A stretch of 64,000 nt of DNA, taken from NCBI GenBank assembly GCA_964196115.1, contig CAXMRQ010000181.1, positions 223 through 64,222 of the forward strand, written 5' to 3'. A program made the translations under genes and the position numbers. This document shows, piece by piece, positions 1 to 64,000 of the stretch (the first letter of the stretch is position 1; the number at the start of each line of letters is the position of its first letter). Source of the stretch: an uncultured Gammaproteobacteria bacterium. GTDB lineage: Bacteria; Pseudomonadota; Gammaproteobacteria; GCA-001735895. The notes under the pieces were generated by a model. It saw only the letters and a program-made list of their open reading frames with translations, was not told the DNA's origin and ran no database searches.

Positions 1-1
1 A

Positions 2-1123
2 CCCTATTACCTGATCAACAATATCGATGAAGCTGGCAGTTATTTGCGCGACCCCTCAGAGCATTACAGCAAGCAAAATATTGAGCTGATCCAGCAACGA
101 GTCGACAAAGTTGATTCGAATGCCAAGAAGGTAACGCTCGCCGATGGCAGCACGAGAGATTACGACAAGCTGTTACTGGCCACTGGGTCTAGACCGATAA
201 GTCCTCCGATTCCAGGGCTGGATTTACCGCAGGTGCATTCCTGCTGGACGCTGGAAGACGCACGCCACATTATTGAGCTGGCGCAACCAGGTGCCAATGT
301 CGTGTTAATCGGTGCCGGGTTTATTGGCTGTATCATTCTTGAGGCATTGGTGAAGCGCGGTATTAATTTATCGGTAGTGGAAACCGGAAATCGCATGGTG
401 CCGCGCATGCTTAACGAAAAAGCAGGCGGTCTGCTAGAAAAATGGTGTGTCAATAAGGGCATTGACGTGCATACCTCCTGTAGTGTCGAGTCGGTTACAG
501 CAGCTAATAAAGATCAGGTAGAAGTCAGTTTGAGCGATGGTAGTAAGTTGCCAGCGGCTTTGGTTATTACCGCAACTGGGGTGAAGCCGAATACAGAAAT
601 GCTCGAAGGAACTGATATCAAGCTTGAAGTCGGCGTATTGGTGAATAATTCGATGCAAACCAATAATAGTGATATCTATGCTGCGGGTGACGTGGCGCAG
701 GGTATGGATTTTTCTACCGGTAACTTTGAAGTTCAGGCAATACAACCGACCGCTACAGACCATGGTCGCGTTGCGGCATTGAATATGGCAGGCAAGGCAA
801 CCGAGAATCATGGCAGTCTGAATATGAACGTCCTCGATACCGTAGGATTAATATCCTGCTCGTTTGGCCTTTGGATGGGTGCTGATGGGGGTGAACAGGC
901 TGAGTTATATAATCCAGATGAGTTTCAGTATATCAATCTACAGTTCGACGGTGATTGTCTGGTCGGTGCGAGTACGGTCGGTAAGACCCAGCATGTCGGT
1001 GTTTTGCGCGGTTTGATCGAGTCCAGGGTTAATCTTGGCCCCTGGAAACAACGTTTGATGAGCGATCCGACTGCTATTATGGAAGCTTACGTGGCTTGTA
1101 CTCAGGAATTAGGTTACGTTTGA
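2..1123 (+). CDS. FAD/NAD(P)-dependent pyridine nucleotide-disulfide family oxidoreductase (5' end truncated by window edge)
   Basis: The reading frame is open from position 2. It carries an NAD-binding Rossmann motif (VVLIGAGFIGCIILEAL), and a second, C-terminal dinucleotide-binding motif (DIYAAGDVAQG) typical of rubredoxin/nitrite-reductase-like flavoprotein reductases. Confidence 0.7.
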   Translation, partial: PYYLINNIDEAGSYLRDPSEHYSKQNIELIQQRVDKVDSNAKKVTLADGSTRDYDKLLLATGSRPISPPIPGLDLPQVHSCWTLEDARHIIELAQPGANVVLIGAGFIGCIILEALVKRGINLSVVETGNRMVPRMLNEKAGGLLEKWCVNKGIDVHTSCSVESVTAANKDQVEVSLSDGSKLPAALVITATGVKPNTEMLEGTDIKLEVGVLVNNSMQTNNSDIYAAGDVAQGMDFSTGNFEVQAIQPTATDHGRVAALNMAGKATENHGSLNMNVLDTVGLISCSFGLWMGADGGEQAELYNPDEFQYINLQFDGDCLVGASTVGKTQHVGVLRGLIESRVNLGPWKQRLMSDPTAIMEAYVACTQELGYV

Positions 1124-1163
1124 CGGACAGTTCGTGAAATAGCGATTTGTTCGGGATTCTCAG

Positions 1164-1415
1164 ATGAAACTGTATATCGAGTTCTATGCCTCGTTAATGA
1201 AATACCTGCCGCCCGGCAAATCCAGGTTTCGTCGAGAAATCAGCGTAGAAGATTCGCCGATCTTGAATCGCCTCATCGAGCAATATCATATTTCCCCACA
1301 GGAGGCTCATCTTGTGCTGGTTAATGGAAGATTTGTTAATCCTGAAGATCGGGATCACAGAGTTTTGCAGCAAGGTGACGTTATTTCTATCTGGCCGCCG
1401 GTAGCAGGGGGTTAA
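1164..1415 (+). CDS. MoaD/ThiS-family ubiquitin-like sulfur carrier protein with C-terminal Gly-Gly
   Basis: An 83-aa protein ending ...VISIWPPVAGG*. Its size and GG tail, and its position directly upstream of an E1-like enzyme, fit a sulfur carrier. Confidence 0.7.
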   Translation: MKLYIEFYASLMKYLPPGKSRFRREISVEDSPILNRLIEQYHISPQEAHLVLVNGRFVNPEDRDHRVLQQGDVISIWPPVAGG

Positions 1416-1419
1416 GTCT

Positions 1420-1737
1420 ATGCCTGCCGGTGCAGGGATAATCGAATACGAAATGGGCTACGGGGCCGATGAATTCGGCAATGTTTTGCAAGGCACGTTC
1501 AGTGGAGAAAAATCTCCTTATCGCTACGAGACGCTTGCCAGGCATCACTGGCGTATGAGTCAGCTCGACAGCGAATTGAATATAGAAATTCAGGTTGAGG
1601 AAATGCCGCCCCGCAGGCTCGGTTTATTTGCATTACCGGTACTGCAGGTTAAGTTCTATCTGCATCAAACTACCCTTGATGATCAGACCGGGTTTTTCGA
1701 CCGGTTTCATAAATATTTTCATAAAGGAGGCGGTTAG
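1420..1737 (+). CDS. hypothetical protein (105 aa, ends GGG) between the sulfur carrier and the E1-like gene
   Basis: The ORF is tightly packed, starting 4 nt after the MoaD-like stop and ending exactly at the TTG start of the next gene. An AAGGAGG RBS lies inside its 3' end. I recognise no family. Confidence 0.4.
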   Translation: MPAGAGIIEYEMGYGADEFGNVLQGTFSGEKSPYRYETLARHHWRMSQLDSELNIEIQVEEMPPRRLGLFALPVLQVKFYLHQTTLDDQTGFFDRFHKYFHKGGG

Positions 1738-2478
1738 TTGGACGCCGAGCAAGAGGATCGCTATAGCCGTCAAATTCGATTAGCTCAGATAGGCGAACCC
1801 GGTCAGCAAAAAATTCTCGATTCGAGTGCGCTGATAGTCGGTATGGGTGGTCTCGGATCGCCTGCGGCAATGTATCTGGCAGCGGCAGGCATCGGCAAGC
1901 TGGTAATCACCGATTACGATATGGTCGAAGTTTCTAACTTGCAACGCCAGATCATTCATAATACCGCCAGAATTGGTGATAACAAGGTGGACTCGGCGAA
2001 GCAGAGTATCGAGGCGATCAACCCTGATTGTCAGGTAGAGACCATCAACTATCAGCTCGACGAAGAAGAATTAAAATCAGTCATCCAGCGTGTCGACATC
2101 GTGCTTGATTGCTGTGACAACTTTCCCACTCGTTTCGAAGTTAATCGATATTGCGTGGAAACCGAAACACCACTGGTTTCAGGCGCAGCGATCCGGCTCG
2201 AGGGCCAGATCATGAATTTCCAGCCGAAAGTTAATGGGCCGTGTTATCAATGTCTGTATACGCAAGTTTACGAAAATGCCGAGACCTGTGAAATGGAGGG
2301 TGTACTTGGCCCGGTAGTCGGCGTCATCGGCACCATGCAGGCGCTACAGACACTGTTGATTTTGACCGGTCAGGGGGAACCATTAATCGGTAAATTACTG
2401 CTACTGGATGCCGCCAGCATGGAGTGGCAGGGGGTAAAATTACCCAGGAATCCGGCTTGCCCGGTGTGTGGGGCGTAG
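1738..2478 (+). CDS. MoeB/ThiF/HesA-family E1-like adenylyltransferase (short form, no rhodanese domain)
   Basis: Carries RYSRQI..., the nucleotide-binding loop GMGGLGSPAAMYLAAAGIG and paired CxxC motifs (CYQC...CPVC). It uses a TTG start preceded by AAGGAGG 8-9 nt upstream. Confidence 0.8.
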   Translation: MDAEQEDRYSRQIRLAQIGEPGQQKILDSSALIVGMGGLGSPAAMYLAAAGIGKLVITDYDMVEVSNLQRQIIHNTARIGDNKVDSAKQSIEAINPDCQVETINYQLDEEELKSVIQRVDIVLDCCDNFPTRFEVNRYCVETETPLVSGAAIRLEGQIMNFQPKVNGPCYQCLYTQVYENAETCEMEGVLGPVVGVIGTMQALQTLLILTGQGEPLIGKLLLLDAASMEWQGVKLPRNPACPVCGA

Positions 2479-2518
2479 AGGCAGGGGTGTTCCATCATCC
2501 CAAGTCCGATAGTTTATT

Positions 2519-2575
2519 GGTCGAATGAATTCGACCCTACCTGGAAGTACCCTGTAGGGCCGAATTTATTCGGCC
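2519..2575. repeat. REP-like palindromic element (family gtagggYcgaat..attcgRccctac), copy 1
   Basis: Shows two hairpins: ggtcgaatgaattcgacc and gtagggccgaatttattcggcc. The same element recurs at 7914-7969 and 49744-49810. Confidence 0.7.
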
Positions 2576-2581
2576 TGCTAA

Positions 2582-3405
2582 CTAAATAAACCGCAGTGAA
2601 AAATCGATTGCTCGTAAGTGCTTGGTGAGGGCACCGATAGAGATAAAATCGACGCCGGTTTCGGCAATCTGTAGTAGGGTCTCGTCGGTAATATTACCGG
2701 AAGCGTCGAGTTGAATACGATTATTGTTCAATGCAACGGCTTGCTTCATATCCTCTATATCGAAATTATCCAGTAAAGCACGATCTACTTTGACGTCTAG
2801 CGCCTGCTGTAACTGATCCAGATCCTCGACTTCGACTTCCAGTAAACAATCAGGTCGTAACGCCCGACCACGTTCGACTGCTGCTCTAATGCTACCGCTC
2901 GCAGCAAGATGATTTTCCTTGATTAGATAAGCGTCAAAAGCCCGAGTCGATGATTCATGCCACCCCCGCAATGAACCGCATATTTCTGCGCGCGTCGAAG
3001 ATGCGGAATGGTCTTACGGGTATCGAGGATACGGCAGGCTGTCTGTTTAATTCGGTCGGCATAGAGGCAGGTGGTGGTCGCGGTGCCCGACAGGGTTTGC
3101 AGGAAATTGAGTGCGGTGCGTTCAGCGGTGAGCATCGCCCTCGCGCTGCCGGAAATCTCACACAGTATGCTATTGGCGACAACTCGATCACCATCTGTAG
3201 CATTCCATTTAATCTGAATAGAGCGGTCGCATTGTTTGAAGGCTTCGTTAAACCAGGCGGCACCGCCTAGCACGGCATCCTCGCGCACCAGCAATTGCAT
3301 ATGGAGTTGCGCGGATTCGCCAATCAGCATGGCGCCGAGATACTTTCCGCTCTGAGAGTGCACAACCGGCACGGCTTCGCCGATGTAGTCGCGCATTGCT
3401 TCCAT
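2582..3405 (-). pseudogene. nadC: nadC pseudogene fused in-frame to a duplicated 3' fragment of the ClC channel gene
   Basis: Two overlapping minus-strand ORFs (2923-3405 and 2582-2971) together are collinear with the intact nadC at 7976-8803. There is a frameshift near 2925-2970. The N-terminus MEAMRDYIGEAVPVVHSQSGKYLGAM is the C-terminal CBS-region tail of the ClC gene. Relative to copy 2, about 145 bp are deleted at a catggcgc microhomology. Confidence 0.75.
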
Positions 3406-3478
3406 TGCACTCCAAAGACTCGGCGTTTGGTCGAATATGAGACCGTGATTCCAAGCAGAGTGAAGAGTAGCAAATCGG

Positions 3479-4117
3479 CTAATCGTCCTGGCCTTCGCGG
3501 TGACGTGACATGAAACGGGCTAATTCAGATTCCGTCGGATACAGCCCTGTGAAATTTTCTACATAGGCTGGCATGCGTTTCAGGCGTTCCGATTTCGGCT
3601 CGTCCACCATCATCGATATATAACCCACCTGCGTGTAATACACGGTACGCGCACGCACATCAACCTGTTCAACACTGAACCCGAAACGCGCAAACATGGC
3701 ACGAATCGCATCAATTCTTTCCTCGTCGGTTAGTTCAAGAATTTGCTTTAATTTCGCGGAGTGATGCGCCCAGTTGCGAATCGCAAAGTCCATGCGTGCG
3801 TCAAACAGCTGTGGATCTATCCAGCAATCGAACAGGTTCAGCACAGCCTCGCTAATGGTTTCTGCATACAACTCGGTCTGCGCGATCAAATTACCGGTAT
3901 TGTGCGCCTTCCAGCGTTCGATCAATGCGTCGAGCAGCGTATTACGGTCGTCGAAATGCCAGTAAAAGCTGGTGCGCGACAGTTTCAACGCGGCGGCCAG
4001 GGACATTACCTTAACCGACTCGACGCCGGACTCGATCAACATCTTGTGCGCCGCATCAAGCCATAATTCTTCCGACCCTCGCCAGCCGCTCTTTTTAATT
4101 AGGTTTCCGTTTTGCAT
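3479..4117 (-). CDS. TetR/AcrR-family transcriptional regulator
   Basis: Has an N-terminal HTH (WLDAAHKMLIESGVESVKVMSLAAALKLSRTSFYWHF). It is transcribed divergently from the mttB-like gene and shares a palindromic operator-like site with it. Confidence 0.8.
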   Translation of the reverse strand: MQNGNLIKKSGWRGSEELWLDAAHKMLIESGVESVKVMSLAAALKLSRTSFYWHFDDRNTLLDALIERWKAHNTGNLIAQTELYAETISEAVLNLFDCWIDPQLFDARMDFAIRNWAHHSAKLKQILELTDEERIDAIRAMFARFGFSVEQVDVRARTVYYTQVGYISMMVDEPKSERLKRMPAYVENFTGLYPTESELARFMSRHREGQDD

Positions 4118-4167
4118 GGGCTAATAATCAAAGGCTTATTAATGTATAAACAGTAATGTCTATTATA

Positions 4168-4183
4168 TTGACATTAATGTCAA
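4168..4183. promoter_or_regulatory. perfect 16-bp palindrome TTGACATTAATGTCAA in the divergent TetR/MttB intergenic region (candidate TetR operator)
   Basis: The sequence read directly is its own reverse complement. It sits between divergent genes, and a half-site-like TAATGTC also occurs at 4154-4160. Confidence 0.5.
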
Positions 4184-4219
4184 GTTTGCTATTGTTCACG
4201 CTATTCTGAGCCGGATAAA

Positions 4220-5818
4220 GTGAAAGCGATCATGACGCAGCAAGGGTTATCCAACAACCGACAGTCTGGCAAACGACGCAGCAACAGCCGTGCCAAGCTT
4301 CGAACCAAGCGTCTGGGTGAATCGGCACAGAACCGTCATCTCCAGGTAGCCTATATCACCCGCAAAATTCCCACCTATGACTTGCTGGATGAAGAAAGTC
4401 TGGTGAAAATTGAACAGGCCACCGACACCATTCTTGCAGAGATCGGCATCGAGTTTCGCGACGATGCGGAGACTGTCGATCTATTCCGTGAAGCCGGGGG
4501 ACAAGTCACTAAGATTAGCGATATAGCCTCGAACATTAAATTTGAGCCGGGTATGATCGGTGAGATATTAAAAACCGCACCGCAACGATTTACCCAGCAT
4601 GCTCGCAACCCCGCAAGGTCGGTGCAGATCGGTGGCGACGCCATGGTGTTTGCTCCTGCTTATGGATCGCCATTTGTTATGGATGTGGATAAGGGTCGGC
4701 GTTATGGAACCCTGTCGGACTTTGAAAATTTCGTCAAACTCGCGCAGTCGAGCCCCTGGTTACACCATTCGGGGGGGACCATCTGCGAACCAACCGATAT
4801 TCCAGTCAACAAACGACATCTGGATATGGTGTATGCCCATATGCGCTACTCTGATCGTGCTTTCCTGGGTTCAATCACCTCGCCGGAACGCGCCGCCGAC
4901 AGTATCGAGATGTGCCGCATTCTGTTCGGTACAGATTTCGTTGCAGATAACTGTGTCATCATGGGTAACTTTAATTCCACCTCGCCACTGATCTGGGACG
5001 GCGTTTCCACCAGGGGTATCCGCAACTATGCCGAGGCCGGTCAGGGCTCGATCCTGTTGCCATTTCTGCTCGGGGGCGCGGTGTCGCCGGTTACGATACC
5101 CGGTGCAGTTGCACAAGGTATGGCTGAATCCCTGGTCGGATGCGCGCTAACCCAGCTAGTGCGTCCTGGCGCTCCGGCTATTCTGGCATCTTTCATTTCA
5201 TCGATTTCGTTACGCTCCGGCAGCCCGACTTTCGGTACCCCCGAACCGGCACTAGGTAGTCTGGTCATCGGACAACTGGCGCGACGCCTGAAACTACCAT
5301 TGCGTTGCGCGGGTAATTTTTCTACCTCAAAGCTACCCGATGCCCAGGCGATGACGCAAAGCGTTATGTCGATGATGTCCGCAGTACAATGCGGTGCGAA
5401 CTACATTCTGCATGCAGCCGGCTTCCTTGATGGCCTGTTGTCGATGTCATATGAAAAATTTATGCTCGATAGTGATCTTTGCGGCGCGCTGCACAGCTAT
5501 CTCAACGGCTTAGAGATCAATGACGACACACTGGGTATCGACGCCCTGCGCGAAGGCGGGCCGGGTGTGCACATGTTTGGTACCGCGCATACATTGGCGC
5601 ATTACGAGAATGCCTATTGGGACAGTGGTATCAATGACGACCAACCTTACGAAAGCTGGTCGGAACAGGGCAGCGAGGACTCCATGCAACGCGCCAACCG
5701 CAAATGGAAGAAAACCCTCGAAGACTACCAGGTGCCACCGATGGACGAGGCCACCAACGAGGCATTGAAAGACTTTATTGCGCGGCGTAAGGCGTCCATG
5801 GACGACGCCTGGTATTAA
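4220..5818 (+). CDS. MttB-superfamily (trimethylamine methyltransferase-like, non-pyrrolysine) methyltransferase
   Basis: A 532-aa protein with the overall MttB fold signature (TIM-barrel regions ...GGDAMVFAPAYGSPFVMD..., ...ILHAAGFLDGLLSMSYEKFMLDSDL...). It has no in-frame amber codon. The start may be GTG at 4220 or ATG at 4232. Confidence 0.75.
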   Translation: MKAIMTQQGLSNNRQSGKRRSNSRAKLRTKRLGESAQNRHLQVAYITRKIPTYDLLDEESLVKIEQATDTILAEIGIEFRDDAETVDLFREAGGQVTKISDIASNIKFEPGMIGEILKTAPQRFTQHARNPARSVQIGGDAMVFAPAYGSPFVMDVDKGRRYGTLSDFENFVKLAQSSPWLHHSGGTICEPTDIPVNKRHLDMVYAHMRYSDRAFLGSITSPERAADSIEMCRILFGTDFVADNCVIMGNFNSTSPLIWDGVSTRGIRNYAEAGQGSILLPFLLGGAVSPVTIPGAVAQGMAESLVGCALTQLVRPGAPAILASFISSISLRSGSPTFGTPEPALGSLVIGQLARRLKLPLRCAGNFSTSKLPDAQAMTQSVMSMMSAVQCGANYILHAAGFLDGLLSMSYEKFMLDSDLCGALHSYLNGLEINDDTLGIDALREGGPGVHMFGTAHTLAHYENAYWDSGINDDQPYESWSEQGSEDSMQRANRKWKKTLEDYQVPPMDEATNEALKDFIARRKASMDDAWY

Positions 5819-5867
5819 CAGAAACCTCCCTTAGATATATAAATCACCCGTCACGAGGTCGAAAAAA

Positions 5868-7904
5868 ATGACGAATGACCCACTGCTGCAGCCTTATCAG
5901 CTCAAACACCTGACGCTGAAAAATCGTATTATGACTACCAGTCATGAACCTGCCTACCCTGAGGATGGCATGCCGAAGGAGCGCTATCGGGCGTACCACG
6001 AGGAGCGTGCGAAGGCTGGCCTGGGTTTGACCATGACCGCCGGTTCAGCCGCCGTATCGAAGGACAGTCCCCCGGTTTTTAACAACATCCTTGCCTACAA
6101 GGACGAAGTGGTGCCGTGGATGCGTCAGGTGGTTGACAGCTGCCATGAGCACGGATGCGCGGTGATGATTCAGCTCACCCATCTAGGTCGTCGCACCGGC
6201 TGGAACAAGGGGGACTGGTTACCTGCTGTCTCGCCCTCGCACAACCGCGAAGCGGCGCACCGTGCGTTCCCGAAAAAACTCGAGGACTGGGATATTGTTC
6301 GCATCATCTCTGACTATGCCGATGCCGCAGAACGCATGCAGGCCGCCGGTCTGGACGGTATCGAACTGCAGGCCTATGGTCACCTGATGGATCAGTTCTG
6401 GTCGCCATTAACCAATACCCTGGATGGACCTTACGGTGGCCCGCTTGAAAACCGCCTGCGTTTTTCGATGGAGGTTCTGCAGGCGATTCGAAAACGTGTT
6501 GGTGAAGAATTCATCGTCGGTATTCGTTACACCGCCGACGAAGTCGCCGAGGGTGGTATTTCCGCCGACGAAGGTATCGAGATATCAAAACGTTTAAAAG
6601 ACACGGGCCTGGTCGATTTCCTCAACGTCATCCGCGGTCATATCGACACTGACCCCGGGCTTACCGATGTCATCCCGGTGCAAGGTATGCGAAGCGCGCC
6701 GTTCCTGGATTTTGCCGGCGAGGTGCGCAAGACCACCGGTATGCCCACTTTCTACGCGGCACGCATCCCTGATGTTGCTACCGCGCGCTACGCGGTCGGG
6801 GCGGGTCTTATCGACATGGTTGGTATGACACGTGCACATATGGCTGACCCGCATATCGTGCGAAAAATCGTTGAAGGCCGGGAGGGCGATATCCGCCCCT
6901 GTGTTGGTGCGACCTACTGTCTCGATCGTATTTATCAGGGCGGCGATGCGCTTTGTATGCACAATGCCGCCACAGGCCGCGAACTCACCATGCCGCATGA
7001 CATCCCAGTCGCAGATAATCGTAAAAAGGTGGTGATTGTCGGTGCCGGCCCGGCCGGGCTCGAAGCGGCGCGTATTGCCGCCGAACGTGGCCACTCTGTT
7101 ATTGTTTTCGAAGCCACCACTGACCCGGGTGGACAAATACGCCTGGCTATGCAAAGCGAGCGTCGGCGTGAAATGATCTCGATTATCGACTGGCGTATGT
7201 CGCAGTGCCACAAACGCGATGTAGAATTCCACTTTAACACTTTGGCTGAAGTCGAAGACATCCTCGCTAGTAATCCCGATGTCGTAATTATCGCCACTGG
7301 TGGACTGCCGCATACCGAGGTTCTGCAAGCCGGCAACGAGCTGGTTGTATCGAGTTGGGATATCATTTCTCGCAGTGTAAAACCGGGTCAGGACGTGCTG
7401 GTTTACGATGATGCTGGCGACCATGCCGGCCTGCAAGCCGCCGAAATAATCGCGGCAACCGGCGCCAGTGTTGAAATTATGACCCCGGATCGGAGCTTTG
7501 CGCCCGAGGTTATGGCGATGAATCTGGTCCCCTATATGCGTAGCATGCAGGATAAAAACGTGACCTTTACCGTCACCTATCGCCTAAAGCGCGTAGAAAA
7601 AGATGGCGATAGTCTGAACGCGATTATTGGCAGCGATTACAGCGACCTTATAAAACAACGCAGCTTCGACCAGATTATCGTCAATCACGGTACGATACCG
7701 ATGGACGAGCTTTATTTCGAACTGAAACCACAATCTTCCAACCTGGGTGCCGTGGACCAGGATGCACTAATCGCTGGTAAGCCGCAGTCGCTGAATACTA
7801 ATCCGCACGGCAATTTCCAGCTATTTCGCATCGGTGATGCCGTTTCTGCACGTAATACGCATGCAGCGATATACGATGCATTACGACTGATGAAGGATAT
7901 TTGA
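5868..7904 (+). CDS. trimethylamine dehydrogenase / DgcA / 2,4-dienoyl-CoA reductase-family flavoprotein
   Basis: The N-terminal Old Yellow Enzyme-like FMN domain carries a cysteine-rich stretch (RPCVGATYCLDRIYQGGDALC) matching the [4Fe-4S] motif of TMADH-type enzymes. It also has a Rossmann motif VVIVGAGPAGLEAA and a second, C-terminal dinucleotide motif. Confidence 0.75.
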   Translation: MTNDPLLQPYQLKHLTLKNRIMTTSHEPAYPEDGMPKERYRAYHEERAKAGLGLTMTAGSAAVSKDSPPVFNNILAYKDEVVPWMRQVVDSCHEHGCAVMIQLTHLGRRTGWNKGDWLPAVSPSHNREAAHRAFPKKLEDWDIVRIISDYADAAERMQAAGLDGIELQAYGHLMDQFWSPLTNTLDGPYGGPLENRLRFSMEVLQAIRKRVGEEFIVGIRYTADEVAEGGISADEGIEISKRLKDTGLVDFLNVIRGHIDTDPGLTDVIPVQGMRSAPFLDFAGEVRKTTGMPTFYAARIPDVATARYAVGAGLIDMVGMTRAHMADPHIVRKIVEGREGDIRPCVGATYCLDRIYQGGDALCMHNAATGRELTMPHDIPVADNRKKVVIVGAGPAGLEAARIAAERGHSVIVFEATTDPGGQIRLAMQSERRREMISIIDWRMSQCHKRDVEFHFNTLAEVEDILASNPDVVIIATGGLPHTEVLQAGNELVVSSWDIISRSVKPGQDVLVYDDAGDHAGLQAAEIIAATGASVEIMTPDRSFAPEVMAMNLVPYMRSMQDKNVTFTVTYRLKRVEKDGDSLNAIIGSDYSDLIKQRSFDQIIVNHGTIPMDELYFELKPQSSNLGAVDQDALIAGKPQSLNTNPHGNFQLFRIGDAVSARNTHAAIYDALRLMKDI

Positions 7905-7913
7905 GACGGTTTT

Positions 7914-7969
7914 GTAGGGTCGAATTCATTCGACCGGTTTAATGAAGTGCAGGCCGAAATTATTCGGCC
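7914..7969. repeat. REP-like palindromic element, copy 2 (terminator-like, downstream of nadC)
   Basis: Same family as 2519-2575, with hairpins ggtcgaattcattcgacc and ggccgaaattattcggcc. Confidence 0.7.
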
Positions 7970-7975
7970 TGCTAA

Positions 7976-8803
7976 CTAAGCGAAGCGCAAAGAAAAATCG
8001 ATTGCCCGCAGGTGTTTGGTGAGGGCGCCAATTGAAATAAAATCGACACCGGTTTCGGCAATCTGTAGTAGGGTTTCGCAGGTAATGTTGCCTGAGGCCT
8101 CTAGCTGGATGCGGTTGTGGTTTAATGCGACGGCCTGTTTCATCGCTTCGATGCTGAAATTGTCCAATAATGCCCGGTCAACCCTGGCCTCAATGGCCTG
8201 CTGTAACTGATCCAGATCCTCAACTTCGACTTCGAGCAGACAGTCGGGTCGTAACGCCCGGCCACGTTCGACTGCCGCTTTAATGCTACCGCTCGCTGCG
8301 AGATGATTTTCCTTGATCAGGTAAGCGTCAAAAAGTCCGATTCGATGATTCATGCCGCCCCCGCACTGAACCGCATATTTCTGCGCGCGTCGAAGATGTG
8401 GAATGGTCTTACGGGTATCCAGGATTCGACAGGCTGTGTGTTTAATGCGGTCGGCATAGAGACTGGTGGTGGTCGCGGTGCCCGACAGGGTTTGCAGAAA
8501 ATTGAGCGCGGTGCGTTCGGCGGTGAGCATCGCCCGCGCATTACCTGAAATTTCACACAGTATGCTATTGGCGACGACCCGATCACCATCTACAGCATTC
8601 CATTTAATCTGAATGGAATGGTCGCATTGTTTGAAGGCTTCGTTAAACCAGGCGGTACCGCATAGCACGACGTCCTCGCGCACCAGCAATTGCATATGGA
8701 GTTGCGCGGATTCGCCAATCAGCATGGCGCTGATATCGCCGCTACCAACGTCTTCCGCAAGCGCCAGTTTTATGTCTTCGGGTATGGCCTGTTGCAAGTC
8801 CAT
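7976..8803 (-). CDS. nadC: nicotinate-nucleotide pyrophosphorylase (quinolinate phosphoribosyltransferase)
   Basis: A 275-aa protein with the typical NadC motifs (TAERTALNFLQTLSG, ILDTRKTIPHLR, NHR) at full length. Confidence 0.9.
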   Translation of the reverse strand: MDLQQAIPEDIKLALAEDVGSGDISAMLIGESAQLHMQLLVREDVVLCGTAWFNEAFKQCDHSIQIKWNAVDGDRVVANSILCEISGNARAMLTAERTALNFLQTLSGTATTTSLYADRIKHTACRILDTRKTIPHLRRAQKYAVQCGGGMNHRIGLFDAYLIKENHLAASGSIKAAVERGRALRPDCLLEVEVEDLDQLQQAIEARVDRALLDNFSIEAMKQAVALNHNRIQLEASGNITCETLLQIAETGVDFISIGALTKHLRAIDFSLRFA

Positions 8804-8811
8804 CGGTTATT

Positions 8812-10548
8812 TCAGGCCTCGTGTTCTTCGCGTCGTAAGTCATGTAGAGAATCGAGATAACTACCGATTACGCTACTCTCCGGCATGGCGCCAAGATACT
8901 TTCCAGTTTGGGAGTGCACCACTGGCACGGCTTCGCCGATGTAGTCACGCATTGCTTCCATTGCACCCCACAGGCTGGTGGTTTCGTCGAATATCAGGCT
9001 TTGATGTAATGCCAGCGAATCGATACTGGCAGTCGGCCCGCAATCGCTCAACTGATCCTGATGCAGCAACCCCAGGTAGCGCTCGTCACTATCGACAATA
9101 ACCGCTGTCTGAAGTGAAATCGAGCGTAGCTGCTCGATTGCTGATTCTCCAGGCTGTTTGCTATGCAGCTTAGGAAGTAGCTGGGTTAAATGATCTACCA
9201 CGCGTTGATGCTGTAGATAGGCCCGATCACGGCCGTGCGATAAATCAACCCCGCGCTCGGCCAGTTGTCTATCGAATAGAGATCGCCCGTACCAGTGATG
9301 CGCAGTCAGATTGGAGAAGGCAACAGTCACCATCGCGGCAATAGTAATCTCGTAACTGTGAGTCAATTCAAAAATGATCAACAACGCTGTCATCGGCGCA
9401 CCGATAACCGGGCTGGCGACAGCGACCATGCCGCATATCGCATAAACGGATAGTTCGGAATAATGGCTAAGCAGCAGCTCGGGAATCGTAATCGCAAAAA
9501 GCGCACCGAACAGGACGCCGACCAGCAATGCCGGGAATATGACCCCGCCGGCAAATCCGAAGCCGATGCATAAAACCGTGACTAGCAATTTAGCAACCAG
9601 AATCGTCAACAGTTCTTCTGCACTGAATAATCCCGGGATGCTGGCCATGTTCATTAAATCTACCCCGGCACCGAGCACATCGGGAATTTGCAATGCCACC
9701 AGACCGAGCAGAAAACCGGCAATCATTGGCTTACAGGCTGCAGGGACTGAAATTTTATGTGCAATATCGCGCGATACTTTTAATAATTTCATGAACACGA
9801 CCGCGAGTACCCCGCAGGCGATTCCTTCCAGCACAAATAGCAAAAATTCAGACGCCTGGTACATGTGCTGGAATTCAAATAGAAATAACGGTGGGTGTTC
9901 GAACACGACATTCGCAACAACAAAGCCACAGGCTGAGGCGACTGTTACGGCAGTAAAAATTCGTAGCGAATAGTGGCGTAGAATCACTTCATGGGTGAAG
10001 ATTAATCCCGCAATCGGTGCATTAAACGCGGTCGAAATAGCCGCTGCAACACCGCAGGCAATTGCCGTACTACTGATATCGCGTACCCCGAGCCGCAGTC
10101 GGCTTGCAAGTTGGCCGACCAGCGAGCCTAAATAAACCAGCGGGCCATACTGGCCTACCGATGCGCCGCAACCCAGAGACAGGATAGAGGCTAATGTGGA
10201 AAAGGCACCCGATACCGGGCTGGGTAGTTTTTCACGCAATTGCACTGCGTAAATGGTATCGGGTGGCCCCAGTGGTCTTCCGCTTTTGACGCCGTAGCGC
10301 AATATCAGGCCGACGATTAATCCGCCGATGGTAGGAACCAGAATGGTAATCACTGTCAGAGTGCCGGGTTGCACACCGGTTCTACTTTCCGTACTGATGT
10401 AAAGCGCGCGATTGAGCCAGTGAACCAGGTCGACAAAACCGATAGTCGCAAATGAAGTGATTGTGCCGACCACCAAACCGATTAAAGCGATCACCAGCAT
10501 GCGATAAATGGTCGTATGGGCCTTAATTTTTTCCTGGTCTTGGCGCAT
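8812..10548 (-). CDS. ClC-family voltage-gated chloride channel / H+-Cl- antiporter with C-terminal CBS region
   Basis: Multi-pass membrane protein with ClC selectivity motifs (GCGASVGQYGP as a GREGP-like motif, GGVIFPALLVG as GxFxP). It starts with ATG at 10548. Confidence 0.8.
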   Translation of the reverse strand: MRQDQEKIKAHTTIYRMLVIALIGLVVGTITSFATIGFVDLVHWLNRALYISTESRTGVQPGTLTVITILVPTIGGLIVGLILRYGVKSGRPLGPPDTIYAVQLREKLPSPVSGAFSTLASILSLGCGASVGQYGPLVYLGSLVGQLASRLRLGVRDISSTAIACGVAAAISTAFNAPIAGLIFTHEVILRHYSLRIFTAVTVASACGFVVANVVFEHPPLFLFEFQHMYQASEFLLFVLEGIACGVLAVVFMKLLKVSRDIAHKISVPAACKPMIAGFLLGLVALQIPDVLGAGVDLMNMASIPGLFSAEELLTILVAKLLVTVLCIGFGFAGGVIFPALLVGVLFGALFAITIPELLLSHYSELSVYAICGMVAVASPVIGAPMTALLIIFELTHSYEITIAAMVTVAFSNLTAHHWYGRSLFDRQLAERGVDLSHGRDRAYLQHQRVVDHLTQLLPKLHSKQPGESAIEQLRSISLQTAVIVDSDERYLGLLHQDQLSDCGPTASIDSLALHQSLIFDETTSLWGAMEAMRDYIGEAVPVVHSQTGKYLGAMPESSVIGSYLDSLHDLRREEHEA

Positions 10549-10568
10549 TTTTCAGAATGCCGGTAGGG

Positions 10569-10985
10569 TTATAGTTGGCTCAGGCATGCCAGATAAGCGT
10601 CTTCGTCTGGCATTTGATTGTGTCGTTGGGCGTTCCATAAGGCTTGCCCGAGGCACTCCATCATCGCGTGCTCAGTTTGATGAATTCCCTGTCGTTGAAC
10701 CAGTTTCTGATAGATAGCCTGGATGCCACTCGGTCGGTCGCCACCGGCCTGTTCGCGCAGAGTGATGTGCATACCCATATGCAAAAACGGATTGGTCTGA
10801 CCATCTTCCGGCGCAAAGTCCTGCTCTACCGCTGATTCTCCCTTATCCAGCAACGGCTGATACTCGGGATGCAGTTTAATTACGTCGGCGATTATCGCTT
10901 CCAATGGTTCAAGCAGCGCCTGGTTTTGCATTTTTTGCCAGACCTTAAGGTAAATCTGGCGGATTTCATCGCGTGACTGGAACAT
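10569..10985 (-). CDS. DUF1841-like hypothetical protein
   Basis: A 138-aa acidic protein between the ClC gene and nth. A protein like this is commonly found immediately downstream of nth in gammaproteobacteria. The family assignment is from memory. Confidence 0.5.
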   Translation of the reverse strand: MFQSRDEIRQIYLKVWQKMQNQALLEPLEAIIADVIKLHPEYQPLLDKGESAVEQDFAPEDGQTNPFLHMGMHITLREQAGGDRPSGIQAIYQKLVQRQGIHQTEHAMMECLGQALWNAQRHNQMPDEDAYLACLSQL

Positions 10986-10987
10986 AG

Positions 10988-11623
10988 TTAATCCGATGTC
11001 TTTTGCTTAAATTCGCACAGGTCTTCGATCACACAACTGCCGCAACGCGGTTTTCGCGCGATGCAGGTGTATCGACCGTGCAGAATCAGCCAGTGGTGGG
11101 CGTCGATCTTGTACTCGTCGGGCACGAATTTGAGTAGTTTCTTCTCGACCTCGACAACGTCCTTACCGGGTGCAATGCCGGTACGGTTTGATACACGAAA
11201 GATATGCGTATCGACAGCAATTGTTGGATGGCCAAACGCAGTATTCAAAATCACGTTGGCGGTTTTCCGACCAACGCCGGGCAGGGCTTCGAGCGCAGCG
11301 CGATCTTCGGGTACTACGGAATTATGTTTATCAATCAGGATGCGACAGGTGGCGATGGTATTTTTTGCTTTCGAATTAAATAACCCGATGGTTCTGATGT
11401 ATTGCTTTAAACCATCCTCGCCCAGTGCGAGTATTTTTTCCGGCGTATTCGCCACTGCGTAGAGTTTTATGGTCGCTTTATTGACGCTGACATCGGTAGC
11501 CTGAGCTGATAGCAATACCGAAATTAGCAGCTCGAAGTTCGAATTGTAGTCAAGTTCGGTACCGGGCTTTTCGATATGCGCCTGGAAGCGAATAAAAATT
11601 TCCTCGCGTTTCGATTTGTTCAT
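10988..11623 (-). CDS. nth: endonuclease III
   Basis: Has the HhH-GPD domain and a C-terminal 4Fe-4S motif ([17 protein letters not shown]). It is the last gene of the rnf operon, as in E. coli. Confidence 0.9.
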
Positions 11624-12294
11624 GCCGTCTCGGGCAGGTTTTCAATCGGAACAACTTTTTCGCTTTTACGGGCGCCGATAATATTCTTTGCGACGATAAG
11701 TAGCGCGAGCCCGAAAAAAGCGCCCGGTGGTAAGGCTGCCAGCAGAAATCCCCGGTATTCATCGTTAAAAACGATAGTGAGAACTTTGGCCGGTTCACCG
11801 AACATCAGATCGGCGTGAGAGAACAGCGTGCCGAAACCGATGATTTCGCGCATCCCTCCGAGCAGGCTTAACACAATCAGAAATCCCAGTCCCATCATGA
11901 ACCCATCCAGAGCGGCGATGCCAACCGGATTCTTCGAGGCAAATCCTTCAGCGCGCCCGATGATCGCGCAGTTGGTGACAATCAGCGGTATGAAAATTCC
12001 CAGCACCAGGTAGAGATCGTAAAACATCGCTTTCATGGTCAATTCTATGATCGTCACGATGCTGGCGATAATCAGTACAAATACCGGCAGGCGCACCTCG
12101 TTACGCACGAATCCGCGAATCAGTGAAACCAGCGTGTTGGACAAAACCAGGGTAATCAGTGTAGCGATGCCGAGACCAATGCCATTAACGACGGTACTGG
12201 TGACCGCGAGCAGTGGGCATAAGCCGAGCAGTTGCACCAGCGCCACATTGTTGGTCCATAAACCGTTCTGAGATATTTCCTGTTTGCTTGCCAT
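11620..12294 (-). CDS. rnfE: Rnf electron-transport complex subunit E
   Basis: RnfA/E-family polytopic membrane protein (...[14 protein letters not shown]...) in the position expected for a conserved rnfABCDGE operon. Confidence 0.85.
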
Positions 12295-12312
12295 GAATTG
12301 ATCAACCGCTCA

Positions 12313-12921
12313 TTAAAATATCGTTGTTGCGTTCTGTTGGTAGTATATCAGCGTATTTTTCACCGCCTGAACTACGGCACGCGGACTGATAGTAGCGCCG
12401 GTGAACTGATCGAATACGCCGCCATCACGTTTTACCAGCCAGGCTCCACGAGTCGGATTGTCGAGCGATTTACCGTTAAAGTCGAGCACCCAGTTGGACT
12501 TTTTTATTTCCAGGGCATCCCCGAGCCCGGGTGTTTCGGCGTGTTTTACTGCCCTGACTCCGGCAATTTTACCGTCGACATAGACGCCGACCAGCAGGTG
12601 AATCTTACCGCTATAACCGTCCGGCGCGATACTGTTAAATATTGCAGCGACTGGTTCCCCCCGAAGGCGAGCCCGGTAAACCACGCTTTCGCTTTCGCTG
12701 CCGAGTAATTCAGATGCCGGAATCAAAAGCGTATCGGTGACGATATCGTTATCGAGTTTTTCTGCGGATAACAACGCATGCAGGTTACGTAACAGTACGC
12801 GGCGTTCATTTTCGGCGATGGCTGCACGAGTATTGTGTTCCGTTACTGCGACAAAACTGGTGCCGACGACTGCGAACAGGCTGAGGAATAAACCGGAAAG
12901 TAGAATCTGCCGACTACTCAT
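12313..12921 (-). CDS. rnfG: Rnf complex subunit G (FMN-binding)
   Basis: Has an N-terminal signal anchor and an FMN-bind domain, in the expected operon position. Confidence 0.8.
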   Translation of the reverse strand: MSSRQILLSGLFLSLFAVVGTSFVAVTEHNTRAAIAENERRVLLRNLHALLSAEKLDNDIVTDTLLIPASELLGSESESVVYRARLRGEPVAAIFNSIAPDGYSGKIHLLVGVYVDGKIAGVRAVKHAETPGLGDALEIKKSNWVLDFNGKSLDNPTRGAWLVKRDGGVFDQFTGATISPRAVVQAVKNTLIYYQQNATTIF

Positions 12922-13954
12922 CTTTACCCTGGGTATCCGCGCCGTACACTCTCGGTTGGGTGTAATAATCGATTAGTGGTACGCACATATTCGCGAGTAA
13001 AACCGCGAATGCAATGCCATCCGGGTAACCGCCCCAGCTTCGAATTACATACACCAGGAAGCCGATTAAAAAGCCATAGACGACGCGGCCTTTATCGGTA
13101 GTGGCCGCGGTAACCGGGTCGGTGGCGATGAAAAATGCGCCGATTAATATACTACCTGAAAACAGATGGAACAGAGGTGAGGCAATAGTGTCGGGAGCGG
13201 AGAGATAAAATACCAGCGCAATAAAGCTGGTGCTGACCAATACTGTTACTGGTATATGCCATTTGATCGTGCGGGTATATAAAAGCCAGAGTCCGCCGAC
13301 TAACCAGCCTCCTGCAATCCATTCCCAGCCGAACGCGATAAAATTGCCGAATACAGGTGACTGACGGATTTCGCTGATCGGTATATTTTGACCCGACAGG
13401 GTCTTGAACTGATCCAGTGGGGTTGCTGAACTGAGCGCGTCCCATTGTTGGATATCGGCGAGGCCAAACGCATAGGCAATAGCGTCAAAGAATCCAATCG
13501 ATTCGCCGCTAATTTCGATTGGCAGGTACCAGGTAGTCATTTCGCGTGGAAACGAGATCAGTAATACCACATAGCCGACCATCGCCGGGTTGAACGGATT
13601 AAAGCCGAGGCCACCGTACAAATGCTTGCCCGCGATCATGGTAAAACCGATGCCGACCGCGACCAGCCACCAGGGCGAATGCATTGGCAGGCAGAGCGCG
13701 AATAACCAGGCCGCGACAACCGCGCTGTAATCGTTTAAATGTGATTTAACCGGTTTATTGCGCAGCTTCAGGATCGCCGCTTCGAATCCGAGGGCGAAGA
13801 TGACAGCCAGGGTAATATTAATCAGGACGCCGACACCGAAAAACCAGACATAGGCGAGCGTGCCCGGCAGCAGACCGATAATAACGTTAATCATCAAACG
13901 CCTGAGTGAGTTGCTTGGTGAGACAAAGGGTGAGGAGATAACAACCTGGGTCAT
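12914..13954 (-). CDS. rnfD: Rnf complex subunit D
   Basis: NqrB/RnfD-family membrane protein of 346 aa. Confidence 0.85.
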   Translation of the reverse strand: MTQVVISSPFVSPSNSLRRLMINVIIGLLPGTLAYVWFFGVGVLINITLAVIFALGFEAAILKLRNKPVKSHLNDYSAVVAAWLFALCLPMHSPWWLVAVGIGFTMIAGKHLYGGLGFNPFNPAMVGYVVLLISFPREMTTWYLPIEISGESIGFFDAIAYAFGLADIQQWDALSSATPLDQFKTLSGQNIPISEIRQSPVFGNFIAFGWEWIAGGWLVGGLWLLYTRTIKWHIPVTVLVSTSFIALVFYLSAPDTIASPLFHLFSGSILIGAFFIATDPVTAATTDKGRVVYGFLIGFLVYVIRSWGGYPDGIAFAVLLANMCVPLIDYYTQPRVYGADTQGKDE

Positions 13955-15612
13955 GTTCGTTGCTCACGAGCGGCGCGTCGCCGGGCATCGGCCTGCTCGA
14001 TTTTTTGTTGCTGATCAGGCGTTAGATTGGTAGTGTTTTTAAGGGTTTGTGTACCCTCCAGAGCCTGTTTTTTAGCCTTCACTCGTTCCAGTGCTGCCTG
14101 CACCGGGTCGACAGTGGAATCTCCATTTAGTTTTTGTGGTTGTTTTTTCTTCAAGGCCTCGCGCTTCAGACGTTTGCGTTCCTCGTCCTGCTGTTTTTTC
14201 AACAGTAGCCGCTTTTCGCGGAATTCGAACCGTATGCGCGCACGATCCGATTTGAACTGTGCCTGCTGCGCGGCACGTATTTCGCTTTTGGCCGCGCGAT
14301 AATATTGCACCAGCGGAATTTCACTCGGACAAACCGCCGAGCAGCAGCCACACTCGATACAATCGAACAGGCTATATTCCTCGACCTTATCATAGGTCCT
14401 GGCGCGCGCGTGCCAGTAGAGCTGCTGGGGTAACAATTGCGCGGGGCAGACATCGGTGCACCTGGCGCAGCGTACACATTCATCGTGATTATCCAGCCGT
14501 TGTGCAAACGTCTGTTGATGCATGACCAGAATATTGTTGCTTGCCTTAACAATCGGCGCCCGATCACTCGGCAGGGTAAATCCCATCATCGGGCCACCCA
14601 TCACCAGATGTCGATGTGCCTGATCGTCGAGATAACCACCGGCGAGCTCGACTAAGTGTCGAACCGGAGTACCGAGACGAGCCTCCCAGTTACCCGGTTG
14701 TCGTATAGCGTCACCGGAAAGTGTGACAATGCGCGAGGTCAAGGCTTCATCCTGGTCCAGGGCGCGGCTTATCGCTACGCAGGTGCCTACATTCTGGCAA
14801 AACATACCGATGTCGAAAGCCAGCTTTCCTTTCGGTATTTCCCTGCCGGTCAAAATCTGGATCAACTGCTTTTCACCACCCGATGGATACAGGGTTGGTA
14901 TCATCACAATTCGTGTATTCGCGAGGGGGTTGGAATCGAGCGCGAGTTGCATTGATTGAATCGCTTTCGGCTTGTCATTTTCGATACCGATCAAGGTAGA
15001 TTTAGGTTTAAAAATTTGCTGTAGATAGCCGATGCCGCGCAAAATCTCATCGCTGTAAGTTTGCATCAGTATGTCATCGCAGCTGATATAGGGTTCGCAT
15101 TCGACGCCATTGATCACCAGCGTATCGATCCCCTGGCTCTGCGCACGCGACAATTTGGCTGCGGTTGGAAATACCGCTCCCCCGAGACCGACAATACCGG
15201 CATCGCGAATCCGCGCGATTAAATCGACAACGCTCAGGCTGGCAGGGTCGACCGCCGCAGACTCCAGACATTCATCCTTGCCGTCGACGTCAATGACGAT
15301 ACAGTCACTCGACTGACCGGAAGGATGGGGTACCGGATGGGGTGCAATTTCGCGAATTTTTCCAGATGTTGGCGCGTGTATCGCTGCGCTAATCGGTGAT
15401 GAGCTGTCGGCGATCAACTGACCACGTAAAACCCGGTCTCCCGGACTCACCAGTGGTTTATTGGTTTCACCGATATGTTGTTTTAATGGCAGAATCAATT
15501 GTTCAGCTAGCGTGGCCTGTTGCAAAGGCTGGCCCATCGACTCGGCCTTGTACCCTTCCAGCCGCATACCACCATGCATGTGATGGAGTTTGTATTGCGA
15601 CTTATTGTCCAT
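13951..15612 (-). CDS. rnfC: Rnf complex subunit C, with a long Lys/Glu/Gln-rich C-terminal tail
   Basis: Carries an NADH-binding region and two 4Fe-4S ferredoxin motifs ([24 protein letters not shown]). I chose the internal ATG at 15612 ([15 protein letters not shown], matching RnfC N-termini), which overlaps the rnfB stop by 11 nt, rather than the longer ORF running to 15738. Confidence 0.8.
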
Positions 15613-16162
15613 GCACGAGATCCTGCTGCTGTTGCGGCACAGACCATTTCCAGTCATCAATGGTTTGTTTAATCGGTACCATATCAATGCAATCGACCGG
15701 GCAGGGTGGCAGGCAAAGCTCGCAGCCGGTACATTCATCGGCGATCACCGTGTGCATGTGTTTTGCCGAACCGAGTATCGCATCCACCGGGCAGGCCTGA
15801 ATACACAGCGTGCAGCCGATGCAGGTCTGTTCATCGATGATCGCGACCAGTGGAATGTCATGGTGTTCGCCATGTTCTTCGTTGGGTTCTAGAACCTCGA
15901 GGTCGAGCAAATCGGCGAGTGCTACTATGGTTGCCTGGCCGCCGGGTGGGCACTGGTTAATCGGTGCTTCGCCGTTAGCAATCGCTTCCGCGTAGGGGCG
16001 ACAACCGGGGTAGGTGCACTGCCCGCACTGGGTTTGCGGTAACAGGGCATCGATTTGATCGACAATTGGATTGCCCTCAACCTTAAATCGAATCGCGGCG
16101 TATCCGAGGATTAGACCGAATAATCCGGCCATCAGGCTGATGGTGAGAATGGCGACTATCAT
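15602..16162 (-). CDS. rnfB: Rnf complex subunit B (ferredoxin-like)
   Basis: Has an N-terminal transmembrane segment, a CxxCxxxC...C motif ([12 protein letters not shown]) and two 4Fe-4S dicluster motifs. Confidence 0.85.
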
Positions 16163-16166
16163 CGAT

Positions 16167-16748
16167 TCAAACCTTGACTAATCCGCCTAGTCCCATAAAC
16201 GCCAGCGACATCAATCCTGCGGTTACCAGCCCGATTGCAGCACCCTGAAATGGAGCTGGCACATCGGCTACAATAATGCGCTCGCGCATTGCGGCGAATA
16301 ATATAAGCACCAGCGAAAACCCCAGTGCCGCACCAAATCCATAAATCGCGGATTCAATAAAACTATTCGCCTCCTGAACGTTAATCAGAGCGACACCAAG
16401 TACCGCGCAGTTGGTGGTAATCAGTGGCAGGAAAATTCCGAGTACGTTGTAGAGCAGAGGGCTGGTTTTGTGCACCACCAGTTCGGTGAAATTGACCACA
16501 GCGGCAATAGCGATGATAAACGCAATGGTGCGCAAAAATTCGAGACCGAGCGGAGCCAGGATCCAGCTATTGATCATATAACTCAAGATTGCCGACAGAG
16601 TTAGTACGAAAGTCGTTGCCGCACTCATACCGATGGCGGTCTCGACCTTGCGTGAAACTCCCATAAAAGGGCACAGGCCGAGAAATTTCACCAACACGAT
16701 ATTGTTGACGAAAACAGTGCCTACCAATAGAAGAAAATATTCAGACAT
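16167..16748 (-). CDS. rnfA: Rnf complex subunit A
   Basis: RnfA/NqrD-family membrane protein and first gene of the operon. An AT-rich putative promoter region lies at 16749-17010. Confidence 0.85.
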
Positions 16749-17010
16749 AGGCGCGTATTATAAAGTGTAGATGTTATGAAAAATACTGATTATATAAGGG
16801 GTTATTATTAAATTTAGGAATAGATGAATTAGATATTTGATAAGGCTTTAATCGTGTATTTTGAGATATTACAGGTTTACTGTTAGTGCTCGAATGATAT
16901 ATGTCAAACATCCGTTTTCCGGTGGTCATGCCGGACTCGATGCCAGTAGAGCAATGCGGGTTGGCAATCGGTGGGCTATGGCTTTGTAAAATGTAGACAG
17001 AAATTAGCCA

Positions 17011-17967
17011 CTATTCCGCAAATTCGCCGGGCTGCAAATCGGTGGCCTCGTTAATAAATTCGTCGATTGAAATTGTTGGCGACAAATGCCAGTTCAACGG
17101 GCTCAGGCTTTTCTGATAATTCGCCGCCGAACTGAAATCTTCAACAAACGAATTAATGGCGGGGTTTTGCATAATGGCCAGTACCGCAAAAGGACTGCTG
17201 ATCAGGATGGCTAGCAGGATACTTTTTCTATGTGCCAGGTGGGTGACATGAATCAGGTAAAAACTGACTGCAGCCGGAATGAATAATAGATACCATCCGA
17301 GGTTGAAAATCGAAATTGGCAGGTTGGAGGAAAACAGGTATGTCAGTTCGACTACCAGGGCCGATAGAATTTGGTAATTCAGATAGATCAGTGCAACCGA
17401 AATAATCAGAGGCTTGATTTCCCAGCGATTTACTAACAGGCGTTCCAGTATCGATAGCGTAGCTACGAACGCGGCAATGCTAAATACTGACTCTCTGAAT
17501 ACATATTTGATTAAATCATCCCATTTCAGGGTATTGTACGAGGTGAAGTAAAATTCCAGGGCCCCTGCCATAAAACACGAGGTAAGTAGCATCGCTGCCC
17601 ATCCCCAGTGGCCAAAAAGACGCTGCAAACGACCATGGCTGGTGAGCGATTTTGTTGCTGGGACGCGGTGACTACGGGATAGAATACGGGCTGAAATTCG
17701 TCCCAGGCTAAATTCTATCGGAAGCGTTTTAGATGTTATTATGTCTTCCTGCGTGTTATTAAACCTTGCGGGATTCACGCTTGCCAGGTTTTGTAATTCG
17801 ACCTTACCCTCGTCGTCGAGCAAGATCTTTAGGTGATAGGGTTCGACGGTGGGGTCGGATAGGATGATATCGTTGTCGAGTGCTCGACCGATGCGAAGCT
17901 CAGACTTATCTAGCGCATGGTAGCGGTGCAGACCCCTTGTTTTAATCTCGAGAATCAGCCCGTCCAC
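17011..17967 (-). CDS. FHA-domain protein with C-terminal multi-pass membrane region
   Basis: The N-terminal FHA fold signature is ...LRIGRALDNDIILSDPTVEPYHLKI.... It is followed by about five hydrophobic helices. The gene overlaps the 3' end of the upstream protease gene by 13 nt. Confidence 0.6.
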   Translation of the reverse strand: MDGLILEIKTRGLHRYHALDKSELRIGRALDNDIILSDPTVEPYHLKILLDDEGKVELQNLASVNPARFNNTQEDIITSKTLPIEFSLGRISARILSRSHRVPATKSLTSHGRLQRLFGHWGWAAMLLTSCFMAGALEFYFTSYNTLKWDDLIKYVFRESVFSIAAFVATLSILERLLVNRWEIKPLIISVALIYLNYQILSALVVELTYLFSSNLPISIFNLGWYLLFIPAAVSFYLIHVTHLAHRKSILLAILISSPFAVLAIMQNPAINSFVEDFSSAANYQKSLSPLNWHLSPTISIDEFINEATDLQPGEFAE

Positions 17968-19220
17968 AACACCTTCTCCAGAAATTTTTTGATCAGTGGC
18001 ACAGTCGCGTCAAAATCGGTCCCAGTCATAATAAAGGTGATAAAAAATCCTTTATTACCATACCCGGTCAGGGCTGCGGTAAACAGTACATCACTTAGTC
18101 CGTCGTATTCGACGTACTCGCGTCGGCACAGATTGGCCTTGAATTCTTCACCCGAAACATCAAGGAACCAGGTATCGCAGTTAAAGTTGCTGACTTCTTC
18201 CTGGCTTAGATTGTTTTCGATCTGATCTTTGTTGAGTTTTTCATATAGATTGTAAAAACGTATGGGGTCGAGCTGATCGGATTCGAGCCAGTAATACTCG
18301 TAAATCAGGTTTCCGACAAATTTGTTAGCATCGTCCAGATAAACGTGATTTTTATTCGCGCAACGGATCTGGAAGCGTTTAAATAACGCATTAGCCGTGA
18401 GCTTTGCACTATTGTCCCAACAGCGAATAGTGGGCGAAATGGTGCCGGGCAGACTCAATTGACGAAGTTGAATGGCAGGCCAGTCTGCGCCGAGTAGTTC
18501 TTTTATATAACCCTGCTCGTAGGCGAATAATTGGCTCGTTACCTCACTTTTCAAATCGTCGGATGAACTGATCCCGGAATCCTCGGCATTTGCGATCAGT
18601 TTCTTCAAAAATCTGGAGGGCACGATAAAGCTGATATCGTTGCGCGCAGTGGCGACGTTTATTCCTATCGCTTCGCCGTTTTCGTTGAATGTCGGTCCAC
18701 CGCTCATGCCGGGGTTGAGGCTGCCCGAAAATAATATTCGGCTATCATCGGTTTGGTTAAGAATGCCGCCGTTAGTGCCTACCGCGAGGCTAAGGCCGAG
18801 ATCGAGCGGATTACCCATCGCGAACACCGGTGCGCCCTTGGGCGGCAGGTCACTGGTGATAATCGCTTCGCCGAGGACTTTATCGGCGGTTAGTAACGCG
18901 AGGTCGTGAGCTACATCCAGTGCGGCCAGTTTGAGTTCGCCCGTGAGACCGTTTTTGTTCAAATAGGTTACATAAAATAGTTCCGGTTCCAGAATAATCT
19001 TGTTAATGACGTGGAAGTTAGTCGCAATCTGTCGACCGTTGCCGACGATAAAACCCGAACCGATACTCGATTTTTTACCAGTCTCCCGATTCAGTACACG
19101 TATCTGGAATATGCTGTTCTCGTGTAGCTGGTAGATTTTTTTCGATTCGAGCGCGATCGCTGGCTGGAATAATAAATACAGCAGGCAGGCGAGCAGGGAA
19201 AGCCCTGAAATTGGTTTCAT
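17955..19220 (-). CDS. secreted trypsin-like (S1) serine protease with uncharacterised ~230-aa C-terminal domain
   Basis: The signal peptide MKPISGLSLLACLLYLLFQPAIA begins at the ATG at 19220, chosen over the longer ORF that would overlap metG. The catalytic His lies in ATNFHVI and the catalytic Ser in GMSGGP. Confidence 0.7.
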   Translation of the reverse strand: MKPISGLSLLACLLYLLFQPAIALESKKIYQLHENSIFQIRVLNRETGKKSSIGSGFIVGNGRQIATNFHVINKIILEPELFYVTYLNKNGLTGELKLAALDVAHDLALLTADKVLGEAIITSDLPPKGAPVFAMGNPLDLGLSLAVGTNGGILNQTDDSRILFSGSLNPGMSGGPTFNENGEAIGINVATARNDISFIVPSRFLKKLIANAEDSGISSSDDLKSEVTSQLFAYEQGYIKELLGADWPAIQLRQLSLPGTISPTIRCWDNSAKLTANALFKRFQIRCANKNHVYLDDANKFVGNLIYEYYWLESDQLDPIRFYNLYEKLNKDQIENNLSQEEVSNFNCDTWFLDVSGEEFKANLCRREYVEYDGLSDVLFTAALTGYGNKGFFITFIMTGTDFDATVPLIKKFLEKVLWTG

Positions 19221-19257
19221 ACGTGAACTTCTGGATGGCTTCTGTGCAAAGTGAAGG

Positions 19258-21300
19258 TTAGCTGACGCGCATACCCGGTTTGGCGCCACTGTCCGGATGC
19301 AGCACATAGAGCTCCTTGTCACCCGACCCCGCGGCTAGCACCATGCCCTCTGATACACCGAAACGCATTTTCCTTGGCGCCAGATTGGCTACCATTACTG
19401 TCAGTTTACCTTCCAGGGCTTCGGGTTCGTAGGCACCGCTAATGCCGGCAAATACATTGCGCGTCTCGCTGCCGATATCCAGTGTCAGTTGCAGCAGCTT
19501 GTCCGACTTTTCGACGCGTTTCGCGGCGACAATACGCGCCACACGAAAATCGAGTTTGGCGAAGTCGTCGTAGTTGATTTGGTCGGCAATCGTTTCTATC
19601 GATGGGTCGCCTGAATTGCCTGTACCGGCATTGATCTTGTTTTCCTCGATTATGGCCTCTTTAGTGGCTTCGATCATACGCTCGATAAAGACAGGTTCGA
19701 TACGCGTCATCAATGGCTCGAAGCGGTTGATTTTATGACCCAGCAAATCGGTTTCGAGATCCGCCCACTTTAGCGCATCGACGCTGAGGAAGGTTTCGGC
19801 CTGCGATGCCAGTCGCGGTAATACCGGTTTGAGTAAAATAACCAGTTGGCGAAAGCAGTTAAGGCCAATCGTGCAAATGTCCTGAACCTCGGCATGGCGG
19901 GCTTCGTCCTTGATCGCAACCCAGGGCTGTTTTTCATCGATGTACTGATTCGCCCGATCTGCTAGCGCCATGATCTCACGCATCGCGCGGCCGAATTCGC
20001 GGTCTTCATAAGCTTTGGAAATACTGTCAGCAGCCTCGCTAAATTGCTTGCTTAGGCTGGTATCGCTCATGCTTTCGGACAGCATCGCATCGAATCGCTT
20101 GTTGATAAAGCCGGCGCAACGGCTGGCGATATTAACCACCTTGCCGACCAGGTCGGAATTCACGCGGGCACTGAAATCTTCCAGATTTAAATCGATATCA
20201 TCGACCCCGGGCCCGAGTTTGGCGGCGAAATAGTAGCGCAGGTACTCAGGATTTAAATGTTCGAGATAGGTTCTCGCCTTGATGAAAGTACCGCGTGACT
20301 TCGACATTTTCTGGCCGTCAACGGTTAAAAATCCGTGGCAATAAACCGCGCTGGGCTTTCTGAATCCGGCACCATGCAACATCGCAGGCCAGAATAGCGT
20401 ATGGAAGCGAGCAATGTCTTTGCCGATAAAATGAAACAGTTCAGTTTCGCTATCTTTGTTCCAGTATTTGTCGAAGTCGTAATCGTTTTTCTCACACCAG
20501 TTTTTAAAACTCGCCATGTAGCCAATCGGTGCGTCGAGCCAGACATAAAAATATTTACCCGGCGCATCGGGTATCTCGAATCCCCAGTAGGGTGCGTTGC
20601 GCGATATATCCCAGTCCTTTAAGCCCTCGTTAAGCCATTCATCCATCTTGTTGGCAATTTCTTTTTGAATGTGCCCGGCCCGGGTCCAGACTTTGAGCAT
20701 GTCTTCGAAGTCTTCGAGTTTGAAAAAGTACTGTTCCGAATCTTTTTCGACCGGAGTTTCACCTGTCACTACCGAGATCGGGTTTTTCAGGTCAGTGGGT
20801 TCGTAGGTCGCGCCGCAACTCTCGCAATTGTCACCGTATTGATCGGCCGTGCCACATTTCGGGCATTCGCCCTTAATAAAGCGATCCGGCAGAAACATTT
20901 CCGCCTTCGGGTCGTAAGCCTGCGAGATGACTTTCGTGCGGATATGGCCGCCTTCTTTATTGCGAGAATAAATCAGTTCAGAAAAATAACGGTTTTCGTC
21001 CGAGTGGGTACTGTAATAATTATCGAATTCAATCAGGAATTCGGAGAAATCCTGCTCGTGTTCGATTTTTATACGATCGATTAAAACCTGTGGGGTGACC
21101 CCCTCAGCCTGCGCGCGCAGCATGATCGGGGTGCCGTGGGCATCGTCGGCGCAGACATAGATACATTCGTGCCCGCGTAATTTCTGGAAGCGCACCCAGA
21201 TATCGGTTTGAATATACTCCAGCAAATGACCGATATGGATCGGGCCATTGGCATAGGGCAGGGCGCTGGTAACGACGATTTGGCGTGGTTCGGAACTCAT
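19258..21300 (-). CDS. metG: methionine--tRNA ligase
   Basis: Has the HIGH motif ([15 protein letters not shown]), KMSKS, a zinc knuckle (CPKCG...CESCG) and a C-terminal tRNA-binding EMAP-like domain. The start is chosen at ATG 21300 ([19 protein letters not shown]). Confidence 0.9.
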
Positions 21301-21818
21301 CTGCGAGGTATGTTTGCGTAAAGCAGCGTAGTTTATGTGTTGCGCAGGGAGCTGTATAGCCCGCAAATTGCATGAAGGCGGTAACATATTATGAATTTCA
21401 TCAATACTTTCAAATATATTGGTGGAAAAACCACTAAAATTGCAAAATATAGTTTATACCTGAACGAATTACTACAGACATCCTGCCTTTCGCCCTTCGG
21501 GCCAGCAGAGCTGTTCAAATTCGTTCCAGACGAATTAGTCAGGAAAAATCTGACTGCTTCGGCAAGCCGCTCCTGCGTTGCTCTACCACCTACAATCCCT
21601 GTAGGCGATCTTGGCCGATCCCCCTTGAACCATAGCTACGGCTATGCTTCGGCGGGCGATCCACCAACCTTGTTTGCCATATTTCCCCTGAACTTCGTTC
21701 CCTTCATGCAATATGCGGGTTAGCAATTGAACAAACGCATAAAAACTAAGTGATATTAGGGTGGTACCTCATGTAAAATGCCCGCCTCGTATAAAAACCC
21801 GCGGATATAGAGTTTTAA

Positions 21819-22907
21819 ATGTCTATCACCAAACAGCAAATTGAAACTGCTCTGAGCCAGGTTGTTGACCAACACATGGACGCCGACCTGATGGCGGCAA
21901 AGTCGGTCAAGGATATCGCAATCGATGGCGACAAAGTCAGTATTACACTGGAACTCGGATACCCGGCAGCGGGTTACTTCGATACTCTGAAGCAGGCGGT
22001 ACGCGATCAGCTCGCGGGAATTGAGGGCATCGGCGATATCGATGTCAAGGTATCGAGCAAGATCAAATCCCATACGGTGCAGCAAAATCTGAAACCGCTG
22101 GTTGGGATAAAGAATATTATCGCCGTCGCCTCGGGTAAGGGCGGTGTCGGCAAGTCCACCACCGCGGTAAATCTGGCGCTGGCATTGCAGGCCGAAGGTG
22201 CGACGGTTGGTATCCTCGATGCCGATATTTATGGGCCGAGTATTCCACGAATGCTGGGCTGCCAGGGTCAACCAGATTCATCTGATGGCAAGAGCCTGGA
22301 GCCGATGATTGGTCATGGCATTCAGTCGATGTCGATTGGATATTTGGTTGAGGAAGATACACCGATGATCTGGCGCGGCCCGATGGTCACCCAGGCACTG
22401 GAACAACTGCTCAACGACACACGCTGGAAAGATATCGACTATATGGTAGTCGACTTGCCACCCGGCACCGGTGATATACAGTTGACATTGGCGCAGAAAA
22501 TTCCGGTGAGCGGTGCAATCATCGTCACCACACCGCAGGATATTGCCCTGATGGATGCGAAAAAGGGATTGAAAATGTTTGAAAAGGTTGAAGTGCCGGT
22601 ACTTGGTATAGTGGAGAATATGAGTATCCATATCTGTAGCCAGTGTAACCACGCCGAGCATATATTTGGTGAGGGCGGCGGTTTACGCATGGCCGAGGAG
22701 CACGGCGTCGACTTTCTCGGTGCACTTCCGCTCGATATCCGTATTCGCGAACAGGCAGACAGTGGCAACCCGACTGTTGCGGCGATGGCAGATAGTCAGA
22801 TTAGCGCTATTTATCGTGAGATTGCGCGTAAGACAGCCGCTAAACTGGCGACCAGGGCAAAAGATCATTCTGCTGCGTTTCCGAGTATTGTTATTGAAAA
22901 TAATTGA
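21819..22907 (+). CDS. apbC: Fe-S cluster carrier ATPase ApbC/Mrp
   Basis: Has an N-terminal DUF59-like region and a deviant Walker A (SGKGGVGKST). It is divergent from metG, as in enterobacteria. Confidence 0.85.
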   Translation: MSITKQQIETALSQVVDQHMDADLMAAKSVKDIAIDGDKVSITLELGYPAAGYFDTLKQAVRDQLAGIEGIGDIDVKVSSKIKSHTVQQNLKPLVGIKNIIAVASGKGGVGKSTTAVNLALALQAEGATVGILDADIYGPSIPRMLGCQGQPDSSDGKSLEPMIGHGIQSMSIGYLVEEDTPMIWRGPMVTQALEQLLNDTRWKDIDYMVVDLPPGTGDIQLTLAQKIPVSGAIIVTTPQDIALMDAKKGLKMFEKVEVPVLGIVENMSIHICSQCNHAEHIFGEGGGLRMAEEHGVDFLGALPLDIRIREQADSGNPTVAAMADSQISAIYREIARKTAAKLATRAKDHSAAFPSIVIENN

Positions 22908-23281
22908 TAAACTATCCGGAGCCTGATCCTAATTACTTGGCAGTTTGCCCGCCGAGTTCATTGAGCGTGTAAATTCCGCTTTAACCCGCCCCCAGTCTTA
23001 AGCCAGGGGTGGGGGTTAATCAAAAGCTTTAAATCTTGTTATTATCAACACGATAGTACTAAAGCAGACATTGACAGAATTAAGTCGAACTTCCGGGGTC
23101 AACTGTGGGTTCAGAGAAGTTCTCGATGGTTAATTGAATGGCTGCTTATGGAAAAAGGACCCTCCCAAACAGGTTGATAACTTCCAGGGGGGCGAATTAA
23201 ATCATTCACCGTACTCTAAAAACTTCCCACTAATAACCAGAGGCGTCCTAAGATAAACGCTATGTTTTACTAATTAATCGG

Positions 23282-24310
23282 CTACTCTAGTTCGCCATAA
23301 CTGTACCAGAGCAGCGTGGGTGCTAATGGACTGTCTCGTTCTATCCAGATCAGATGCAATCCACCCGTTTGATCCAGTGCCACCGAAACATGTGATTGCT
23401 CACCCGGTCCGGAGGCAATAGCGGGACTAAAATTTTCACCCCATTCTCCGTCTTCATCAAGGCTGGTTAGCCAGATATCGGAATCACCGCTTCTGTAGTC
23501 ATCCCAGGCTACTAGCATCGAACCGTCGGGATTTCCACTCGTGGCAGGATTGGAATGCGGCAGTTTATCACCTTCCGCCCCATGGATTTTCTCATTGGGA
23601 CCGAAGGCGCCTTCACTGCCAATCGAAGAGAATATGCCATAACCTCCTCTTCGGCGTTTATCCATCCAGGCGGCGACAATTTCATCGTCAGAAAAGTCTG
23701 CCATCGAGACCCGGGTCACACCGTTGCCTTTGTCGTATTCAGTTCGGTTTGAGTAAAATTCGTTCAGATATGACGGTGCCATGAAATTTTTTGCCTGATC
23801 AGCTGAAAAGCTGAATTTCAACCGTGTGTGTCCTGCGGTGCGATCTTCCCAGGCCACATAAAGTCCAGATTTATTAGATGCCAGGGTGGGGAACAGGACG
23901 GGTGTATCATAAGGTTTTGATTCGACGGGCTCGATCGAGAGTAACTCAGTGTTCTGTTTTTGTGCGCTCGACAGTCGAGCAACCTGCAGGCTCCATGTTC
24001 GGCCCTGTTGCTCTCGCCATACCACGTAGATCTGATCATTGTAGGTCGCCACGCTCGATTGACTGGCCAACGAGTCTGAAGAAAGCTTTAGTGGTTTGTT
24101 TAAAGATTGCCCGTCGTGAGTATTAAGATAAATAGCCCCATCCTGTTCCCAGACCAGCACAAACCGACCGTCCGCCAAACTGGCAATAGCCGGTTCGTAA
24201 GCTTCTCTACCGGTACTCACTTTTAGCGCAGATGTAAAGCCCGGATCGGTTCTGACATTTAGTGCCAGATATATTTGTGGGTCGCCGCTACGATCATCTT
24301 CCCAGAGCAC
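23282..24310 (-). CDS. PD40/TolB-like beta-propeller repeat protein (N-terminus uncertain)
   Basis: A repeat unit of the form ...VAWxDxRSGDxDIWL... recurs about six times. The open frame continues upstream to a stop at 24515-24517 with no ATG/GTG/TTG, although it encodes a hydrophobic signal-like segment (KIIGLAISIWFYAISF). Confidence 0.55.
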   Translation of the reverse strand: MLWEDDRSGDPQIYLALNVRTDPGFTSALKVSTGREAYEPAIASLADGRFVLVWEQDGAIYLNTHDGQSLNKPLKLSSDSLASQSSVATYNDQIYVVWREQQGRTWSLQVARLSSAQKQNTELLSIEPVESKPYDTPVLFPTLASNKSGLYVAWEDRTAGHTRLKFSFSADQAKNFMAPSYLNEFYSNRTEYDKGNGVTRVSMADFSDDEIVAAWMDKRRRGGYGIFSSIGSEGAFGPNEKIHGAEGDKLPHSNPATSGNPDGSMLVAWDDYRSGDSDIWLTSLDEDGEWGENFSPAIASGPGEQSHVSVALDQTGGLHLIWIERDSPLAPTLLWYSYGELE

Positions 24311-24482
24311 GGCAATCTTATCGCCCGAAACAGCGATATGTTTACGGCCGGCGCCTTCCAGGTGGTGATAAGTGCTTTTGATGGCATCTCCGGTAATGGC
24401 TATACGTTCGCTGAATTGCCACTGCGCAGATAACTCGAAGGATATGGCATAAAACCAAATCGATATCGCTAATCCAATAATT

Positions 24483-24986
24483 TTAATTCGACAGGCTCCT
24501 GGACAAATACTGCTTTAAAGTTGTCGTTTTATAATGCCCCTGTGATACAAAATCACTGTACTGCTGCATCTGCGCAATGGATTGAAATCCTGATTTTTTA
24601 AACAGCGGTTTTTGATCTTCGGAAAAATAGATAAAGGTAGGCGTGCCCTGGATTCGGCTTCGCGATGCAAACTGCATTTCGGTTGTACGTTCACCGTTAG
24701 CCAGGCGGATGCGTTTACCGCTTTCGGTATCGACATAGGCCAGTACAAACCGTTCAGACATGTTTTGTCTCAATGTCGAGTCTGAGAACACTTCCTTATG
24801 CATCTTGCGGCAGGTATTGCAACCGTAACGCCCGAAGTATAGAAACATGGGTTTATTGTCATCATCAGCCTGTTTCAGAGCCTGGTCGAATGAAACAAAA
24901 TCATATTGTTCAGGTGGCGCGGCCAGAGCATGCTGAAACATGAAACCTGCCAGGCATATAAATAGCATTGAATAAAATTTATTCAT
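24483..24986 (-). CDS. secreted thioredoxin-fold protein (CxxC)
   Basis: Carries a signal peptide (MNKFYSMLFICLAGFMFQHALA) and a redox motif GCNTC in a thioredoxin-like context. Confidence 0.65.
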   Translation of the reverse strand: MNKFYSMLFICLAGFMFQHALAAPPEQYDFVSFDQALKQADDDNKPMFLYFGRYGCNTCRKMHKEVFSDSTLRQNMSERFVLAYVDTESGKRIRLANGERTTEMQFASRSRIQGTPTFIYFSEDQKPLFKKSGFQSIAQMQQYSDFVSQGHYKTTTLKQYLSRSLSN

Positions 24987-25096
24987 TTGGCAATGACTTT
25001 CCGGCTTTCATTTAATATTAAAGTAAAATTTACGCCTACGACTCAAAAATATCAATATTCGTTGGCTGTTAATTGCCGACCTTCCTGGATGATCGA

Positions 25097-25200
25097 TTAA
25101 AACTGTCCGCTTTGGTAATCCATATAAGCCTGCTGTAATTCTGCCTGATTGTTTATTACAAATGGCCCGCTGCGGGCAATGGGTTCGCCAGGCGGTTTGT
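25097..25200. repeat. direct repeat: displaced copy of the pirin gene 3' end (left boundary of inserted island)
   Basis: A 104 bp stretch about 93% identical to 32449-32552, which is the 3' end of the intact pirin gene on the minus strand. Confidence 0.8.
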
Positions 25201-25496
25201 CGGCCACAAATATGGCTGGTTGAGATTTTCATCACTATATTCTCGGAGCTACAAAGGTACAATGCGTTACCAATATTTTGGAAAGTTACCGACCGACACA
25301 TTTCGGTCCAAATTACTAATTATTAACAATTCAGTTTCGTTACTGCCCGCTGTGATAATTCATATGAGGCTGTCGCAGCCTGAAGCTACCCTCTAACAGA
25401 ACAATGACAGGTATTGCCGTGTCGCCCCTGTCTCGGGATAGTGCACGCCTACTAACTGCTGCAACATTACATTGGTGTACTATATTAGATGAGCAA

Positions 25497-26600
25497 ATGG
25501 CCATTTTTGAAAAAGAAATACTAAAGGTAATCTCGGACAAGGATATCGTCGACCTGTCGAAGGCTTCAATCAACCAAAATCTCTCTACTGTCGATTTTGA
25601 TCAGGATGCGAAATTCTTTTATATCACGATTGACCGAATACTATTTTCTAATCCAGTTAGCACGATCAAAACGGTGCTTGATGCGCATGGTTTTGTACCT
25701 AATCTAGAAAATATTTTATCCTGCCTGGACAGTCTTAACTTTTCCATATATGGCAAGAGCCCCGGAAAGGGCAATAAGAATTCGCCAGCTAAAGTCAGTG
25801 AATATTTCCCCTGCATCCGATTCGAATTACCGAAAAAAAATAATATTGGCGATACCCTTCGCAGCTTTTATGATGAGATTTCCAAATACGAATCGAAACT
25901 ATCTGACAAGAATTTACCCGCGTGGGCGCCGAACCCGGAACTTAAAAAGAACAAAGATCTGCGCGAGGAAATAAAGCAACTGAAGGCCGCCAACGAAGAG
26001 CTTTCAGATCAGGTTAGTGTGCTCACTCAACAATTAAACCGGGAGCAGAAATCACTTAGCAGGGCATCCCGGGCGCTGGATTCGCAACGCGTATTACCGG
26101 AAAACGCGAAAATGTGCCGAGTCGAGAAGGTCGACCTGAAGCGCCGAAAAATTAAAGTGAAGTGCCAGAAGGAAGTCATCGATATCCCGACCCATATGCT
26201 GGATCGAATTCCCAATTTTCAGGAGCGCTGCCTGATCATTCTGGAAGAAGGCCTGGATCTGCCGCTCGGCATTATCTTTTTCACCAGCGAGGAAATTGAT
26301 CGTCTGGAAAAGCGTACCGCGGAACTTTTATACGTCGAGAAAGACAGGTTTAAGGCTCGCGATTCTATGCGTAACGAATTTCAAATCAAAGCTGTGAATC
26401 CGATGGAGGCAGAAACCATAAAATCACTCAGCCGTGGCATGAAAGTGGTTATTTCTATCGTCGATGGTTACGTGGTTCATTTTTCCGTCTATGGCTCAAA
26501 AAATTCGGCGCAGTTTACCAGTCGCATACAGGAACAGCTGATTGTATATGACATTGCCAAAAATCAATTAGTTAACCTGGCTGAAGATAAAAAACAGTAA
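25497..26600 (+). CDS. hypothetical coiled-coil protein, first gene of island operon
   Basis: A central heptad-like segment (LREEIKQLKAANEELSDQVSVLTQQLNREQKSL) is present and I recognise no family. An alternative upstream start lies at 25404. The next gene begins 17 nt after this one ends. Confidence 0.5.
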   Translation: MAIFEKEILKVISDKDIVDLSKASINQNLSTVDFDQDAKFFYITIDRILFSNPVSTIKTVLDAHGFVPNLENILSCLDSLNFSIYGKSPGKGNKNSPAKVSEYFPCIRFELPKKNNIGDTLRSFYDEISKYESKLSDKNLPAWAPNPELKKNKDLREEIKQLKAANEELSDQVSVLTQQLNREQKSLSRASRALDSQRVLPENAKMCRVEKVDLKRRKIKVKCQKEVIDIPTHMLDRIPNFQERCLIILEEGLDLPLGIIFFTSEEIDRLEKRTAELLYVEKDRFKARDSMRNEFQIKAVNPMEAETIKSLSRGMKVVISIVDGYVVHFSVYGSKNSAQFTSRIQEQLIVYDIAKNQLVNLAEDKKQ

Positions 26601-26617
26601 AGCTTAGAGGCTCACCC

Positions 26618-27436
26618 ATGAATGGTTTAAAAGACAAGAAGTACCTCAGCGTTTCAAACCGACGATTTGATCCGATAACCGTGTTTTTCAGTGTCGCATT
26701 ACTCGCTGCTGTTCTGGTTTCGGCGGTCGGCATCGATACCGGTCTTGGAATAGGGCTTGGTTCGGGTAATACCATAATGTTCAACGATTTTCGTAGTTTT
26801 TTCTTTGTTGTCGGTGGAACCCTCGGTGTGCTGTTGTTCCAGTTCGATGTGGAAACATTCTTCCACACCATTGTGCTGGTAGTTCGCTCGTTTATTGCCA
26901 ACCCGGTTAAACATCTCAACCCGGTAATCAACGAGCTTGACGATATGATTATCAAGGGCGGAAGCATTCTTGATATGCGTGATGGCAGTGAAATTACCGG
27001 CGAATTGCTCAATGACATTATCCATATGCGCAAGGAAAAGCTTTTCTATGAAGAAATTGAAGACTTTGTTACTAACCGCGTCGCGTCGGTTTTCCTGTTG
27101 CGAAAAGTATCAGCCTCGTTGCTCAACAAGGGTTCAAAAGTGGCACCAGCACTCGGCTTGCTGGGTACCGTTATTGGACTAATCGAGGTGCTACAGTCAC
27201 TTGAGAACCCGACCCAAATCGGCCCGGCGATGTCGCTGGCTTTGATGACCACAGCATTTGGTTCGATACTCGGTTCGCTGGTATTTACGCCATTGGCCGG
27301 TCGACTGGAACATCATAATAATATTTATATTGAAACCCATAAGCTGCTGATGAATCGTGTCAGTGCGTTAATTCGCCGCGAAGAACGTCAACTCGATTCG
27401 ATGTCGATGAATACCAAGATGGGTGGAGCGGCGTGA
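26618..27436 (+). CDS. MotA/TolQ/ExbB-family proton-channel protein (short, no cytoplasmic tail extension)
   Basis: Shows conserved TM3/TM4 signatures (PALGLLGTVIGL ... GPAMSLALMTTAFGSILGSLVFTPLAG). The stop overlaps the next gene's start (ATGA). Confidence 0.8.
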   Translation: MNGLKDKKYLSVSNRRFDPITVFFSVALLAAVLVSAVGIDTGLGIGLGSGNTIMFNDFRSFFFVVGGTLGVLLFQFDVETFFHTIVLVVRSFIANPVKHLNPVINELDDMIIKGGSILDMRDGSEITGELLNDIIHMRKEKLFYEEIEDFVTNRVASVFLLRKVSASLLNKGSKVAPALGLLGTVIGLIEVLQSLENPTQIGPAMSLALMTTAFGSILGSLVFTPLAGRLEHHNNIYIETHKLLMNRVSALIRREERQLDSMSMNTKMGGAA

Positions 27437-28077
27437 GCCTCGAACAACTTTCTGCAGAATCCGACGAAGAGGGTCTTGATTCCTTTTACATAAGCTTTGG
27501 TGACTTAATGGTCATCCTATGTGTGTTTCTCGTGATGCTACTGACCATGAGTAAAATCGATATAGGCTCTTTCGAGAAAATTAAAAGCGTGATGACCGGC
27601 AGTACCGATAATACGCTGGTCGAGCTGTCGGAAACGCTCCGCGAAATTATCGAAACTGCACCGGGCATTCCTGGCGCGTCGGTTCAACTGGCTAAAGACG
27701 GCGTACGAGTGGATCTTGATACCGGCGTACTGTTTGCGCCGGGTAAGGCCGCGATCAAAGGCGAAGCACTGCATTCCATTGAGCCGCTTTTGAGAGAGAT
27801 TCTGAAGACTGAATATCTAATCGATATTGAAGGGCATACCGATGATGTGCCGTTTTATCGACTCACCGACGGTGAAGTCGAAACCAACTGGAGCCTGAGC
27901 GGCAAGCGCGCCAGTAGCGTCATATTGCATTTGCGAAATAGTGGCTTTTCAGCCAAACGGCTGCGCGCTGTGGGTTATGCGCACACGCGGGCGGTAGTCG
28001 ACATCAGAGGTAAGTCCGGCGTTGAGCTGGAAAATGCCAGAGCCCGAAATCGGCGAGTTTCGCTGCTAATACGATAA
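27433..28077 (+). CDS. MotB/OmpA-family protein (single TM with conserved Asp, peptidoglycan-binding C-terminus)
   Basis: The TM helix SFGDLMVILCVFLVM has an Asp at the MotB D32-equivalent position. The OmpA-like motif is IEGHTDDVPF...SGKRASSVILHL...NRRVSLLI. Confidence 0.8.
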   Translation: MSLEQLSAESDEEGLDSFYISFGDLMVILCVFLVMLLTMSKIDIGSFEKIKSVMTGSTDNTLVELSETLREIIETAPGIPGASVQLAKDGVRVDLDTGVLFAPGKAAIKGEALHSIEPLLREILKTEYLIDIEGHTDDVPFYRLTDGEVETNWSLSGKRASSVILHLRNSGFSAKRLRAVGYAHTRAVVDIRGKSGVELENARARNRRVSLLIR

Positions 28078-28096
28078 TAAGCGGTTAAGAATAAAA

Positions 28097-31000
28097 ATGG
28101 CAAAAACGAATTTAAGGCACGCAACAACCGAGATCAAGCTGTCAAAAAGAGGTGATCGGAATAATATATTTCGTATTCAGCGCTTCATAAACGATCATGG
28201 GTTCCAGATATATAGCCTCGAAAATACAGCCGAAGGTCGCAAAATATTTATCCCGCGTTTTATTTTTGGTCAGTTTCGCGCCGAAATAAAAATGATTCTT
28301 AACAATGAACTCAGCAAGAATCTTAGCAAGAAACAGGCTGGGCCATTCGAGCATCAAATTGAATTTCTTAATCGAGAGTATTTTTATTTTAAGTCCTCCG
28401 GTATGGATTTGAATAATTTGATTATTCAGGATATCGAGGAAAGAGAAGGGTCTTCAGGATACATCACGGTCAGCCGTCGTTGCCTGGCTGCGTTAGACAA
28501 GCTGCTTTACGATGGAAGGCTTCAGCACCCGAATGATGTGCTGGAGGAGATCATCTCCTACCATAAATTATTTCAGTTCAGTTTTGTCAAAGGCAGTAAA
28601 AGTATTACCAGTGCGCTCGCCTTGCGTAAGGACGTTCTGCAAAAAATAGAACGCTATACGCCAAGGCTCGCCCAGAAAGTCATCCTCGATGGTGATGTCA
28701 GCAACAGCGGCAAAGCGGGGCCAAAACCGGGTGTCGCACGACACTCAGGTGCCAATAAAGATGCCAATCTGTATCAGCCAAAACTCGGCGAACGGCTCAG
28801 TGAAAAAAACATCGAGGTCGATTATGAAGAAGTTTTTGGCGACCAGAAAATATCCCTTAATCCAGCCGCAGAGCAGGAAGACAGTGGCGCTAGCGGTAAT
28901 TCGAGAGGCAAGGCGATTCTTTCCCAGTTCGCCATACCTCTGGAAGCGGCTGAGGTCAAAAAGTTTGAAAGCGGTAAATTCTATTTTGAACTGAGCACGA
29001 CAGAATCGAGTATGTTCCGTGACAAATTTATCAATGATCGTTCCGCAGATTATTACCTTGGTTTTGAAATTGTTGATGCCCTGTTTACCTTCAACAGAAC
29101 CATTAAAACCTTCCGCTTTCCGCTTTACTACACCAGGGTTCGTATTCGTGAATCCGGTCGAGGGGTTCACCTGGAATCCAGGCAGAATGGTCAATTTTAT
29201 TTAAATCACCTGGCGCTTGCTCACCTGGTCGGCAAATTCAGTGAAACCGTTGCCGGTGTGGATAATGTTGATAAGTTTCTTAATACCCTGCTGGCTCAGG
29301 ATATCAGTGTAGATCAATTAAATGATCGCATTTGCCTGTCACGTTACCTACCCATAAAAGAAAGTATATTCGACCGCACCAGGGAAATTCTACTGGGCTA
29401 CAAGGATGAAAATGGCAAAGGTGGCATTCTCGGCGATTTAAAGGTGAATGGTATCGAATGCGACCTGGAGAGCGTCTACCTATACCGCGCACCGAAACTC
29501 CTCAATCCGATTGATCAGGCGCTCGAGCTCGATCTGGATAAAATTAATTCCATTGCACACCAATCCAGCAAACGCTTCTATCAGTCTTTACTGGGCACTT
29601 TTTTAACACCGGAACTACAGCTCGAAAATCCTGTCGAGGGGGAGTTCGCGCCCATTACCTGGATGCCCGGGATGCTACCACAGAGTACACGAGCGCTAGT
29701 AGACGGTTTGAATAAACATAATCTGGTGTTACTCGAAGGTCCTCCGGGCACCGGCAAGACGCACACCATCATGAATTTGTTAATCCACTGTATTAACAGC
29801 AAGCAAAGGATTTTGATTGTCAGCGATCAGCAGGCCGCGATTGAAGCCTTGATCGAGAAATTAGAGGAATACTTAATCGGCGACGACAAGGGTACCCCGG
29901 CCGAGCGAAAATGGAAAGATCTATTGTTTGGTGCCATTAAGGTTATCGATGAGGTGGAAGTCGGTGACCATAGCCTGGAGGACATGGTTGCCAGGCTGAC
30001 TAAAGCTTTCAAGGTTCAGGAGCCGGGGCCTGGGTCGGGTGCTAGTGTGGATAATCTCGAGAAGAAGATTAAAGTCGTTAAACAAAACATTGCAAAACTT
30101 ACCGCTCAAATTACGCAAAAAATGATCGGTCAGATGAGCGAGGATGTGCCCTTTGATCATCGCGTGCTGAAAAAGGATCAGGCTCAAACTGATATTAAAA
30201 ATCTGCTTGAGTTTCTGGATTTGATCCAGGGCAAAAATTCACGACATCGTCAGCTAATCGATTCTTTTGTGCAAAATCGCTTTAATTTGATCAATGCAAA
30301 TATGCAGGAGTGTTATCATTTTTTCAAAATCCCCGCCAAAAACTTCGATGCCGAAGTCCGAATCCTGAAGGATGACGAAAAAATCCTGTCGTTAATTCTG
30401 CAGAGAAAGCCCAAAACTCTGGAGGCTTTTCATGAAATAACCAGAGAATATCCGCGCCACGAAATTATTCGTTATCTGGAATCGGTGATACAGGCGCAGG
30501 TTTCTCCGCAGGGCAATAGTTTGCTGAGATTGATCAAATTAATCCGCTCTGGTTTCAAATCGGAATTGTTGATAAGCACTAAAATTTTATTGCACAAGGT
30601 CAAGGATCAAATTGCCTTGCTAAAAATGTCGGATAGCTGGTCTGACGGACTCTGGGGACTATTGCGGGAAATACATGAATCGATTCGTATTGGCGATGAA
30701 CCCTCTCGTGCATTGGGTTTATATCGCAGTATTGATCAAAAAACACGTATCGATGTTGGCAATGATCCTGGCAAAGGGTCGTCCATACAGGGTGTACTTG
30801 AGGAGATTGCCGATTTATACACACAACACGACAAAATTATTAAGGAGCGCCTGGAACTAAACCTGCATGGGATTGTTCGGTCTGCTACCGCGTCGAAAAT
30901 GGGTTCTGGAACCAACAATATCACCAGCATCATGGCACTGGTTGATAATCTTAAACAATTTAAATCGATTAGCGAGAGCGGTAGTGTTTTTGAGGAGCTA

Positions 31001-38792: not shown

Positions 38793-39657
38793 TAGGTATA
38801 AACAATTGCTCTCCCTTTACCTTGAATTCACCGATCAGGTGTTGCCCTTTATCTGAGGTGAGCCAGTTAATCAGGTTCTCGGCTGTGGCATAATTTACAT
38901 GGCTATGCTTTTTTGGGTTTACCGCGATAATGCCGTAGGGGTTAAACAATGGCGGATCGCCCTGGTATAAAAGAGCAAGATTGGACCTGGACAGATAAGC
39001 CAGCCAGGTACCACGGTCGGTCATCGTATAGGCGCCCATCTCATTGGTGATTTGAATGACCTTCCCCATACCCTGGCCCACCGACTTGTACCAGTCCCCT
39101 TGCGGGGAATAATTGACACTTTTCCATAAACTCAACTCCTTCTTGTGCGTGCCGGAGTCGTCCCCCCGTGAAACGAACGCGCTTTTTGTATCGCGAATTT
39201 TTTGCAGCACTTCGATAACCGAGTGACTGCTAGAAATCTTCGCAGGATCGTCGAGCGGGCCTACGAGGACAAAGTCGTTATACATAACGTCGAAGCGTTC
39301 GACGCCAAAACCACCGTCAATAAATGCCTGTTCGGCGTTTTTCGCGTGCACCAGGACGACATCGACATCGCCCTCGCGACCCAGGCGAAGCGCCTTGCCG
39401 GTGCCGACCGCGATAGTTTGAACTTCTATCCCGGTATCTTTCCTGAATTCGGGCAGTAAATAGTCGAGTAAACCTGAATTATCAGTACTGGTGGTAGTTG
39501 CCAGACGAAGCATAGACGTGGAATTACTACTTGCAATAGTAGGAATTGAGAGCACAAGACATATACACAGAAGCGCTCCGAGCCGAATAAAATTGAGCAT
39601 GACAAACACCGCAGAAGGGAATCTAAAAAAGGAACTCATTATATCAAGCTGGTGCAT
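38770..39657 (-). CDS. periplasmic oxyanion-binding protein (TupA-like tungstate/molybdate binding protein)
   Basis: Has a signal peptide and the TTTSTDNSGLLDYL anion-binding motif characteristic of TupA-type substrate-binding proteins. It is adjacent to Moco genes. Confidence 0.6.
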   Translation of the reverse strand: MHQLDIMSSFFRFPSAVFVMLNFIRLGALLCICLVLSIPTIASSNSTSMLRLATTTSTDNSGLLDYLLPEFRKDTGIEVQTIAVGTGKALRLGREGDVDVVLVHAKNAEQAFIDGGFGVERFDVMYNDFVLVGPLDDPAKISSSHSVIEVLQKIRDTKSAFVSRGDDSGTHKKELSLWKSVNYSPQGDWYKSVGQGMGKVIQITNEMGAYTMTDRGTWLAYLSRSNLALLYQGDPPLFNPYGIIAVNPKKHSHVNYATAENLINWLTSDKGQHLIGEFKVKGEQLFIPNARQSKQ

Positions 39658-39729
39658 GACATACCATGCTCTAGCGTGTAGAGTTTGCTGTCATAATTAA
39701 TCTTTAGAACCTGATCGAACGAGGGTGAC

Positions 39730-40248
39730 ATGAGCGAAACTAGAGAACTCATTGAGTTAAATATAGCAGTATTGACGGTGTCTGATTCGCGTGATGAATC
39801 AAACGATAAATCGGGTGCTTTACTGGTCAGATTGCTAAGTGAATCCGGCCACATGCTCGAAGAAAAAACAATCGTGCCGGATGACAAGTATCGAATTCGT
39901 GAAGTTTTGTCGCGATGGATTGCCGATGAGGCAGTTCAGGTTGTTTTAACCACAGGCGGCACTGGCGTAACCGGTCGAGACGGCACACCCGAAGCAATTA
40001 TTCCGCTGCTAGATAAGGTAATCGACGGTTTCGGCGAAATGTTTCGCAATCTGTCCTACAAAAATATCGGTGCTTCAACCTTACAGTCTAGAGCTGTCGC
40101 TGGCGTTGCAAACGGCACTTATGTTTTTTGTTTACCCGGCTCATCGGGAGCCTGCAAAGATGCCTGGACTCAATTGATTGATGCGCAACTGGATTTTCGC
40201 ACCCGGCCCTGTAATTTGGTGGAGTTGATGCCGCGGTTGCGGGAGTGA
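39730..40248 (+). CDS. moaB: molybdenum cofactor biosynthesis protein B (MoaB/MogA family)
   Basis: Shows MoCF_biosynth-domain motifs ([10 protein letters not shown]..., [14 protein letters not shown]). Confidence 0.8.
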
Positions 40249-40264
40249 TTCTTGTTCTCTAGTT

Positions 40265-40359
40265 TATACGGGGTTTCGCACACTAAGGCTTTCATCACTC
40301 CGTAGTTGCTAACGAGTGCGTGCGCGAGTGTCTTTTTCTCACCAGCAAGAAAAAGGCAC
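40265..40359. repeat. ~95-bp repeat (family X) containing a cuuuuucuc..agaaaaag hairpin. An inverted copy lies at 44490-44585.
   Basis: tatacggggtttcgcacactaaggc...gtgtctttttctcaccagcaagaaaaaggcac matches the reverse complement of 44490-44585 at roughly 85% identity. Confidence 0.65.
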
Positions 40360-40669
40360 CAAAAAGGGCCGCCGGGTACGAGCCGGGGTACTTATAGGTC
40401 AAACTCGACCTGAGATTCGTAGCCAAATATTGCAACTTAAATACAAGAGAAAATAGAATTTCAGAATTCTAAAAAATTTTCCATTAATTCACGATCCAGG
40501 ACGCGATCACTCATATCCCGTACTGACCTGGTTTAATAGCACAATTTAGGACTTTTTATGTGCATTATTGATCTGCATCAATAATTGTAGATTCGAGACC
40601 GTGCTATAAAGGCGATGGAAAGAAGCATGCCCAGGAATATATTCATAAACTGAGGAGCCGTTTCATTTC

Positions 40670-41062
40670 ATGAGTACGTCAAAAATCAGTATTACGGTTG
40701 TTTCCGGTTCTCTTGAACGCTTACAGATGGCGGCTATGGTGGCCTCCGTAGGGGCCGTCAGCGGCAATGAAGTCAGCGTATTCCTTTCTATGAACTCGCT
40801 ACAGTATTTTATCAAGGGCAGTGATTCCAGTGCCCCGGCAGAAGGCCCTTTCGGTGAAGTCATGTCAGGCAAAAATGTCCCCGGGTTCAAAAGCCTGTTT
40901 GAAAGTGCTGTAGAACTGGGTGACGCGAAGATTTTTCCCTGCTCAATGGCTATGGATATTCTCGAGACTGAAGCAGAAGATCTGGAGCCCTATCTATCCG
41001 AGCCCCTCGGATTGACAAAATTTCTAAGCCTTGCAGCAGATAGTCAGATCTGGACCTTTTAA
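40670..41062 (+). CDS. DsrE/DsrF-like family sulfur-relay protein
   Basis: A 130-aa protein of the DsrE-like fold, with a Cys-containing motif (KIFPCSMAMD) near the C-terminus. It sits immediately upstream of tusA. Confidence 0.6.
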   Translation: MSTSKISITVVSGSLERLQMAAMVASVGAVSGNEVSVFLSMNSLQYFIKGSDSSAPAEGPFGEVMSGKNVPGFKSLFESAVELGDAKIFPCSMAMDILETEAEDLEPYLSEPLGLTKFLSLAADSQIWTF

Positions 41063-41076
41063 CCCGGAGCACAGTA

Positions 41077-41307
41077 ATGGCAGAAAGAAAATTAATCGAT
41101 GCACGCGGCACCTATTGCCCGGGTCCGTTAATGGAGCTAATTGCCGGCATCAAACTCATCGAAGTAGGTGATGAGGTGGAAGTACTTTCTTCGGATAAAG
41201 GTTCAGGCCACGATATCCCCGAGTGGGTGAACAAAGTGGGACATGAAATCGTATCCATCGAAGATGTGGATGGTGTCTGGCATGTGGTAGTAAAAAAGGC
41301 TAAGTAA
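41077..41307 (+). CDS. tusA: TusA-family sulfurtransferase
   Basis: A 76-aa protein with the CPGP motif (DARGTYCPGPLMEL). Confidence 0.85.
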   Translation: MAERKLIDARGTYCPGPLMELIAGIKLIEVGDEVEVLSSDKGSGHDIPEWVNKVGHEIVSIEDVDGVWHVVVKKAK

Positions 41308-41342
41308 ACAATACACTAACCCAAAGAAATCAGGAGAGGAAG

Positions 41343-42476
41343 ATGAAAATACTAATTGTCGGCGGCGGCATGGGCGGTACTATTCTTGCCAATAACCTCG
41401 CCAGAAGATTGAAAGGCGAACTCAAGTCAGGTAAGGCTCGGATCACGATGTTATCAGCTTCGGATCAGCACATGTATCAACCCGGTCTGTTGTATGTGGC
41501 CCTGGGGCGGATGGCAGTGGACGAATTGTACAAGGATCAGGCCAGCCTGCTGGAGCCAAGCATCGAGTTCCATGTGGATCCAGTCGAGGAATTCAATCTC
41601 GATAATAAACAGGTCAAGACCAAAAGCGGCAAGACCATTGACTATGACATGATAGTCATCGCCACCGGTTGTCGCGCGGTACCTGAAGAGATCCCGGGTC
41701 TGGCGGAAAATTCCATCAATGTATACACCGAAGAAGATGCACTCAACTTTTACAGAACCATTAGCAGCTTCGAAGGTGGTCGCGTGGTAATAGCGGTCGG
41801 AGTACCCCATAAGTGCCCAATGATCCCGCCGGAACTAACCTTCACGTTGTACGACTACTTCAAGGATCGTGGCATTATCGATAAAGTTTCGTTTCATTAC
41901 ACCTATCCAATAGGGCGGCTGCATAGCCTGGAGCCGGTGAGTAACTGGATGCAGGGTGAATTTGCCAAACGCGGCGTAACCTCTGAAACGCTGTTCAATA
42001 TGAAGGAAGTGGACGGCGCCAATAAAATAGTCAAGAGCGAAGAGGGTACCGAGGCTGCCTATGATCTGTTGGTCGCCGTGCCCGCCCATAAAGGCATGGA
42101 GGTAGTCGAAGACAGTAAACTCGGTGCCGGTGGATGGGTTCCGGTCGACCGTAACCGTCTCAATATCGATGGCTATGATAACGCCTTTGCGATTGGCGAT
42201 ACTACCAACATCCCGATCAGCAAGGCTGGTTCCACGGCGCATTTCGAAGCCGAAGCGCTTGCAGAGAACATTGCGTCTATCATCAAGATTGGTATCCCGG
42301 CTCGGGATTACGACGGCAAGGTATTCTGTTTTATCGAAGCGGGTAAGGATCAGGCCACCTATGCCATGTTCAATTACAATAATCCTCCCGATCCCAAGCC
42401 TCCGACCAAGAGTGTGCACTGGTTCAAGATGGCCTATAACCAGCTTTATTGGGCCAGCGCACGTGGCCTACTTTAA
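41343..42476 (+). CDS. NAD(P)/FAD-dependent oxidoreductase of the sulfide:quinone oxidoreductase (SQR)-like family
   Basis: Has the Rossmann motif ILIVGGGMGGT and conserved Cys residues at about 159 (HKCPM) and about 329 (KVFCFIE), in the positions of SQR redox cysteines. Confidence 0.65.
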   Translation: MKILIVGGGMGGTILANNLARRLKGELKSGKARITMLSASDQHMYQPGLLYVALGRMAVDELYKDQASLLEPSIEFHVDPVEEFNLDNKQVKTKSGKTIDYDMIVIATGCRAVPEEIPGLAENSINVYTEEDALNFYRTISSFEGGRVVIAVGVPHKCPMIPPELTFTLYDYFKDRGIIDKVSFHYTYPIGRLHSLEPVSNWMQGEFAKRGVTSETLFNMKEVDGANKIVKSEEGTEAAYDLLVAVPAHKGMEVVEDSKLGAGGWVPVDRNRLNIDGYDNAFAIGDTTNIPISKAGSTAHFEAEALAENIASIIKIGIPARDYDGKVFCFIEAGKDQATYAMFNYNNPPDPKPPTKSVHWFKMAYNQLYWASARGLL

Positions 42477-42490
42477 GGAGGTGCATTGAC

Positions 42491-43039
42491 ATGATCGAAG
42501 CACAACAAAACTCAGTAAAAGTCGAGATTGAGAGCCTGATTGCCAGTGCTCAGGACTCGTTAAGCGACGATATAGTTACCCGTCTCAGCGCCACCGTAGG
42601 CCAGAGTCTCGAACTGTTGGACCGTATTAACCGTAGCGGCATCGACCGCGCCTTACCGGCCATTGCGCAACTGGTAGATAATGGTGATCTGGAGCGAATG
42701 GTGGGGCTGGCACGTCTGATCGGCGCTATGGAAGACTCCCTGTCCGACGATATTGTGAACCGCCTGTCCCTCATTCTCACTGGGCTTGCCGCCCTGGTCG
42801 ATAAGCTAGCTCGCAACGATGGCTTTCTACGCCTGGTTGAAATACTGGGCGAGGACGAGGTGCAGAAAACTCTGGTTGATATGATCGGTGCAGCCGCGGC
42901 GGCTAAAACTGAAGCAGTTGCGTTACCACCCGCCAAAGGTGGGTTCGGTGGTCTCTGGAATATCGCTTCTAACCCGGAAACACAGGATGCATTGCGCTTT
43001 CTGGTATTGATGATTAAGCAGCTTAAAAAAACTGATTAA
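42491..43039 (+). CDS. DUF1641-domain protein (partner of SQR-like flavoproteins)
   Basis: Contains an internal duplicated helical motif (DSLSDDIVTRLSATVG / DSLSDDIVNRLSLILTG). The ATG at 42491 was chosen. Confidence 0.6.
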   Translation: MIEAQQNSVKVEIESLIASAQDSLSDDIVTRLSATVGQSLELLDRINRSGIDRALPAIAQLVDNGDLERMVGLARLIGAMEDSLSDDIVNRLSLILTGLAALVDKLARNDGFLRLVEILGEDEVQKTLVDMIGAAAAAKTEAVALPPAKGGFGGLWNIASNPETQDALRFLVLMIKQLKKTD

Positions 43040-43225
43040 TGCTAACTATCACCGGAGATTGATTTAATCTCTGGTGATAATTTCAAAATTCAGTTTGCTT
43101 TAAAATCTCTAGCGGTCACGCGGGTGGAAAACGATCTGGGATAGGCCTAACATTCCAACATCCTATATAACGTTGATTCCGATCTATGGTGCTCAACATA
43201 CTGACAGTCAGAGCTCTCTGAAAAC

Positions 43226-43270
43226 GGAGTCAAATTTTGACTTAATATATTATTGCAGATACAGATAATA
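43226..43270. repeat. 45-bp direct repeat (family Z), copy 1. Copy 2 lies at 44300-44344.
   Basis: ggagtcaaattttgacttaatatattattgcagatacagataata compared with ggggtcaaatcctgacttaatatattaatgcagatacagataata. Confidence 0.7.
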
Positions 43271-43374
43271 AGTGACGTACGGCGTTTAATCGTTACACCG
43301 GCTTAACGCAGTAAATAAGTCGATCCTGGACTTCGCGGTTTTTTTAACCCCCCTTTCAAGCCCTCAGCAAAATT

Positions 43375-43483
43375 GTCTGGAACAATTTAGAACAGCTCCG
43401 CTGGCCCGAAGGGTGGACAGGTAAATGCTCCTGCATTACCTGCATACATCACATCCATGTGAATAAGGGCAGGATGCCCGGAA
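43375..43483. repeat. ~108-bp inverted repeat (family Y), left copy. The right inverted copy lies at 44369-44476 and a partial copy at 21505-21545.
   Basis: gtctggaacaatttagaacagctccgctggcccgaagggtggacaggtaaatgctcctgcattacctgcatacatcacatccatgtgaataagggcaggatgcccggaat is the near-perfect reverse complement of 44369-44476. Confidence 0.8.
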
Positions 43484-43508
43484 TATCAAAGGGCTTGTGT
43501 ACAAGTCA

Positions 43509-43585
43509 AGGACATAGGTAACACTTTAGTCCATAGACATGGGTAACACATTAGTCCAAGGACATAGGTAACAGTTTCTGTAACC
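43509..43585. repeat. three tandem ~26-bp repeats (aggacataggtaacactttagtccat-like), iteron/operator-like, upstream of the TA operon
   Basis: The three units are 43509-43534, 43535-43560 and 43561-43585. Confidence 0.6.
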
Positions 43586-43797
43586 TATAAGCACCAAGAA
43601 GTGGAGGTGCTTATGCCCTGGCAAGAGGTGAGTCCTATGGATCAACGAGTCTTTTTCATTACAGACTATCTGCGACAGACCACGAGTATTAGTGGTCTGT
43701 TCAGCATTTCTCTGACAAAGAAGAAGCGGGTGTTAGCTACAGAAATAATTGACGCTTTAACGTTATAACGTTACTCTTGGGTAAGAGGTACACTGTC

Positions 43798-44031
43798 ATG
43801 AGCGATTTATCAAAGAGATCAACGGTTTATTTTGAACCCGAGATTCACCAGGCATTACGAATGAAAGCAGCGTCTACACATATTTCTGTTTCCGAGGTAG
43901 TTAATGAAGCGGTTCGAATTGCCCTTCGAGAGGACCAGGAAGACTTAAGTGCATTTGAGCAAAGGGCGGCAGAACCGATCTTAAGCTATGAGGAATTACT
44001 GAAAGATCTTGAGTTGAATGACAAGCTATAG
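43798..44031 (+). CDS. ribbon-helix-helix (CopG/ParD/RelB-like) antitoxin
   Basis: TVYFEPEIHQALRMKAASTHISVSEVVNEAVRIAL matches an RHH fold. The gene overlaps the toxin start by 14 nt, and an alternative start lies at 43777. Confidence 0.7.
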   Translation: MSDLSKRSTVYFEPEIHQALRMKAASTHISVSEVVNEAVRIALREDQEDLSAFEQRAAEPILSYEELLKDLELNDKL

Positions 44032-44281
44032 CCTTGCATTTAAAAAATCTGTTGCAAAGGATCTGCGTAATATTCCAAACAACGATGTTAAGCGAATACT
44101 GAGTCGCATAGAGTTGCTATGTGAAAATCCAAGGGCAGAGGGTTGCGTCAAACTCTCAGGTGAAGAGAAATACCGGGTAAGGCAGGGAGTGTATCGAATT
44201 ATTTATGAAATTCAGGACAAGGAACTCATTATTATGGTCATCAAAGTCGCTCATCGCAGCCATGATTACAAAAGTAGCTAA
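44018..44281 (+). CDS. RelE/ParE-family type II toxin
   Basis: An 87-aa protein with the ...YRVRQGVYRIIYEIQDKELIIMVIKVAHR... C-terminal motif of RelE/ParE toxins. Confidence 0.75.
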   Translation: MTSYSLAFKKSVAKDLRNIPNNDVKRILSRIELLCENPRAEGCVKLSGEEKYRVRQGVYRIIYEIQDKELIIMVIKVAHRSHDYKSS

Positions 44282-44594
44282 CGAAAAACTTCAAGAAACG
44301 GGGTCAAATCCTGACTTAATATATTAATGCAGATACAGATAATACGGGTTTGTTCGGGGCTGCAGTTATTCCGGGCATCCTTCCCTTATTCACATGGATG
44401 TGATGTATGCAGGTAATGCAGGAGCATTTACCTGTCCACCCTTCGGGCCAGCTAAAGCTGTTCTAAATTGCTCCAGGCAATTTAGTCTTAGTGCCTTTTT
44501 CTTGCTGTTGAGAAAAAGACACTCACGTCCGTACTCGGTAGCAGCTACGAAGCAATAAAGGCCTTAGTGTGCGAAACCATGTATAAGAATACAA

Positions 44595-45461
44595 CTACCT
44601 CCCACCCCTGACAGGCTTATCCGGCACAGCATCAAACTCAATAAACTCCCGCCCATGATAAACCAGAAAATGCCGCCCCTTCGCGCGGGCTATCAAGGTA
44701 ACCCTCACTTTTTTTGCGATATCGAGTCCCATGCGGGTTATCCCGGAGCGGGACAATAGTACCGGGATGCCCATCAAGGCTACTTTGATTACCATTTCGG
44801 AAGTGAGGCGTCCGGTGGTGTAAAACAGTTTGTTTTCGCCCTGTAGATCATTTAACCACATATAACCAGCAATGGCGTCGACAGCATTATGGCGCCCGAC
44901 GTCTTCGATGAATTGTTCGATACCGAGATCTTCGCTGCATAATGCGCAGCCGTGGACTGCGCCGGCGTTTTTGTATACTTCGTTGTAATCGTTGAGCGTT
45001 TGCAATAAGCCATAAATAGCCGATTGTTTGAGTGCTGGTTGTTGCAGCGACACCTTGTCGATATTGTCCATCAGGTCGCCGAACATGGTGCCCTGGCCGC
45101 AGCCGGTGGTAACGGTTTTGTGGCTGAGTTTCTCTTCGAGACCTTCGACTCCTGTGTGCGTGGTAATCGCCACTGAATCAGTTTCCCAGTCAACCTGTAT
45201 CGCCTTGATTGCCTCTATATCCTCGACCATGCGTTGATTGCGTAGCCAGCCGAGGATGAGTAATTCGGGGTGATTGCCGAGCGTCATCAGCGTTACTATT
45301 TCGCGCTTGTCGAGGTAAATTGTGAGTGCGCGTTCGACTGCTATCGAGCCTTCGATGGCTTCGTTATATTCGTTGTAGGAAGTGACGCTGGCGGTTGCGT
45401 CGAGACCAGCGTTGGTCAATTCAGGCAGCCGCCGTGACTGATTGCCGGCAGCGGAGAGCAC
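44595..45461 (-). CDS. fdhD: formate dehydrogenase accessory sulfurtransferase FdhD
   Basis: FdhD/NarQ-family protein with a conserved Cys in ...TTGCGQG.... It lies next to moaA. Confidence 0.8.
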   Translation of the reverse strand: MLSAAGNQSRRLPELTNAGLDATASVTSYNEYNEAIEGSIAVERALTIYLDKREIVTLMTLGNHPELLILGWLRNQRMVEDIEAIKAIQVDWETDSVAITTHTGVEGLEEKLSHKTVTTGCGQGTMFGDLMDNIDKVSLQQPALKQSAIYGLLQTLNDYNEVYKNAGAVHGCALCSEDLGIEQFIEDVGRHNAVDAIAGYMWLNDLQGENKLFYTTGRLTSEMVIKVALMGIPVLLSRSGITRMGLDIAKKVRVTLIARAKGRHFLVYHGREFIEFDAVPDKPVRGGR

Positions 45462-45462
45462 T

Positions 45463-46482
45463 CTAACCGCCGGTCATATTCATATGACGTAACAAAATGG
45501 TTTGCGAATTGATGTTGAAATTGTGACCTTTTGGCTTAATTTCCATCGAATCGATAATGGCCTGATCCAGTGCTGTTCTATCCCCCGGATTAGCGCGAAT
45601 GACACGGCGTAAATCGACCGAGTGTTCCTGGCCGAGGCAAAGCAGTAAACGTCCCTCAGCGGTGACACGAACTCGATTACAGCTTTCACAGAAGTTATGG
45701 CTATGTGGTGAGATAAAGCCGATGTGGGAGTTTTCATGCTCACCCAGTCGAAAATAGCGGGTTGGCCCGGCAGTTTTCTTGGTAGACGATAGAATTTCGT
45801 AATGCTTTCGTAGATCTTCAAGTATCTCGTCACTGGAGTAATAAGACTCTGCACGATCGTGATGGGTATTTTCACCCAACGGCATTTCTTCGATAAAACT
45901 AATATCGATGCCCCGTTCAATGACATAATTGACCAGATCGAACATTTCGTCGTGGTTATGGTTTTTCAGCACGACGGCATTAATCTTGATTTGTTCGAAA
46001 TCACAGGCGATAGCGGCGTCGATACCATCCAGCGTACGACTTAATTCACCAACTCGAGTCATATCGTGGAAGCGATCAGCGCGCAGGGTGTCGAGGCTGA
46101 CATTAATACGCGTTACGCCGGCAGCTTTGAGCTGTTTGGCATATTTCTTTAACTGCGTGCCATTCGTAGTCAGGGTTAGGTCTTTCAATTCCTCAATGGT
46201 GCCGAGGTTATTGAATAACTGCATAATATTTTTGCGAACTAGCGGTTCACCACCGGTAATCCGTATTTTATCTACACCCAGGTCTATAAATGATCGACCG
46301 ACGGCCTCCATTTCTTCCAGTGTCAATAACTGTGTGCGAGGAACAAATTGCATTTTTTCCGGCATGCAGTATACGCAGCGTAGATCGCAGCGATCCGTTA
46401 CCGACAGGCGCACATAATTGACTGTGCGTCCGAAACGGTCGACGAGCTGGTTTTTGTGATCAGTGCGATTTGGACTAGACAT
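45463..46482 (-). CDS. moaA: GTP 3',8-cyclase
   Basis: Has the radical-SAM CxxxCxxC motif (CDLRCVYC) and the C-terminal auxiliary cluster Cys motif (CESCNRVRVTAEGRL). Confidence 0.9.
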   Translation of the reverse strand: MSSPNRTDHKNQLVDRFGRTVNYVRLSVTDRCDLRCVYCMPEKMQFVPRTQLLTLEEMEAVGRSFIDLGVDKIRITGGEPLVRKNIMQLFNNLGTIEELKDLTLTTNGTQLKKYAKQLKAAGVTRINVSLDTLRADRFHDMTRVGELSRTLDGIDAAIACDFEQIKINAVVLKNHNHDEMFDLVNYVIERGIDISFIEEMPLGENTHHDRAESYYSSDEILEDLRKHYEILSSTKKTAGPTRYFRLGEHENSHIGFISPHSHNFCESCNRVRVTAEGRLLLCLGQEHSVDLRRVIRANPGDRTALDQAIIDSMEIKPKGHNFNINSQTILLRHMNMTGG

Positions 46483-46615
46483 AGACCGGCTATTCTAACA
46501 AGAATCTGAGAGAATAAAATAGTCATTAAATATAGGGTTATTAGTAGGGGATTTGGGATTTGGTCAACGACCGGGTTGTGATATGGTCTGGTCTCAAATG
46601 GCACGAGATCTATCG

Positions 46616-47446
46616 ATGACGACATCATTCAAAGTAGCCTGCATTCAGAACACTGCGACCCGGAACATAGGTGCTAATATCGCCTGGGTTTGTGAGCGTA
46701 TCAGCGAGGCACGATCCGAAGGCGCCGATTTTATTACCATGCCAGAGACGGTTGGCTTGATCGAGCCGGTTAATGCGAATATTCCCGACGGCAGTTATAG
46801 CGAAGAGGAAGACGCTGGTCTGGGAGCTTTTCGGCACGCCGCGAGGGCACTGGAAGTGACTATTCTGGTCGGCTCGCAACTGATAAAAACAGTGGATAAC
46901 AAGATAGTTAATCGTAGTTTTCTGCTTGATACGCAAGGAGAGATTGTTGCGCGCTACGATAAGTTACACATGTTTGATATCGAACTCTCAAATGGCGAGT
47001 TTTACCGCGAGTCAGATGCTGTCGCGCCGGGAGATAAGGCAGTGCTGGCAACTACGCCCTGGGGCAAACTCGGCATGTCGGTTTGTTATGATTTACGCTT
47101 CGCCGCGCTTTATCGAACTTTGGCGCAACATGGCGCACAGTTTATTACTATTCCGGCGGCGTTTACCTACACAACTGGCAAGGCGCACTGGCATACGCTG
47201 GTTCGCGCCCGTGCGATCGAAACCGCCTGCTACGTGATCGCGCCGAATCAATGCGGCCACCATGTTGATAAAAGGAATTCCTGGGGGCACTCGCTAATCG
47301 TCGATCCCTGGGGTGAAATACTGGCCGATGGCGGGGCCGAGGCGGGTATTATTTATGCAGACATCGATTTATCTAAAGTGGATAAGGCGCGTAAAATGAT
47401 TCCGGCGCTTAAGCATGATCGCGCCTTTACGCTGGAGGAATACTAG
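46616..47446 (+). CDS. carbon-nitrogen hydrolase family protein (nitrilase/omega-amidase-like)
   Basis: The catalytic triad context is Glu in ITMPE, Lys in ARYDKLHMFD and Cys in MSVCYDLRF. Confidence 0.8.
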   Translation: MTTSFKVACIQNTATRNIGANIAWVCERISEARSEGADFITMPETVGLIEPVNANIPDGSYSEEEDAGLGAFRHAARALEVTILVGSQLIKTVDNKIVNRSFLLDTQGEIVARYDKLHMFDIELSNGEFYRESDAVAPGDKAVLATTPWGKLGMSVCYDLRFAALYRTLAQHGAQFITIPAAFTYTTGKAHWHTLVRARAIETACYVIAPNQCGHHVDKRNSWGHSLIVDPWGEILADGGAEAGIIYADIDLSKVDKARKMIPALKHDRAFTLEEY

Positions 47447-48525
47447 CCTGGAAAATTCCTGGGGCAGGGTCGATTCTCCTTCGAGGTTCCGTCTGCCCAT
47501 GAAGCCAGGCACAGTTCGCGCGCGGTTCTATCCATCGCACCAATTTCTTCTACACTATCGAAAAAGGCGGAAAAGTCGTAATCCAAATCCTTGATGATTG
47601 CCAAAAAAGCGGGTACGTGGATATTGTAGGCAGAAATTGATCCAATCTTGGCATTGTTCAATTCGCCTGCGAACCAGTCTTTAAATCCATCTGTATAATT
47701 TAATCTTTCTGTGATCGCGGAATATTCCTCGCGGCTGGTGGTAAAAATAGCCTGCTTTTTATCACGTTTAATCGCATCATCCAATTGCGTCCTGTACAGC
47801 AGGCTTAACTTTCCTCGGGTCCGCTCTATCAGCAGGATCACTTCACGCTTGTATTCAATCCAGCGCATGAATTCATCCAGTTGTGTATTCTCGTTAATCG
47901 ATTTCAGCCATAGCTCGGTACCTGCCTGTTGCACCGTGACTGCCAGAGATTCGTTGAACTGGGTATCGTCATCGATATAAATTCGCTGGTGGGTTAGCTC
48001 GTGAAACAACAGGCCAGCGAGACGGTAATCCGGCCAGTTGATAAAGCTGCTCAATACCGGGTCGTCGAACCAGCCTAATGTCGAATAGGCCGGGACGTAA
48101 CCAATGTGAATGTCAAAATTCTCTGCCCTGAGCTGATCGACGTATTCACTTAGCAGTTCTTCATCGTAGTAACCACGATAGCTCAGGCAGCCGACGACTG
48201 GGAAACACCAGTTATGCAGTTGCGTAGAAAATTCGTTTGCGGCAAACAAATTTTGCAGCAGGTATGGCCTATCGAGCTGGACGTAGTTGCCGTAACTCCC
48301 TGTCTCAGGTAAGGCTAGTTTATCGACCGAAAATTCCCTTATTTGTTGGACCAGTAGCAGGCGCTGCCGCAGGTCGGCATCGAGGTCAGGCCGTTCCAGC
48401 ATGTCATCGATATCCACTCGTTTGTTCATCAAAGCGAGATGCCCTTTCGTCGAATGCCAGTAGTAGCCGAGATCGGAGCAGGCGCTCAGTAGAAAAATGA
48501 TGGTCAATAGAAAAAGTACACGCAT
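47443..48525 (-). CDS. lipoprotein zinc metalloprotease / predicted aminopeptidase (HExxH)
   Basis: Has a lipobox (LLSAC) and the HELTHQ zinc-binding motif. It resembles the bacterial putative aminopeptidase family. Confidence 0.55.
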   Translation of the reverse strand: MRVLFLLTIIFLLSACSDLGYYWHSTKGHLALMNKRVDIDDMLERPDLDADLRQRLLLVQQIREFSVDKLALPETGSYGNYVQLDRPYLLQNLFAANEFSTQLHNWCFPVVGCLSYRGYYDEELLSEYVDQLRAENFDIHIGYVPAYSTLGWFDDPVLSSFINWPDYRLAGLLFHELTHQRIYIDDDTQFNESLAVTVQQAGTELWLKSINENTQLDEFMRWIEYKREVILLIERTRGKLSLLYRTQLDDAIKRDKKQAIFTTSREEYSAITERLNYTDGFKDWFAGELNNAKIGSISAYNIHVPAFLAIIKDLDYDFSAFFDSVEEIGAMDRTARELCLASWADGTSKENRPCPRNFPG

Positions 48526-48596
48526 AAACTAAATCAGAGTTTTTATTGTGGTCAACAACCAGTATTCTCTCACATTCGGAAAACTAGAGAATAACC

Positions 48597-49724
48597 ATGA
48601 TAATTTCCAGTGCCTTCGACGCAGGCAATATCGAGTGCCTCGATGATAGCGATGCGAGCAATGTCGTATTACATATTCGAGCCGACAATCAATCTGATTT
48701 TTATCAATGGTTTTATTTTCGTGCGGCCAATGTAAAAGGTCTCGACTGCCGATATGTCATCGACAATGCGGCGGGTGCTGCTTATGTCGGCGGTTGGAAG
48801 GATTATCGGGCGGTAGCCTCCTATGATCGCGAATACTGGTTTCGAGTCGACACCTCGTTCGATGGCAAACAGTTGATTATCGAACATACCAGCGAGCAGG
48901 ATCAGGTTTACTTCGCCTATTTTGCACCCTATTCGATGGAGCGCCACGCCGATTTAATCGCGTTTGCGCAATCGAGTGATCGTTGTCAGGCCGAAACACT
49001 TGGCCATACGCTAGATGGTCAGGCCATTGACTGCCTGCGCTTCGGCGAGCCCGACGATGCAAAAAAAGTAATATGGATGGTAGCCCGTCAGCATCCGGGA
49101 GAATCGATGGCGGAATGGTGGATGGAAGGTCTGATCAACCGACTGGTTGATGACAGCGATCCGGTAGTTAAAGCGGTTTTAAAAAAAGCCGTGATATACC
49201 TGGTGCCAAATATGAATCCTGACGGCAGTCGACGTGGTCATTTACGCACTAACGCCGTTGGTGTAAATCTGAATCGTGAATGGCACGCTTCGAGTATGGA
49301 GAAGAGTCCGGAGGTTTATCACGTGCTCGAAAAAATAAAAACCACTGGCCTCGATTTCGGACTCGATGTGCATGGTGACGAAGCCTTACCCTATAACTTC
49401 ATCGCGGGCACCGAAGGTATTCCAGGCTGGAATGATGCGCGCCAGAAAAAGCTCGATCTTTACAAAAATACGCTGGCAGGCGTCAACCCCGATTTTCAAA
49501 CCGAAAACGGCTACCCATCCAATAGGGCCGGAAATGCCAATCTGAGCTATTGCTCAAATGCGCTGGCGGAAATGTTTAATGTCCCCGTGATGACACTCGA
49601 AATGCCATTTAAGGATGCCGCCGACACGCCCGATAGCGAGCAGGGTTGGAGTCCGGAGCGTTGCATGAAGCTGGGTGGTAGTTGCCTGGATGCGCTGCAT
49701 TTGAGCTGGAATGAGATGGTTTAA
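48597..49724 (+). CDS. M14-family zinc carboxypeptidase (MpaA-like murein peptide amidase candidate)
   Basis: Zinc ligand motif QHPGESMAEWWMEG (HxxE), a second His in ...LDVHGDE... and a cytoplasmic M14 architecture. Confidence 0.65.
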   Translation: MIISSAFDAGNIECLDDSDASNVVLHIRADNQSDFYQWFYFRAANVKGLDCRYVIDNAAGAAYVGGWKDYRAVASYDREYWFRVDTSFDGKQLIIEHTSEQDQVYFAYFAPYSMERHADLIAFAQSSDRCQAETLGHTLDGQAIDCLRFGEPDDAKKVIWMVARQHPGESMAEWWMEGLINRLVDDSDPVVKAVLKKAVIYLVPNMNPDGSRRGHLRTNAVGVNLNREWHASSMEKSPEVYHVLEKIKTTGLDFGLDVHGDEALPYNFIAGTEGIPGWNDARQKKLDLYKNTLAGVNPDFQTENGYPSNRAGNANLSYCSNALAEMFNVPVMTLEMPFKDAADTPDSEQGWSPERCMKLGGSCLDALHLSWNEMV

Positions 49725-49743
49725 ACAATGCCTCGTTAACACA

Positions 49744-49810
49744 CCGATTATCTCGTAGGGTCGAATTTATTCGACCAATAATAATTATCCAGATTTATCG
49801 GTCGAATAAA
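49744..49810. repeat. REP-like palindromic element, copy 3 (inverted pair gtagggtcgaatttattcgacc / ggtcgaataaatttgaccctac), bidirectional terminator-like between convergent genes
   Basis: Same family as 2519-2575 and 7914-7969. Confidence 0.7.
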
Positions 49811-49845
49811 TTTGACCCTACAGCCGGAATGACCAATAAATCAGG

Positions 49846-50907
49846 CTACATTTCCCCCGGCATTTCCACATCCAGCTTTTCCGCCCAGGGTTTTAAATCT
49901 TGCATTATCGTCGGATACAACTCGACTCCATTGGTCAGTTGTTGCTGACGACTCTGCCAGGCGCGTTTACCTGGAACGCGTACGGGATCGTCGCCCGGTC
50001 GCGTTGCGCTGTTTTCACAGAGAGATTTAATCGCTTCGGCCTGGCGTTTGAAATCAATCAATGACCCAAAAGCCTCCGGATCGAACATCTGTATAAACAC
50101 CGAATTCGCCTCACCATCGGTGGCTGTGCTGTCGTCGGCTCGCCCGTATCCTCCCAGTCCCATGCTGAGAATTTCGGTCATTAAAGATAGCGCGGAGCCT
50201 TTATAACCATGCGACAAACCACCGACTGGTAGAATGCTACCCGGGGGCTCGGCGAAAAATACCGCCGGGTCGTCGGTGACTTCGCCGTTATGATCTTTGA
50301 GATATTTACCAGGTAATTTTTCGCCTTCGCGCAGTGCGCGACTGATATATCCGCCTGCGGTGATACACATGCTAATATCGAATAAAACAGGATAGTCGTC
50401 TCCCGGCGCGACAAAAGCGAGTGGATTAGCCGAGAATACCGGGTCGATGCCACCGTGCGCGCAGACGTTATTTTCGTTTGGTGACGAGCAGGTAATTATC
50501 GCAACGTAACCTGCCTCGGCGATTTGCGGGCAGTAAGCACCGAGGCTGGCAATATGCTGGCTGCGTCGAATCGTTGAGCAGACAATACCGCGCTCCGTCA
50601 CACGATCCATGCATTGTTTGATCGCCTGCGATACTACCCAGGGGCCGGGCAGAAAATTGGCGTCCCAGTTAAACAGGTTACCGCGATCAGCCAGAACGGT
50701 GGGTTCGCCGTTAATTTTCGATTGCCCTTGCTCTAACCAGGTTAAATTGCTCGCTACCCGGTTCATACCATGAGTGGTGAAGCCGAGTAGGTCGCCCTCC
50801 AGAAATACCGATGCCATCACCCGGGCGCGTTCTGTAGAAAGCCCGACTGCTTCAAATAATGAGGATGAGAATTGGAGTAAAGAATCGTAAGAATAACGGT
50901 CAGGCAT
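49846..50907 (-). CDS. Ldh_2-family (malate/L-lactate/ureidoglycolate dehydrogenase-type) NAD(P)H-dependent oxidoreductase
   Basis: ...GFTTHGMNRV... and ...SQHIASLGAY... blocks typical of the Ldh_2 family. Confidence 0.7.
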   Translation of the reverse strand: MPDRYSYDSLLQFSSSLFEAVGLSTERARVMASVFLEGDLLGFTTHGMNRVASNLTWLEQGQSKINGEPTVLADRGNLFNWDANFLPGPWVVSQAIKQCMDRVTERGIVCSTIRRSQHIASLGAYCPQIAEAGYVAIITCSSPNENNVCAHGGIDPVFSANPLAFVAPGDDYPVLFDISMCITAGGYISRALREGEKLPGKYLKDHNGEVTDDPAVFFAEPPGSILPVGGLSHGYKGSALSLMTEILSMGLGGYGRADDSTATDGEANSVFIQMFDPEAFGSLIDFKRQAEAIKSLCENSATRPGDDPVRVPGKRAWQSRQQQLTNGVELYPTIMQDLKPWAEKLDVEMPGEM

Positions 50908-50998
50908 GGTCAGAAAATAGCGGTTAGTGAGCGTTAATCATAGCAGTAGTGTCTTGTAAAAACCCGATGGGTTGAGTTAAATTTGGGGCACAAAGGTG

Positions 50999-51129
50999 AA
51001 TGGCACTTACTTAAGGCCGTCATTCCTGCGAAGGCAGGAATCTATTGGGCTTGAAAGTGTTGTTTTAAAAGATTCCTGCCTTCGCAGGAATGACGAATTT
51101 CTTGTTTCGGTACTTAAGTAAGTACCATT
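50999..51129. mobile_element. 131-bp MITE-like element with 17-bp terminal inverted repeats (aatggcacttacttaag / cttaagtaagtaccatt) carrying two inverted copies of the cattcctgcgaaggcaggaatg motif
   Basis: The inverted repeats have one mismatch. Internally, gtcattcctgcgaaggcaggaatc (51030-51052) is mirrored by gattcctgccttcgcaggaatgac (51072-51095). Confidence 0.65.
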
Positions 51130-51133
51130 CGGG

Positions 51134-51874
51134 TCAACGGTCGATTTGATTTTCAACCATTTTTGCTTGTCTCAGGGCAAGCTTGATAATGGTTGAAATA
51201 ATACCGATCCCTGCAAACAACACACCTTTAAAAGTACCGCTGATTTTCGATTGCCCGACTCGTCGGCGGTAGTGCACCGGTACTTCAGTCATTCGTAGAC
51301 CAAATTGAATGGCTTTCACCTGCATTTCCACAGTCCAGCCGAAACTACGATTCTGCATGTCGAGTTTTTGTAGCGCTTCGAATCGAATTGCACGAAATGG
51401 ACCAAGATCGCTGACTGCTATTTGCCAGATCAGGCGAATTAAAAAACTCGCCAGCAGGTTGCCAAAAAGCTGGGGTGGGCTCATCGACCCTGGCTCCCGC
51501 AAATGCTGCTTTCTCGATCCAATGACCAGATCCGCTCCGTCGTAGATCGCACTCACTAAATCTTTAGCTTCGTCAACCTTCAGCGACTGGTCTGCATCAA
51601 TAAATACGATGATATCGGTTTGGTCAATCGATGATAATGCCGCCAGGCAGGCCGCGCCGTAACCCGCACAGGGCTCAAAAACCACTTCCGCACCTCCTCT
51701 GGCAGCAATGGACTGAGTATCGTCACTTGACGCGTTATCACAAACCACAATTCGATCAAACAGTGGTTCACCATCGATATTCATGACTGCCCTGATATCC
51801 CGAATTACCAGGGCAATCGCTAGTGCCTCATCCCTTGCCGGGACTACCGCGACGATATGGTGATGCTTAAACAT
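51134..51874 (-). CDS. family 2 glycosyltransferase (polyprenyl-phosphate sugar synthase-like)
   Basis: GT2 motifs VVPARDE, CDNASSDDT and FIDADQS. Confidence 0.8.
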   Translation of the reverse strand: MFKHHHIVAVVPARDEALAIALVIRDIRAVMNIDGEPLFDRIVVCDNASSDDTQSIAARGGAEVVFEPCAGYGAACLAALSSIDQTDIIVFIDADQSLKVDEAKDLVSAIYDGADLVIGSRKQHLREPGSMSPPQLFGNLLASFLIRLIWQIAVSDLGPFRAIRFEALQKLDMQNRSFGWTVEMQVKAIQFGLRMTEVPVHYRRRVGQSKISGTFKGVLFAGIGIISTIIKLALRQAKMVENQIDR

Positions 51875-53285
51875 GGTGGGGTATATATCGGGATTGCTTT
51901 TTCGCCGTAAAATTATCGATTAGTAGTAATCCGCACACCGGCAGGTACTGTAGCCAGACGATATACTGATCGAATAATTCTGCCTGCCCGCGCACGTCGA
52001 AATGAAATCGTAAATAATAAATTGGCATTAATGCGGTCAATAATAACAGCCCTCGCTGTGGATAGAGGCACAGTAGCGGGGCAAACCAGATTGCATACCA
52101 GGGATACTGCGTCGGGCTGAGCAAAAAGAGGGCGGCGATTAACCAGCAAAAATGCTTAACCAGTACTTCATTGCTGACTGCTTGCCGGAGGTTTAGATAA
52201 GCGGCTAGACCAGCAAGAAAGCTTACGACCAGGGCTCTGGCCAGCAACGCGGTGTCAAGGCTGCCGAAAGGCATCGCCACATAATGTGCGAATGTTAAAA
52301 ATAATTGAAACAAACCGGTATTTCGTTGCCAGCTTTGCGAATATTCTGAAAGTCCCGAATCTGTGCCCAGAGCAAAATAGAATAGAGGGCCAATCACGAT
52401 TAACGTCGTAACAGTGGTTACCAACAAAGCGATCGCCAGATTTCGCGGATTTGCCAGCAGAGGTCTTAGGCCAAAAGGCAATAGCAACAATGGCCAGAGT
52501 TTGATTCCAGCCGCTAAAGCTAGTAGGACACTGGCGAGTAACTGTCGCCTGCGTAGAAGCAGTAAAACTGTTCCGAGAATCAGCGGCACCAACAGGGCGT
52601 CCATATGTGCAGAGTTGAATATTTCTTTGATAACCAGTGGATTCCACCAATACAGCGTCGACCAGAGCGGCGAGCGTTTTAAATCGCCTAATAAAACTAG
52701 TAGCAGACAGAAACTGCTAATTTCGAAGATTAATAATAGCAGTCGCCAGACATCCAGATTCCAGGCATCGACCCAGCTTGCAAAGGCGAACATCATCTGT
52801 GCCAGTGGTGGGTAGATGGTTTTCAGATTGGCGTAATTGATTCGCTCAAAAACGTGACCGGCTTGCTGCGACAGAACCAGAAACCTGCTATCAAAGGTGA
52901 CATTTTCAGGCGCGAGCAAATAGGGGTTATAGCCCTGTGCGACTACCGAACCGTCCCACAGATAGCGATAAAAATCGACTTCGAGAATCGGCGTTGTATC
53001 GAATAGTAAAATGCGCATCGCTAATCCTGATAGCAGCACCAACAATAGCGTCACTCTACCCGGCGTTATTTGCGGTATCAGCCGAGGTAGTGAGAGAAAT
53101 ACCAGGCCGACGGCAATTTGCGACGCCACAAAGGGTAGGATTGGTGTATTAATTAGATCAATTTCAAACAGGAACCGATCGGAAATCAGGCGCAGGAAAA
53201 TCGTTTCTAAAACTAGCAACAGCCCAATACAGGCGAATATTGCAGTCGCCGGCTCAATCGAAACTATGGTGTGTCTGATACGCAT
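51867..53285 (-). CDS. polytopic membrane glycosyltransferase-like protein (ArnT/PMT/GT87-like)
   Basis: A 472-aa protein with at least 10 TM helices. It is translationally coupled to the GT2 gene, whose stop overlaps its start. Confidence 0.5.
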   Translation of the reverse strand: MRIRHTIVSIEPATAIFACIGLLLVLETIFLRLISDRFLFEIDLINTPILPFVASQIAVGLVFLSLPRLIPQITPGRVTLLLVLLSGLAMRILLFDTTPILEVDFYRYLWDGSVVAQGYNPYLLAPENVTFDSRFLVLSQQAGHVFERINYANLKTIYPPLAQMMFAFASWVDAWNLDVWRLLLLIFEISSFCLLLVLLGDLKRSPLWSTLYWWNPLVIKEIFNSAHMDALLVPLILGTVLLLLRRRQLLASVLLALAAGIKLWPLLLLPFGLRPLLANPRNLAIALLVTTVTTLIVIGPLFYFALGTDSGLSEYSQSWQRNTGLFQLFLTFAHYVAMPFGSLDTALLARALVVSFLAGLAAYLNLRQAVSNEVLVKHFCWLIAALFLLSPTQYPWYAIWFAPLLCLYPQRGLLLLTALMPIYYLRFHFDVRGQAELFDQYIVWLQYLPVCGLLLIDNFTAKKQSRYIPHHV

Positions 53286-54157
53286 TAACTACCCCGGCTA
53301 CCGACGCGCCCGGCCCCATGATCCTTAGCGTTTGGATCGTTGATCGTCCAGTCGAAATGATGCTGACTAATTTTATACTGGCCCTCCATAGACGTTTTCA
53401 GTTTGGCATCGGCATATTGGCGTAGATGTGCGATGACGCCAGCGGCGTTGCCACCAAAATCGTCCTGAAACCAGCTATAAATACTTGAGACCCGCAACAG
53501 GCTATAGTTAATGCTAGCGCCCCGCGGGTGGTTAATAAATTCGCGAGCCGCCCGATCCAGCATGAAATCGATATTTTCGGCGCTAAACGCACTAGATTGT
53601 AAGTTCGGACAACCGATAGCCGCGCAATTAACCGAATAGTGAATTCTCGGGTCTTGCCAGATAGGCCGCAGGATGCGATGTTCGATATCGTCGAGGGTAA
53701 GGTTCTCACCTTCGATTTTGATTAGGTCGTCGCGCCATGGTCCTGACGAAAACAGGCTAGACGAAATCTCACGGATAGTACTCACCGGATAATGTTGCAG
53801 TATTGTGTCTACAGTGAGCGAGTTGTATAGATTAATCCAGAATGCGAGTTGCTCATTGCGATTGAACTCACTTATAGGGGTAGTTGCCATCGCGGCTAAA
53901 TATGACCGTAATTGCAACTGATCGGCTGCTGTCACCTCAGCATAGTTAAAACGGTTTACATTGTCTTTTTTAACTAATACATAACGATGGAGTAATTCGT
54001 TCCATGCGCTGTGGTCGATAGTACGAGTCGAACCGGCGTCGTGTTTAGCCCAACGCGGCCACAAATCCGCCGAAGGTGCAGCCTGTAATTGACTCGTTGT
54101 TACCGTGATTAAAACGAACAGACACAGGCTTAAAAGATTTTTGGACTGCCTAATCAT
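53285..54157 (-). CDS. DUF547-family protein (signal peptide)
   Basis: AFWINLYNSLTV motif characteristic of DUF547. Its start overlaps the stop of the upstream gene. Confidence 0.55.
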   Translation of the reverse strand: MIRQSKNLLSLCLFVLITVTTSQLQAAPSADLWPRWAKHDAGSTRTIDHSAWNELLHRYVLVKKDNVNRFNYAEVTAADQLQLRSYLAAMATTPISEFNRNEQLAFWINLYNSLTVDTILQHYPVSTIREISSSLFSSGPWRDDLIKIEGENLTLDDIEHRILRPIWQDPRIHYSVNCAAIGCPNLQSSAFSAENIDFMLDRAAREFINHPRGASINYSLLRVSSIYSWFQDDFGGNAAGVIAHLRQYADAKLKTSMEGQYKISQHHFDWTINDPNAKDHGAGRVGSRGS

Positions 54158-54297
54158 AGTGGCACCTACGCTACATAAGTTGGATTGATTTGTCGATGTC
54201 GAGCAGTTTTGACCGGGACCAGTTGTTATTGTTCCTTAGTCCTGTCCCATGTTGATAATATCACGACGGTATAGCAGCTAAAGGCGCCTACTGTTGG

Positions 54298-54334
54298 TGT
54301 GCATACTTTCATGATCCAACTGCGGTTTCTAGGT
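54298..54334. repeat. repeat gtgcatactttcatgatccaactgcggtttctaggtt (family W). An inverted copy lies at 63321-63357 and a partial direct copy at 63485-63503.
   Basis: Read directly. It is preceded at 54277-54300 by a copy of the gcgcctactgttgg motif. Confidence 0.65.
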
Positions 54335-54406
54335 TTGACAGGGGATATTGCCGCAGATCGAAACAGGGCGTATATTTGCGCGCCTAAATCGTTAAACCAG
54401 GATTTG

Positions 54407-55753
54407 ATGAAAACCGAATTACTTTGCCCTGCAGGCACACTGAAAAGTATGCAGTATGCCTTTTCTTATGGAGCCGATGCAGTCTACGCGGGCCAACCGC
54501 GTTATTCCCTGCGCGTTCGAAATAATGAATTTAACAAGCTGGAAAATATCGCCAGCGCGATTCAGATAGCGCACGAGAAAAACAAGCTGTTTTATATCGC
54601 CAGTAATCTCGCCCCGCATAACAATAAGGTGCGAACCTACCTGCGCGACATGCAGGAAGTCATCGAAATGCAACCCGACGCGATTATCATGTCTGACCCC
54701 GGTCTCATCATGATGGTACGCGATCGTTGGCCTGAAATACCGGTACACCTCTCGGTGCAGGCTAATGTGGTTAATTTCGCGTCGGTCAAGTTCTGGCAAT
54801 CGCTGGGACTGACTCGCATTATTCTGTCGCGCGAATTATCGCTGGATGAAATTGCCGAGATACGTCAGGAATGCCCCGATATTGAACTGGAAACATTCGT
54901 CCACGGCGCGTTGTGTATCGCTTACTCGGGGCGATGCCTGTTGTCGGGTTATATGACGCATCGCGATTCCAACCAGGGTGCCTGCACTAACTCATGTCGC
55001 TGGAAGTACGATGCACACGAAGCGGAACAAACGCTGGAAGGCGATATTGTTGCCAAACACCCCGACGATGGGGTTGAAACTTACCTGCCTTCAGGCACCG
55101 AAGATCAGGTTTTTCTATTGCAGGAACAGGGCCGTCCGGGCGAGTACATGCCAGCCTATGAAGATGAGCATGGCACCTACATTATGAATTCCAAAGATCT
55201 GCGCGCGATCCAGCATGTACAACAATTGATCGATATCGGCATCGACTCACTCAAAATCGAAGGACGTACCAAGTCACATTTTTACGTGGCCCGTACTGCA
55301 CAGCTATACCGCCGCGCTATTGACGATGCGCTTGCAGGCCAGTCATTTGATATGGACTTGATGGTTCAACTAGAAAGCCTGTCCAATCGTGGGTACACGG
55401 AAGGGTTTTACCGGCGTCATGTGCCGAAGGAATTTCAAAATTACGAAAGCGGTCATTCGGCATCGCATCGACATCAGTTCGTTGGCGAGATTACTGCGCT
55501 CAATCCGGACAATAGCCTGTCGGTCGAAGTCAAGAATCGATTTGCCGTGGGAGACACGCTGGAATTCATGACACCCGAAGGTAATGTCGAGAGCACCCTG
55601 GATACCATGTACCAGGAGCGCAACGGCGATCCGATAGAAGTAGCTCCTGGCAGCGGTCACCGGGTGCGTATTCCGCTGCCGGAGAATGTGCCGGTTAATG
55701 AAATCACCAAAGGATTATTGTTACGTAATCTGGAAAAATCGATTTGTAGTTAG
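54407..55753 (+). CDS. U32-family peptidase (YegQ/TrhP/RlhA-like)
   Basis: MKTELLCPAG... N-terminus, the conserved ...HGALCIAYSGRCLLS... block and the Cys cluster CTNSCRW. The ATG at 54407 was chosen. Confidence 0.8.
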   Translation: MKTELLCPAGTLKSMQYAFSYGADAVYAGQPRYSLRVRNNEFNKLENIASAIQIAHEKNKLFYIASNLAPHNNKVRTYLRDMQEVIEMQPDAIIMSDPGLIMMVRDRWPEIPVHLSVQANVVNFASVKFWQSLGLTRIILSRELSLDEIAEIRQECPDIELETFVHGALCIAYSGRCLLSGYMTHRDSNQGACTNSCRWKYDAHEAEQTLEGDIVAKHPDDGVETYLPSGTEDQVFLLQEQGRPGEYMPAYEDEHGTYIMNSKDLRAIQHVQQLIDIGIDSLKIEGRTKSHFYVARTAQLYRRAIDDALAGQSFDMDLMVQLESLSNRGYTEGFYRRHVPKEFQNYESGHSASHRHQFVGEITALNPDNSLSVEVKNRFAVGDTLEFMTPEGNVESTLDTMYQERNGDPIEVAPGSGHRVRIPLPENVPVNEITKGLLLRNLEKSICS

Positions 55754-55786
55754 GGGGACTGGTGATTATCACGCTGTCATTATAAG

Positions 55787-55883
55787 ATTCCTCCCTTCGC
55801 AGGAATGACGGGGTAGGGCGCAGTCATTCCTAAATAACTCATCACCTCGAAATAACTCATCATTCCTGCGCAGGCAGGAATCT
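55787..55883. repeat. cluster of cattcctgcgaaggcaggaatg-family palindromic repeats (three units)
   Basis: gattcctcccttcgcaggaatgacg at 55787-55811, gtcattcct at 55824-55832 and catcattcctgcgcaggcaggaatc at 55859-55883. Related copies occur at 51030-51095 and 61265-61286. Confidence 0.65.
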
Positions 55884-55915
55884 TACCAAATCAAGTTTAA
55901 TTGCCTTGAATTATC

Positions 55916-57259
55916 TTAAAAATACCAGGCCAACTGCATGAACACCGATTCACCAACACTTAACGGCTGCCCCGGAACACCCGAGTCAATGCCGCCGAAT
56001 TCCGAGCCATCGTCGCCTATCGGAAAATGAGCAGCTATCAGCAATTGTAAATTTTGCTGTAAGTCGTGTTGGCTCATAATCTGTAGCATTAGCGAACCAT
56101 CGTCCAGGTTGACAAAAACATTCGGCGTGAACAACCACAGCGGCGCCAATTCAATCGTCGCCGATGCGGCCAGATAATGTTGCCCGAGGGTAAACAGTTC
56201 TCCACGGGCTATGCGTTGCAGCAACTCTGGATGGGCACCCAGGTTAACCGGACTGTAATCGCCATCGTCGATGCCGAATCCGTTACGGTAATATTCCACC
56301 GCCGCGCTGACGTTTTTATTCCAGGCAACCCAGGAGTAGGAAATATTGATTACTCCGCTAACCACAGAGTCGTTGGCAATATCGGCTACTACGAGATCAC
56401 TGCGCCATATCGCCCCGCCTGCGTTGACAACCGCGCCGAGGCCAATGGTGCGATGATCGAAATGTTCAGCGAATAACATATCGAATTCGTAGTCGCCCAG
56501 AAACCAGTGGTATTTGGCTGCGCTGGAGGCGACGTCGGAATCGATATCACCGTTGGTATCGCGCCGCCCGACCCAGACAGCCTGTAGGTCGTTGCCGCTA
56601 TCGAACAGGTATTGGCCGTAGATCATATCGTCGCCGGTTTTATATTCTTTATCGACAGCGGCCGGGTCGAATGGGTTGAAAAAGTCCATCGGGTTATAGA
56701 TCAATCCATTCCCCCAGGAGATGGCCTGGCGACCTATCTTGAAAACGGACTGGTCGGAGCTGTAGTTGACATACAGTCGATCGAGGCGATGCGCGGTGAT
56801 CGAACCATCATCCTGGCTAATAATATGGGTTAAATCCATTAATCGCGTTTCATCGTCGGTTATCAATTGCGAAATAAATCCAAAACCGGGGTTTTGTTGC
56901 AGCATTGAAATGGCATCGCCGGTTTTGATTATCAGTTGATAGTCGGCCTGCAATGCCCAGGCGTCTTTATAAGCGGAAATATCTAAACGCAGGTCGGCGT
57001 TGTTGTCCCAGGCCGGGTCATCGGTTAAGTTCTGAAACAGGCTGTCGGTTGGGTAATTGGTTAGAAGAGACTGGTACTTGATGTGGCCTTTGTAGTGGTA
57101 GTCGGGTGTTGCTGATGTTATAGGTGAGGTTATAGTAATTAGAGTGAACAGGGTTGTTTGGAATAATCTTTGGTAATTGAAATCGAAGCGAGTTGCAATG
57201 GATGCCGACGATCCGACGCTTCGCTCAAGCCCGGAATGACGAAGGCGAGGAACAGTCAT
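55916..57259 (-). CDS. putative outer-membrane beta-barrel protein (last gene of LolCDE-like operon)
   Basis: Ends with an aromatic residue (...LAWYF) and has alternating amphipathic stretches. Its 5' end overlaps the ATPase gene stop. The N-terminus is uncertain. Confidence 0.4.
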   Translation of the reverse strand: MTVPRLRHSGLERSVGSSASIATRFDFNYQRLFQTTLFTLITITSPITSATPDYHYKGHIKYQSLLTNYPTDSLFQNLTDDPAWDNNADLRLDISAYKDAWALQADYQLIIKTGDAISMLQQNPGFGFISQLITDDETRLMDLTHIISQDDGSITAHRLDRLYVNYSSDQSVFKIGRQAISWGNGLIYNPMDFFNPFDPAAVDKEYKTGDDMIYGQYLFDSGNDLQAVWVGRRDTNGDIDSDVASSAAKYHWFLGDYEFDMLFAEHFDHRTIGLGAVVNAGGAIWRSDLVVADIANDSVVSGVINISYSWVAWNKNVSAAVEYYRNGFGIDDGDYSPVNLGAHPELLQRIARGELFTLGQHYLAASATIELAPLWLFTPNVFVNLDDGSLMLQIMSQHDLQQNLQLLIAAHFPIGDDGSEFGGIDSGVPGQPLSVGESVFMQLAWYF

Positions 57260-57984
57260 CGCGTCCCCGACTCAGGTTCAATTTCCCCACCCACAGTCGG
57301 CAGTTGCACTTCATCACCCATAATTTTGCCATCCTGCATCTTTATCAATCGCTTCGCATATACCATCACGCGTGTATCGTGAGTAGCGATAATGAAGGTG
57401 ATTTTATGATTCCGGTTCAGCTCGGAAAATAAATCCATCAATTGCGCGGATGCAACGCTATCCAGGTTCGCGGTGGGTTCGTCGGCTAAAACCAGTTTCG
57501 GCTTTGAGACGATGGCGCGAGCGACCGCTACGCGTTGTTGCTGACCACCAGAGAGTTGTGCGGGCCTGCGGTCTTGCATGCCTTCGAGCCCGACTTCCTC
57601 GAGGATATCCAGCGCCTTTTGCGCCCGTTCATGCGTGGCTACGCCCTGCACCTGCATCACGAATTCGACGTTTTCCTGCGCGGTGAGTACTGGAATTAAA
57701 TTGTAAGCCTGAAACACGAAGCCGATATTGTGCAGGCGCATATCGGCGAGTGGGCCTTTGGCTAGCAGATCCACACGGATTCCATCCATGTGGATTTCGC
57801 CGCTATCGGGTGTATCCAGACCGCCGATAGCGTTCAACAGAGTGGTTTTACCCGAACCCGATGGACCCGACAGGCAGACGAATTCGCCTTCGTCGATAGT
57901 GATATCAACATGATCAAGCCCGGTGATGATCTCATCACCTTGCTTGAAGGTCTTACACAACTGCTTGCATTGTATCGAACTCAT
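57256..57984 (-). CDS. ABC transporter ATP-binding protein (LolD/MacB-type)
   Basis: Walker A GPSGSGKTTLLN, signature LSGGQQQRVAVARA and Walker B LVLADEPT. Confidence 0.8.
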   Translation of the reverse strand: MSSIQCKQLCKTFKQGDEIITGLDHVDITIDEGEFVCLSGPSGSGKTTLLNAIGGLDTPDSGEIHMDGIRVDLLAKGPLADMRLHNIGFVFQAYNLIPVLTAQENVEFVMQVQGVATHERAQKALDILEEVGLEGMQDRRPAQLSGGQQQRVAVARAIVSKPKLVLADEPTANLDSVASAQLMDLFSELNRNHKITFIIATHDTRVMVYAKRLIKMQDGKIMGDEVQLPTVGGEIEPESGTR

Positions 57985-58001
57985 GATTTCGTCCAGTCCT
58001 G

Positions 58002-59234
58002 TTAAGTCGTGTTAATTGCCTGCACCGGGTTCAGCTTCGCCGCCCGCCAGGCCGGTAATATGGCGGTCAGCGTACCGAGTAGAATCACCACGACATTGGC
58101 GGTAATCATATCGTCGAGTGTCAACGCCGGGTAAAGCATGCTGCTTGCGCCCATCATCGCCATGCCTTCGGCGAGGTAGGAAATATCCATTCCCGACTCC
58201 AGCGGTTTCACCGTAATGACTGCAAGTACATCGCCAATTGACAGTCCGATTAACAGCAATAGTAGCGATTCGAGTAAAATTTGATAAACGATCATGCTCG
58301 GCCGCATACCCAGCGCCTGGATGAGTCCGATTTCGCGCACGCGCTCAAAAACCGCCATCGCCAGCGTATTCACCAGGCCGAACGACAACGCGAGGAAAAT
58401 GATGATAATCCACACCAGCACGAAGCCATCCATCATATTTAGCATCGAGTTCAGATAACTGTCTAATTCGTACCAGGCTTTTATCTCCAGAGTTTCGGGG
58501 GTTGCCGCTTTGATTTTTTGATACAGTGTTTCTACGTTGCGAAAATCTTCATCGATAATGACGATTTCAGATATTTGATTGTCGAGCTTGAGCAATTTCT
58601 GTAGCGTACTGCGCGCCGTATAAACATTTAATTCTTCCAGACCGGGTACCTTCGCTTTATAAATCCCGACAATTCTAAAGCCGCGCTCTGCAATGTTATT
58701 TTCAGGATCCTGGCTCATCACCACGACGCGCTTACCCAATCGGGTTTCGAGTCGCTGTGCGAGTTTTACGCCGATGACAATGCCGCTGTCATCATCGGCG
58801 TTTAAAAAGCGGCCCTCGATGATTTGTTCGCCGATAGCGGTAATAAAATTCTCCGCTTCGGGTTCTACTCCGAGCAGATTAATACCCCTGCTTTCACGCT
58901 CGCTGGATATGACTGCGGGCACCTTGATGCGCGTCGTCCAATGTTTGGTGCCGGAGTCGTTGAGTGCGCCGAGTAACTCACCGCCCGGTGACGCGATACT
59001 ATTCACCACGCTTGGATCATCGCGAAATTCCGCATGATGAATTTGAATATGCCCGGGCAGGTTGCGAATCCCCTGATGCAGCATGTCGTCGACCATGCCA
59101 CGCATCAGTGCTGTCATGAAAATCATCGCCCAGACGCCGACCGAAATCGCCGCGAGCATGATTAGCGTACGCCGATGATTGCGCCATAGATTACGCCACG
59201 ACAGGGTTAGTATTACTTTGAAAGGTATATTCAC
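58002..59234 (-). CDS. FtsX-like ABC permease (LolC/E-type), copy 1
   Basis: A 410-aa protein with one N-terminal TM, a large periplasmic domain and three C-terminal TM helices (MacB_PCD/FtsX topology). Confidence 0.75.
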   Translation of the reverse strand: MNIPFKVILTLSWRNLWRNHRRTLIMLAAISVGVWAMIFMTALMRGMVDDMLHQGIRNLPGHIQIHHAEFRDDPSVVNSIASPGGELLGALNDSGTKHWTTRIKVPAVISSERESRGINLLGVEPEAENFITAIGEQIIEGRFLNADDDSGIVIGVKLAQRLETRLGKRVVVMSQDPENNIAERGFRIVGIYKAKVPGLEELNVYTARSTLQKLLKLDNQISEIVIIDEDFRNVETLYQKIKAATPETLEIKAWYELDSYLNSMLNMMDGFVLVWIIIIFLALSFGLVNTLAMAVFERVREIGLIQALGMRPSMIVYQILLESLLLLLIGLSIGDVLAVITVKPLESGMDISYLAEGMAMMGASSMLYPALTLDDMITANVVVILLGTLTAILPAWRAAKLNPVQAINTT

Positions 59235-60463
59235 ACCGCGCGCATCGCCTCGATGGGTAACAACAGGTACAAACGCGTAGCCGGATAAATCGCCGCCAGC
59301 ATACTGCCGATGGCGACGATGCCGGGCCCTAATACCAATGAAAGCAAAGTAACGCTGGGGTACATGCGATCAGGCAGATTGAACTTTACCGCCATCTCTT
59401 CCATGCCGGGGTAAGAAAACCCGACAATGCTTAAATAATAAGTAATCACGAAACCGACTAATATGCCGAGCGCCAGGCCCAGGCAGGACATCATGAAAGT
59501 CTCAGTCATCACCAGCCTGGATAAGTTTCCCGGGTTTAAACCCAGTGCCATCATCGTGCCGAATTCGCGCGTGCGCTCCAGTACCGACATCAACTGTGTA
59601 TTGAGCACACTGAACGCCACCAGAATAATCAACACAATATACATAAACCAGGCGCTGGTCATGTCGGCCTGAATCGCCTGCTTTAAACCGGGTTGCAATG
59701 CTTCCCAGTCGAGTACAACCAGCTTATCCCGTTCAGCCAGTAATGCCTGAATACGTTGTTGCAATTCGTTAGTCTGGTCAATATGGTTGGCCCGAATGGC
59801 GATGCTGTGCCCGTGTTTTTGCATCGCGAAAGTTTGCTGAAAATAGGGCAGGTTGATTTGCGCCATGCTGCGGTCAAGGTCCGGCAAGCCGGTTTCAAAA
59901 ATGCCGACTACCTTAACCACGGCCGCGGCAAACGAATCGTCAAAGCCACTGCCGAGAAAAGTGATCTCGTCGCCGAGGCCGACTTTTAAATTACGCGCCA
60001 GTACCGAGCCGATGACAATTTCCTCGGTGCCATCGTTTTGCAGGTAACGCCCCTTATTAATCAAACCGGGAATGGTCGAAACCAGGGGTTCGAACTGCGG
60101 CTCGACACCGAGAATTTGCAGACCATACGAGCGATCATTGCTCGAAGCCAAAGCAAAACCGGCTGCGCGTGCGCTGATACTCTGCAACGCCAGTTTATCG
60201 CGTAATTGCCCGGCGACTTCGGCGATGTCAGGCAGCGCATAACGCATTTTCGGGTCGTCGAAATAGGCCTCGTGCTGAACCTGAATATGACCGGAGAAGG
60301 CTTGCAGGGTATTGTTGATCATCATGTCGTAACTGCCGAATTGCAGTGAGATGCTGAACACCAACAGGCTGTTCGAAAAAACCATCGCACCGACAGTCAA
60401 CCAGGTACGGCGCTTATAACGCCACAGATTACGCCAGGCCAGTCGCAGCGCGATATTGCTCAT
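59231..60463 (-). CDS. FtsX-like ABC permease (LolC/E-type), copy 2
   Basis: Same 410-aa architecture as the adjacent gene, with overlapping stop and start. Confidence 0.75.
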   Translation of the reverse strand: MSNIALRLAWRNLWRYKRRTWLTVGAMVFSNSLLVFSISLQFGSYDMMINNTLQAFSGHIQVQHEAYFDDPKMRYALPDIAEVAGQLRDKLALQSISARAAGFALASSNDRSYGLQILGVEPQFEPLVSTIPGLINKGRYLQNDGTEEIVIGSVLARNLKVGLGDEITFLGSGFDDSFAAAVVKVVGIFETGLPDLDRSMAQINLPYFQQTFAMQKHGHSIAIRANHIDQTNELQQRIQALLAERDKLVVLDWEALQPGLKQAIQADMTSAWFMYIVLIILVAFSVLNTQLMSVLERTREFGTMMALGLNPGNLSRLVMTETFMMSCLGLALGILVGFVITYYLSIVGFSYPGMEEMAVKFNLPDRMYPSVTLLSLVLGPGIVAIGSMLAAIYPATRLYLLLPIEAMRAV

Positions 60464-61269
60464 TGGCGTGGGTTGCGCAGGTTAGACAGGGTAAACAGGC
60501 TGGCCGCCAATTCAATGTCGAAATCGACAGAATTTACCGCCATATCAGTCCATTCGTCGGGTGCATCAACCTTATTCATACGCATACGAGTGGCGATTTC
60601 CCGGCCATCCATCAGCGCCACTTCGAGAGAATTCATTTCTTTCACCAGAATGTTGTCCTGATCCCAGAACTCCTGGCGCATCATCACGAAGTCGTCGCGG
60701 ATCACCGCAACCTCTTTCCCCCAGACTACCGCCGCGTCTTCGTGTGGCACCGACTCGATGGTGTAAAACAAGTGGCCCTCCTTTTCCTCGCTGTTAATCA
60801 ATCGGTGATCGTACTGATCGATAATATCGGTCGACTTGCTGATGTCCTTATTGGAAAAATCGCTACCCATCCAGCTTTGATTCATCATCGAGGACGGCAC
60901 TTTTATAATGCGATTGATCTTCGGCGAATAGCTCCACATATTCTGATCGAGGATCAAAGTGCCATTACCGGCATCTTTTTTAGGTTCGGTGACTCGCACC
61001 AGGGAAGTTTTATCGCCCTGCGTCCAGGCCTGCATCGACATCGTGCGCTGCCAGTCGCTACGATGCACCGTCATCGTCATATCTGAGTATGACGTCACTC
61101 CGCGCCAATGCTCCATCGCCGCACGAATTAGTTCCACGGGATCGGGAGGGATAACCTCATCGGCTACCAGGCTAGCTGAAAAACCCAAAAGGCCAGAGAG
61201 TAATAAGCCAAATCGTACTAGCTTACAACCACAATAAATTTTCATAAACGCCATCCATTTCCCTGTCAT
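60460..61269 (-). CDS. LolA-like outer-membrane lipoprotein-sorting family protein (DUF4292-like)
   Basis: Has a signal peptide and an open beta-barrel-type domain. It is the first gene of an operon with two FtsX permeases and an ABC ATPase. Confidence 0.55.
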   Translation of the reverse strand: MTGKWMAFMKIYCGCKLVRFGLLLSGLLGFSASLVADEVIPPDPVELIRAAMEHWRGVTSYSDMTMTVHRSDWQRTMSMQAWTQGDKTSLVRVTEPKKDAGNGTLILDQNMWSYSPKINRIIKVPSSMMNQSWMGSDFSNKDISKSTDIIDQYDHRLINSEEKEGHLFYTIESVPHEDAAVVWGKEVAVIRDDFVMMRQEFWDQDNILVKEMNSLEVALMDGREIATRMRMNKVDAPDEWTDMAVNSVDFDIELAASLFTLSNLRNPRQ

Positions 61270-61476
61270 TCCCGGGCAGGAACGACGTAAATTAACACCT
61301 GAACCTAAGGTTTCAGGATTCAGTTAAACAAATACTAACAAAAAACAGTAAAATAACCTTGCGCCAGATCAATTCGTCCATATTTAATCTGGAGTATAAA
61401 AAGAGTGTATAAAAACGCAAAACATTCGGGGCATAACCTGAAGCCCTAACGGTAAATCTAAACCCAGGAGAGCAAT

Positions 61477-61839
61477 ATGAGTAACGATATAAAAGGCAAC
61501 ATAAAAAAACAATCCACCTGGATACGTGGTTTATACATGCTGTTGTTTACCATTTTTTCACGCATGGCCGAGGTCGTATTATTTGCGATTATTTTATTCC
61601 AGTTTATCTTCAAATTGTTGACCGGCGATACCAACGAACGCCTGCGTAAGTTGGGGCAGGGCCTGACTACTTATATTTATCAGATTCTCCAATTCCTGAG
61701 TTTTAACAGCGATGCCCATCCATATCCATTTGGCGCCTGGCCGGCAGGAGAGCCTAAAACAGAATCCGCTCCTTCTAAGAAAGCCAAAACGACTAAGCCG
61801 GGAAAAGCGGAAGCTCCAAAGAAAATCGAAAAAGAATAG
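61477..61839 (+). CDS. DUF4389-like small membrane protein with Lys/Ala-rich C-terminal tail
   Basis: Two TM helices (WIRGLYMLLFTIFS, VVLFAIILFQFIF) followed by a KKAKTTKPGKAEAPKKIEKE tail. Confidence 0.45.
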   Translation: MSNDIKGNIKKQSTWIRGLYMLLFTIFSRMAEVVLFAIILFQFIFKLLTGDTNERLRKLGQGLTTYIYQILQFLSFNSDAHPYPFGAWPAGEPKTESAPSKKAKTTKPGKAEAPKKIEKE

Positions 61840-61912
61840 TTGAGTGAAAAGCTGTTTGATTCGAACCCTATCGGTTCGAATCAAACACCCAAAGTACTAG
61901 CTTTACTACAGA

Positions 61913-62161
61913 TTAAATACCTAACAAAGCTTTAGCTTCCATCAATGTTTTGACGGAATCGGAGTGCTTCCCGGCCTTATGAAAGGCTTCTCCCTTATTA
62001 CGCAGCCCTTTGACTTTGTTAATCTCCGATTTGCTGAGTGACGGATAATTGCCCAACTCGGCGTCTATTTCCTTCACATGCCTGGGGCAGCTGCCTGCAA
62101 ACGCCGAGCCTGCGAACAAAATTGCACTGAGTGCGAGTACGCTGATATTAATTCTTTTCAT
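61913..62161 (-). CDS. small secreted hypothetical protein
   Basis: An 82-aa protein with the signal peptide MKRINISVLALSAILFAGSAFA. Confidence 0.45.
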   Translation of the reverse strand: MKRINISVLALSAILFAGSAFAGSCPRHVKEIDAELGNYPSLSKSEINKVKGLRNKGEAFHKAGKHSDSVKTLMEAKALLGI

Positions 62162-62260
62162 AATTTGATCCTTATCGTCTAGTTTTTAGAAACGTTAACC
62201 GATGTACGTTTGTCATCAGCCAACTCCGGCTGGAGTAGCTATTCTCCACCTCGGCCGATC

Positions 62261-63169
62261 TTAAGCAAGTTTCTCATTGAAGAAATCGATGGTCCGTTGC
62301 CAGGCCAGTTTTGCTGCGGCCTCGTCATAGCGGGCGGTAGTGTCGTTATGAAACCCGTGATTAACCTCCGGGTAAATATGCGCAGTATATTCCATGTTAT
62401 TCGCTTTCAGTGCTTCCTCATATTCCGGCCAACCCACATTAATGCGCTTGTCGAGACCGGCGTAATGCAACAACAAAGGCGCTTTTATTTTGGCGACGCT
62501 TTCCGAGGATGGCTGACGGCCATAAAAAGGTACCGCCGCCGCGAGTTCCGGCAGTTGCACAGCCATCGCGTTTGACACGCCACCGCCATAGCAAAAACCG
62601 ACTACGCCGACCTTGCCGGTCGAATTGGAGTCGGACCTGAGATGCTCGAACGCGCCAATAAAATCCCACAGAAGTTTGCCTTTATCGAGCTTTTTCTGCA
62701 TCACCTTGCCTTCATCGTCCGTGCCTGGATAACCGCCCAACGAGGTCAGGCCGTCGGGTGCGAGCGCAACAAAACCGGCCACCGCCAGACGGCGTGCGAC
62801 GTCTTCGATATAAGGATTGAGCCCGCGGTTTTCATGCACCACGACAACGCCTGAAAGCTTGCCGGGATCACCTGAGGGAAGGGCCAGGTAACCACGTGTT
62901 TTGCCGTGCCCCCGGGGCGCGTAATAATCGATATATTCAGTCTTGATGCGTGAGTCTTTAGCATCGACCTGACTGGCGAGTGCATAATTTGGCAGCAGAC
63001 CCTCGACCAGAGCCGCAACAGTGACGCCGCCAACGGCATACTTCGCCGCCTTGTCGAAAAATTCCCGGCGCGTGAGACTGCTATGCGCGTATTGGTCGTA
63101 CAGATCTAGTAATTCCTGATCATAATCACTAGCTTTCTTGCGTTCCATGAAATTCCCTCCAGAAGTCAA
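62261..63169 (-). CDS. dienelactone hydrolase family protein
   Basis: Has a nucleophile elbow (GFCYGGG) and a DLH-family architecture with a Tat/Sec-like N-terminal region. Confidence 0.75.
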
Positions 63170-63320
63170 ATCAGACAGAGCCTGAATGTGAAAGATAATT
63201 ACCGACCCGAAAGAATAATCCTACTGCTCGAAAAAATCCAGATGCAAAAAAATGCATAATCATGATGCATTTTCAGCAAGTAGTATGAAGCCACGATTCA
63301 TAATGAAGTTGCACGGCGTT

Positions 63321-63503
63321 CAACCTAGAAACCCCAGTTGGATCACGAAAGTATGCACAAGCTATTGACGTATCGGAATGCCGCATCACTGGCAAATCTA
63401 AAAAACCTCTCATCACCAATAAGGTGACCACGAGTTTTTCATATTCCCCATGCACATCAATACCGTGCACATCTTTTTCGCGCCCAACTGCGGTTTCTAG
63501 GTT
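63321..63503. mobile_element. MITE-like element bounded by inverted copies of the family W repeat
   Basis: aacctagaaaccccagttggatcacgaaagtatgcac (63321-63357) is mirrored by caactgcggtttctaggtt (63485-63503). Confidence 0.5.
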
Positions 63504-63636
63504 CAACCGAGAATGACCCAGTCTATATCAACAGGTGTAAAAATATTCTTGGGACTAGAATTAGCATGCAGGTAACATAGCCTTTATAATTCTTATAATC
63601 CGAACGATATGGGAGAATAACATTTCAACCAACTAC

Positions 63637-64000
63637 AAAATCCTGATTCTTGGCGCCTCATACGGTTCTCTGCTGGGATCAAAGCTCGCCCTCGCGGGAC
63701 ATACGGTGAAGCTTGTTTGCCTCCCGGAAGAAGCCAGACTGATCAACAAGGAAGGTGCCAGGGTGCGTTTGCCGGTAAAGGGCGTGGAAGGACTGGTGGA
63801 GTTGAATACCCAGACGATGCCGGGTGAGGTTTCAGCCGATGGTCCTGGAACGGTTAACCCGGCCGACTATGACCTGGTTGCGCTCGCCATGCAGGAGCCG
63901 CAATATCGTTCTCCCGACGTCAGAGACCTGTTGTATCGCATCGCTGAAGCGAAGATGCCCTGCATGTCGATTATGAACATGCCCCCACTGACATACCTGA
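63637..64000 (+). CDS. NAD(P)-binding Rossmann-fold oxidoreductase, N-terminal fragment (runs off window). The start codon is unclear.
   Basis: KILILGASYGSLLGSKLALAGHTV looks like a dinucleotide-binding fold. There is no in-frame ATG/GTG/TTG between the upstream stop (63562-63564) and this motif. Confidence 0.4.

Follow-up and report, generated by a model that had tools for sequence, protein, structure and literature searches.

Results

The window analyzed here is a 64,000-nucleotide stretch of DNA from an uncultured gammaproteobacterium, in which a three-gene cassette lies between two copies of nadC and the 3′ tail of a ClC channel gene. The left neighbor of the upstream copy is moeB (1738–2478, forward strand; NF004281, 321 bits), which encodes a ThiF-family adenylyltransferase and is the last gene of an AOR / Mo-W cofactor cluster. 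It is followed by a spacer (2479–2512), a REP doublet (2513–2581; hairpins at 2519–2536 and 2558–2575), a pseudo-nadC (2582–3335, reverse strand) and a relic of the ClC 3′ tail from the CBS region (3336–3498, reverse strand). The cassette comes next, with genes for a TetR-family regulator (3479–4117, reverse strand; PF00440), a putative non-pyrrolysine methyltransferase of the MttB superfamily (4220–5818, forward strand; PF06253, 714 bits) and a flavoprotein (5868–7904, forward strand; PF00724 and PF07992). Downstream of it are a second REP doublet (7912–7975; hairpins at 7918–7935 and 7952–7969), the intact resident nadC (7976–8803, reverse strand) and a full-length ClC channel gene with its CBS tail (8812–10548, reverse strand; PF00654 and NF002505), which is 99.5% identical to that of the relative L065.

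The hairpins are like REP/BIME palindromes in being paired and imperfect, with an 18-bp core (GGYCGAAT..ATTCGRCC), in lying in spacers between convergent genes, and in recurring both within the window and among relatives. Elsewhere in the window the family has 5–6 matches, compared to 0.02 expected by chance. In the cassette-bearing relatives, as in the window, a doublet organized in the same way separates the flavoprotein gene from nadC. The difference from the known elements is that the REPs here were not the recombination substrate, and the closest cassette-free relatives have none in the moeB/nadC spacer.

The direct repeats described in an earlier note on this DNA are real. Positions 2513–3456, 0.95 kb in length, align to 7912–9012, and each copy opens with the REP hairpins, as the note had it, and continues through nadC into the ClC 3′ tail (8883–9012 is the part of the ClC gene repeated upstream). 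The nadC copies are 86.7% identical over 742 aligned bases, with 79% identity in the 3′ 250 bp and 92% in the 5′ part; the ClC tails are 82% identical. A stretch of 58 bp is identical in both copies. The downstream nadC had been called intact and was found to be so (TIGR00078, 299 bits), beside the full ClC gene. In the alignment of the two copies, the upstream one lacks 161 bp, equal to downstream positions 8722–8882 or, equivalently, 8731–8891. These bases lie between two 9-bp GCATGGCGC repeats, at 8722–8730 and 8883–8891 in the resident, and one 9-mer is left upstream at 3327–3335. The missing bases are 24 ClC codons and the stop (75 bp), the 8-bp spacer and nadC codons 1–26 (78 bp), which add up to 161 and thus fuse ClC to nadC in frame. 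The in-frame fusion by a microhomology deletion holds, but the deletion is larger than the noted ~145 bp. The frameshift previously placed near 2925–2970 comes from the loss of one A at 2935/2936, where the downstream copy has base 8330.

The upstream nadC corresponds to codons 27–275 of a once-functional allele, here called B. Its TIGR00078 matches are split over two open reading frames by the 1-bp deletion, and each fragment scores under the model's cut-off. Without residues 1–26 it also lacks the N-terminal AL.EDvGsGDISA motif, whose conservation across 89 homologues is 95% or more. We rejected the upstream copy as a full NadC (quinolinate phosphoribosyltransferase), since the AL.EDxGxGD motif is gone and the window's copy is frameshifted. 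The homology of the ClC-tail relic is secure to 3456; beyond this an open ClC frame of weak similarity continues to ~3498. By tblastn the relic matches ClC residues 513–555 at 81%. Its translation keeps N.GLIFD, like distant relatives, while the resident has HQSLIFD. Compared to the population alleles, the relic nadC is 90–93% identical over most of its length and 85% in one 107-bp segment, and the relic ClC tail is 82–84% identical to those of L063–L066. The two parts of the relic nadC have dS values to L061 of 0.38 and 0.37. In the relic, nadC and the ClC tail are both well separated from the population alleles, with the greater distance in the tail; a single contiguous origin would fit this.

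The same layout is repeated in an independent MAG contig (L023/L068; GCA_964195535.1) at 99.5% identity, with SNPs and indels of its own. The 161-bp deletion is common to the window and L023, but the 1-bp indels differ, at 2935 and 3380, and L023 does not have the frameshift at 2935. Between these two strains, the relic shows 8 differences in 875 bp versus 7 in 7100 bp of its neighbors (9-fold, p = 6e-5). Decay of the relic is ongoing, strain by strain, with differing frameshifts.

The TetR protein is 84–85% identical to the TetR of L024 and L029. The MttB-type protein, from an uninterrupted 532-aa open reading frame with no in-frame amber codon, covers PF06253 profile positions 3–499 of 500 and matches PDB 4yyc (E 2.6e-163); by these sequence features it is a non-pyrrolysine member of the MttB superfamily. 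The flavoprotein has FMN (OYE-type) and FAD/NAD(P)-binding domains, the architecture of TMADH and 2,4-dienoyl-CoA reductase. Its nearest solved structures are 6qkg (2-naphthoyl-CoA reductase, E 7e-63) and 1ps9 (2,4-dienoyl-CoA reductase, E 2.5e-56). TMADH proper was rejected as its identity, with a weaker match (E 4e-41) and only the domain architecture in common.

Pseudo-NadC, TetR, MttB and the flavoprotein are the only proteins encoded in 2479–7975, with no integrase or transposase among them. No replicon, attachment site or recombinase was found at the locus, nor any Rfam match or inverted repeats of at least 25 nt. A mobile element or genomic island (IS, transposon or integrative element) was rejected for lack of transposase, integrase, recombinase and inverted repeats. 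The reading of the three genes as a cassette was borne out, and they are accessory. L063 and L064, which are the closest relatives, do not have them, and their dS to L024, L029 and L062 is 0.49–0.72 (0.62–0.72 for mttB and 0.57–0.65 for the flavoprotein gene, to the cassette-bearing relatives), compared to 1.1–2.5 for core genes (rnfD/G/E, nth, DUF1841 and ClC). The absence and the dS values indicate that the acquired DNA is foreign, and the history of the cassette is younger than that of the flanking core genes.

The prediction that relatives would have moeB directly followed by nadC-ClC was confirmed in the closest cassette-free genomes, L063, L064 and L061. The intact nadC of L063 and L064 lies 38 bp from moeB, and the window retains, at 2479–2512, a spacer homologous to the 38-bp one of L063, L064 and L061, so that moeB / nadC-ClC can be taken as the ancestral arrangement. 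In the more distant L024, L029, L030 and L062, the cassette adjoins nadC and there is no repeat. The earlier note had the cassette acquired by, or excisable through, recombination between the repeats; these are probably a by-product of integration instead, and not substrates that were there before it. L067 has no cassette, and in it the body of the relic is joined to the resident N-terminus inside the 58-bp identical stretch. This is the structure expected of excision by recombination between the repeats, in line with the earlier idea that the cassette is still excisable, but L067 may equally well be an assembly chimera.

The differences between the copies are overwhelmingly synonymous and carry the mark of purifying selection. 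At codon positions 1/2/3 there are 15/11/73 of them for nadC and 5/2/16 for the ClC tail, an excess at third positions even over a model of neutral decay of one copy (binomial p = 2e-9 and 0.012, respectively). Omega between the copies is 0.077 for nadC and 0.087 for the ClC tail, compared to 0.08–0.16 for true orthologues. Selection on the truncated ClC tail in place is impossible, yet its omega is ~0.09. The copies are different alleles that diverged under constraint. In addition, dS between the copies is heterogeneous over three segments (2.1, 0.34 and 1.1; p = 3e-6). The upstream copy is a stranded older or foreign allele and not a derivative of the resident gene, and the term segmental duplication in the earlier note does not hold.

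The resident nadC is mosaic, its 3′ third being foreign and its 5′ two-thirds of population type. The foreign patch adjoining the cassette (7905–8340), delimited by divergence from L065 and the population alleles, consists of the REP doublet and the 3′ 250–350 bp of nadC, and is 82.5–83.7% identical to the population alleles. Positions 7983–8232 hold 44 of 65 mismatches to L065 (17.6%), versus 0.5% over the next 2.7 kb, and the pattern of informative sites changes at ~8228 (Fisher p = 4e-8). The drop in divergence from L065, from 17.5% to 0.5% at ~8233–8340, points to a homologous crossover there, which would anchor one end of the acquired DNA in nadC. Homologous replacement of patches does occur at this locus, since 8665–9349 resembles L065 in the window but L063 in L023.

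The other end of the acquired DNA is different. At the junction where the ClC-tail relic meets the tetR end (3457–3502), the last sense codon and stop of tetR are taken away and the last 6 codons are supplied by the junction, so that TetR ends in ...SRHREGQDD* instead of the ...SRHL* of the cassette-bearing relatives. By its sequence, this join looks clearly non-homologous.

Discussion

The results above show the anatomy of the locus, that the copies are of foreign origin, what the ancestral gene order was and that decay continues. As the probable explanation we favor that foreign DNA entered by one homologous crossover and one illegitimate join. This would have stranded an older nadC/ClC-tail allele that is now decaying in each strain. 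The start state was moeB / nadC-ClC. A segment of a related genome, in which the cassette already adjoined nadC, would have arrived, starting at the final tetR codons, spanning mttB, the flavoprotein gene and the REP doublet, and reaching nadC and probably ClC as well. One end would have gone in by homologous recombination within nadC-ClC, while at the other an illegitimate join would have been made within the 3′ part of the ClC gene. The foreign segment would then provide the working nadC/ClC end, making the older nadC allele and ~130–170 bp of ClC tail redundant between moeB and tetR. The relic would have dropped its 161 bp by slippage between the two 9-bp repeats. Later homologous exchange with the population would have produced the present mosaic, which needs at least two events and three allelic lineages.

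The order of these events and the one-ended, HFIR-like mechanism are our inference. Neither a genome with an intact relic-type (B) nadC nor a donor with the foreign 3′ patch of the resident was found, and the donor and recipient are thus known by inference only. Also, dS to L063 is 1.29 for the moeB cluster of the window but ~0.37 for the relic nadC, which implies a further recombination boundary between moeB and the relic and a history more complex than one clean event.

Another explanation, which we find unlikely, is Campbell-type integration, in which a 5.4-kb circle (tetR-mttB-flavoprotein-REP-nadC′-ClC tail′) recombined once with the resident nadC to give two reciprocal chimeric repeats, the reverse reaction excising it. 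Direct repeats of a homologous segment around an insert are the expected product of a single crossover, and L067 is built as the recipient, or the excised state, would be. The population alleles are relic-like in the 3′ third and resident-like in the 5′ part, with the switch at ~8228. In experiments, circles that integrate by a single crossover are a commoner source of duplications beside integrated DNA than true HFIR is, which counts against the HFIR-like reading; of 60 events in E. coli conjugation assays, 56 were of the single-crossover kind, with duplications of 109–950 bp (PMC3240628). However, the allele pattern led us to reject the copies as reciprocal chimeras formed from a single donor allele and a single recipient allele. 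The putative recipient segments are unequally distant from L061 (pS 0.30 for the relic 3′ third vs 0.11 for the resident 5′ part, p = 0.003), and the relic is evenly diverged from L061, as expected of one contiguous origin and not of a chimera. The relic ClC tail is also less similar to that of L024 than the resident tail is (69.6% vs 75.4%), although the cassette itself is closer, and the 161-bp deletion would still be needed separately.

It is improbable that the locus is an ancient composite, with two nadC copies long kept by selection and the cassette-free moeB/nadC relatives as excision products. This would account for the low omega of nadC and for population alleles that resemble recombinants of a relic-type 3′ and a resident-type 5′ part. 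It would not account for an omega of 0.09 in the ClC-tail fragment, which could not be a functional gene, or for the lack of a REP doublet in the cassette-free relatives. Moreover, in the respective matching parts the population alleles are 9% from the relic and just 1–2% from the resident, and the relic decays independently in two nearly identical strains.

We regard as highly improbable the framing of the earlier note, in which nadC and the ClC tail were duplicated within the genome, in tandem or as a segment, with one copy decaying neutrally and the cassette inserted between. The repeats are direct and in the same orientation, and the ClC-tail/tetR junction could be a tandem-duplication join, but relaxed constraint is not evident at an omega of 0.08–0.09, and the pattern of substitutions already contradicts this framing. 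A dS of up to 2.1 in the 3′ third exceeds that to different species, the relic has outgroup residues absent from the resident, and the cassette-bearing relatives have no repeats. Least probable of all is an assembly artifact, by repeat expansion or chimeric joining of two strains, and the arrangement is not one. The relatives come from mixed populations as MAGs, and the copies share a stretch of 58 identical bases, but copies just 87% identical cannot be collapsed, and two independent assemblies agree over the 10.5-kb layout, each with strain-specific SNPs and indels and both with the TetR tail made by the junction.

The favored one-ended integration resembles HFIR, or insertion-deletion at the border of homologous recombination, as described in Acinetobacter, Streptococcus pneumoniae and Pseudomonas stutzeri (cited in PMC5361080 and PMC3240628), in having homology at one end, a single homologous crossover, a join at the other end that looks illegitimate, and neither integrase nor transposase. 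Classical HFIR, however, is experimental and usually deletes recipient DNA by the anchor, whereas this locus is natural and multi-step, and ~0.95 kb of the earlier allele survives as a direct repeat. Campbell-type insertion-duplication shares the insert between direct repeats and possible excision by a reverse crossover, which L067 would match, but the alleles here do not fit two reciprocal chimeras and the locus has no replicon, attachment site or recombinase. The T6SS effector-immunity and Rhs/CDI orphan modules (PMC5361080) are similar in that a newcomer displaces the resident and the old 3′ part stays downstream as a vestigial orphan homologous to the new copy. Here, in contrast, housekeeping nadC and a ClC tail are displaced, the cargo is a catabolic cassette, and there is no sign of repeated rounds of displacement or of a selective value of the orphan. 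The locus in this marine bacterium bears a clear if ordinary mark of horizontal gene transfer, left by a known kind of event.

Repeat structure and allele comparison

Segments 2513-3456 and 7912-9012 form a direct repeat, as seen with a repeat finder and a MAFFT alignment. The genes around it were assigned with NCBIfam and Pfam. On the left, moeB (1738-2478, plus strand) is followed by a 34-bp spacer, a REP doublet and a pseudo-nadC (2582-3335, minus strand), which runs into the tail of a chloride-channel gene, ClC (3336 to about 3498, minus strand). We call this decayed copy the relic. The cassette consists of tetR (3479-4117, minus strand), an mttB-like gene (4220-5818, plus strand) and a flavoprotein gene with FMN (OYE-type) and FAD/NAD(P)-binding parts (5868-7904, plus strand). 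A second REP doublet separates the flavoprotein gene from the resident nadC (7976-8803, minus strand), beyond which lies the full ClC gene (8812-10548, minus strand).

The upstream copy lacks 161 bp, equivalent to 8722-8882 downstream and bounded by two 9-bp GCATGGCGC repeats. This interval holds 24 ClC codons and the stop, an 8-bp spacer and nadC codons 1-26 and, therefore, its loss joins the ClC tail in frame to nadC codon 27. The N-terminal motif AL.EDvGsGDISA, conserved at 95% or more across 89 homologues, is absent from the relic nadC. A single A is also missing at 2935/2936 relative to the downstream copy. The perfect runs common to both copies are 58 (3278-3335 and 8673-8730), 36, 33, 32, 26 and 26 bp long.

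Substitutions between the copies at codon positions 1, 2 and 3 numbered 15, 11 and 73 in nadC and 5, 2 and 16 in the ClC tail. Nei-Gojobori omega was 0.077 for nadC (246 codons) and 0.087 for the ClC tail (38 codons), compared to 0.08-0.16 for true orthologue pairs. Since no purifying selection is possible on a truncated ClC tail at its present site, this divergence arose in working genes of different genomes. Divergence was also strongly mosaic (heterogeneity p = 3e-6), with dS of 2.1 in the 3' third of nadC, 0.34 in its 5' part and 1.1 in the ClC tail. The relic retains N.GLIFD as in distant relatives, and the resident copy reads HQSLIFD. The substitution pattern points to the upstream copy being a different allele from the resident, not a duplicate beside its original. 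An earlier note had described two repeats with a deletion of about 145 bp in the upstream one and had read them as a segmental duplication. The description holds except for the deletion size, but the low omega, found even in the truncated tail, and the mosaic dS contradict that reading.

An independent assembly and ongoing decay

The composite arrangement is not an artefact, as a second MAG contig, L023 (full read L068; GCA_964195535.1), shows the same layout with 99.5% identity over 1-10518. It was the sole match in an exact look-up of the TetR sequence, and it shares both the deletion of 161 bp and the TetR tail derived from the junction. L023 is without the frameshift at 2935 and carries a 1-bp deletion of its own, at window position 3380. 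Between the two contigs the relic differs ninefold more than its neighbours (p = 6e-5), and neither of the two substitutions in its nadC part is synonymous, which indicates that the relic is now in neutral decay.

Elsewhere the contigs are 99.9% identical, and 36 of their 51 differences cluster in 8665-9349, the nadC 5' end and ClC 3' end. This segment is like that of relative L065 in the window and like that of L063 in L023, the mark of a recent exchange of alleles through homologous recombination. Gene conversion from one copy to the other was rejected because the SNPs separating the window and L023 show no systematic match to the other copy.

Relatives and the origin of the cassette

Four arrangements were found at the nadC 3' end among the window and its relatives. 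Contigs L025-L028 have ClC-nadC followed by aminotransferase-EamA-NaPi, without the cassette (A). In L024, L029, L030 and L062, ClC-nadC is followed by flavoprotein-mttB-tetR and then the aminotransferase, so that the cassette occurs without a repeat (B). L063, L064 and L061 (the last over 17 visible bases) have ClC-nadC, a 38-bp spacer and moeB, again without the cassette (C). The composite with relic, cassette and resident nadC was seen in the window and L023 (D). The nadC 3' flank stands out as a hotspot of recombination, having at least four different neighbours among related genomes.

The arrangement-C contigs are 95% identical to the resident nadC-ClC, and their spacer is retained in the window at 2479-2512, directly left of the relic; therefore, the relic sits at the ancestral site adjoining moeB. 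On one 3.8-kb contig (L063:1-3791, against window 1219-10134), dS was 1.29 for moeB, saturated for orf105 and 0.13 for ClC, which places a further recombination boundary between moeB and nadC.

The cassette genes showed dS of 0.49-0.72 to the arrangement-B relatives, far under the 1.1-2.5 of rnfD/G/E, nth, DUF1841 and ClC and, therefore, the cassette moved between lineages after their split. GC content is mildly different (0.54-0.58 in the cassette and 0.48-0.53 in the flanks). Two points of the earlier note are supported: relatives exist in which moeB adjoins nadC-ClC, and the three genes behave as a cassette.

The resident nadC is itself a mosaic gene. Contigs L065 and L066 match the window at 99.5% identity between about 8480 and 11212 and diverge by 17.6% at 7983-8232, the cassette-side end of the gene. 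There, the intact population alleles (L061, L063-L066; proteins P0121, P0122, P0125, P0126) share 97-100% identity among themselves and are 90-91% identical to the relic, compared to only 82.5-83.7% to the resident. The informative-site pattern changes at about 8228 (Fisher p = 4e-8). The 3' 250-350 bp of the resident nadC probably arrived as one piece of DNA along with the cassette and its REP doublet. Among 127 NadC homologues, no donor of the resident C-terminal third was found (best match 77/85 residues), and none was closer to the relic than 91.5%. An exact look-up of the resident NadC gave no match, and scanning GTDB genomes with it gave relatives of 55% identity at most. The relic diverges evenly from L061 (dS 0.38 and 0.37 in two nadC parts); compared with the population alleles, it shows 90-93% identity across most of nadC, and in the ClC tail 82-84% to L063-L066. 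These values fit one contiguous piece from a third lineage.

Probable mode of integration

TetR ends in ...SRHREGQDD* in the window and in ...SRHL* in the arrangement-B relatives. The breakpoint on the tetR side lies at about 3499-3502, and the relic ClC reading frame is open back to 3498. The join between ClC tail and tetR appears illegitimate.

The best fit is homology-facilitated illegitimate recombination (HFIR) or a close variant. Incoming foreign DNA, tetR-mttB-flavoprotein-REP-nadC, would have recombined homologously at one end within nadC-ClC and joined illegitimately at the other in the ClC 3' region. This would have stranded the earlier nadC and ClC tail, which would later have undergone the microhomology deletion and then strain-specific frameshifts. 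Since neither an intact relic-type allele nor a donor-type allele was found, we infer the event order and donors. The main rival, integration of a circle through a single (Campbell-type) crossover, is a poorer fit to the allele pattern; in experiments, it is the commoner source of these duplications (PMC3240628). The REP elements were rejected as the recombination substrate, the doublets being part of the nadC 3' flank in cassette-bearing relatives and absent from the closest cassette-free ones. A mobile element was also rejected, as the region has no recombinase, integrase or transposase gene, no terminal inverted repeats and no structured RNA (Rfam). A scan for promoters and terminators gave background level only. 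Homologous patch replacement also acts at this locus, as seen at 8665-9349 and in the moeB and ClC dS values on L063.

Possible excision

Contig L067 (GCA_964196495.1) reads DUF1841-ClC-nadC-moeB-...-AOR without the cassette and differs from the window by 4 SNPs. In its only nadC (L067:2280-3106), the resident N-terminus passes within the 58-bp run into the relic body, frameshift included, and the chimeric ORF is 161 aa long. Recombination between the repeats is expected to yield such a product, which would leave the cell without an intact nadC. A shared stretch of 58 bp is able to mislead a k=55 assembler. L067 is either a real excision variant without a functional nadC or an assembly chimera formed through this stretch. 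The arrangement-C alleles of the population did not arise by excision from the composite, since they differ from the relic by 9%.

We consider it improbable that, through the repeats, the cassette acts as a mobile unit that is reversible and needs no recombinase, with L067 a true excision product and a 5.4-kb circle that re-integrates at nadC. If so, the circle would carry tetR-mttB-flavoprotein and a nadC/ClC-tail "homing arm" and could re-integrate by homology in any related genome. This would explain why the cassette is always beside nadC in lineages with far more diverged core genes.

Other features of the region

A 33.7-kb block of core genes (2479-36224; flanks 1-2478 and 36225-39657), including nadC, ClC, nth, rnfABCDGE, metG, apbC and dcd, separates moeB from mobB. 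At least 10 metagenomic relatives have mobB-mobA and a tupABC-like ABC transporter directly after moeB and, therefore, the AOR/tungsten-molybdenum cofactor cluster was split in the window lineage. Inversion was rejected as the cause: both flanks keep their orientation relative to the relatives, which makes the DNA between them an intercalated block. A MITE-like palindrome some 250 bp long lies at 35972-36224, with terminal inverted repeats GTCGGACTTAG/CTAAGTCCGAC and three TGCGTCGCCTAAAGCGCCTACTGTTGG copies. One of its arms also forms the moeB-nadC spacer of cassette-free relatives, and a copy adjoins nadC in L065 and L066.

A possible Zorya-like defence locus (25404-32419) encodes an unknown 398-aa protein, a 272-aa protein like MotA/ExbB, a ZorB-like MotB/OmpA protein (PADLOC ZorB, E 5e-14) and a helicase of 1440 aa with matches to the PDC-S37 and Mokosh MkoA/MkoC models. 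Another variable insertion, 40250-44514, is missing from relatives L038 and L040, whose collinearity with the window holds on both sides of it (36244-40249 and 44514-49725).

Discussion

The locus is a fresh instance of an already known event type and leaves the current understanding of gene transfer mechanisms unchanged. Its closest known counterparts are HFIR, or "insertion-deletion at the border" of homologous recombination, insertion-duplication of the Campbell type, and the orphan modules that displacement leaves behind in T6SS and Rhs arrays (PMC5361080). MttB is of the non-Pyl type and resembles PDB 4yyc, and the flavoprotein has a dienoyl-CoA-reductase/TMADH architecture. From family membership alone, the cassette presumably serves demethylation of a methylated amine. 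A literature search on this function gave only corrinoid-dependent MttB relatives of anaerobes, with nothing on the tetR-mttB-flavoprotein trio.

For annotation, kilobase "segmental duplications" beside accessory genes may be alleles stranded from another lineage, and codon-position statistics can distinguish the two using one genome. The locus is a well-resolved natural case of a catabolic accessory cassette moving among related marine bacteria via core-gene flank homology alone, and it shows a housekeeping gene displaced by such transfer, with a dated relic left behind.

What the first reader, a model, noticed from the sequence alone, without database searches (positions are those of the whole stretch)
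3479..7904. Non-Pyl MttB-family methyltransferase paired with a TMADH/DgcA-like FMN-FeS flavoprotein and no corrinoid protein
Characterised MttB-superfamily enzymes (MttB, MtgB, MtpB, MtcB) hand methyl groups to a cognate corrinoid protein. Here the only neighbours are a TetR regulator and a trimethylamine-dehydrogenase-type flavoprotein with a 4Fe-4S motif and an NAD/FAD domain. This pairing suggests an aerobic demethylation route for a quaternary amine or methylamine (glycine betaine, proline betaine, carnitine, TMA and the like) whose methyl acceptor and electron flow are not obvious. This is a common open question for MttB homologs in aerobic marine bacteria.
Basis: partly seen in the sequence, partly recalled or inferred. 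Interest (0 to 1): 0.6.

Follow-up and report, generated by a model that had tools for sequence, protein, structure and literature searches.

The report
Proline-betaine demethylation cassette (TetR–MttB–StcD)
This is a widely shared, horizontally spread three-gene cassette that most likely removes the two N-methyl groups from the osmolyte proline betaine, the first with a vitamin-B12-type methyltransferase and the second with a flavoprotein; the missing B12-carrier gene next door is normal for such bacteria, not a mystery.

Summary
The three genes are present as described: TetR (3479-4117, -), a non-pyrrolysine MttB-family protein (4220/4232-5818, +) and a 678-aa FMN/Fe-S/dinucleotide flavoprotein (5868-7904, +). 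No corrinoid protein is encoded anywhere in the 64 kb.

The flavoprotein is not a generic TMADH/DgcA relative. It is a full-length, gap-free 75% ortholog of Sinorhizobium meliloti StcD, the N-methylproline demethylase of stachydrine (proline betaine) catabolism. The TetR is 53% identical to the one divergent from stcD in Rhizobium etli. StcD orthologs keep only three of the four TMADH cluster cysteines.

TetR/LysR–MttB–StcD is conserved in Alpha-, Beta- and Gammaproteobacteria and one Acidimicrobiales MAG. StcD is in the locus in 55 of 68 testable loci. A T(T/C)GACA-N4-TGTC(A/G)A operator overlaps the promoter.

Elsewhere StcD partners the Rieske proline-betaine demethylase, so the MttB protein probably replaces it.

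Work from 2025 shows that aerobic marine bacteria run MttB-family enzymes with unlinked MtgC/MtgD. One orthologous locus sits beside MtgC, DUF1638, MTHFR and FTHFS genes.

Verdict: a new, uncharacterised variant of known pathways, of moderate interest. Substrate and corrinoid dependence are inferred, not shown.

The parts
3479..4117 (-). TetR-family repressor, divergent from the operon
   Evidence: PF00440 TetR_N, E 1e-9. It is 53% identical over 200 aa to the TetR divergent from stcD on R. etli CIAT 652 plasmid pC. A divergent ortholog (52-76% identity) occurs in 35 of 76 orthologous MttB loci.
4168..4183 (.). Candidate TetR operator, perfect palindrome TTGACA-TTAA-TGTCAA
   Evidence: It is the only match in the 64-kb window to TTGACA-N4-TGTCAA with up to 1 mismatch (0.18 expected from shuffles). 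The same T(T/C)GACA-N4-TGTC(A/G)A palindrome lies just upstream of the MttB start in about 27 of the 80 orthologous loci, most of them with a divergent TetR. Binding has not been tested.
4168..4195 (+). Promoter-like site for the MttB-StcD operon (-35 TTGACA, 16-nt spacer, TG-extended -10 TATTGT)
   Evidence: It is the best sigma-70-like match in 2400-8100, with 10 of 12 positions plus TG. The -35 hexamer is the left arm of the palindrome, so repressor binding would occlude it (inference).
4220..5818 (+). Non-pyrrolysine MttB-superfamily methyltransferase (532 aa from GTG 4220, or 528 aa from ATG 4232); predicted proline betaine (or close analog):corrinoid methyltransferase
   Evidence: PF06253, E 8.6e-215. 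The closest solved structure is 4YYC, 'putative trimethylamine methyltransferase' (548 bits); D. hafniense MtgB (2QNE/9YCE) scores about 360 bits. Phe367 occupies the Pyl position. Of the MtgB glycine-betaine contacts, Y97, R312 and H348 are kept (Y148, R362, H398) and F356 is Leu406. Both start variants occur among members of its 90%-identity cluster.
5868..7904 (+). StcD ortholog: FMN (OYE-fold) + 3-Cys Fe-S site + one dinucleotide-binding domain; predicted N-methyl-L-proline demethylase
   Evidence: It is 75% identical over 678 of 678 aa, with no gaps, to S. meliloti 1021 pSymB CAC49410.1, which UniRef names 'Probable N-methylproline demethylase'. It is 76% identical to R. etli 'stcD'. Pfam finds PF00724 + PF07992. 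The Cys motif is C345, C351, C363 with Ala348. There is a single GxGxxG, at 392-397. It starts 49 nt after the MttB stop with a GAGG ribosome-binding site and no predicted terminator between the genes.
7914..7969 (.). REP-like palindrome doublet between the convergent StcD and nadC genes (probable transcript end)
   Evidence: GGTCGAATTCATTCGACC lies at 7918-7935 and GGCCGAAATTATTCGGCC at 7952-7969. The same doublet occurs at 2519/2558 and 49759/49800. The pattern gives 14 strand-matches against 0.42 expected.
2558..3449 (-). Left boundary: degenerate second copy of nadC fused to a fragment of the ClC-channel gene's 3' end (direct repeat of 7952-9005)
   Evidence: 2558-3341 matches 7952-8736 at 87% identity with a 1-nt deletion. 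3327-3449 matches 8883-9005 at 85%. TIGR00078 nadC hits only profile positions 19-149 in ORF 2923-3405. The ORF's first 26 residues match the ClC C-terminus.
7976..8803 (-). Right boundary: intact nadC (quinolinate phosphoribosyltransferase)
   Evidence: TIGR00078 scores 298.8 bits against a cutoff of 198.4, with the full profile matched.

Best explanation
This is a TetR-repressed two-gene operon for stepwise N-demethylation of L-proline betaine (stachydrine) or a very close cyclic analog such as hydroxyproline betaine.

Step 1 (inferred). The MttB-family enzyme transfers one N-methyl group from the quaternary amine to the Co(I) of a corrinoid protein encoded elsewhere in the genome (MtgC type). 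A pterin-binding MtgD-type methyltransferase then passes the methyl to tetrahydrofolate. The product is N-methyl-L-proline, and the methyl group is conserved as CH3-THF. No O2 is needed for this step. The MttB enzyme therefore occupies the position held by the Rieske monooxygenase Stc2/HpbBC in the classical pathway.

Step 2 (by orthology). StcD oxidises N-methyl-L-proline at its FMN to an iminium that hydrolyses to L-proline and formaldehyde. Electrons leave through the 3-Cys Fe-S site to an external acceptor, probably ETF.

Regulation (inferred). TetR binds the TTGACA-N4-TGTCAA palindrome over the -35 box and is released by the betaine or by N-methylproline.

Origin. The cassette is mobile between bacterial classes. 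Here it sits between two diverged copies of nadC.
For: StcD orthology. The flavoprotein is 75% identical over its full length, without gaps, to the S. meliloti protein that UniRef names 'Probable N-methylproline demethylase'. PMC12239276 describes stcD, on pSymB, as an N-methylproline demethylase of stachydrine catabolism. The TetR is 53% identical to the TetR divergent from stcD in R. etli. That locus also holds a glycine betaine/proline ABC transporter, a P5C-reductase-like gene, etfAB and glutathione-dependent formaldehyde detoxification genes.

Conserved linkage. Of 68 orthologous MttB loci (63-83% identity) with enough downstream DNA, 45 have the StcD ortholog immediately downstream and 55 have it in the locus. 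A divergent TetR occurs in 35 and a LysR in 19 of 76.

Complementary partners. On a Roseivivax plasmid, StcD is followed by a Rieske alpha subunit and its reductase, with no MttB. In Roseinatronobacter the arrangement is LysR-MttB-StcD. In Rhodobacter sp. CZR27 the MttB ortholog lies beside LysR, the Rieske pair and a ProX-type ABC transporter; these look like the hpbR and hpbB/C genes of PMC3950512, though their orthology was not tested. Motiliproteus has both the Rieske pair and MttB-StcD. This parallels the MtgBCD/GbcAB duality for glycine betaine.

Other neighbours. An MR/MLE-superfamily gene lies between MttB and StcD in 6 loci and directly after MttB in 2 more that lack a detected StcD ortholog. 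A P5C-reductase-like gene lies downstream in 14 loci, and an Ldh_2 gene in 3.

Corrinoid route. MttB-family proteins of aerobic marine bacteria use unlinked MtgC/MtgD. In the Robiginitomaculum MAG locus L024, the cassette lies 5-9 kb from genes for MTHFR, DUF1638, a B12-binding_2 + B12-binding protein and formate-THF ligase.

Substrate is not glycine betaine by default. One of the two aromatic glycine-betaine contacts of MtgB (F356) is Leu here.

Operon and operator.
Against: No enzyme of this MttB clade has been assayed, and the substrate is inferred from gene neighbourhood only.

The window encodes no corrinoid protein, MtgD, ETF, betaine transporter or PutA. Whether the genome has them is unknown.

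I could not obtain E. limosum MtpB, R. pomeroyi MtgB1/2 or P. aeruginosa DgcA sequences, so clade placement against characterised enzymes is incomplete.

Three of the four MtgB glycine-betaine contacts are retained, so glycine betaine is not excluded on residues alone.

The MR/MLE neighbour is not close to solved HpbD-type epimerases.

The StcD reaction itself rests on genetics and annotation in rhizobia; I found no in-vitro enzymology.

Thirteen of the 68 loci lack StcD nearby.
Confidence: 0.6

Rival explanations
1. Glycine betaine route. The MttB protein is an MtgB (glycine betaine -> dimethylglycine), and the flavoprotein acts as a DgcA-like dimethylglycine demethylase (dimethylglycine -> sarcosine).
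For: MtgB is the only function shown so far for PF06253 proteins in aerobic marine bacteria. Three of the four glycine-betaine contact residues are conserved. Mausz et al. note that later demethylation steps are often encoded near mtgBCD. DgcA has the same overall enzyme architecture (my own knowledge; not compared here).
Against: The flavoprotein is 75% identical to StcD, whose locus is tied to stachydrine and N-methylproline, and it shares StcD's TetR. No DgcB-type Fe-S partner or etf gene is adjacent; the neighbours are nadC genes. F356 is replaced by Leu. StcD orthologs pair with the Rieske demethylase genes of proline-betaine clusters. The MtgB paralogs other than MtgB1 are described as uncharacterised.
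Confidence: 0.12
2. Same two-step logic but a different cyclic or related betaine. Candidates are trans-4-hydroxyproline betaine (betonicine), pipecolate betaine (homostachydrine), or another N,N-dimethyl amino acid whose mono-methyl product StcD accepts.
For: The P. denitrificans Hpb enzymes act on both proline betaine and hydroxyproline betaine (PMC3950512). Variable neighbours suggest metabolism of proline-like imino acids beyond proline itself: an MR/MLE gene, a P5C-reductase-like gene, Ldh_2, a D-Ser-dehydratase-like gene, and a second 4-Cys flavoprotein paralog.
Against: None is decisive; this is a substrate-range variant of the best explanation. High identity to StcD favours N-methylproline as at least one substrate.
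Confidence: 0.15
3. This MttB clade does not use a corrinoid protein at all. It might methylate THF directly, use free cobalamin, or work in a complex with the flavoprotein. The pair would then be a self-contained new demethylase.
For: No corrinoid gene lies in the 64 kb, nor within 10 kb in 79 of 80 orthologous loci. There is a conserved ~45-aa basic N-terminal extension that is absent from D. hafniense MtgB. Nothing has been assayed.
Against: Every characterised superfamily member methylates a corrinoid. Unlinked mtgC is genetically required for the proteobacterial MtgB route. L024 places the cassette beside MtgC-like, DUF1638, MTHFR and FTHFS genes. StcD works without any MttB partner in rhizobia and Roseivivax, so an obligate complex is unlikely.
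Confidence: 0.06
4. Trimethylamine metabolism: a true TMA methyltransferase plus a trimethylamine/dimethylamine dehydrogenase.
For: Family names only (PF06253 'MTTB'; TMADH is among the solved relatives).
Against: There is no pyrrolysine codon, and Phe occupies the Pyl position. TIGR02369 scores 241 against a cutoff of 525. TMADH scores only 143 bits versus 75% identity to StcD. One cluster Cys is missing.
Confidence: 0.01

Closest known systems
StcD (S. meliloti) within the stc stachydrine catabolic system (Stc2/3/4 Rieske demethylase + StcD)
   Same: The flavoprotein is a 75%-identical, co-linear ortholog of StcD with the same length and the same 3-Cys motif. The TetR is orthologous to the one beside stcD in R. 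etli. The two-step logic of betaine -> N-methylproline -> proline is the same.
   Different: The first step is not encoded by a Rieske oxygenase and reductase but by an MttB-family methyltransferase in the same operon. No transporter, ETF or formaldehyde-detoxification genes are linked here.
MtgBCD(E), the cobalamin-dependent glycine betaine demethylase / split methionine synthase of marine Alpha- and Gammaproteobacteria (Mausz et al. 2025, PMC12478193)
   Same: A PF06253 non-Pyl protein in a proteobacterium with no adjacent corrinoid protein. The expected partners are unlinked MtgC/MtgD, and the methyl group goes to THF. One orthologous locus (L024) is next to MtgC-like, DUF1638, MTHFR and FTHFS genes.
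   Different: This is a different paralog clade, tightly linked to StcD rather than to glycine-betaine genes. One of the MtgB aromatic glycine-betaine contacts is lost (F356L). The substrate is predicted to be proline betaine. The MtgB2-4 paralogs are explicitly uncharacterised.
MtpB of Eubacterium limosum (proline betaine:corrinoid methyltransferase; Picking et al. 2019, cited in PMC13080624)
   Same: The predicted reaction is the same: proline betaine + Co(I) -> N-methylproline + CH3-Co(III), by an MttB-superfamily TIM-barrel enzyme.
   Different: MtpB belongs to an anaerobic acetogen and works with a dedicated corrinoid protein and methyl-THF transferase. N-methylproline is the end product there (my knowledge). 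Here a flavoprotein removes the second methyl.
Hpb pathway of Paracoccus denitrificans / Rhodobacter sphaeroides (HpbD racemase, HpbB/C Rieske demethylases, HpbA N-methylproline demethylase; PMC3950512)
   Same: The catabolic route to proline is the same. In Rhodobacter sp. CZR27, MttB orthologs lie beside a LysR regulator, a Rieske pair and a ProX-type transporter that resemble hpbR and hpbB/C.
   Different: In P. denitrificans the Rieske enzymes are genetically sufficient and necessary, and no methyltransferase is mentioned in that paper. Orthology of HpbA to this flavoprotein was not testable here.
Trimethylamine dehydrogenase / histamine dehydrogenase / DgcA / FadH superfamily (OYE FMN domain + 4Fe-4S + ADP/FAD domain)
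   Same: The domain order is the same. The Fe-S motif is in the homologous position.
   Different: Similarity is only 143-216 bits. The second cluster Cys is Ala. There is a single GxGxxG, which resembles the electron-exporting amine dehydrogenases more than the NADPH-dependent reductases (inference).

Membership tests
MttB superfamily (PF06253) | Full-length match to the MTTB TIM-barrel profile | tested here: met
   E 8.6e-215, profile positions 3-499 of 500. Solved relatives are 4YYC, 2QNE, 9YCE and 7XCL.
Pyrrolysine-containing trimethylamine methyltransferase MttB | In-frame UAG (pyrrolysine) at the active-site position; score above the TIGR02369 cutoff | tested here: not met
   The ORF is uninterrupted. 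Phe367 aligns with the Pyl 'X' of 7XCL. TIGR02369 scores 241 bits against 525.
MtgB (glycine betaine:corrinoid methyltransferase) | Glycine-betaine contacts Y97, R312, H348, F356 of D. hafniense MtgB (PMC13080624) | tested here: inconclusive
   Y148, R362 and H398 are conserved; F356 is Leu406 and the preceding Tyr is Gly. The paper states that R312 and H348 are shared with enzymes acting on other betaines, and that the aromatic pair is not.
Corrinoid-dependent methyltransferase system (MtxB + MtxC + MtxA/MtgD) | Presence of a cognate corrinoid protein and a methyl-corrinoid:THF methyltransferase in the genome | not testable with these tools
   They are absent from the 64-kb window and from the 4.1 kb upstream in L089. 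They are present next to the orthologous cassette in L024.
StcD (N-methylproline demethylase) | Orthology to S. meliloti StcD over the full length | tested here: met
   75% identity, 678 of 678 aa, 0 gaps. The subject protein is named 'Probable N-methylproline demethylase' by UniRef. It is the only megablast match to the S. fredii stcD-homolog DNA on pSymB.
StcD (N-methylproline demethylase) | Catalytic activity on N-methyl-L-proline | not testable with these tools
   Requires an enzyme assay. It is inferred from orthology and from rhizobial genetics cited in PMC12239276.
Trimethylamine/histamine dehydrogenase type enzymes | Four-cysteine 4Fe-4S motif C-x2-C-x2-C-x11-12-C | tested here: not met
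   The motif is C345-x5-C351-x11-C363, with Ala348 in place of TMADH Cys348. The three retained Cys are invariant in 122 close homologs. Ala at the second position was seen in all four StcD orthologs inspected.
Trimethylamine/histamine dehydrogenase type enzymes | Covalent 6-S-cysteinyl FMN (Cys30 in TMADH) | not tested
   The N-terminal alignment to TMADH was not obtained (one search returned only OYE alignments). From my recollection of TMADH, the aligned residue in 'TTSHEPAY' would be Glu, but this is unverified.
DgcAB dimethylglycine demethylase | Adjacent DgcB Fe-S partner (and usually etfAB) | tested here: not met
   The genes flanking the flavoprotein are MttB and nadC. There is no Fe-S/CCG-domain or ETF gene in the window. 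Sequence comparison with DgcA itself was not possible.
TetR-regulated divergent operon | Palindromic operator in the divergent intergenic region, conserved in orthologous loci | tested here: met
   TTGACATTAATGTCAA at 4168-4183 is unique in the window, with 0.18 expected. The same motif recurs at the same position in about 27 loci. Binding itself has not been tested.

The most novel reading that the evidence does not exclude
This MttB clade needs no dedicated corrinoid protein. It would pass the methyl group directly to tetrahydrofolate or to free or loosely bound cobalamin, perhaps using its conserved basic N-terminal extension. Together with the 3-Cys StcD, it would form a self-contained, horizontally mobile two-enzyme demethylase. 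That would be a new catalytic mode for the MttB superfamily.
Probability: 0.06. Interest if true: 0.8.

Novelty: new variant of a known kind. Interest (0 to 1): 0.4.

Why it matters
If the prediction holds, it assigns a substrate (proline betaine) to one of the many uncharacterised MttB/MtgB paralogs of marine and soil Proteobacteria. It also describes a hybrid pathway in which a cobalamin-dependent, O2-independent methyl transfer replaces the Rieske monooxygenase step of stachydrine catabolism.

Such a route would save one methyl group as CH3-THF instead of releasing formaldehyde. It would tie the use of a second abundant algal and plant osmolyte to vitamin B12 and cobalt supply, as recently shown for glycine betaine. 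It would also allow the first step to run at low oxygen.

The conserved operator and the compact three-gene cassette make the hypothesis directly testable in cultivable carriers. The cassette's 80-84% identity between Alpha- and Gammaproteobacteria marks it as a mobile trait.

The StcD lineage's loss of one cluster cysteine is a small, unexplored point of enzymology.

Tried and rejected
- Looking for the source genome, in order to search it for mtgC/mtgD. Exact-protein look-ups for StcD, its cluster twin and a gene at the far end of the window found nothing. Only a 15-kb sister contig was recovered (L089, GCA_964195535.1).
- Taxonomy through MetRS. This gave only 'MAG: Gammaproteobacteria bacterium', with a best identity of 93%.
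- Reading Phillips 1998 (stcD) and Ticak 2014 (MtgB). Neither is held. No supplements are held for the mBio 2014 paper.
- Checking the covalent-FMN cysteine by PDB alignment of the N-terminus. Only OYE alignments were printed.
- Testing whether the MR/MLE gene between MttB and StcD in Kiloniella-type loci is an HpbD epimerase. Its best solved relatives are uncharacterised 'isomerases' at about 150 bits, so it is only suggestive.
- S. meliloti pSymB. The MttB ortholog there (64% identity; possibly the protein crystallised as 4YYC, which I did not verify) is not near stcD. The two ORFs just upstream that I scanned are signalling proteins.
- TMA/TMADH reading. Rejected on the Pyl position, the TIGR02369 score and StcD orthology.
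- Chance juxtaposition. Rejected by conservation in 55 of 68 loci.
- The flavoprotein as a reductive activase for the methyltransferase. Rejected because StcD occurs and functions without any MttB neighbour in rhizobia and Roseivivax.
- Structure prediction. Not run, because the tool returns no coordinates with which to test for a fourth cluster ligand.

Full report
**1. What is in the sequence**

The finding's interval holds three genes.
- A TetR-family regulator lies on the minus strand at 3479-4117 (PF00440).
- A 532-aa MttB-superfamily protein lies on the plus strand at 4220-5818 (PF06253, E 8.6e-215). An alternative ATG start is at 4232.
- A 678-aa protein lies 49 nt downstream at 5868-7904. 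It has an N-terminal Old-Yellow-Enzyme FMN domain and a C-terminal Pyr_redox_2 domain.

No terminator-like site separates the last two genes, and the second has a GAGG ribosome-binding site. They therefore form an operon divergent from TetR.

The MttB ORF has no internal stop. The residue aligned with pyrrolysine of the solved TMA methyltransferase 7XCL is Phe367. The Pyl-MttB equivalog model scores far below its cutoff, 241 against 525 bits.

Pfam scans of essentially every ORF of 150 aa or more in the 64 kb found none of the following: a B12-binding protein, a pterin-binding methyltransferase, ETF, a betaine transporter, or PutA.

**2. Two corrections to the description**

First, the Fe-S motif is incomplete. 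Where TMADH reads C-I-G-C-N-V-C...C, this protein reads C345-V-G-A348-T-Y-C351...C363. The three retained cysteines are invariant in 122 close homologs. The S. meliloti, R. etli and Roseivivax orthologs show the same Ala. A roughly 33%-identical paralog found in related loci keeps all four cysteines. The lineage thus has a 3-Cys site. It could hold a 3Fe-4S cluster or a 4Fe-4S cluster with a non-Cys ligand; this is not resolved.

Second, among solved structures TMADH is not the nearest relative. 2-Naphthoyl-CoA reductase scores 216 bits and FadH 194 bits, against 143 bits for TMADH. Only one GxGxxG motif is present, at 392-397.

**3. Identity of the flavoprotein**

Homologs at 80-98% identity are abundant in uncultured Gammaproteobacteria, Kiloniella (Alphaproteobacteria) and Motiliproteus. 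JGI labels some of them 'N-methyl-L-proline demethylase'.

Against plasmids and chromids, the protein is 76% identical to a gene that R. etli CIAT 652 annotates as stcD.

I located the single copy on S. meliloti 1021 pSymB. The window protein is 75% identical to it over all 678 residues with no gap. An exact look-up shows that this S. meliloti protein (CAC49410.1) is UniRef's 'Probable N-methylproline demethylase'. PMC12239276 states that stcD on pSymB encodes the N-methylproline demethylase of stachydrine catabolism.

The window's TetR is 53% identical to the TetR divergent from stcD in R. etli. That locus also carries a glycine betaine/proline ABC transporter, a P5C-reductase-like gene, etfAB and glutathione-dependent formaldehyde detoxification genes. 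These neighbours suggest the electron acceptor (ETF) and the C1 product (formaldehyde).

**4. Is the MttB–StcD pairing real?**

A scan of one genome per species returned more than 588 relatives, and I kept the best 80 loci at 63-83% identity.

Of 68 loci with at least 2.5 kb downstream, the StcD ortholog (60-84% identity) starts within 400 nt of the MttB stop in 45 and is in the locus in 55. Of 76 loci with upstream sequence, 35 have the divergent TetR and 19 a divergent LysR.

Carriers include Rhodobacterales, Hyphomicrobiales, Kiloniella, Granulosicoccus, Motiliproteus, Amphritea, Rhodoferax and other Betaproteobacteria, and one Acidimicrobiales MAG. Identity of 81-84% between this gammaproteobacterial pair and Kiloniella's indicates horizontal spread.

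A palindrome T(T/C)GACA-N4-TGTC(A/G)A occurs exactly once in the window, at 4168-4183, against 0.18 expected. It lies at the same position in about 27 orthologous loci, most of them with a divergent TetR. It overlaps the -35 hexamer of the best promoter-like site, 4168-4195.

**5. What the partner genes say about substrate**

StcD orthologs have two alternative partners.
- On a Roseivivax plasmid, StcD is followed by a Rieske oxygenase alpha subunit and its reductase, which is the classical Stc2/HpbBC-type proline betaine demethylase arrangement. No MttB is present.
- In Roseinatronobacter the arrangement is LysR-MttB-StcD.
- In Rhodobacter sp. CZR27 the MttB ortholog sits beside LysR, the Rieske pair, GntR and ProX-type transporter genes. 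These resemble the hpbR and hpbB/C genes described for proline betaine catabolism in PMC3950512, though I did not test their orthology.
- Motiliproteus has the Rieske pair and TetR-MttB-StcD side by side.

Additional neighbours point to proline-type imino-acid chemistry:
- an MR/MLE-superfamily gene between MttB and StcD in 6 loci, and directly after MttB in 2 more that lack a detected StcD ortholog;
- a P5C-reductase-like gene in 14 loci, also beside stcD in R. etli;
- an Ldh_2-family gene in 3 loci;
- a second, 4-Cys flavoprotein paralog in about 20 loci.

The MR/MLE protein is not close to solved HpbD epimerases, so that clue is weak.

D. hafniense MtgB binds glycine betaine through Y97, R312, H348 and F356 (PMC13080624). 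The window protein keeps Y148, R362 and H398, but has Leu406 for F356. The paper notes that R312 and H348 are shared by enzymes for other acidic betaines, while the aromatic pair is not. This fits an acidic betaine other than glycine betaine, but it is not decisive.

**6. The methyl acceptor**

Recent work largely resolves it. In R. pomeroyi, PF06253 proteins (SPO2108, SPO2134) act with an unlinked cobalamin-binding MtgC (SPO2160) and a pterin-binding MtgD (SPO1863). These two also serve as the core of a split methionine synthase, and mtgC is required for growth on glycine betaine. Genomes hold up to seven PF06253 paralogs, which the authors propose act on other methylated compounds (PMC12478193).

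In P. inhibens, mtgB1 is the glycine betaine enzyme and mtgB2-4 are 'related uncharacterized methyltransferases'. A Rieske GbcAB route takes over under cobalt limitation (bioRxiv 10.64898/2025.12.19.695462).

Among my 80 loci, only one has a corrinoid gene within 10 kb, and it is informative. In the Robiginitomaculum MAG (L024), the MttB–MR/MLE–StcD cassette lies a few kb from genes for MTHFR, DUF1638, a B12-binding_2 + B12-binding protein and formate-THF ligase, and it has formate dehydrogenase genes downstream. That set corresponds to part of the MtgC/reactivation/THF-C1-oxidation proteins induced in R. pomeroyi.

**7. Most likely mechanism**

Shown by sequence:
- operon structure and the divergent TetR with a conserved palindrome;
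- non-Pyl MttB-family membership;
- StcD orthology and the 3-Cys site;
- conserved linkage of the two enzymes.

Inferred:
- (a) The MttB-family enzyme demethylates L-proline betaine, or a close cyclic analog, onto an unlinked MtgC-type corrinoid protein. MtgD then passes the methyl to THF.
- (b) StcD oxidises the resulting N-methylproline to proline plus formaldehyde, exporting electrons through its Fe-S site, probably to ETF.
- (c) TetR is released by the substrate or the intermediate.
- (d) Functionally, the methyltransferase stands in for the O2-dependent Rieske demethylase. This parallels the MtgBCD/GbcAB duality for glycine betaine.

I put about 0.6 on this overall. About 0.8 applies to the StcD step, 0.65 to corrinoid dependence, and 0.5 to proline betaine being the principal substrate.

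**8. Rivals**

- Glycine betaine -> dimethylglycine -> sarcosine (MtgB + DgcA-like), 0.12. StcD orthology, the shared TetR, the missing DgcB/ETF partners and F356L argue against it.
- Another cyclic betaine with the same logic, 0.15. This is not really distinguishable here.
- A corrinoid-independent mechanism, 0.06. It is unsupported, but the sequence does not exclude it.
- TMA/TMADH, 0.01. It is refuted by the Pyl position and model scores.

**9. Genomic setting**

The cassette (3450-7951) lies between two direct, diverged copies of the nadC region. Positions 2558-3341 match 7952-8736 at 87% identity with a 1-nt deletion in an A-run. Positions 3327-3449 match a piece of the ClC-channel gene's 3' end (8883-9005) at 85%.

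The upstream copy is a 5'-truncated nadC fused in frame to the ClC fragment. In the 99.5%-identical sister contig, that copy aligns to the intact nadC without a gap and is called as a single 249-aa gene. The frameshift may therefore be strain-specific or a sequencing error.

Flanking direct repeats of chromosomal DNA at 85-87% identity, a slightly higher GC content (0.52-0.545 against about 0.49), and cross-class protein identities above 80% together fit acquisition by recombination with DNA from a relative. This is inference.

REP-like palindrome doublets mark both repeat ends.

The host is an uncultured gammaproteobacterium. It carries Rnf, molybdenum/tungsten cofactor genes and, just upstream of the window, a tungsten-type aldehyde:ferredoxin oxidoreductase. 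'Aerobic' is therefore unproven.

**10. Novelty and score**

What appears to be undescribed in the literature I could search is two things: the conserved, mobile TetR/LysR–MttB–StcD cassette, and the implied hybrid cobalamin-plus-flavoprotein route for proline betaine. That library lacks most subscription-journal papers.

I rate this a new variant of a known kind, with interest 0.4. It is a clear, testable functional prediction for an uncharacterised MtgB paralog clade, not a surprise to specialists.

Noticed in passing
window 2558-3449 versus 7952-9005: This is a second, degenerate copy of nadC. It is 87% identical at nucleotide level, 5'-truncated, and carries a 1-nt deletion in an A-run near 2940. 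It is fused in frame to an 85%-identical fragment of the ClC-channel gene's 3' end. The junction falls at a ~15-nt microhomology (GCATGGCGCyGAkAT). The two copies bracket the TetR-MttB-StcD cassette as direct repeats. In the sister contig L089, the upstream copy is called as an uninterrupted 249-aa gene.
   Followed up: partly
window 2519-2575, 7914-7969, 49759-49817: REP-like palindrome doublets of the form GG(T/C)CGAAT-NN-ATTCG(A/G)CC, some with a GTAG/CTAC head. The two members of each doublet are about 40 nt apart. They lie between convergent genes. The pattern gives 14 strand-matches against 0.42 expected.
   Followed up: partly
window 25404-32419 (GC 0.44-0.46): A low-GC block holds an unannotatable 398-aa protein, a MotA/ExbB-like protein (272 aa), a MotB/OmpA-like protein with weak ZorB hits (E 5e-14), and a 1440-aa AAA_11/AAA_12 helicase-like protein. 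The last one hits PADLOC candidates PDC-S37 and the Mokosh MkoA/MkoC models. This may be a Zorya-like or novel MotAB-coupled defence island.
   Followed up: partly
related loci, e.g. L023:13599-16309, L016:13903-16929, L015, L020, L026, L031: In about 20 orthologous loci, StcD is followed by a second OYE/Fe-S flavoprotein paralog. It is about 33% identical to StcD and 60-80% identical among its own copies, and it keeps the full 4-Cys motif. A P5C-reductase-like gene often precedes it, and an Ldh_2 gene sometimes follows. Its function is unknown, and it is absent from this window.
   Followed up: partly
L011:11561-12745 and the equivalent gene in L013, L022, L024, L028, L039, L053, L061: An MR/MLE enolase-superfamily gene follows MttB directly. 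It lies between MttB and StcD in the six of these loci that have a StcD ortholog. Its nearest solved structures are uncharacterised 'isomerases' (4DYE, 2OQH) rather than HpbD. It may be a betaine or N-methylproline racemase of a new subgroup.
   Followed up: partly
window 1-2478 and L089:1-6611: Just upstream of the cassette lies a cluster of a ferredoxin, a tungsten-type aldehyde:ferredoxin oxidoreductase (AFOR_N/C), a Pyr_redox_2 protein (best NCBIfam hit the phenylglyoxylate dehydrogenase epsilon subunit, below cutoff), a ThiS/MoaD-like protein, a 105-aa unknown and MoeB. Further Mo/W cofactor genes lie at 36-46 kb (MobA, MobB, an ABC transporter, MoaB-like, MoaA, FdhD). This suggests a partly anaerobic lifestyle.
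   Followed up: no
window 4220-4360 (MttB residues 1-45): The MttB protein has an Arg/Lys-rich N-terminal extension of about 45 residues. It is shared with the solved 4YYC protein and absent from D. hafniense MtgB. Its role is unknown.
   Followed up: no
window 17011-19322: Two overlapping genes encode an FHA/YscD-like domain protein and a trypsin-like peptidase. They lie between the rnf operon and metG.
   Followed up: no
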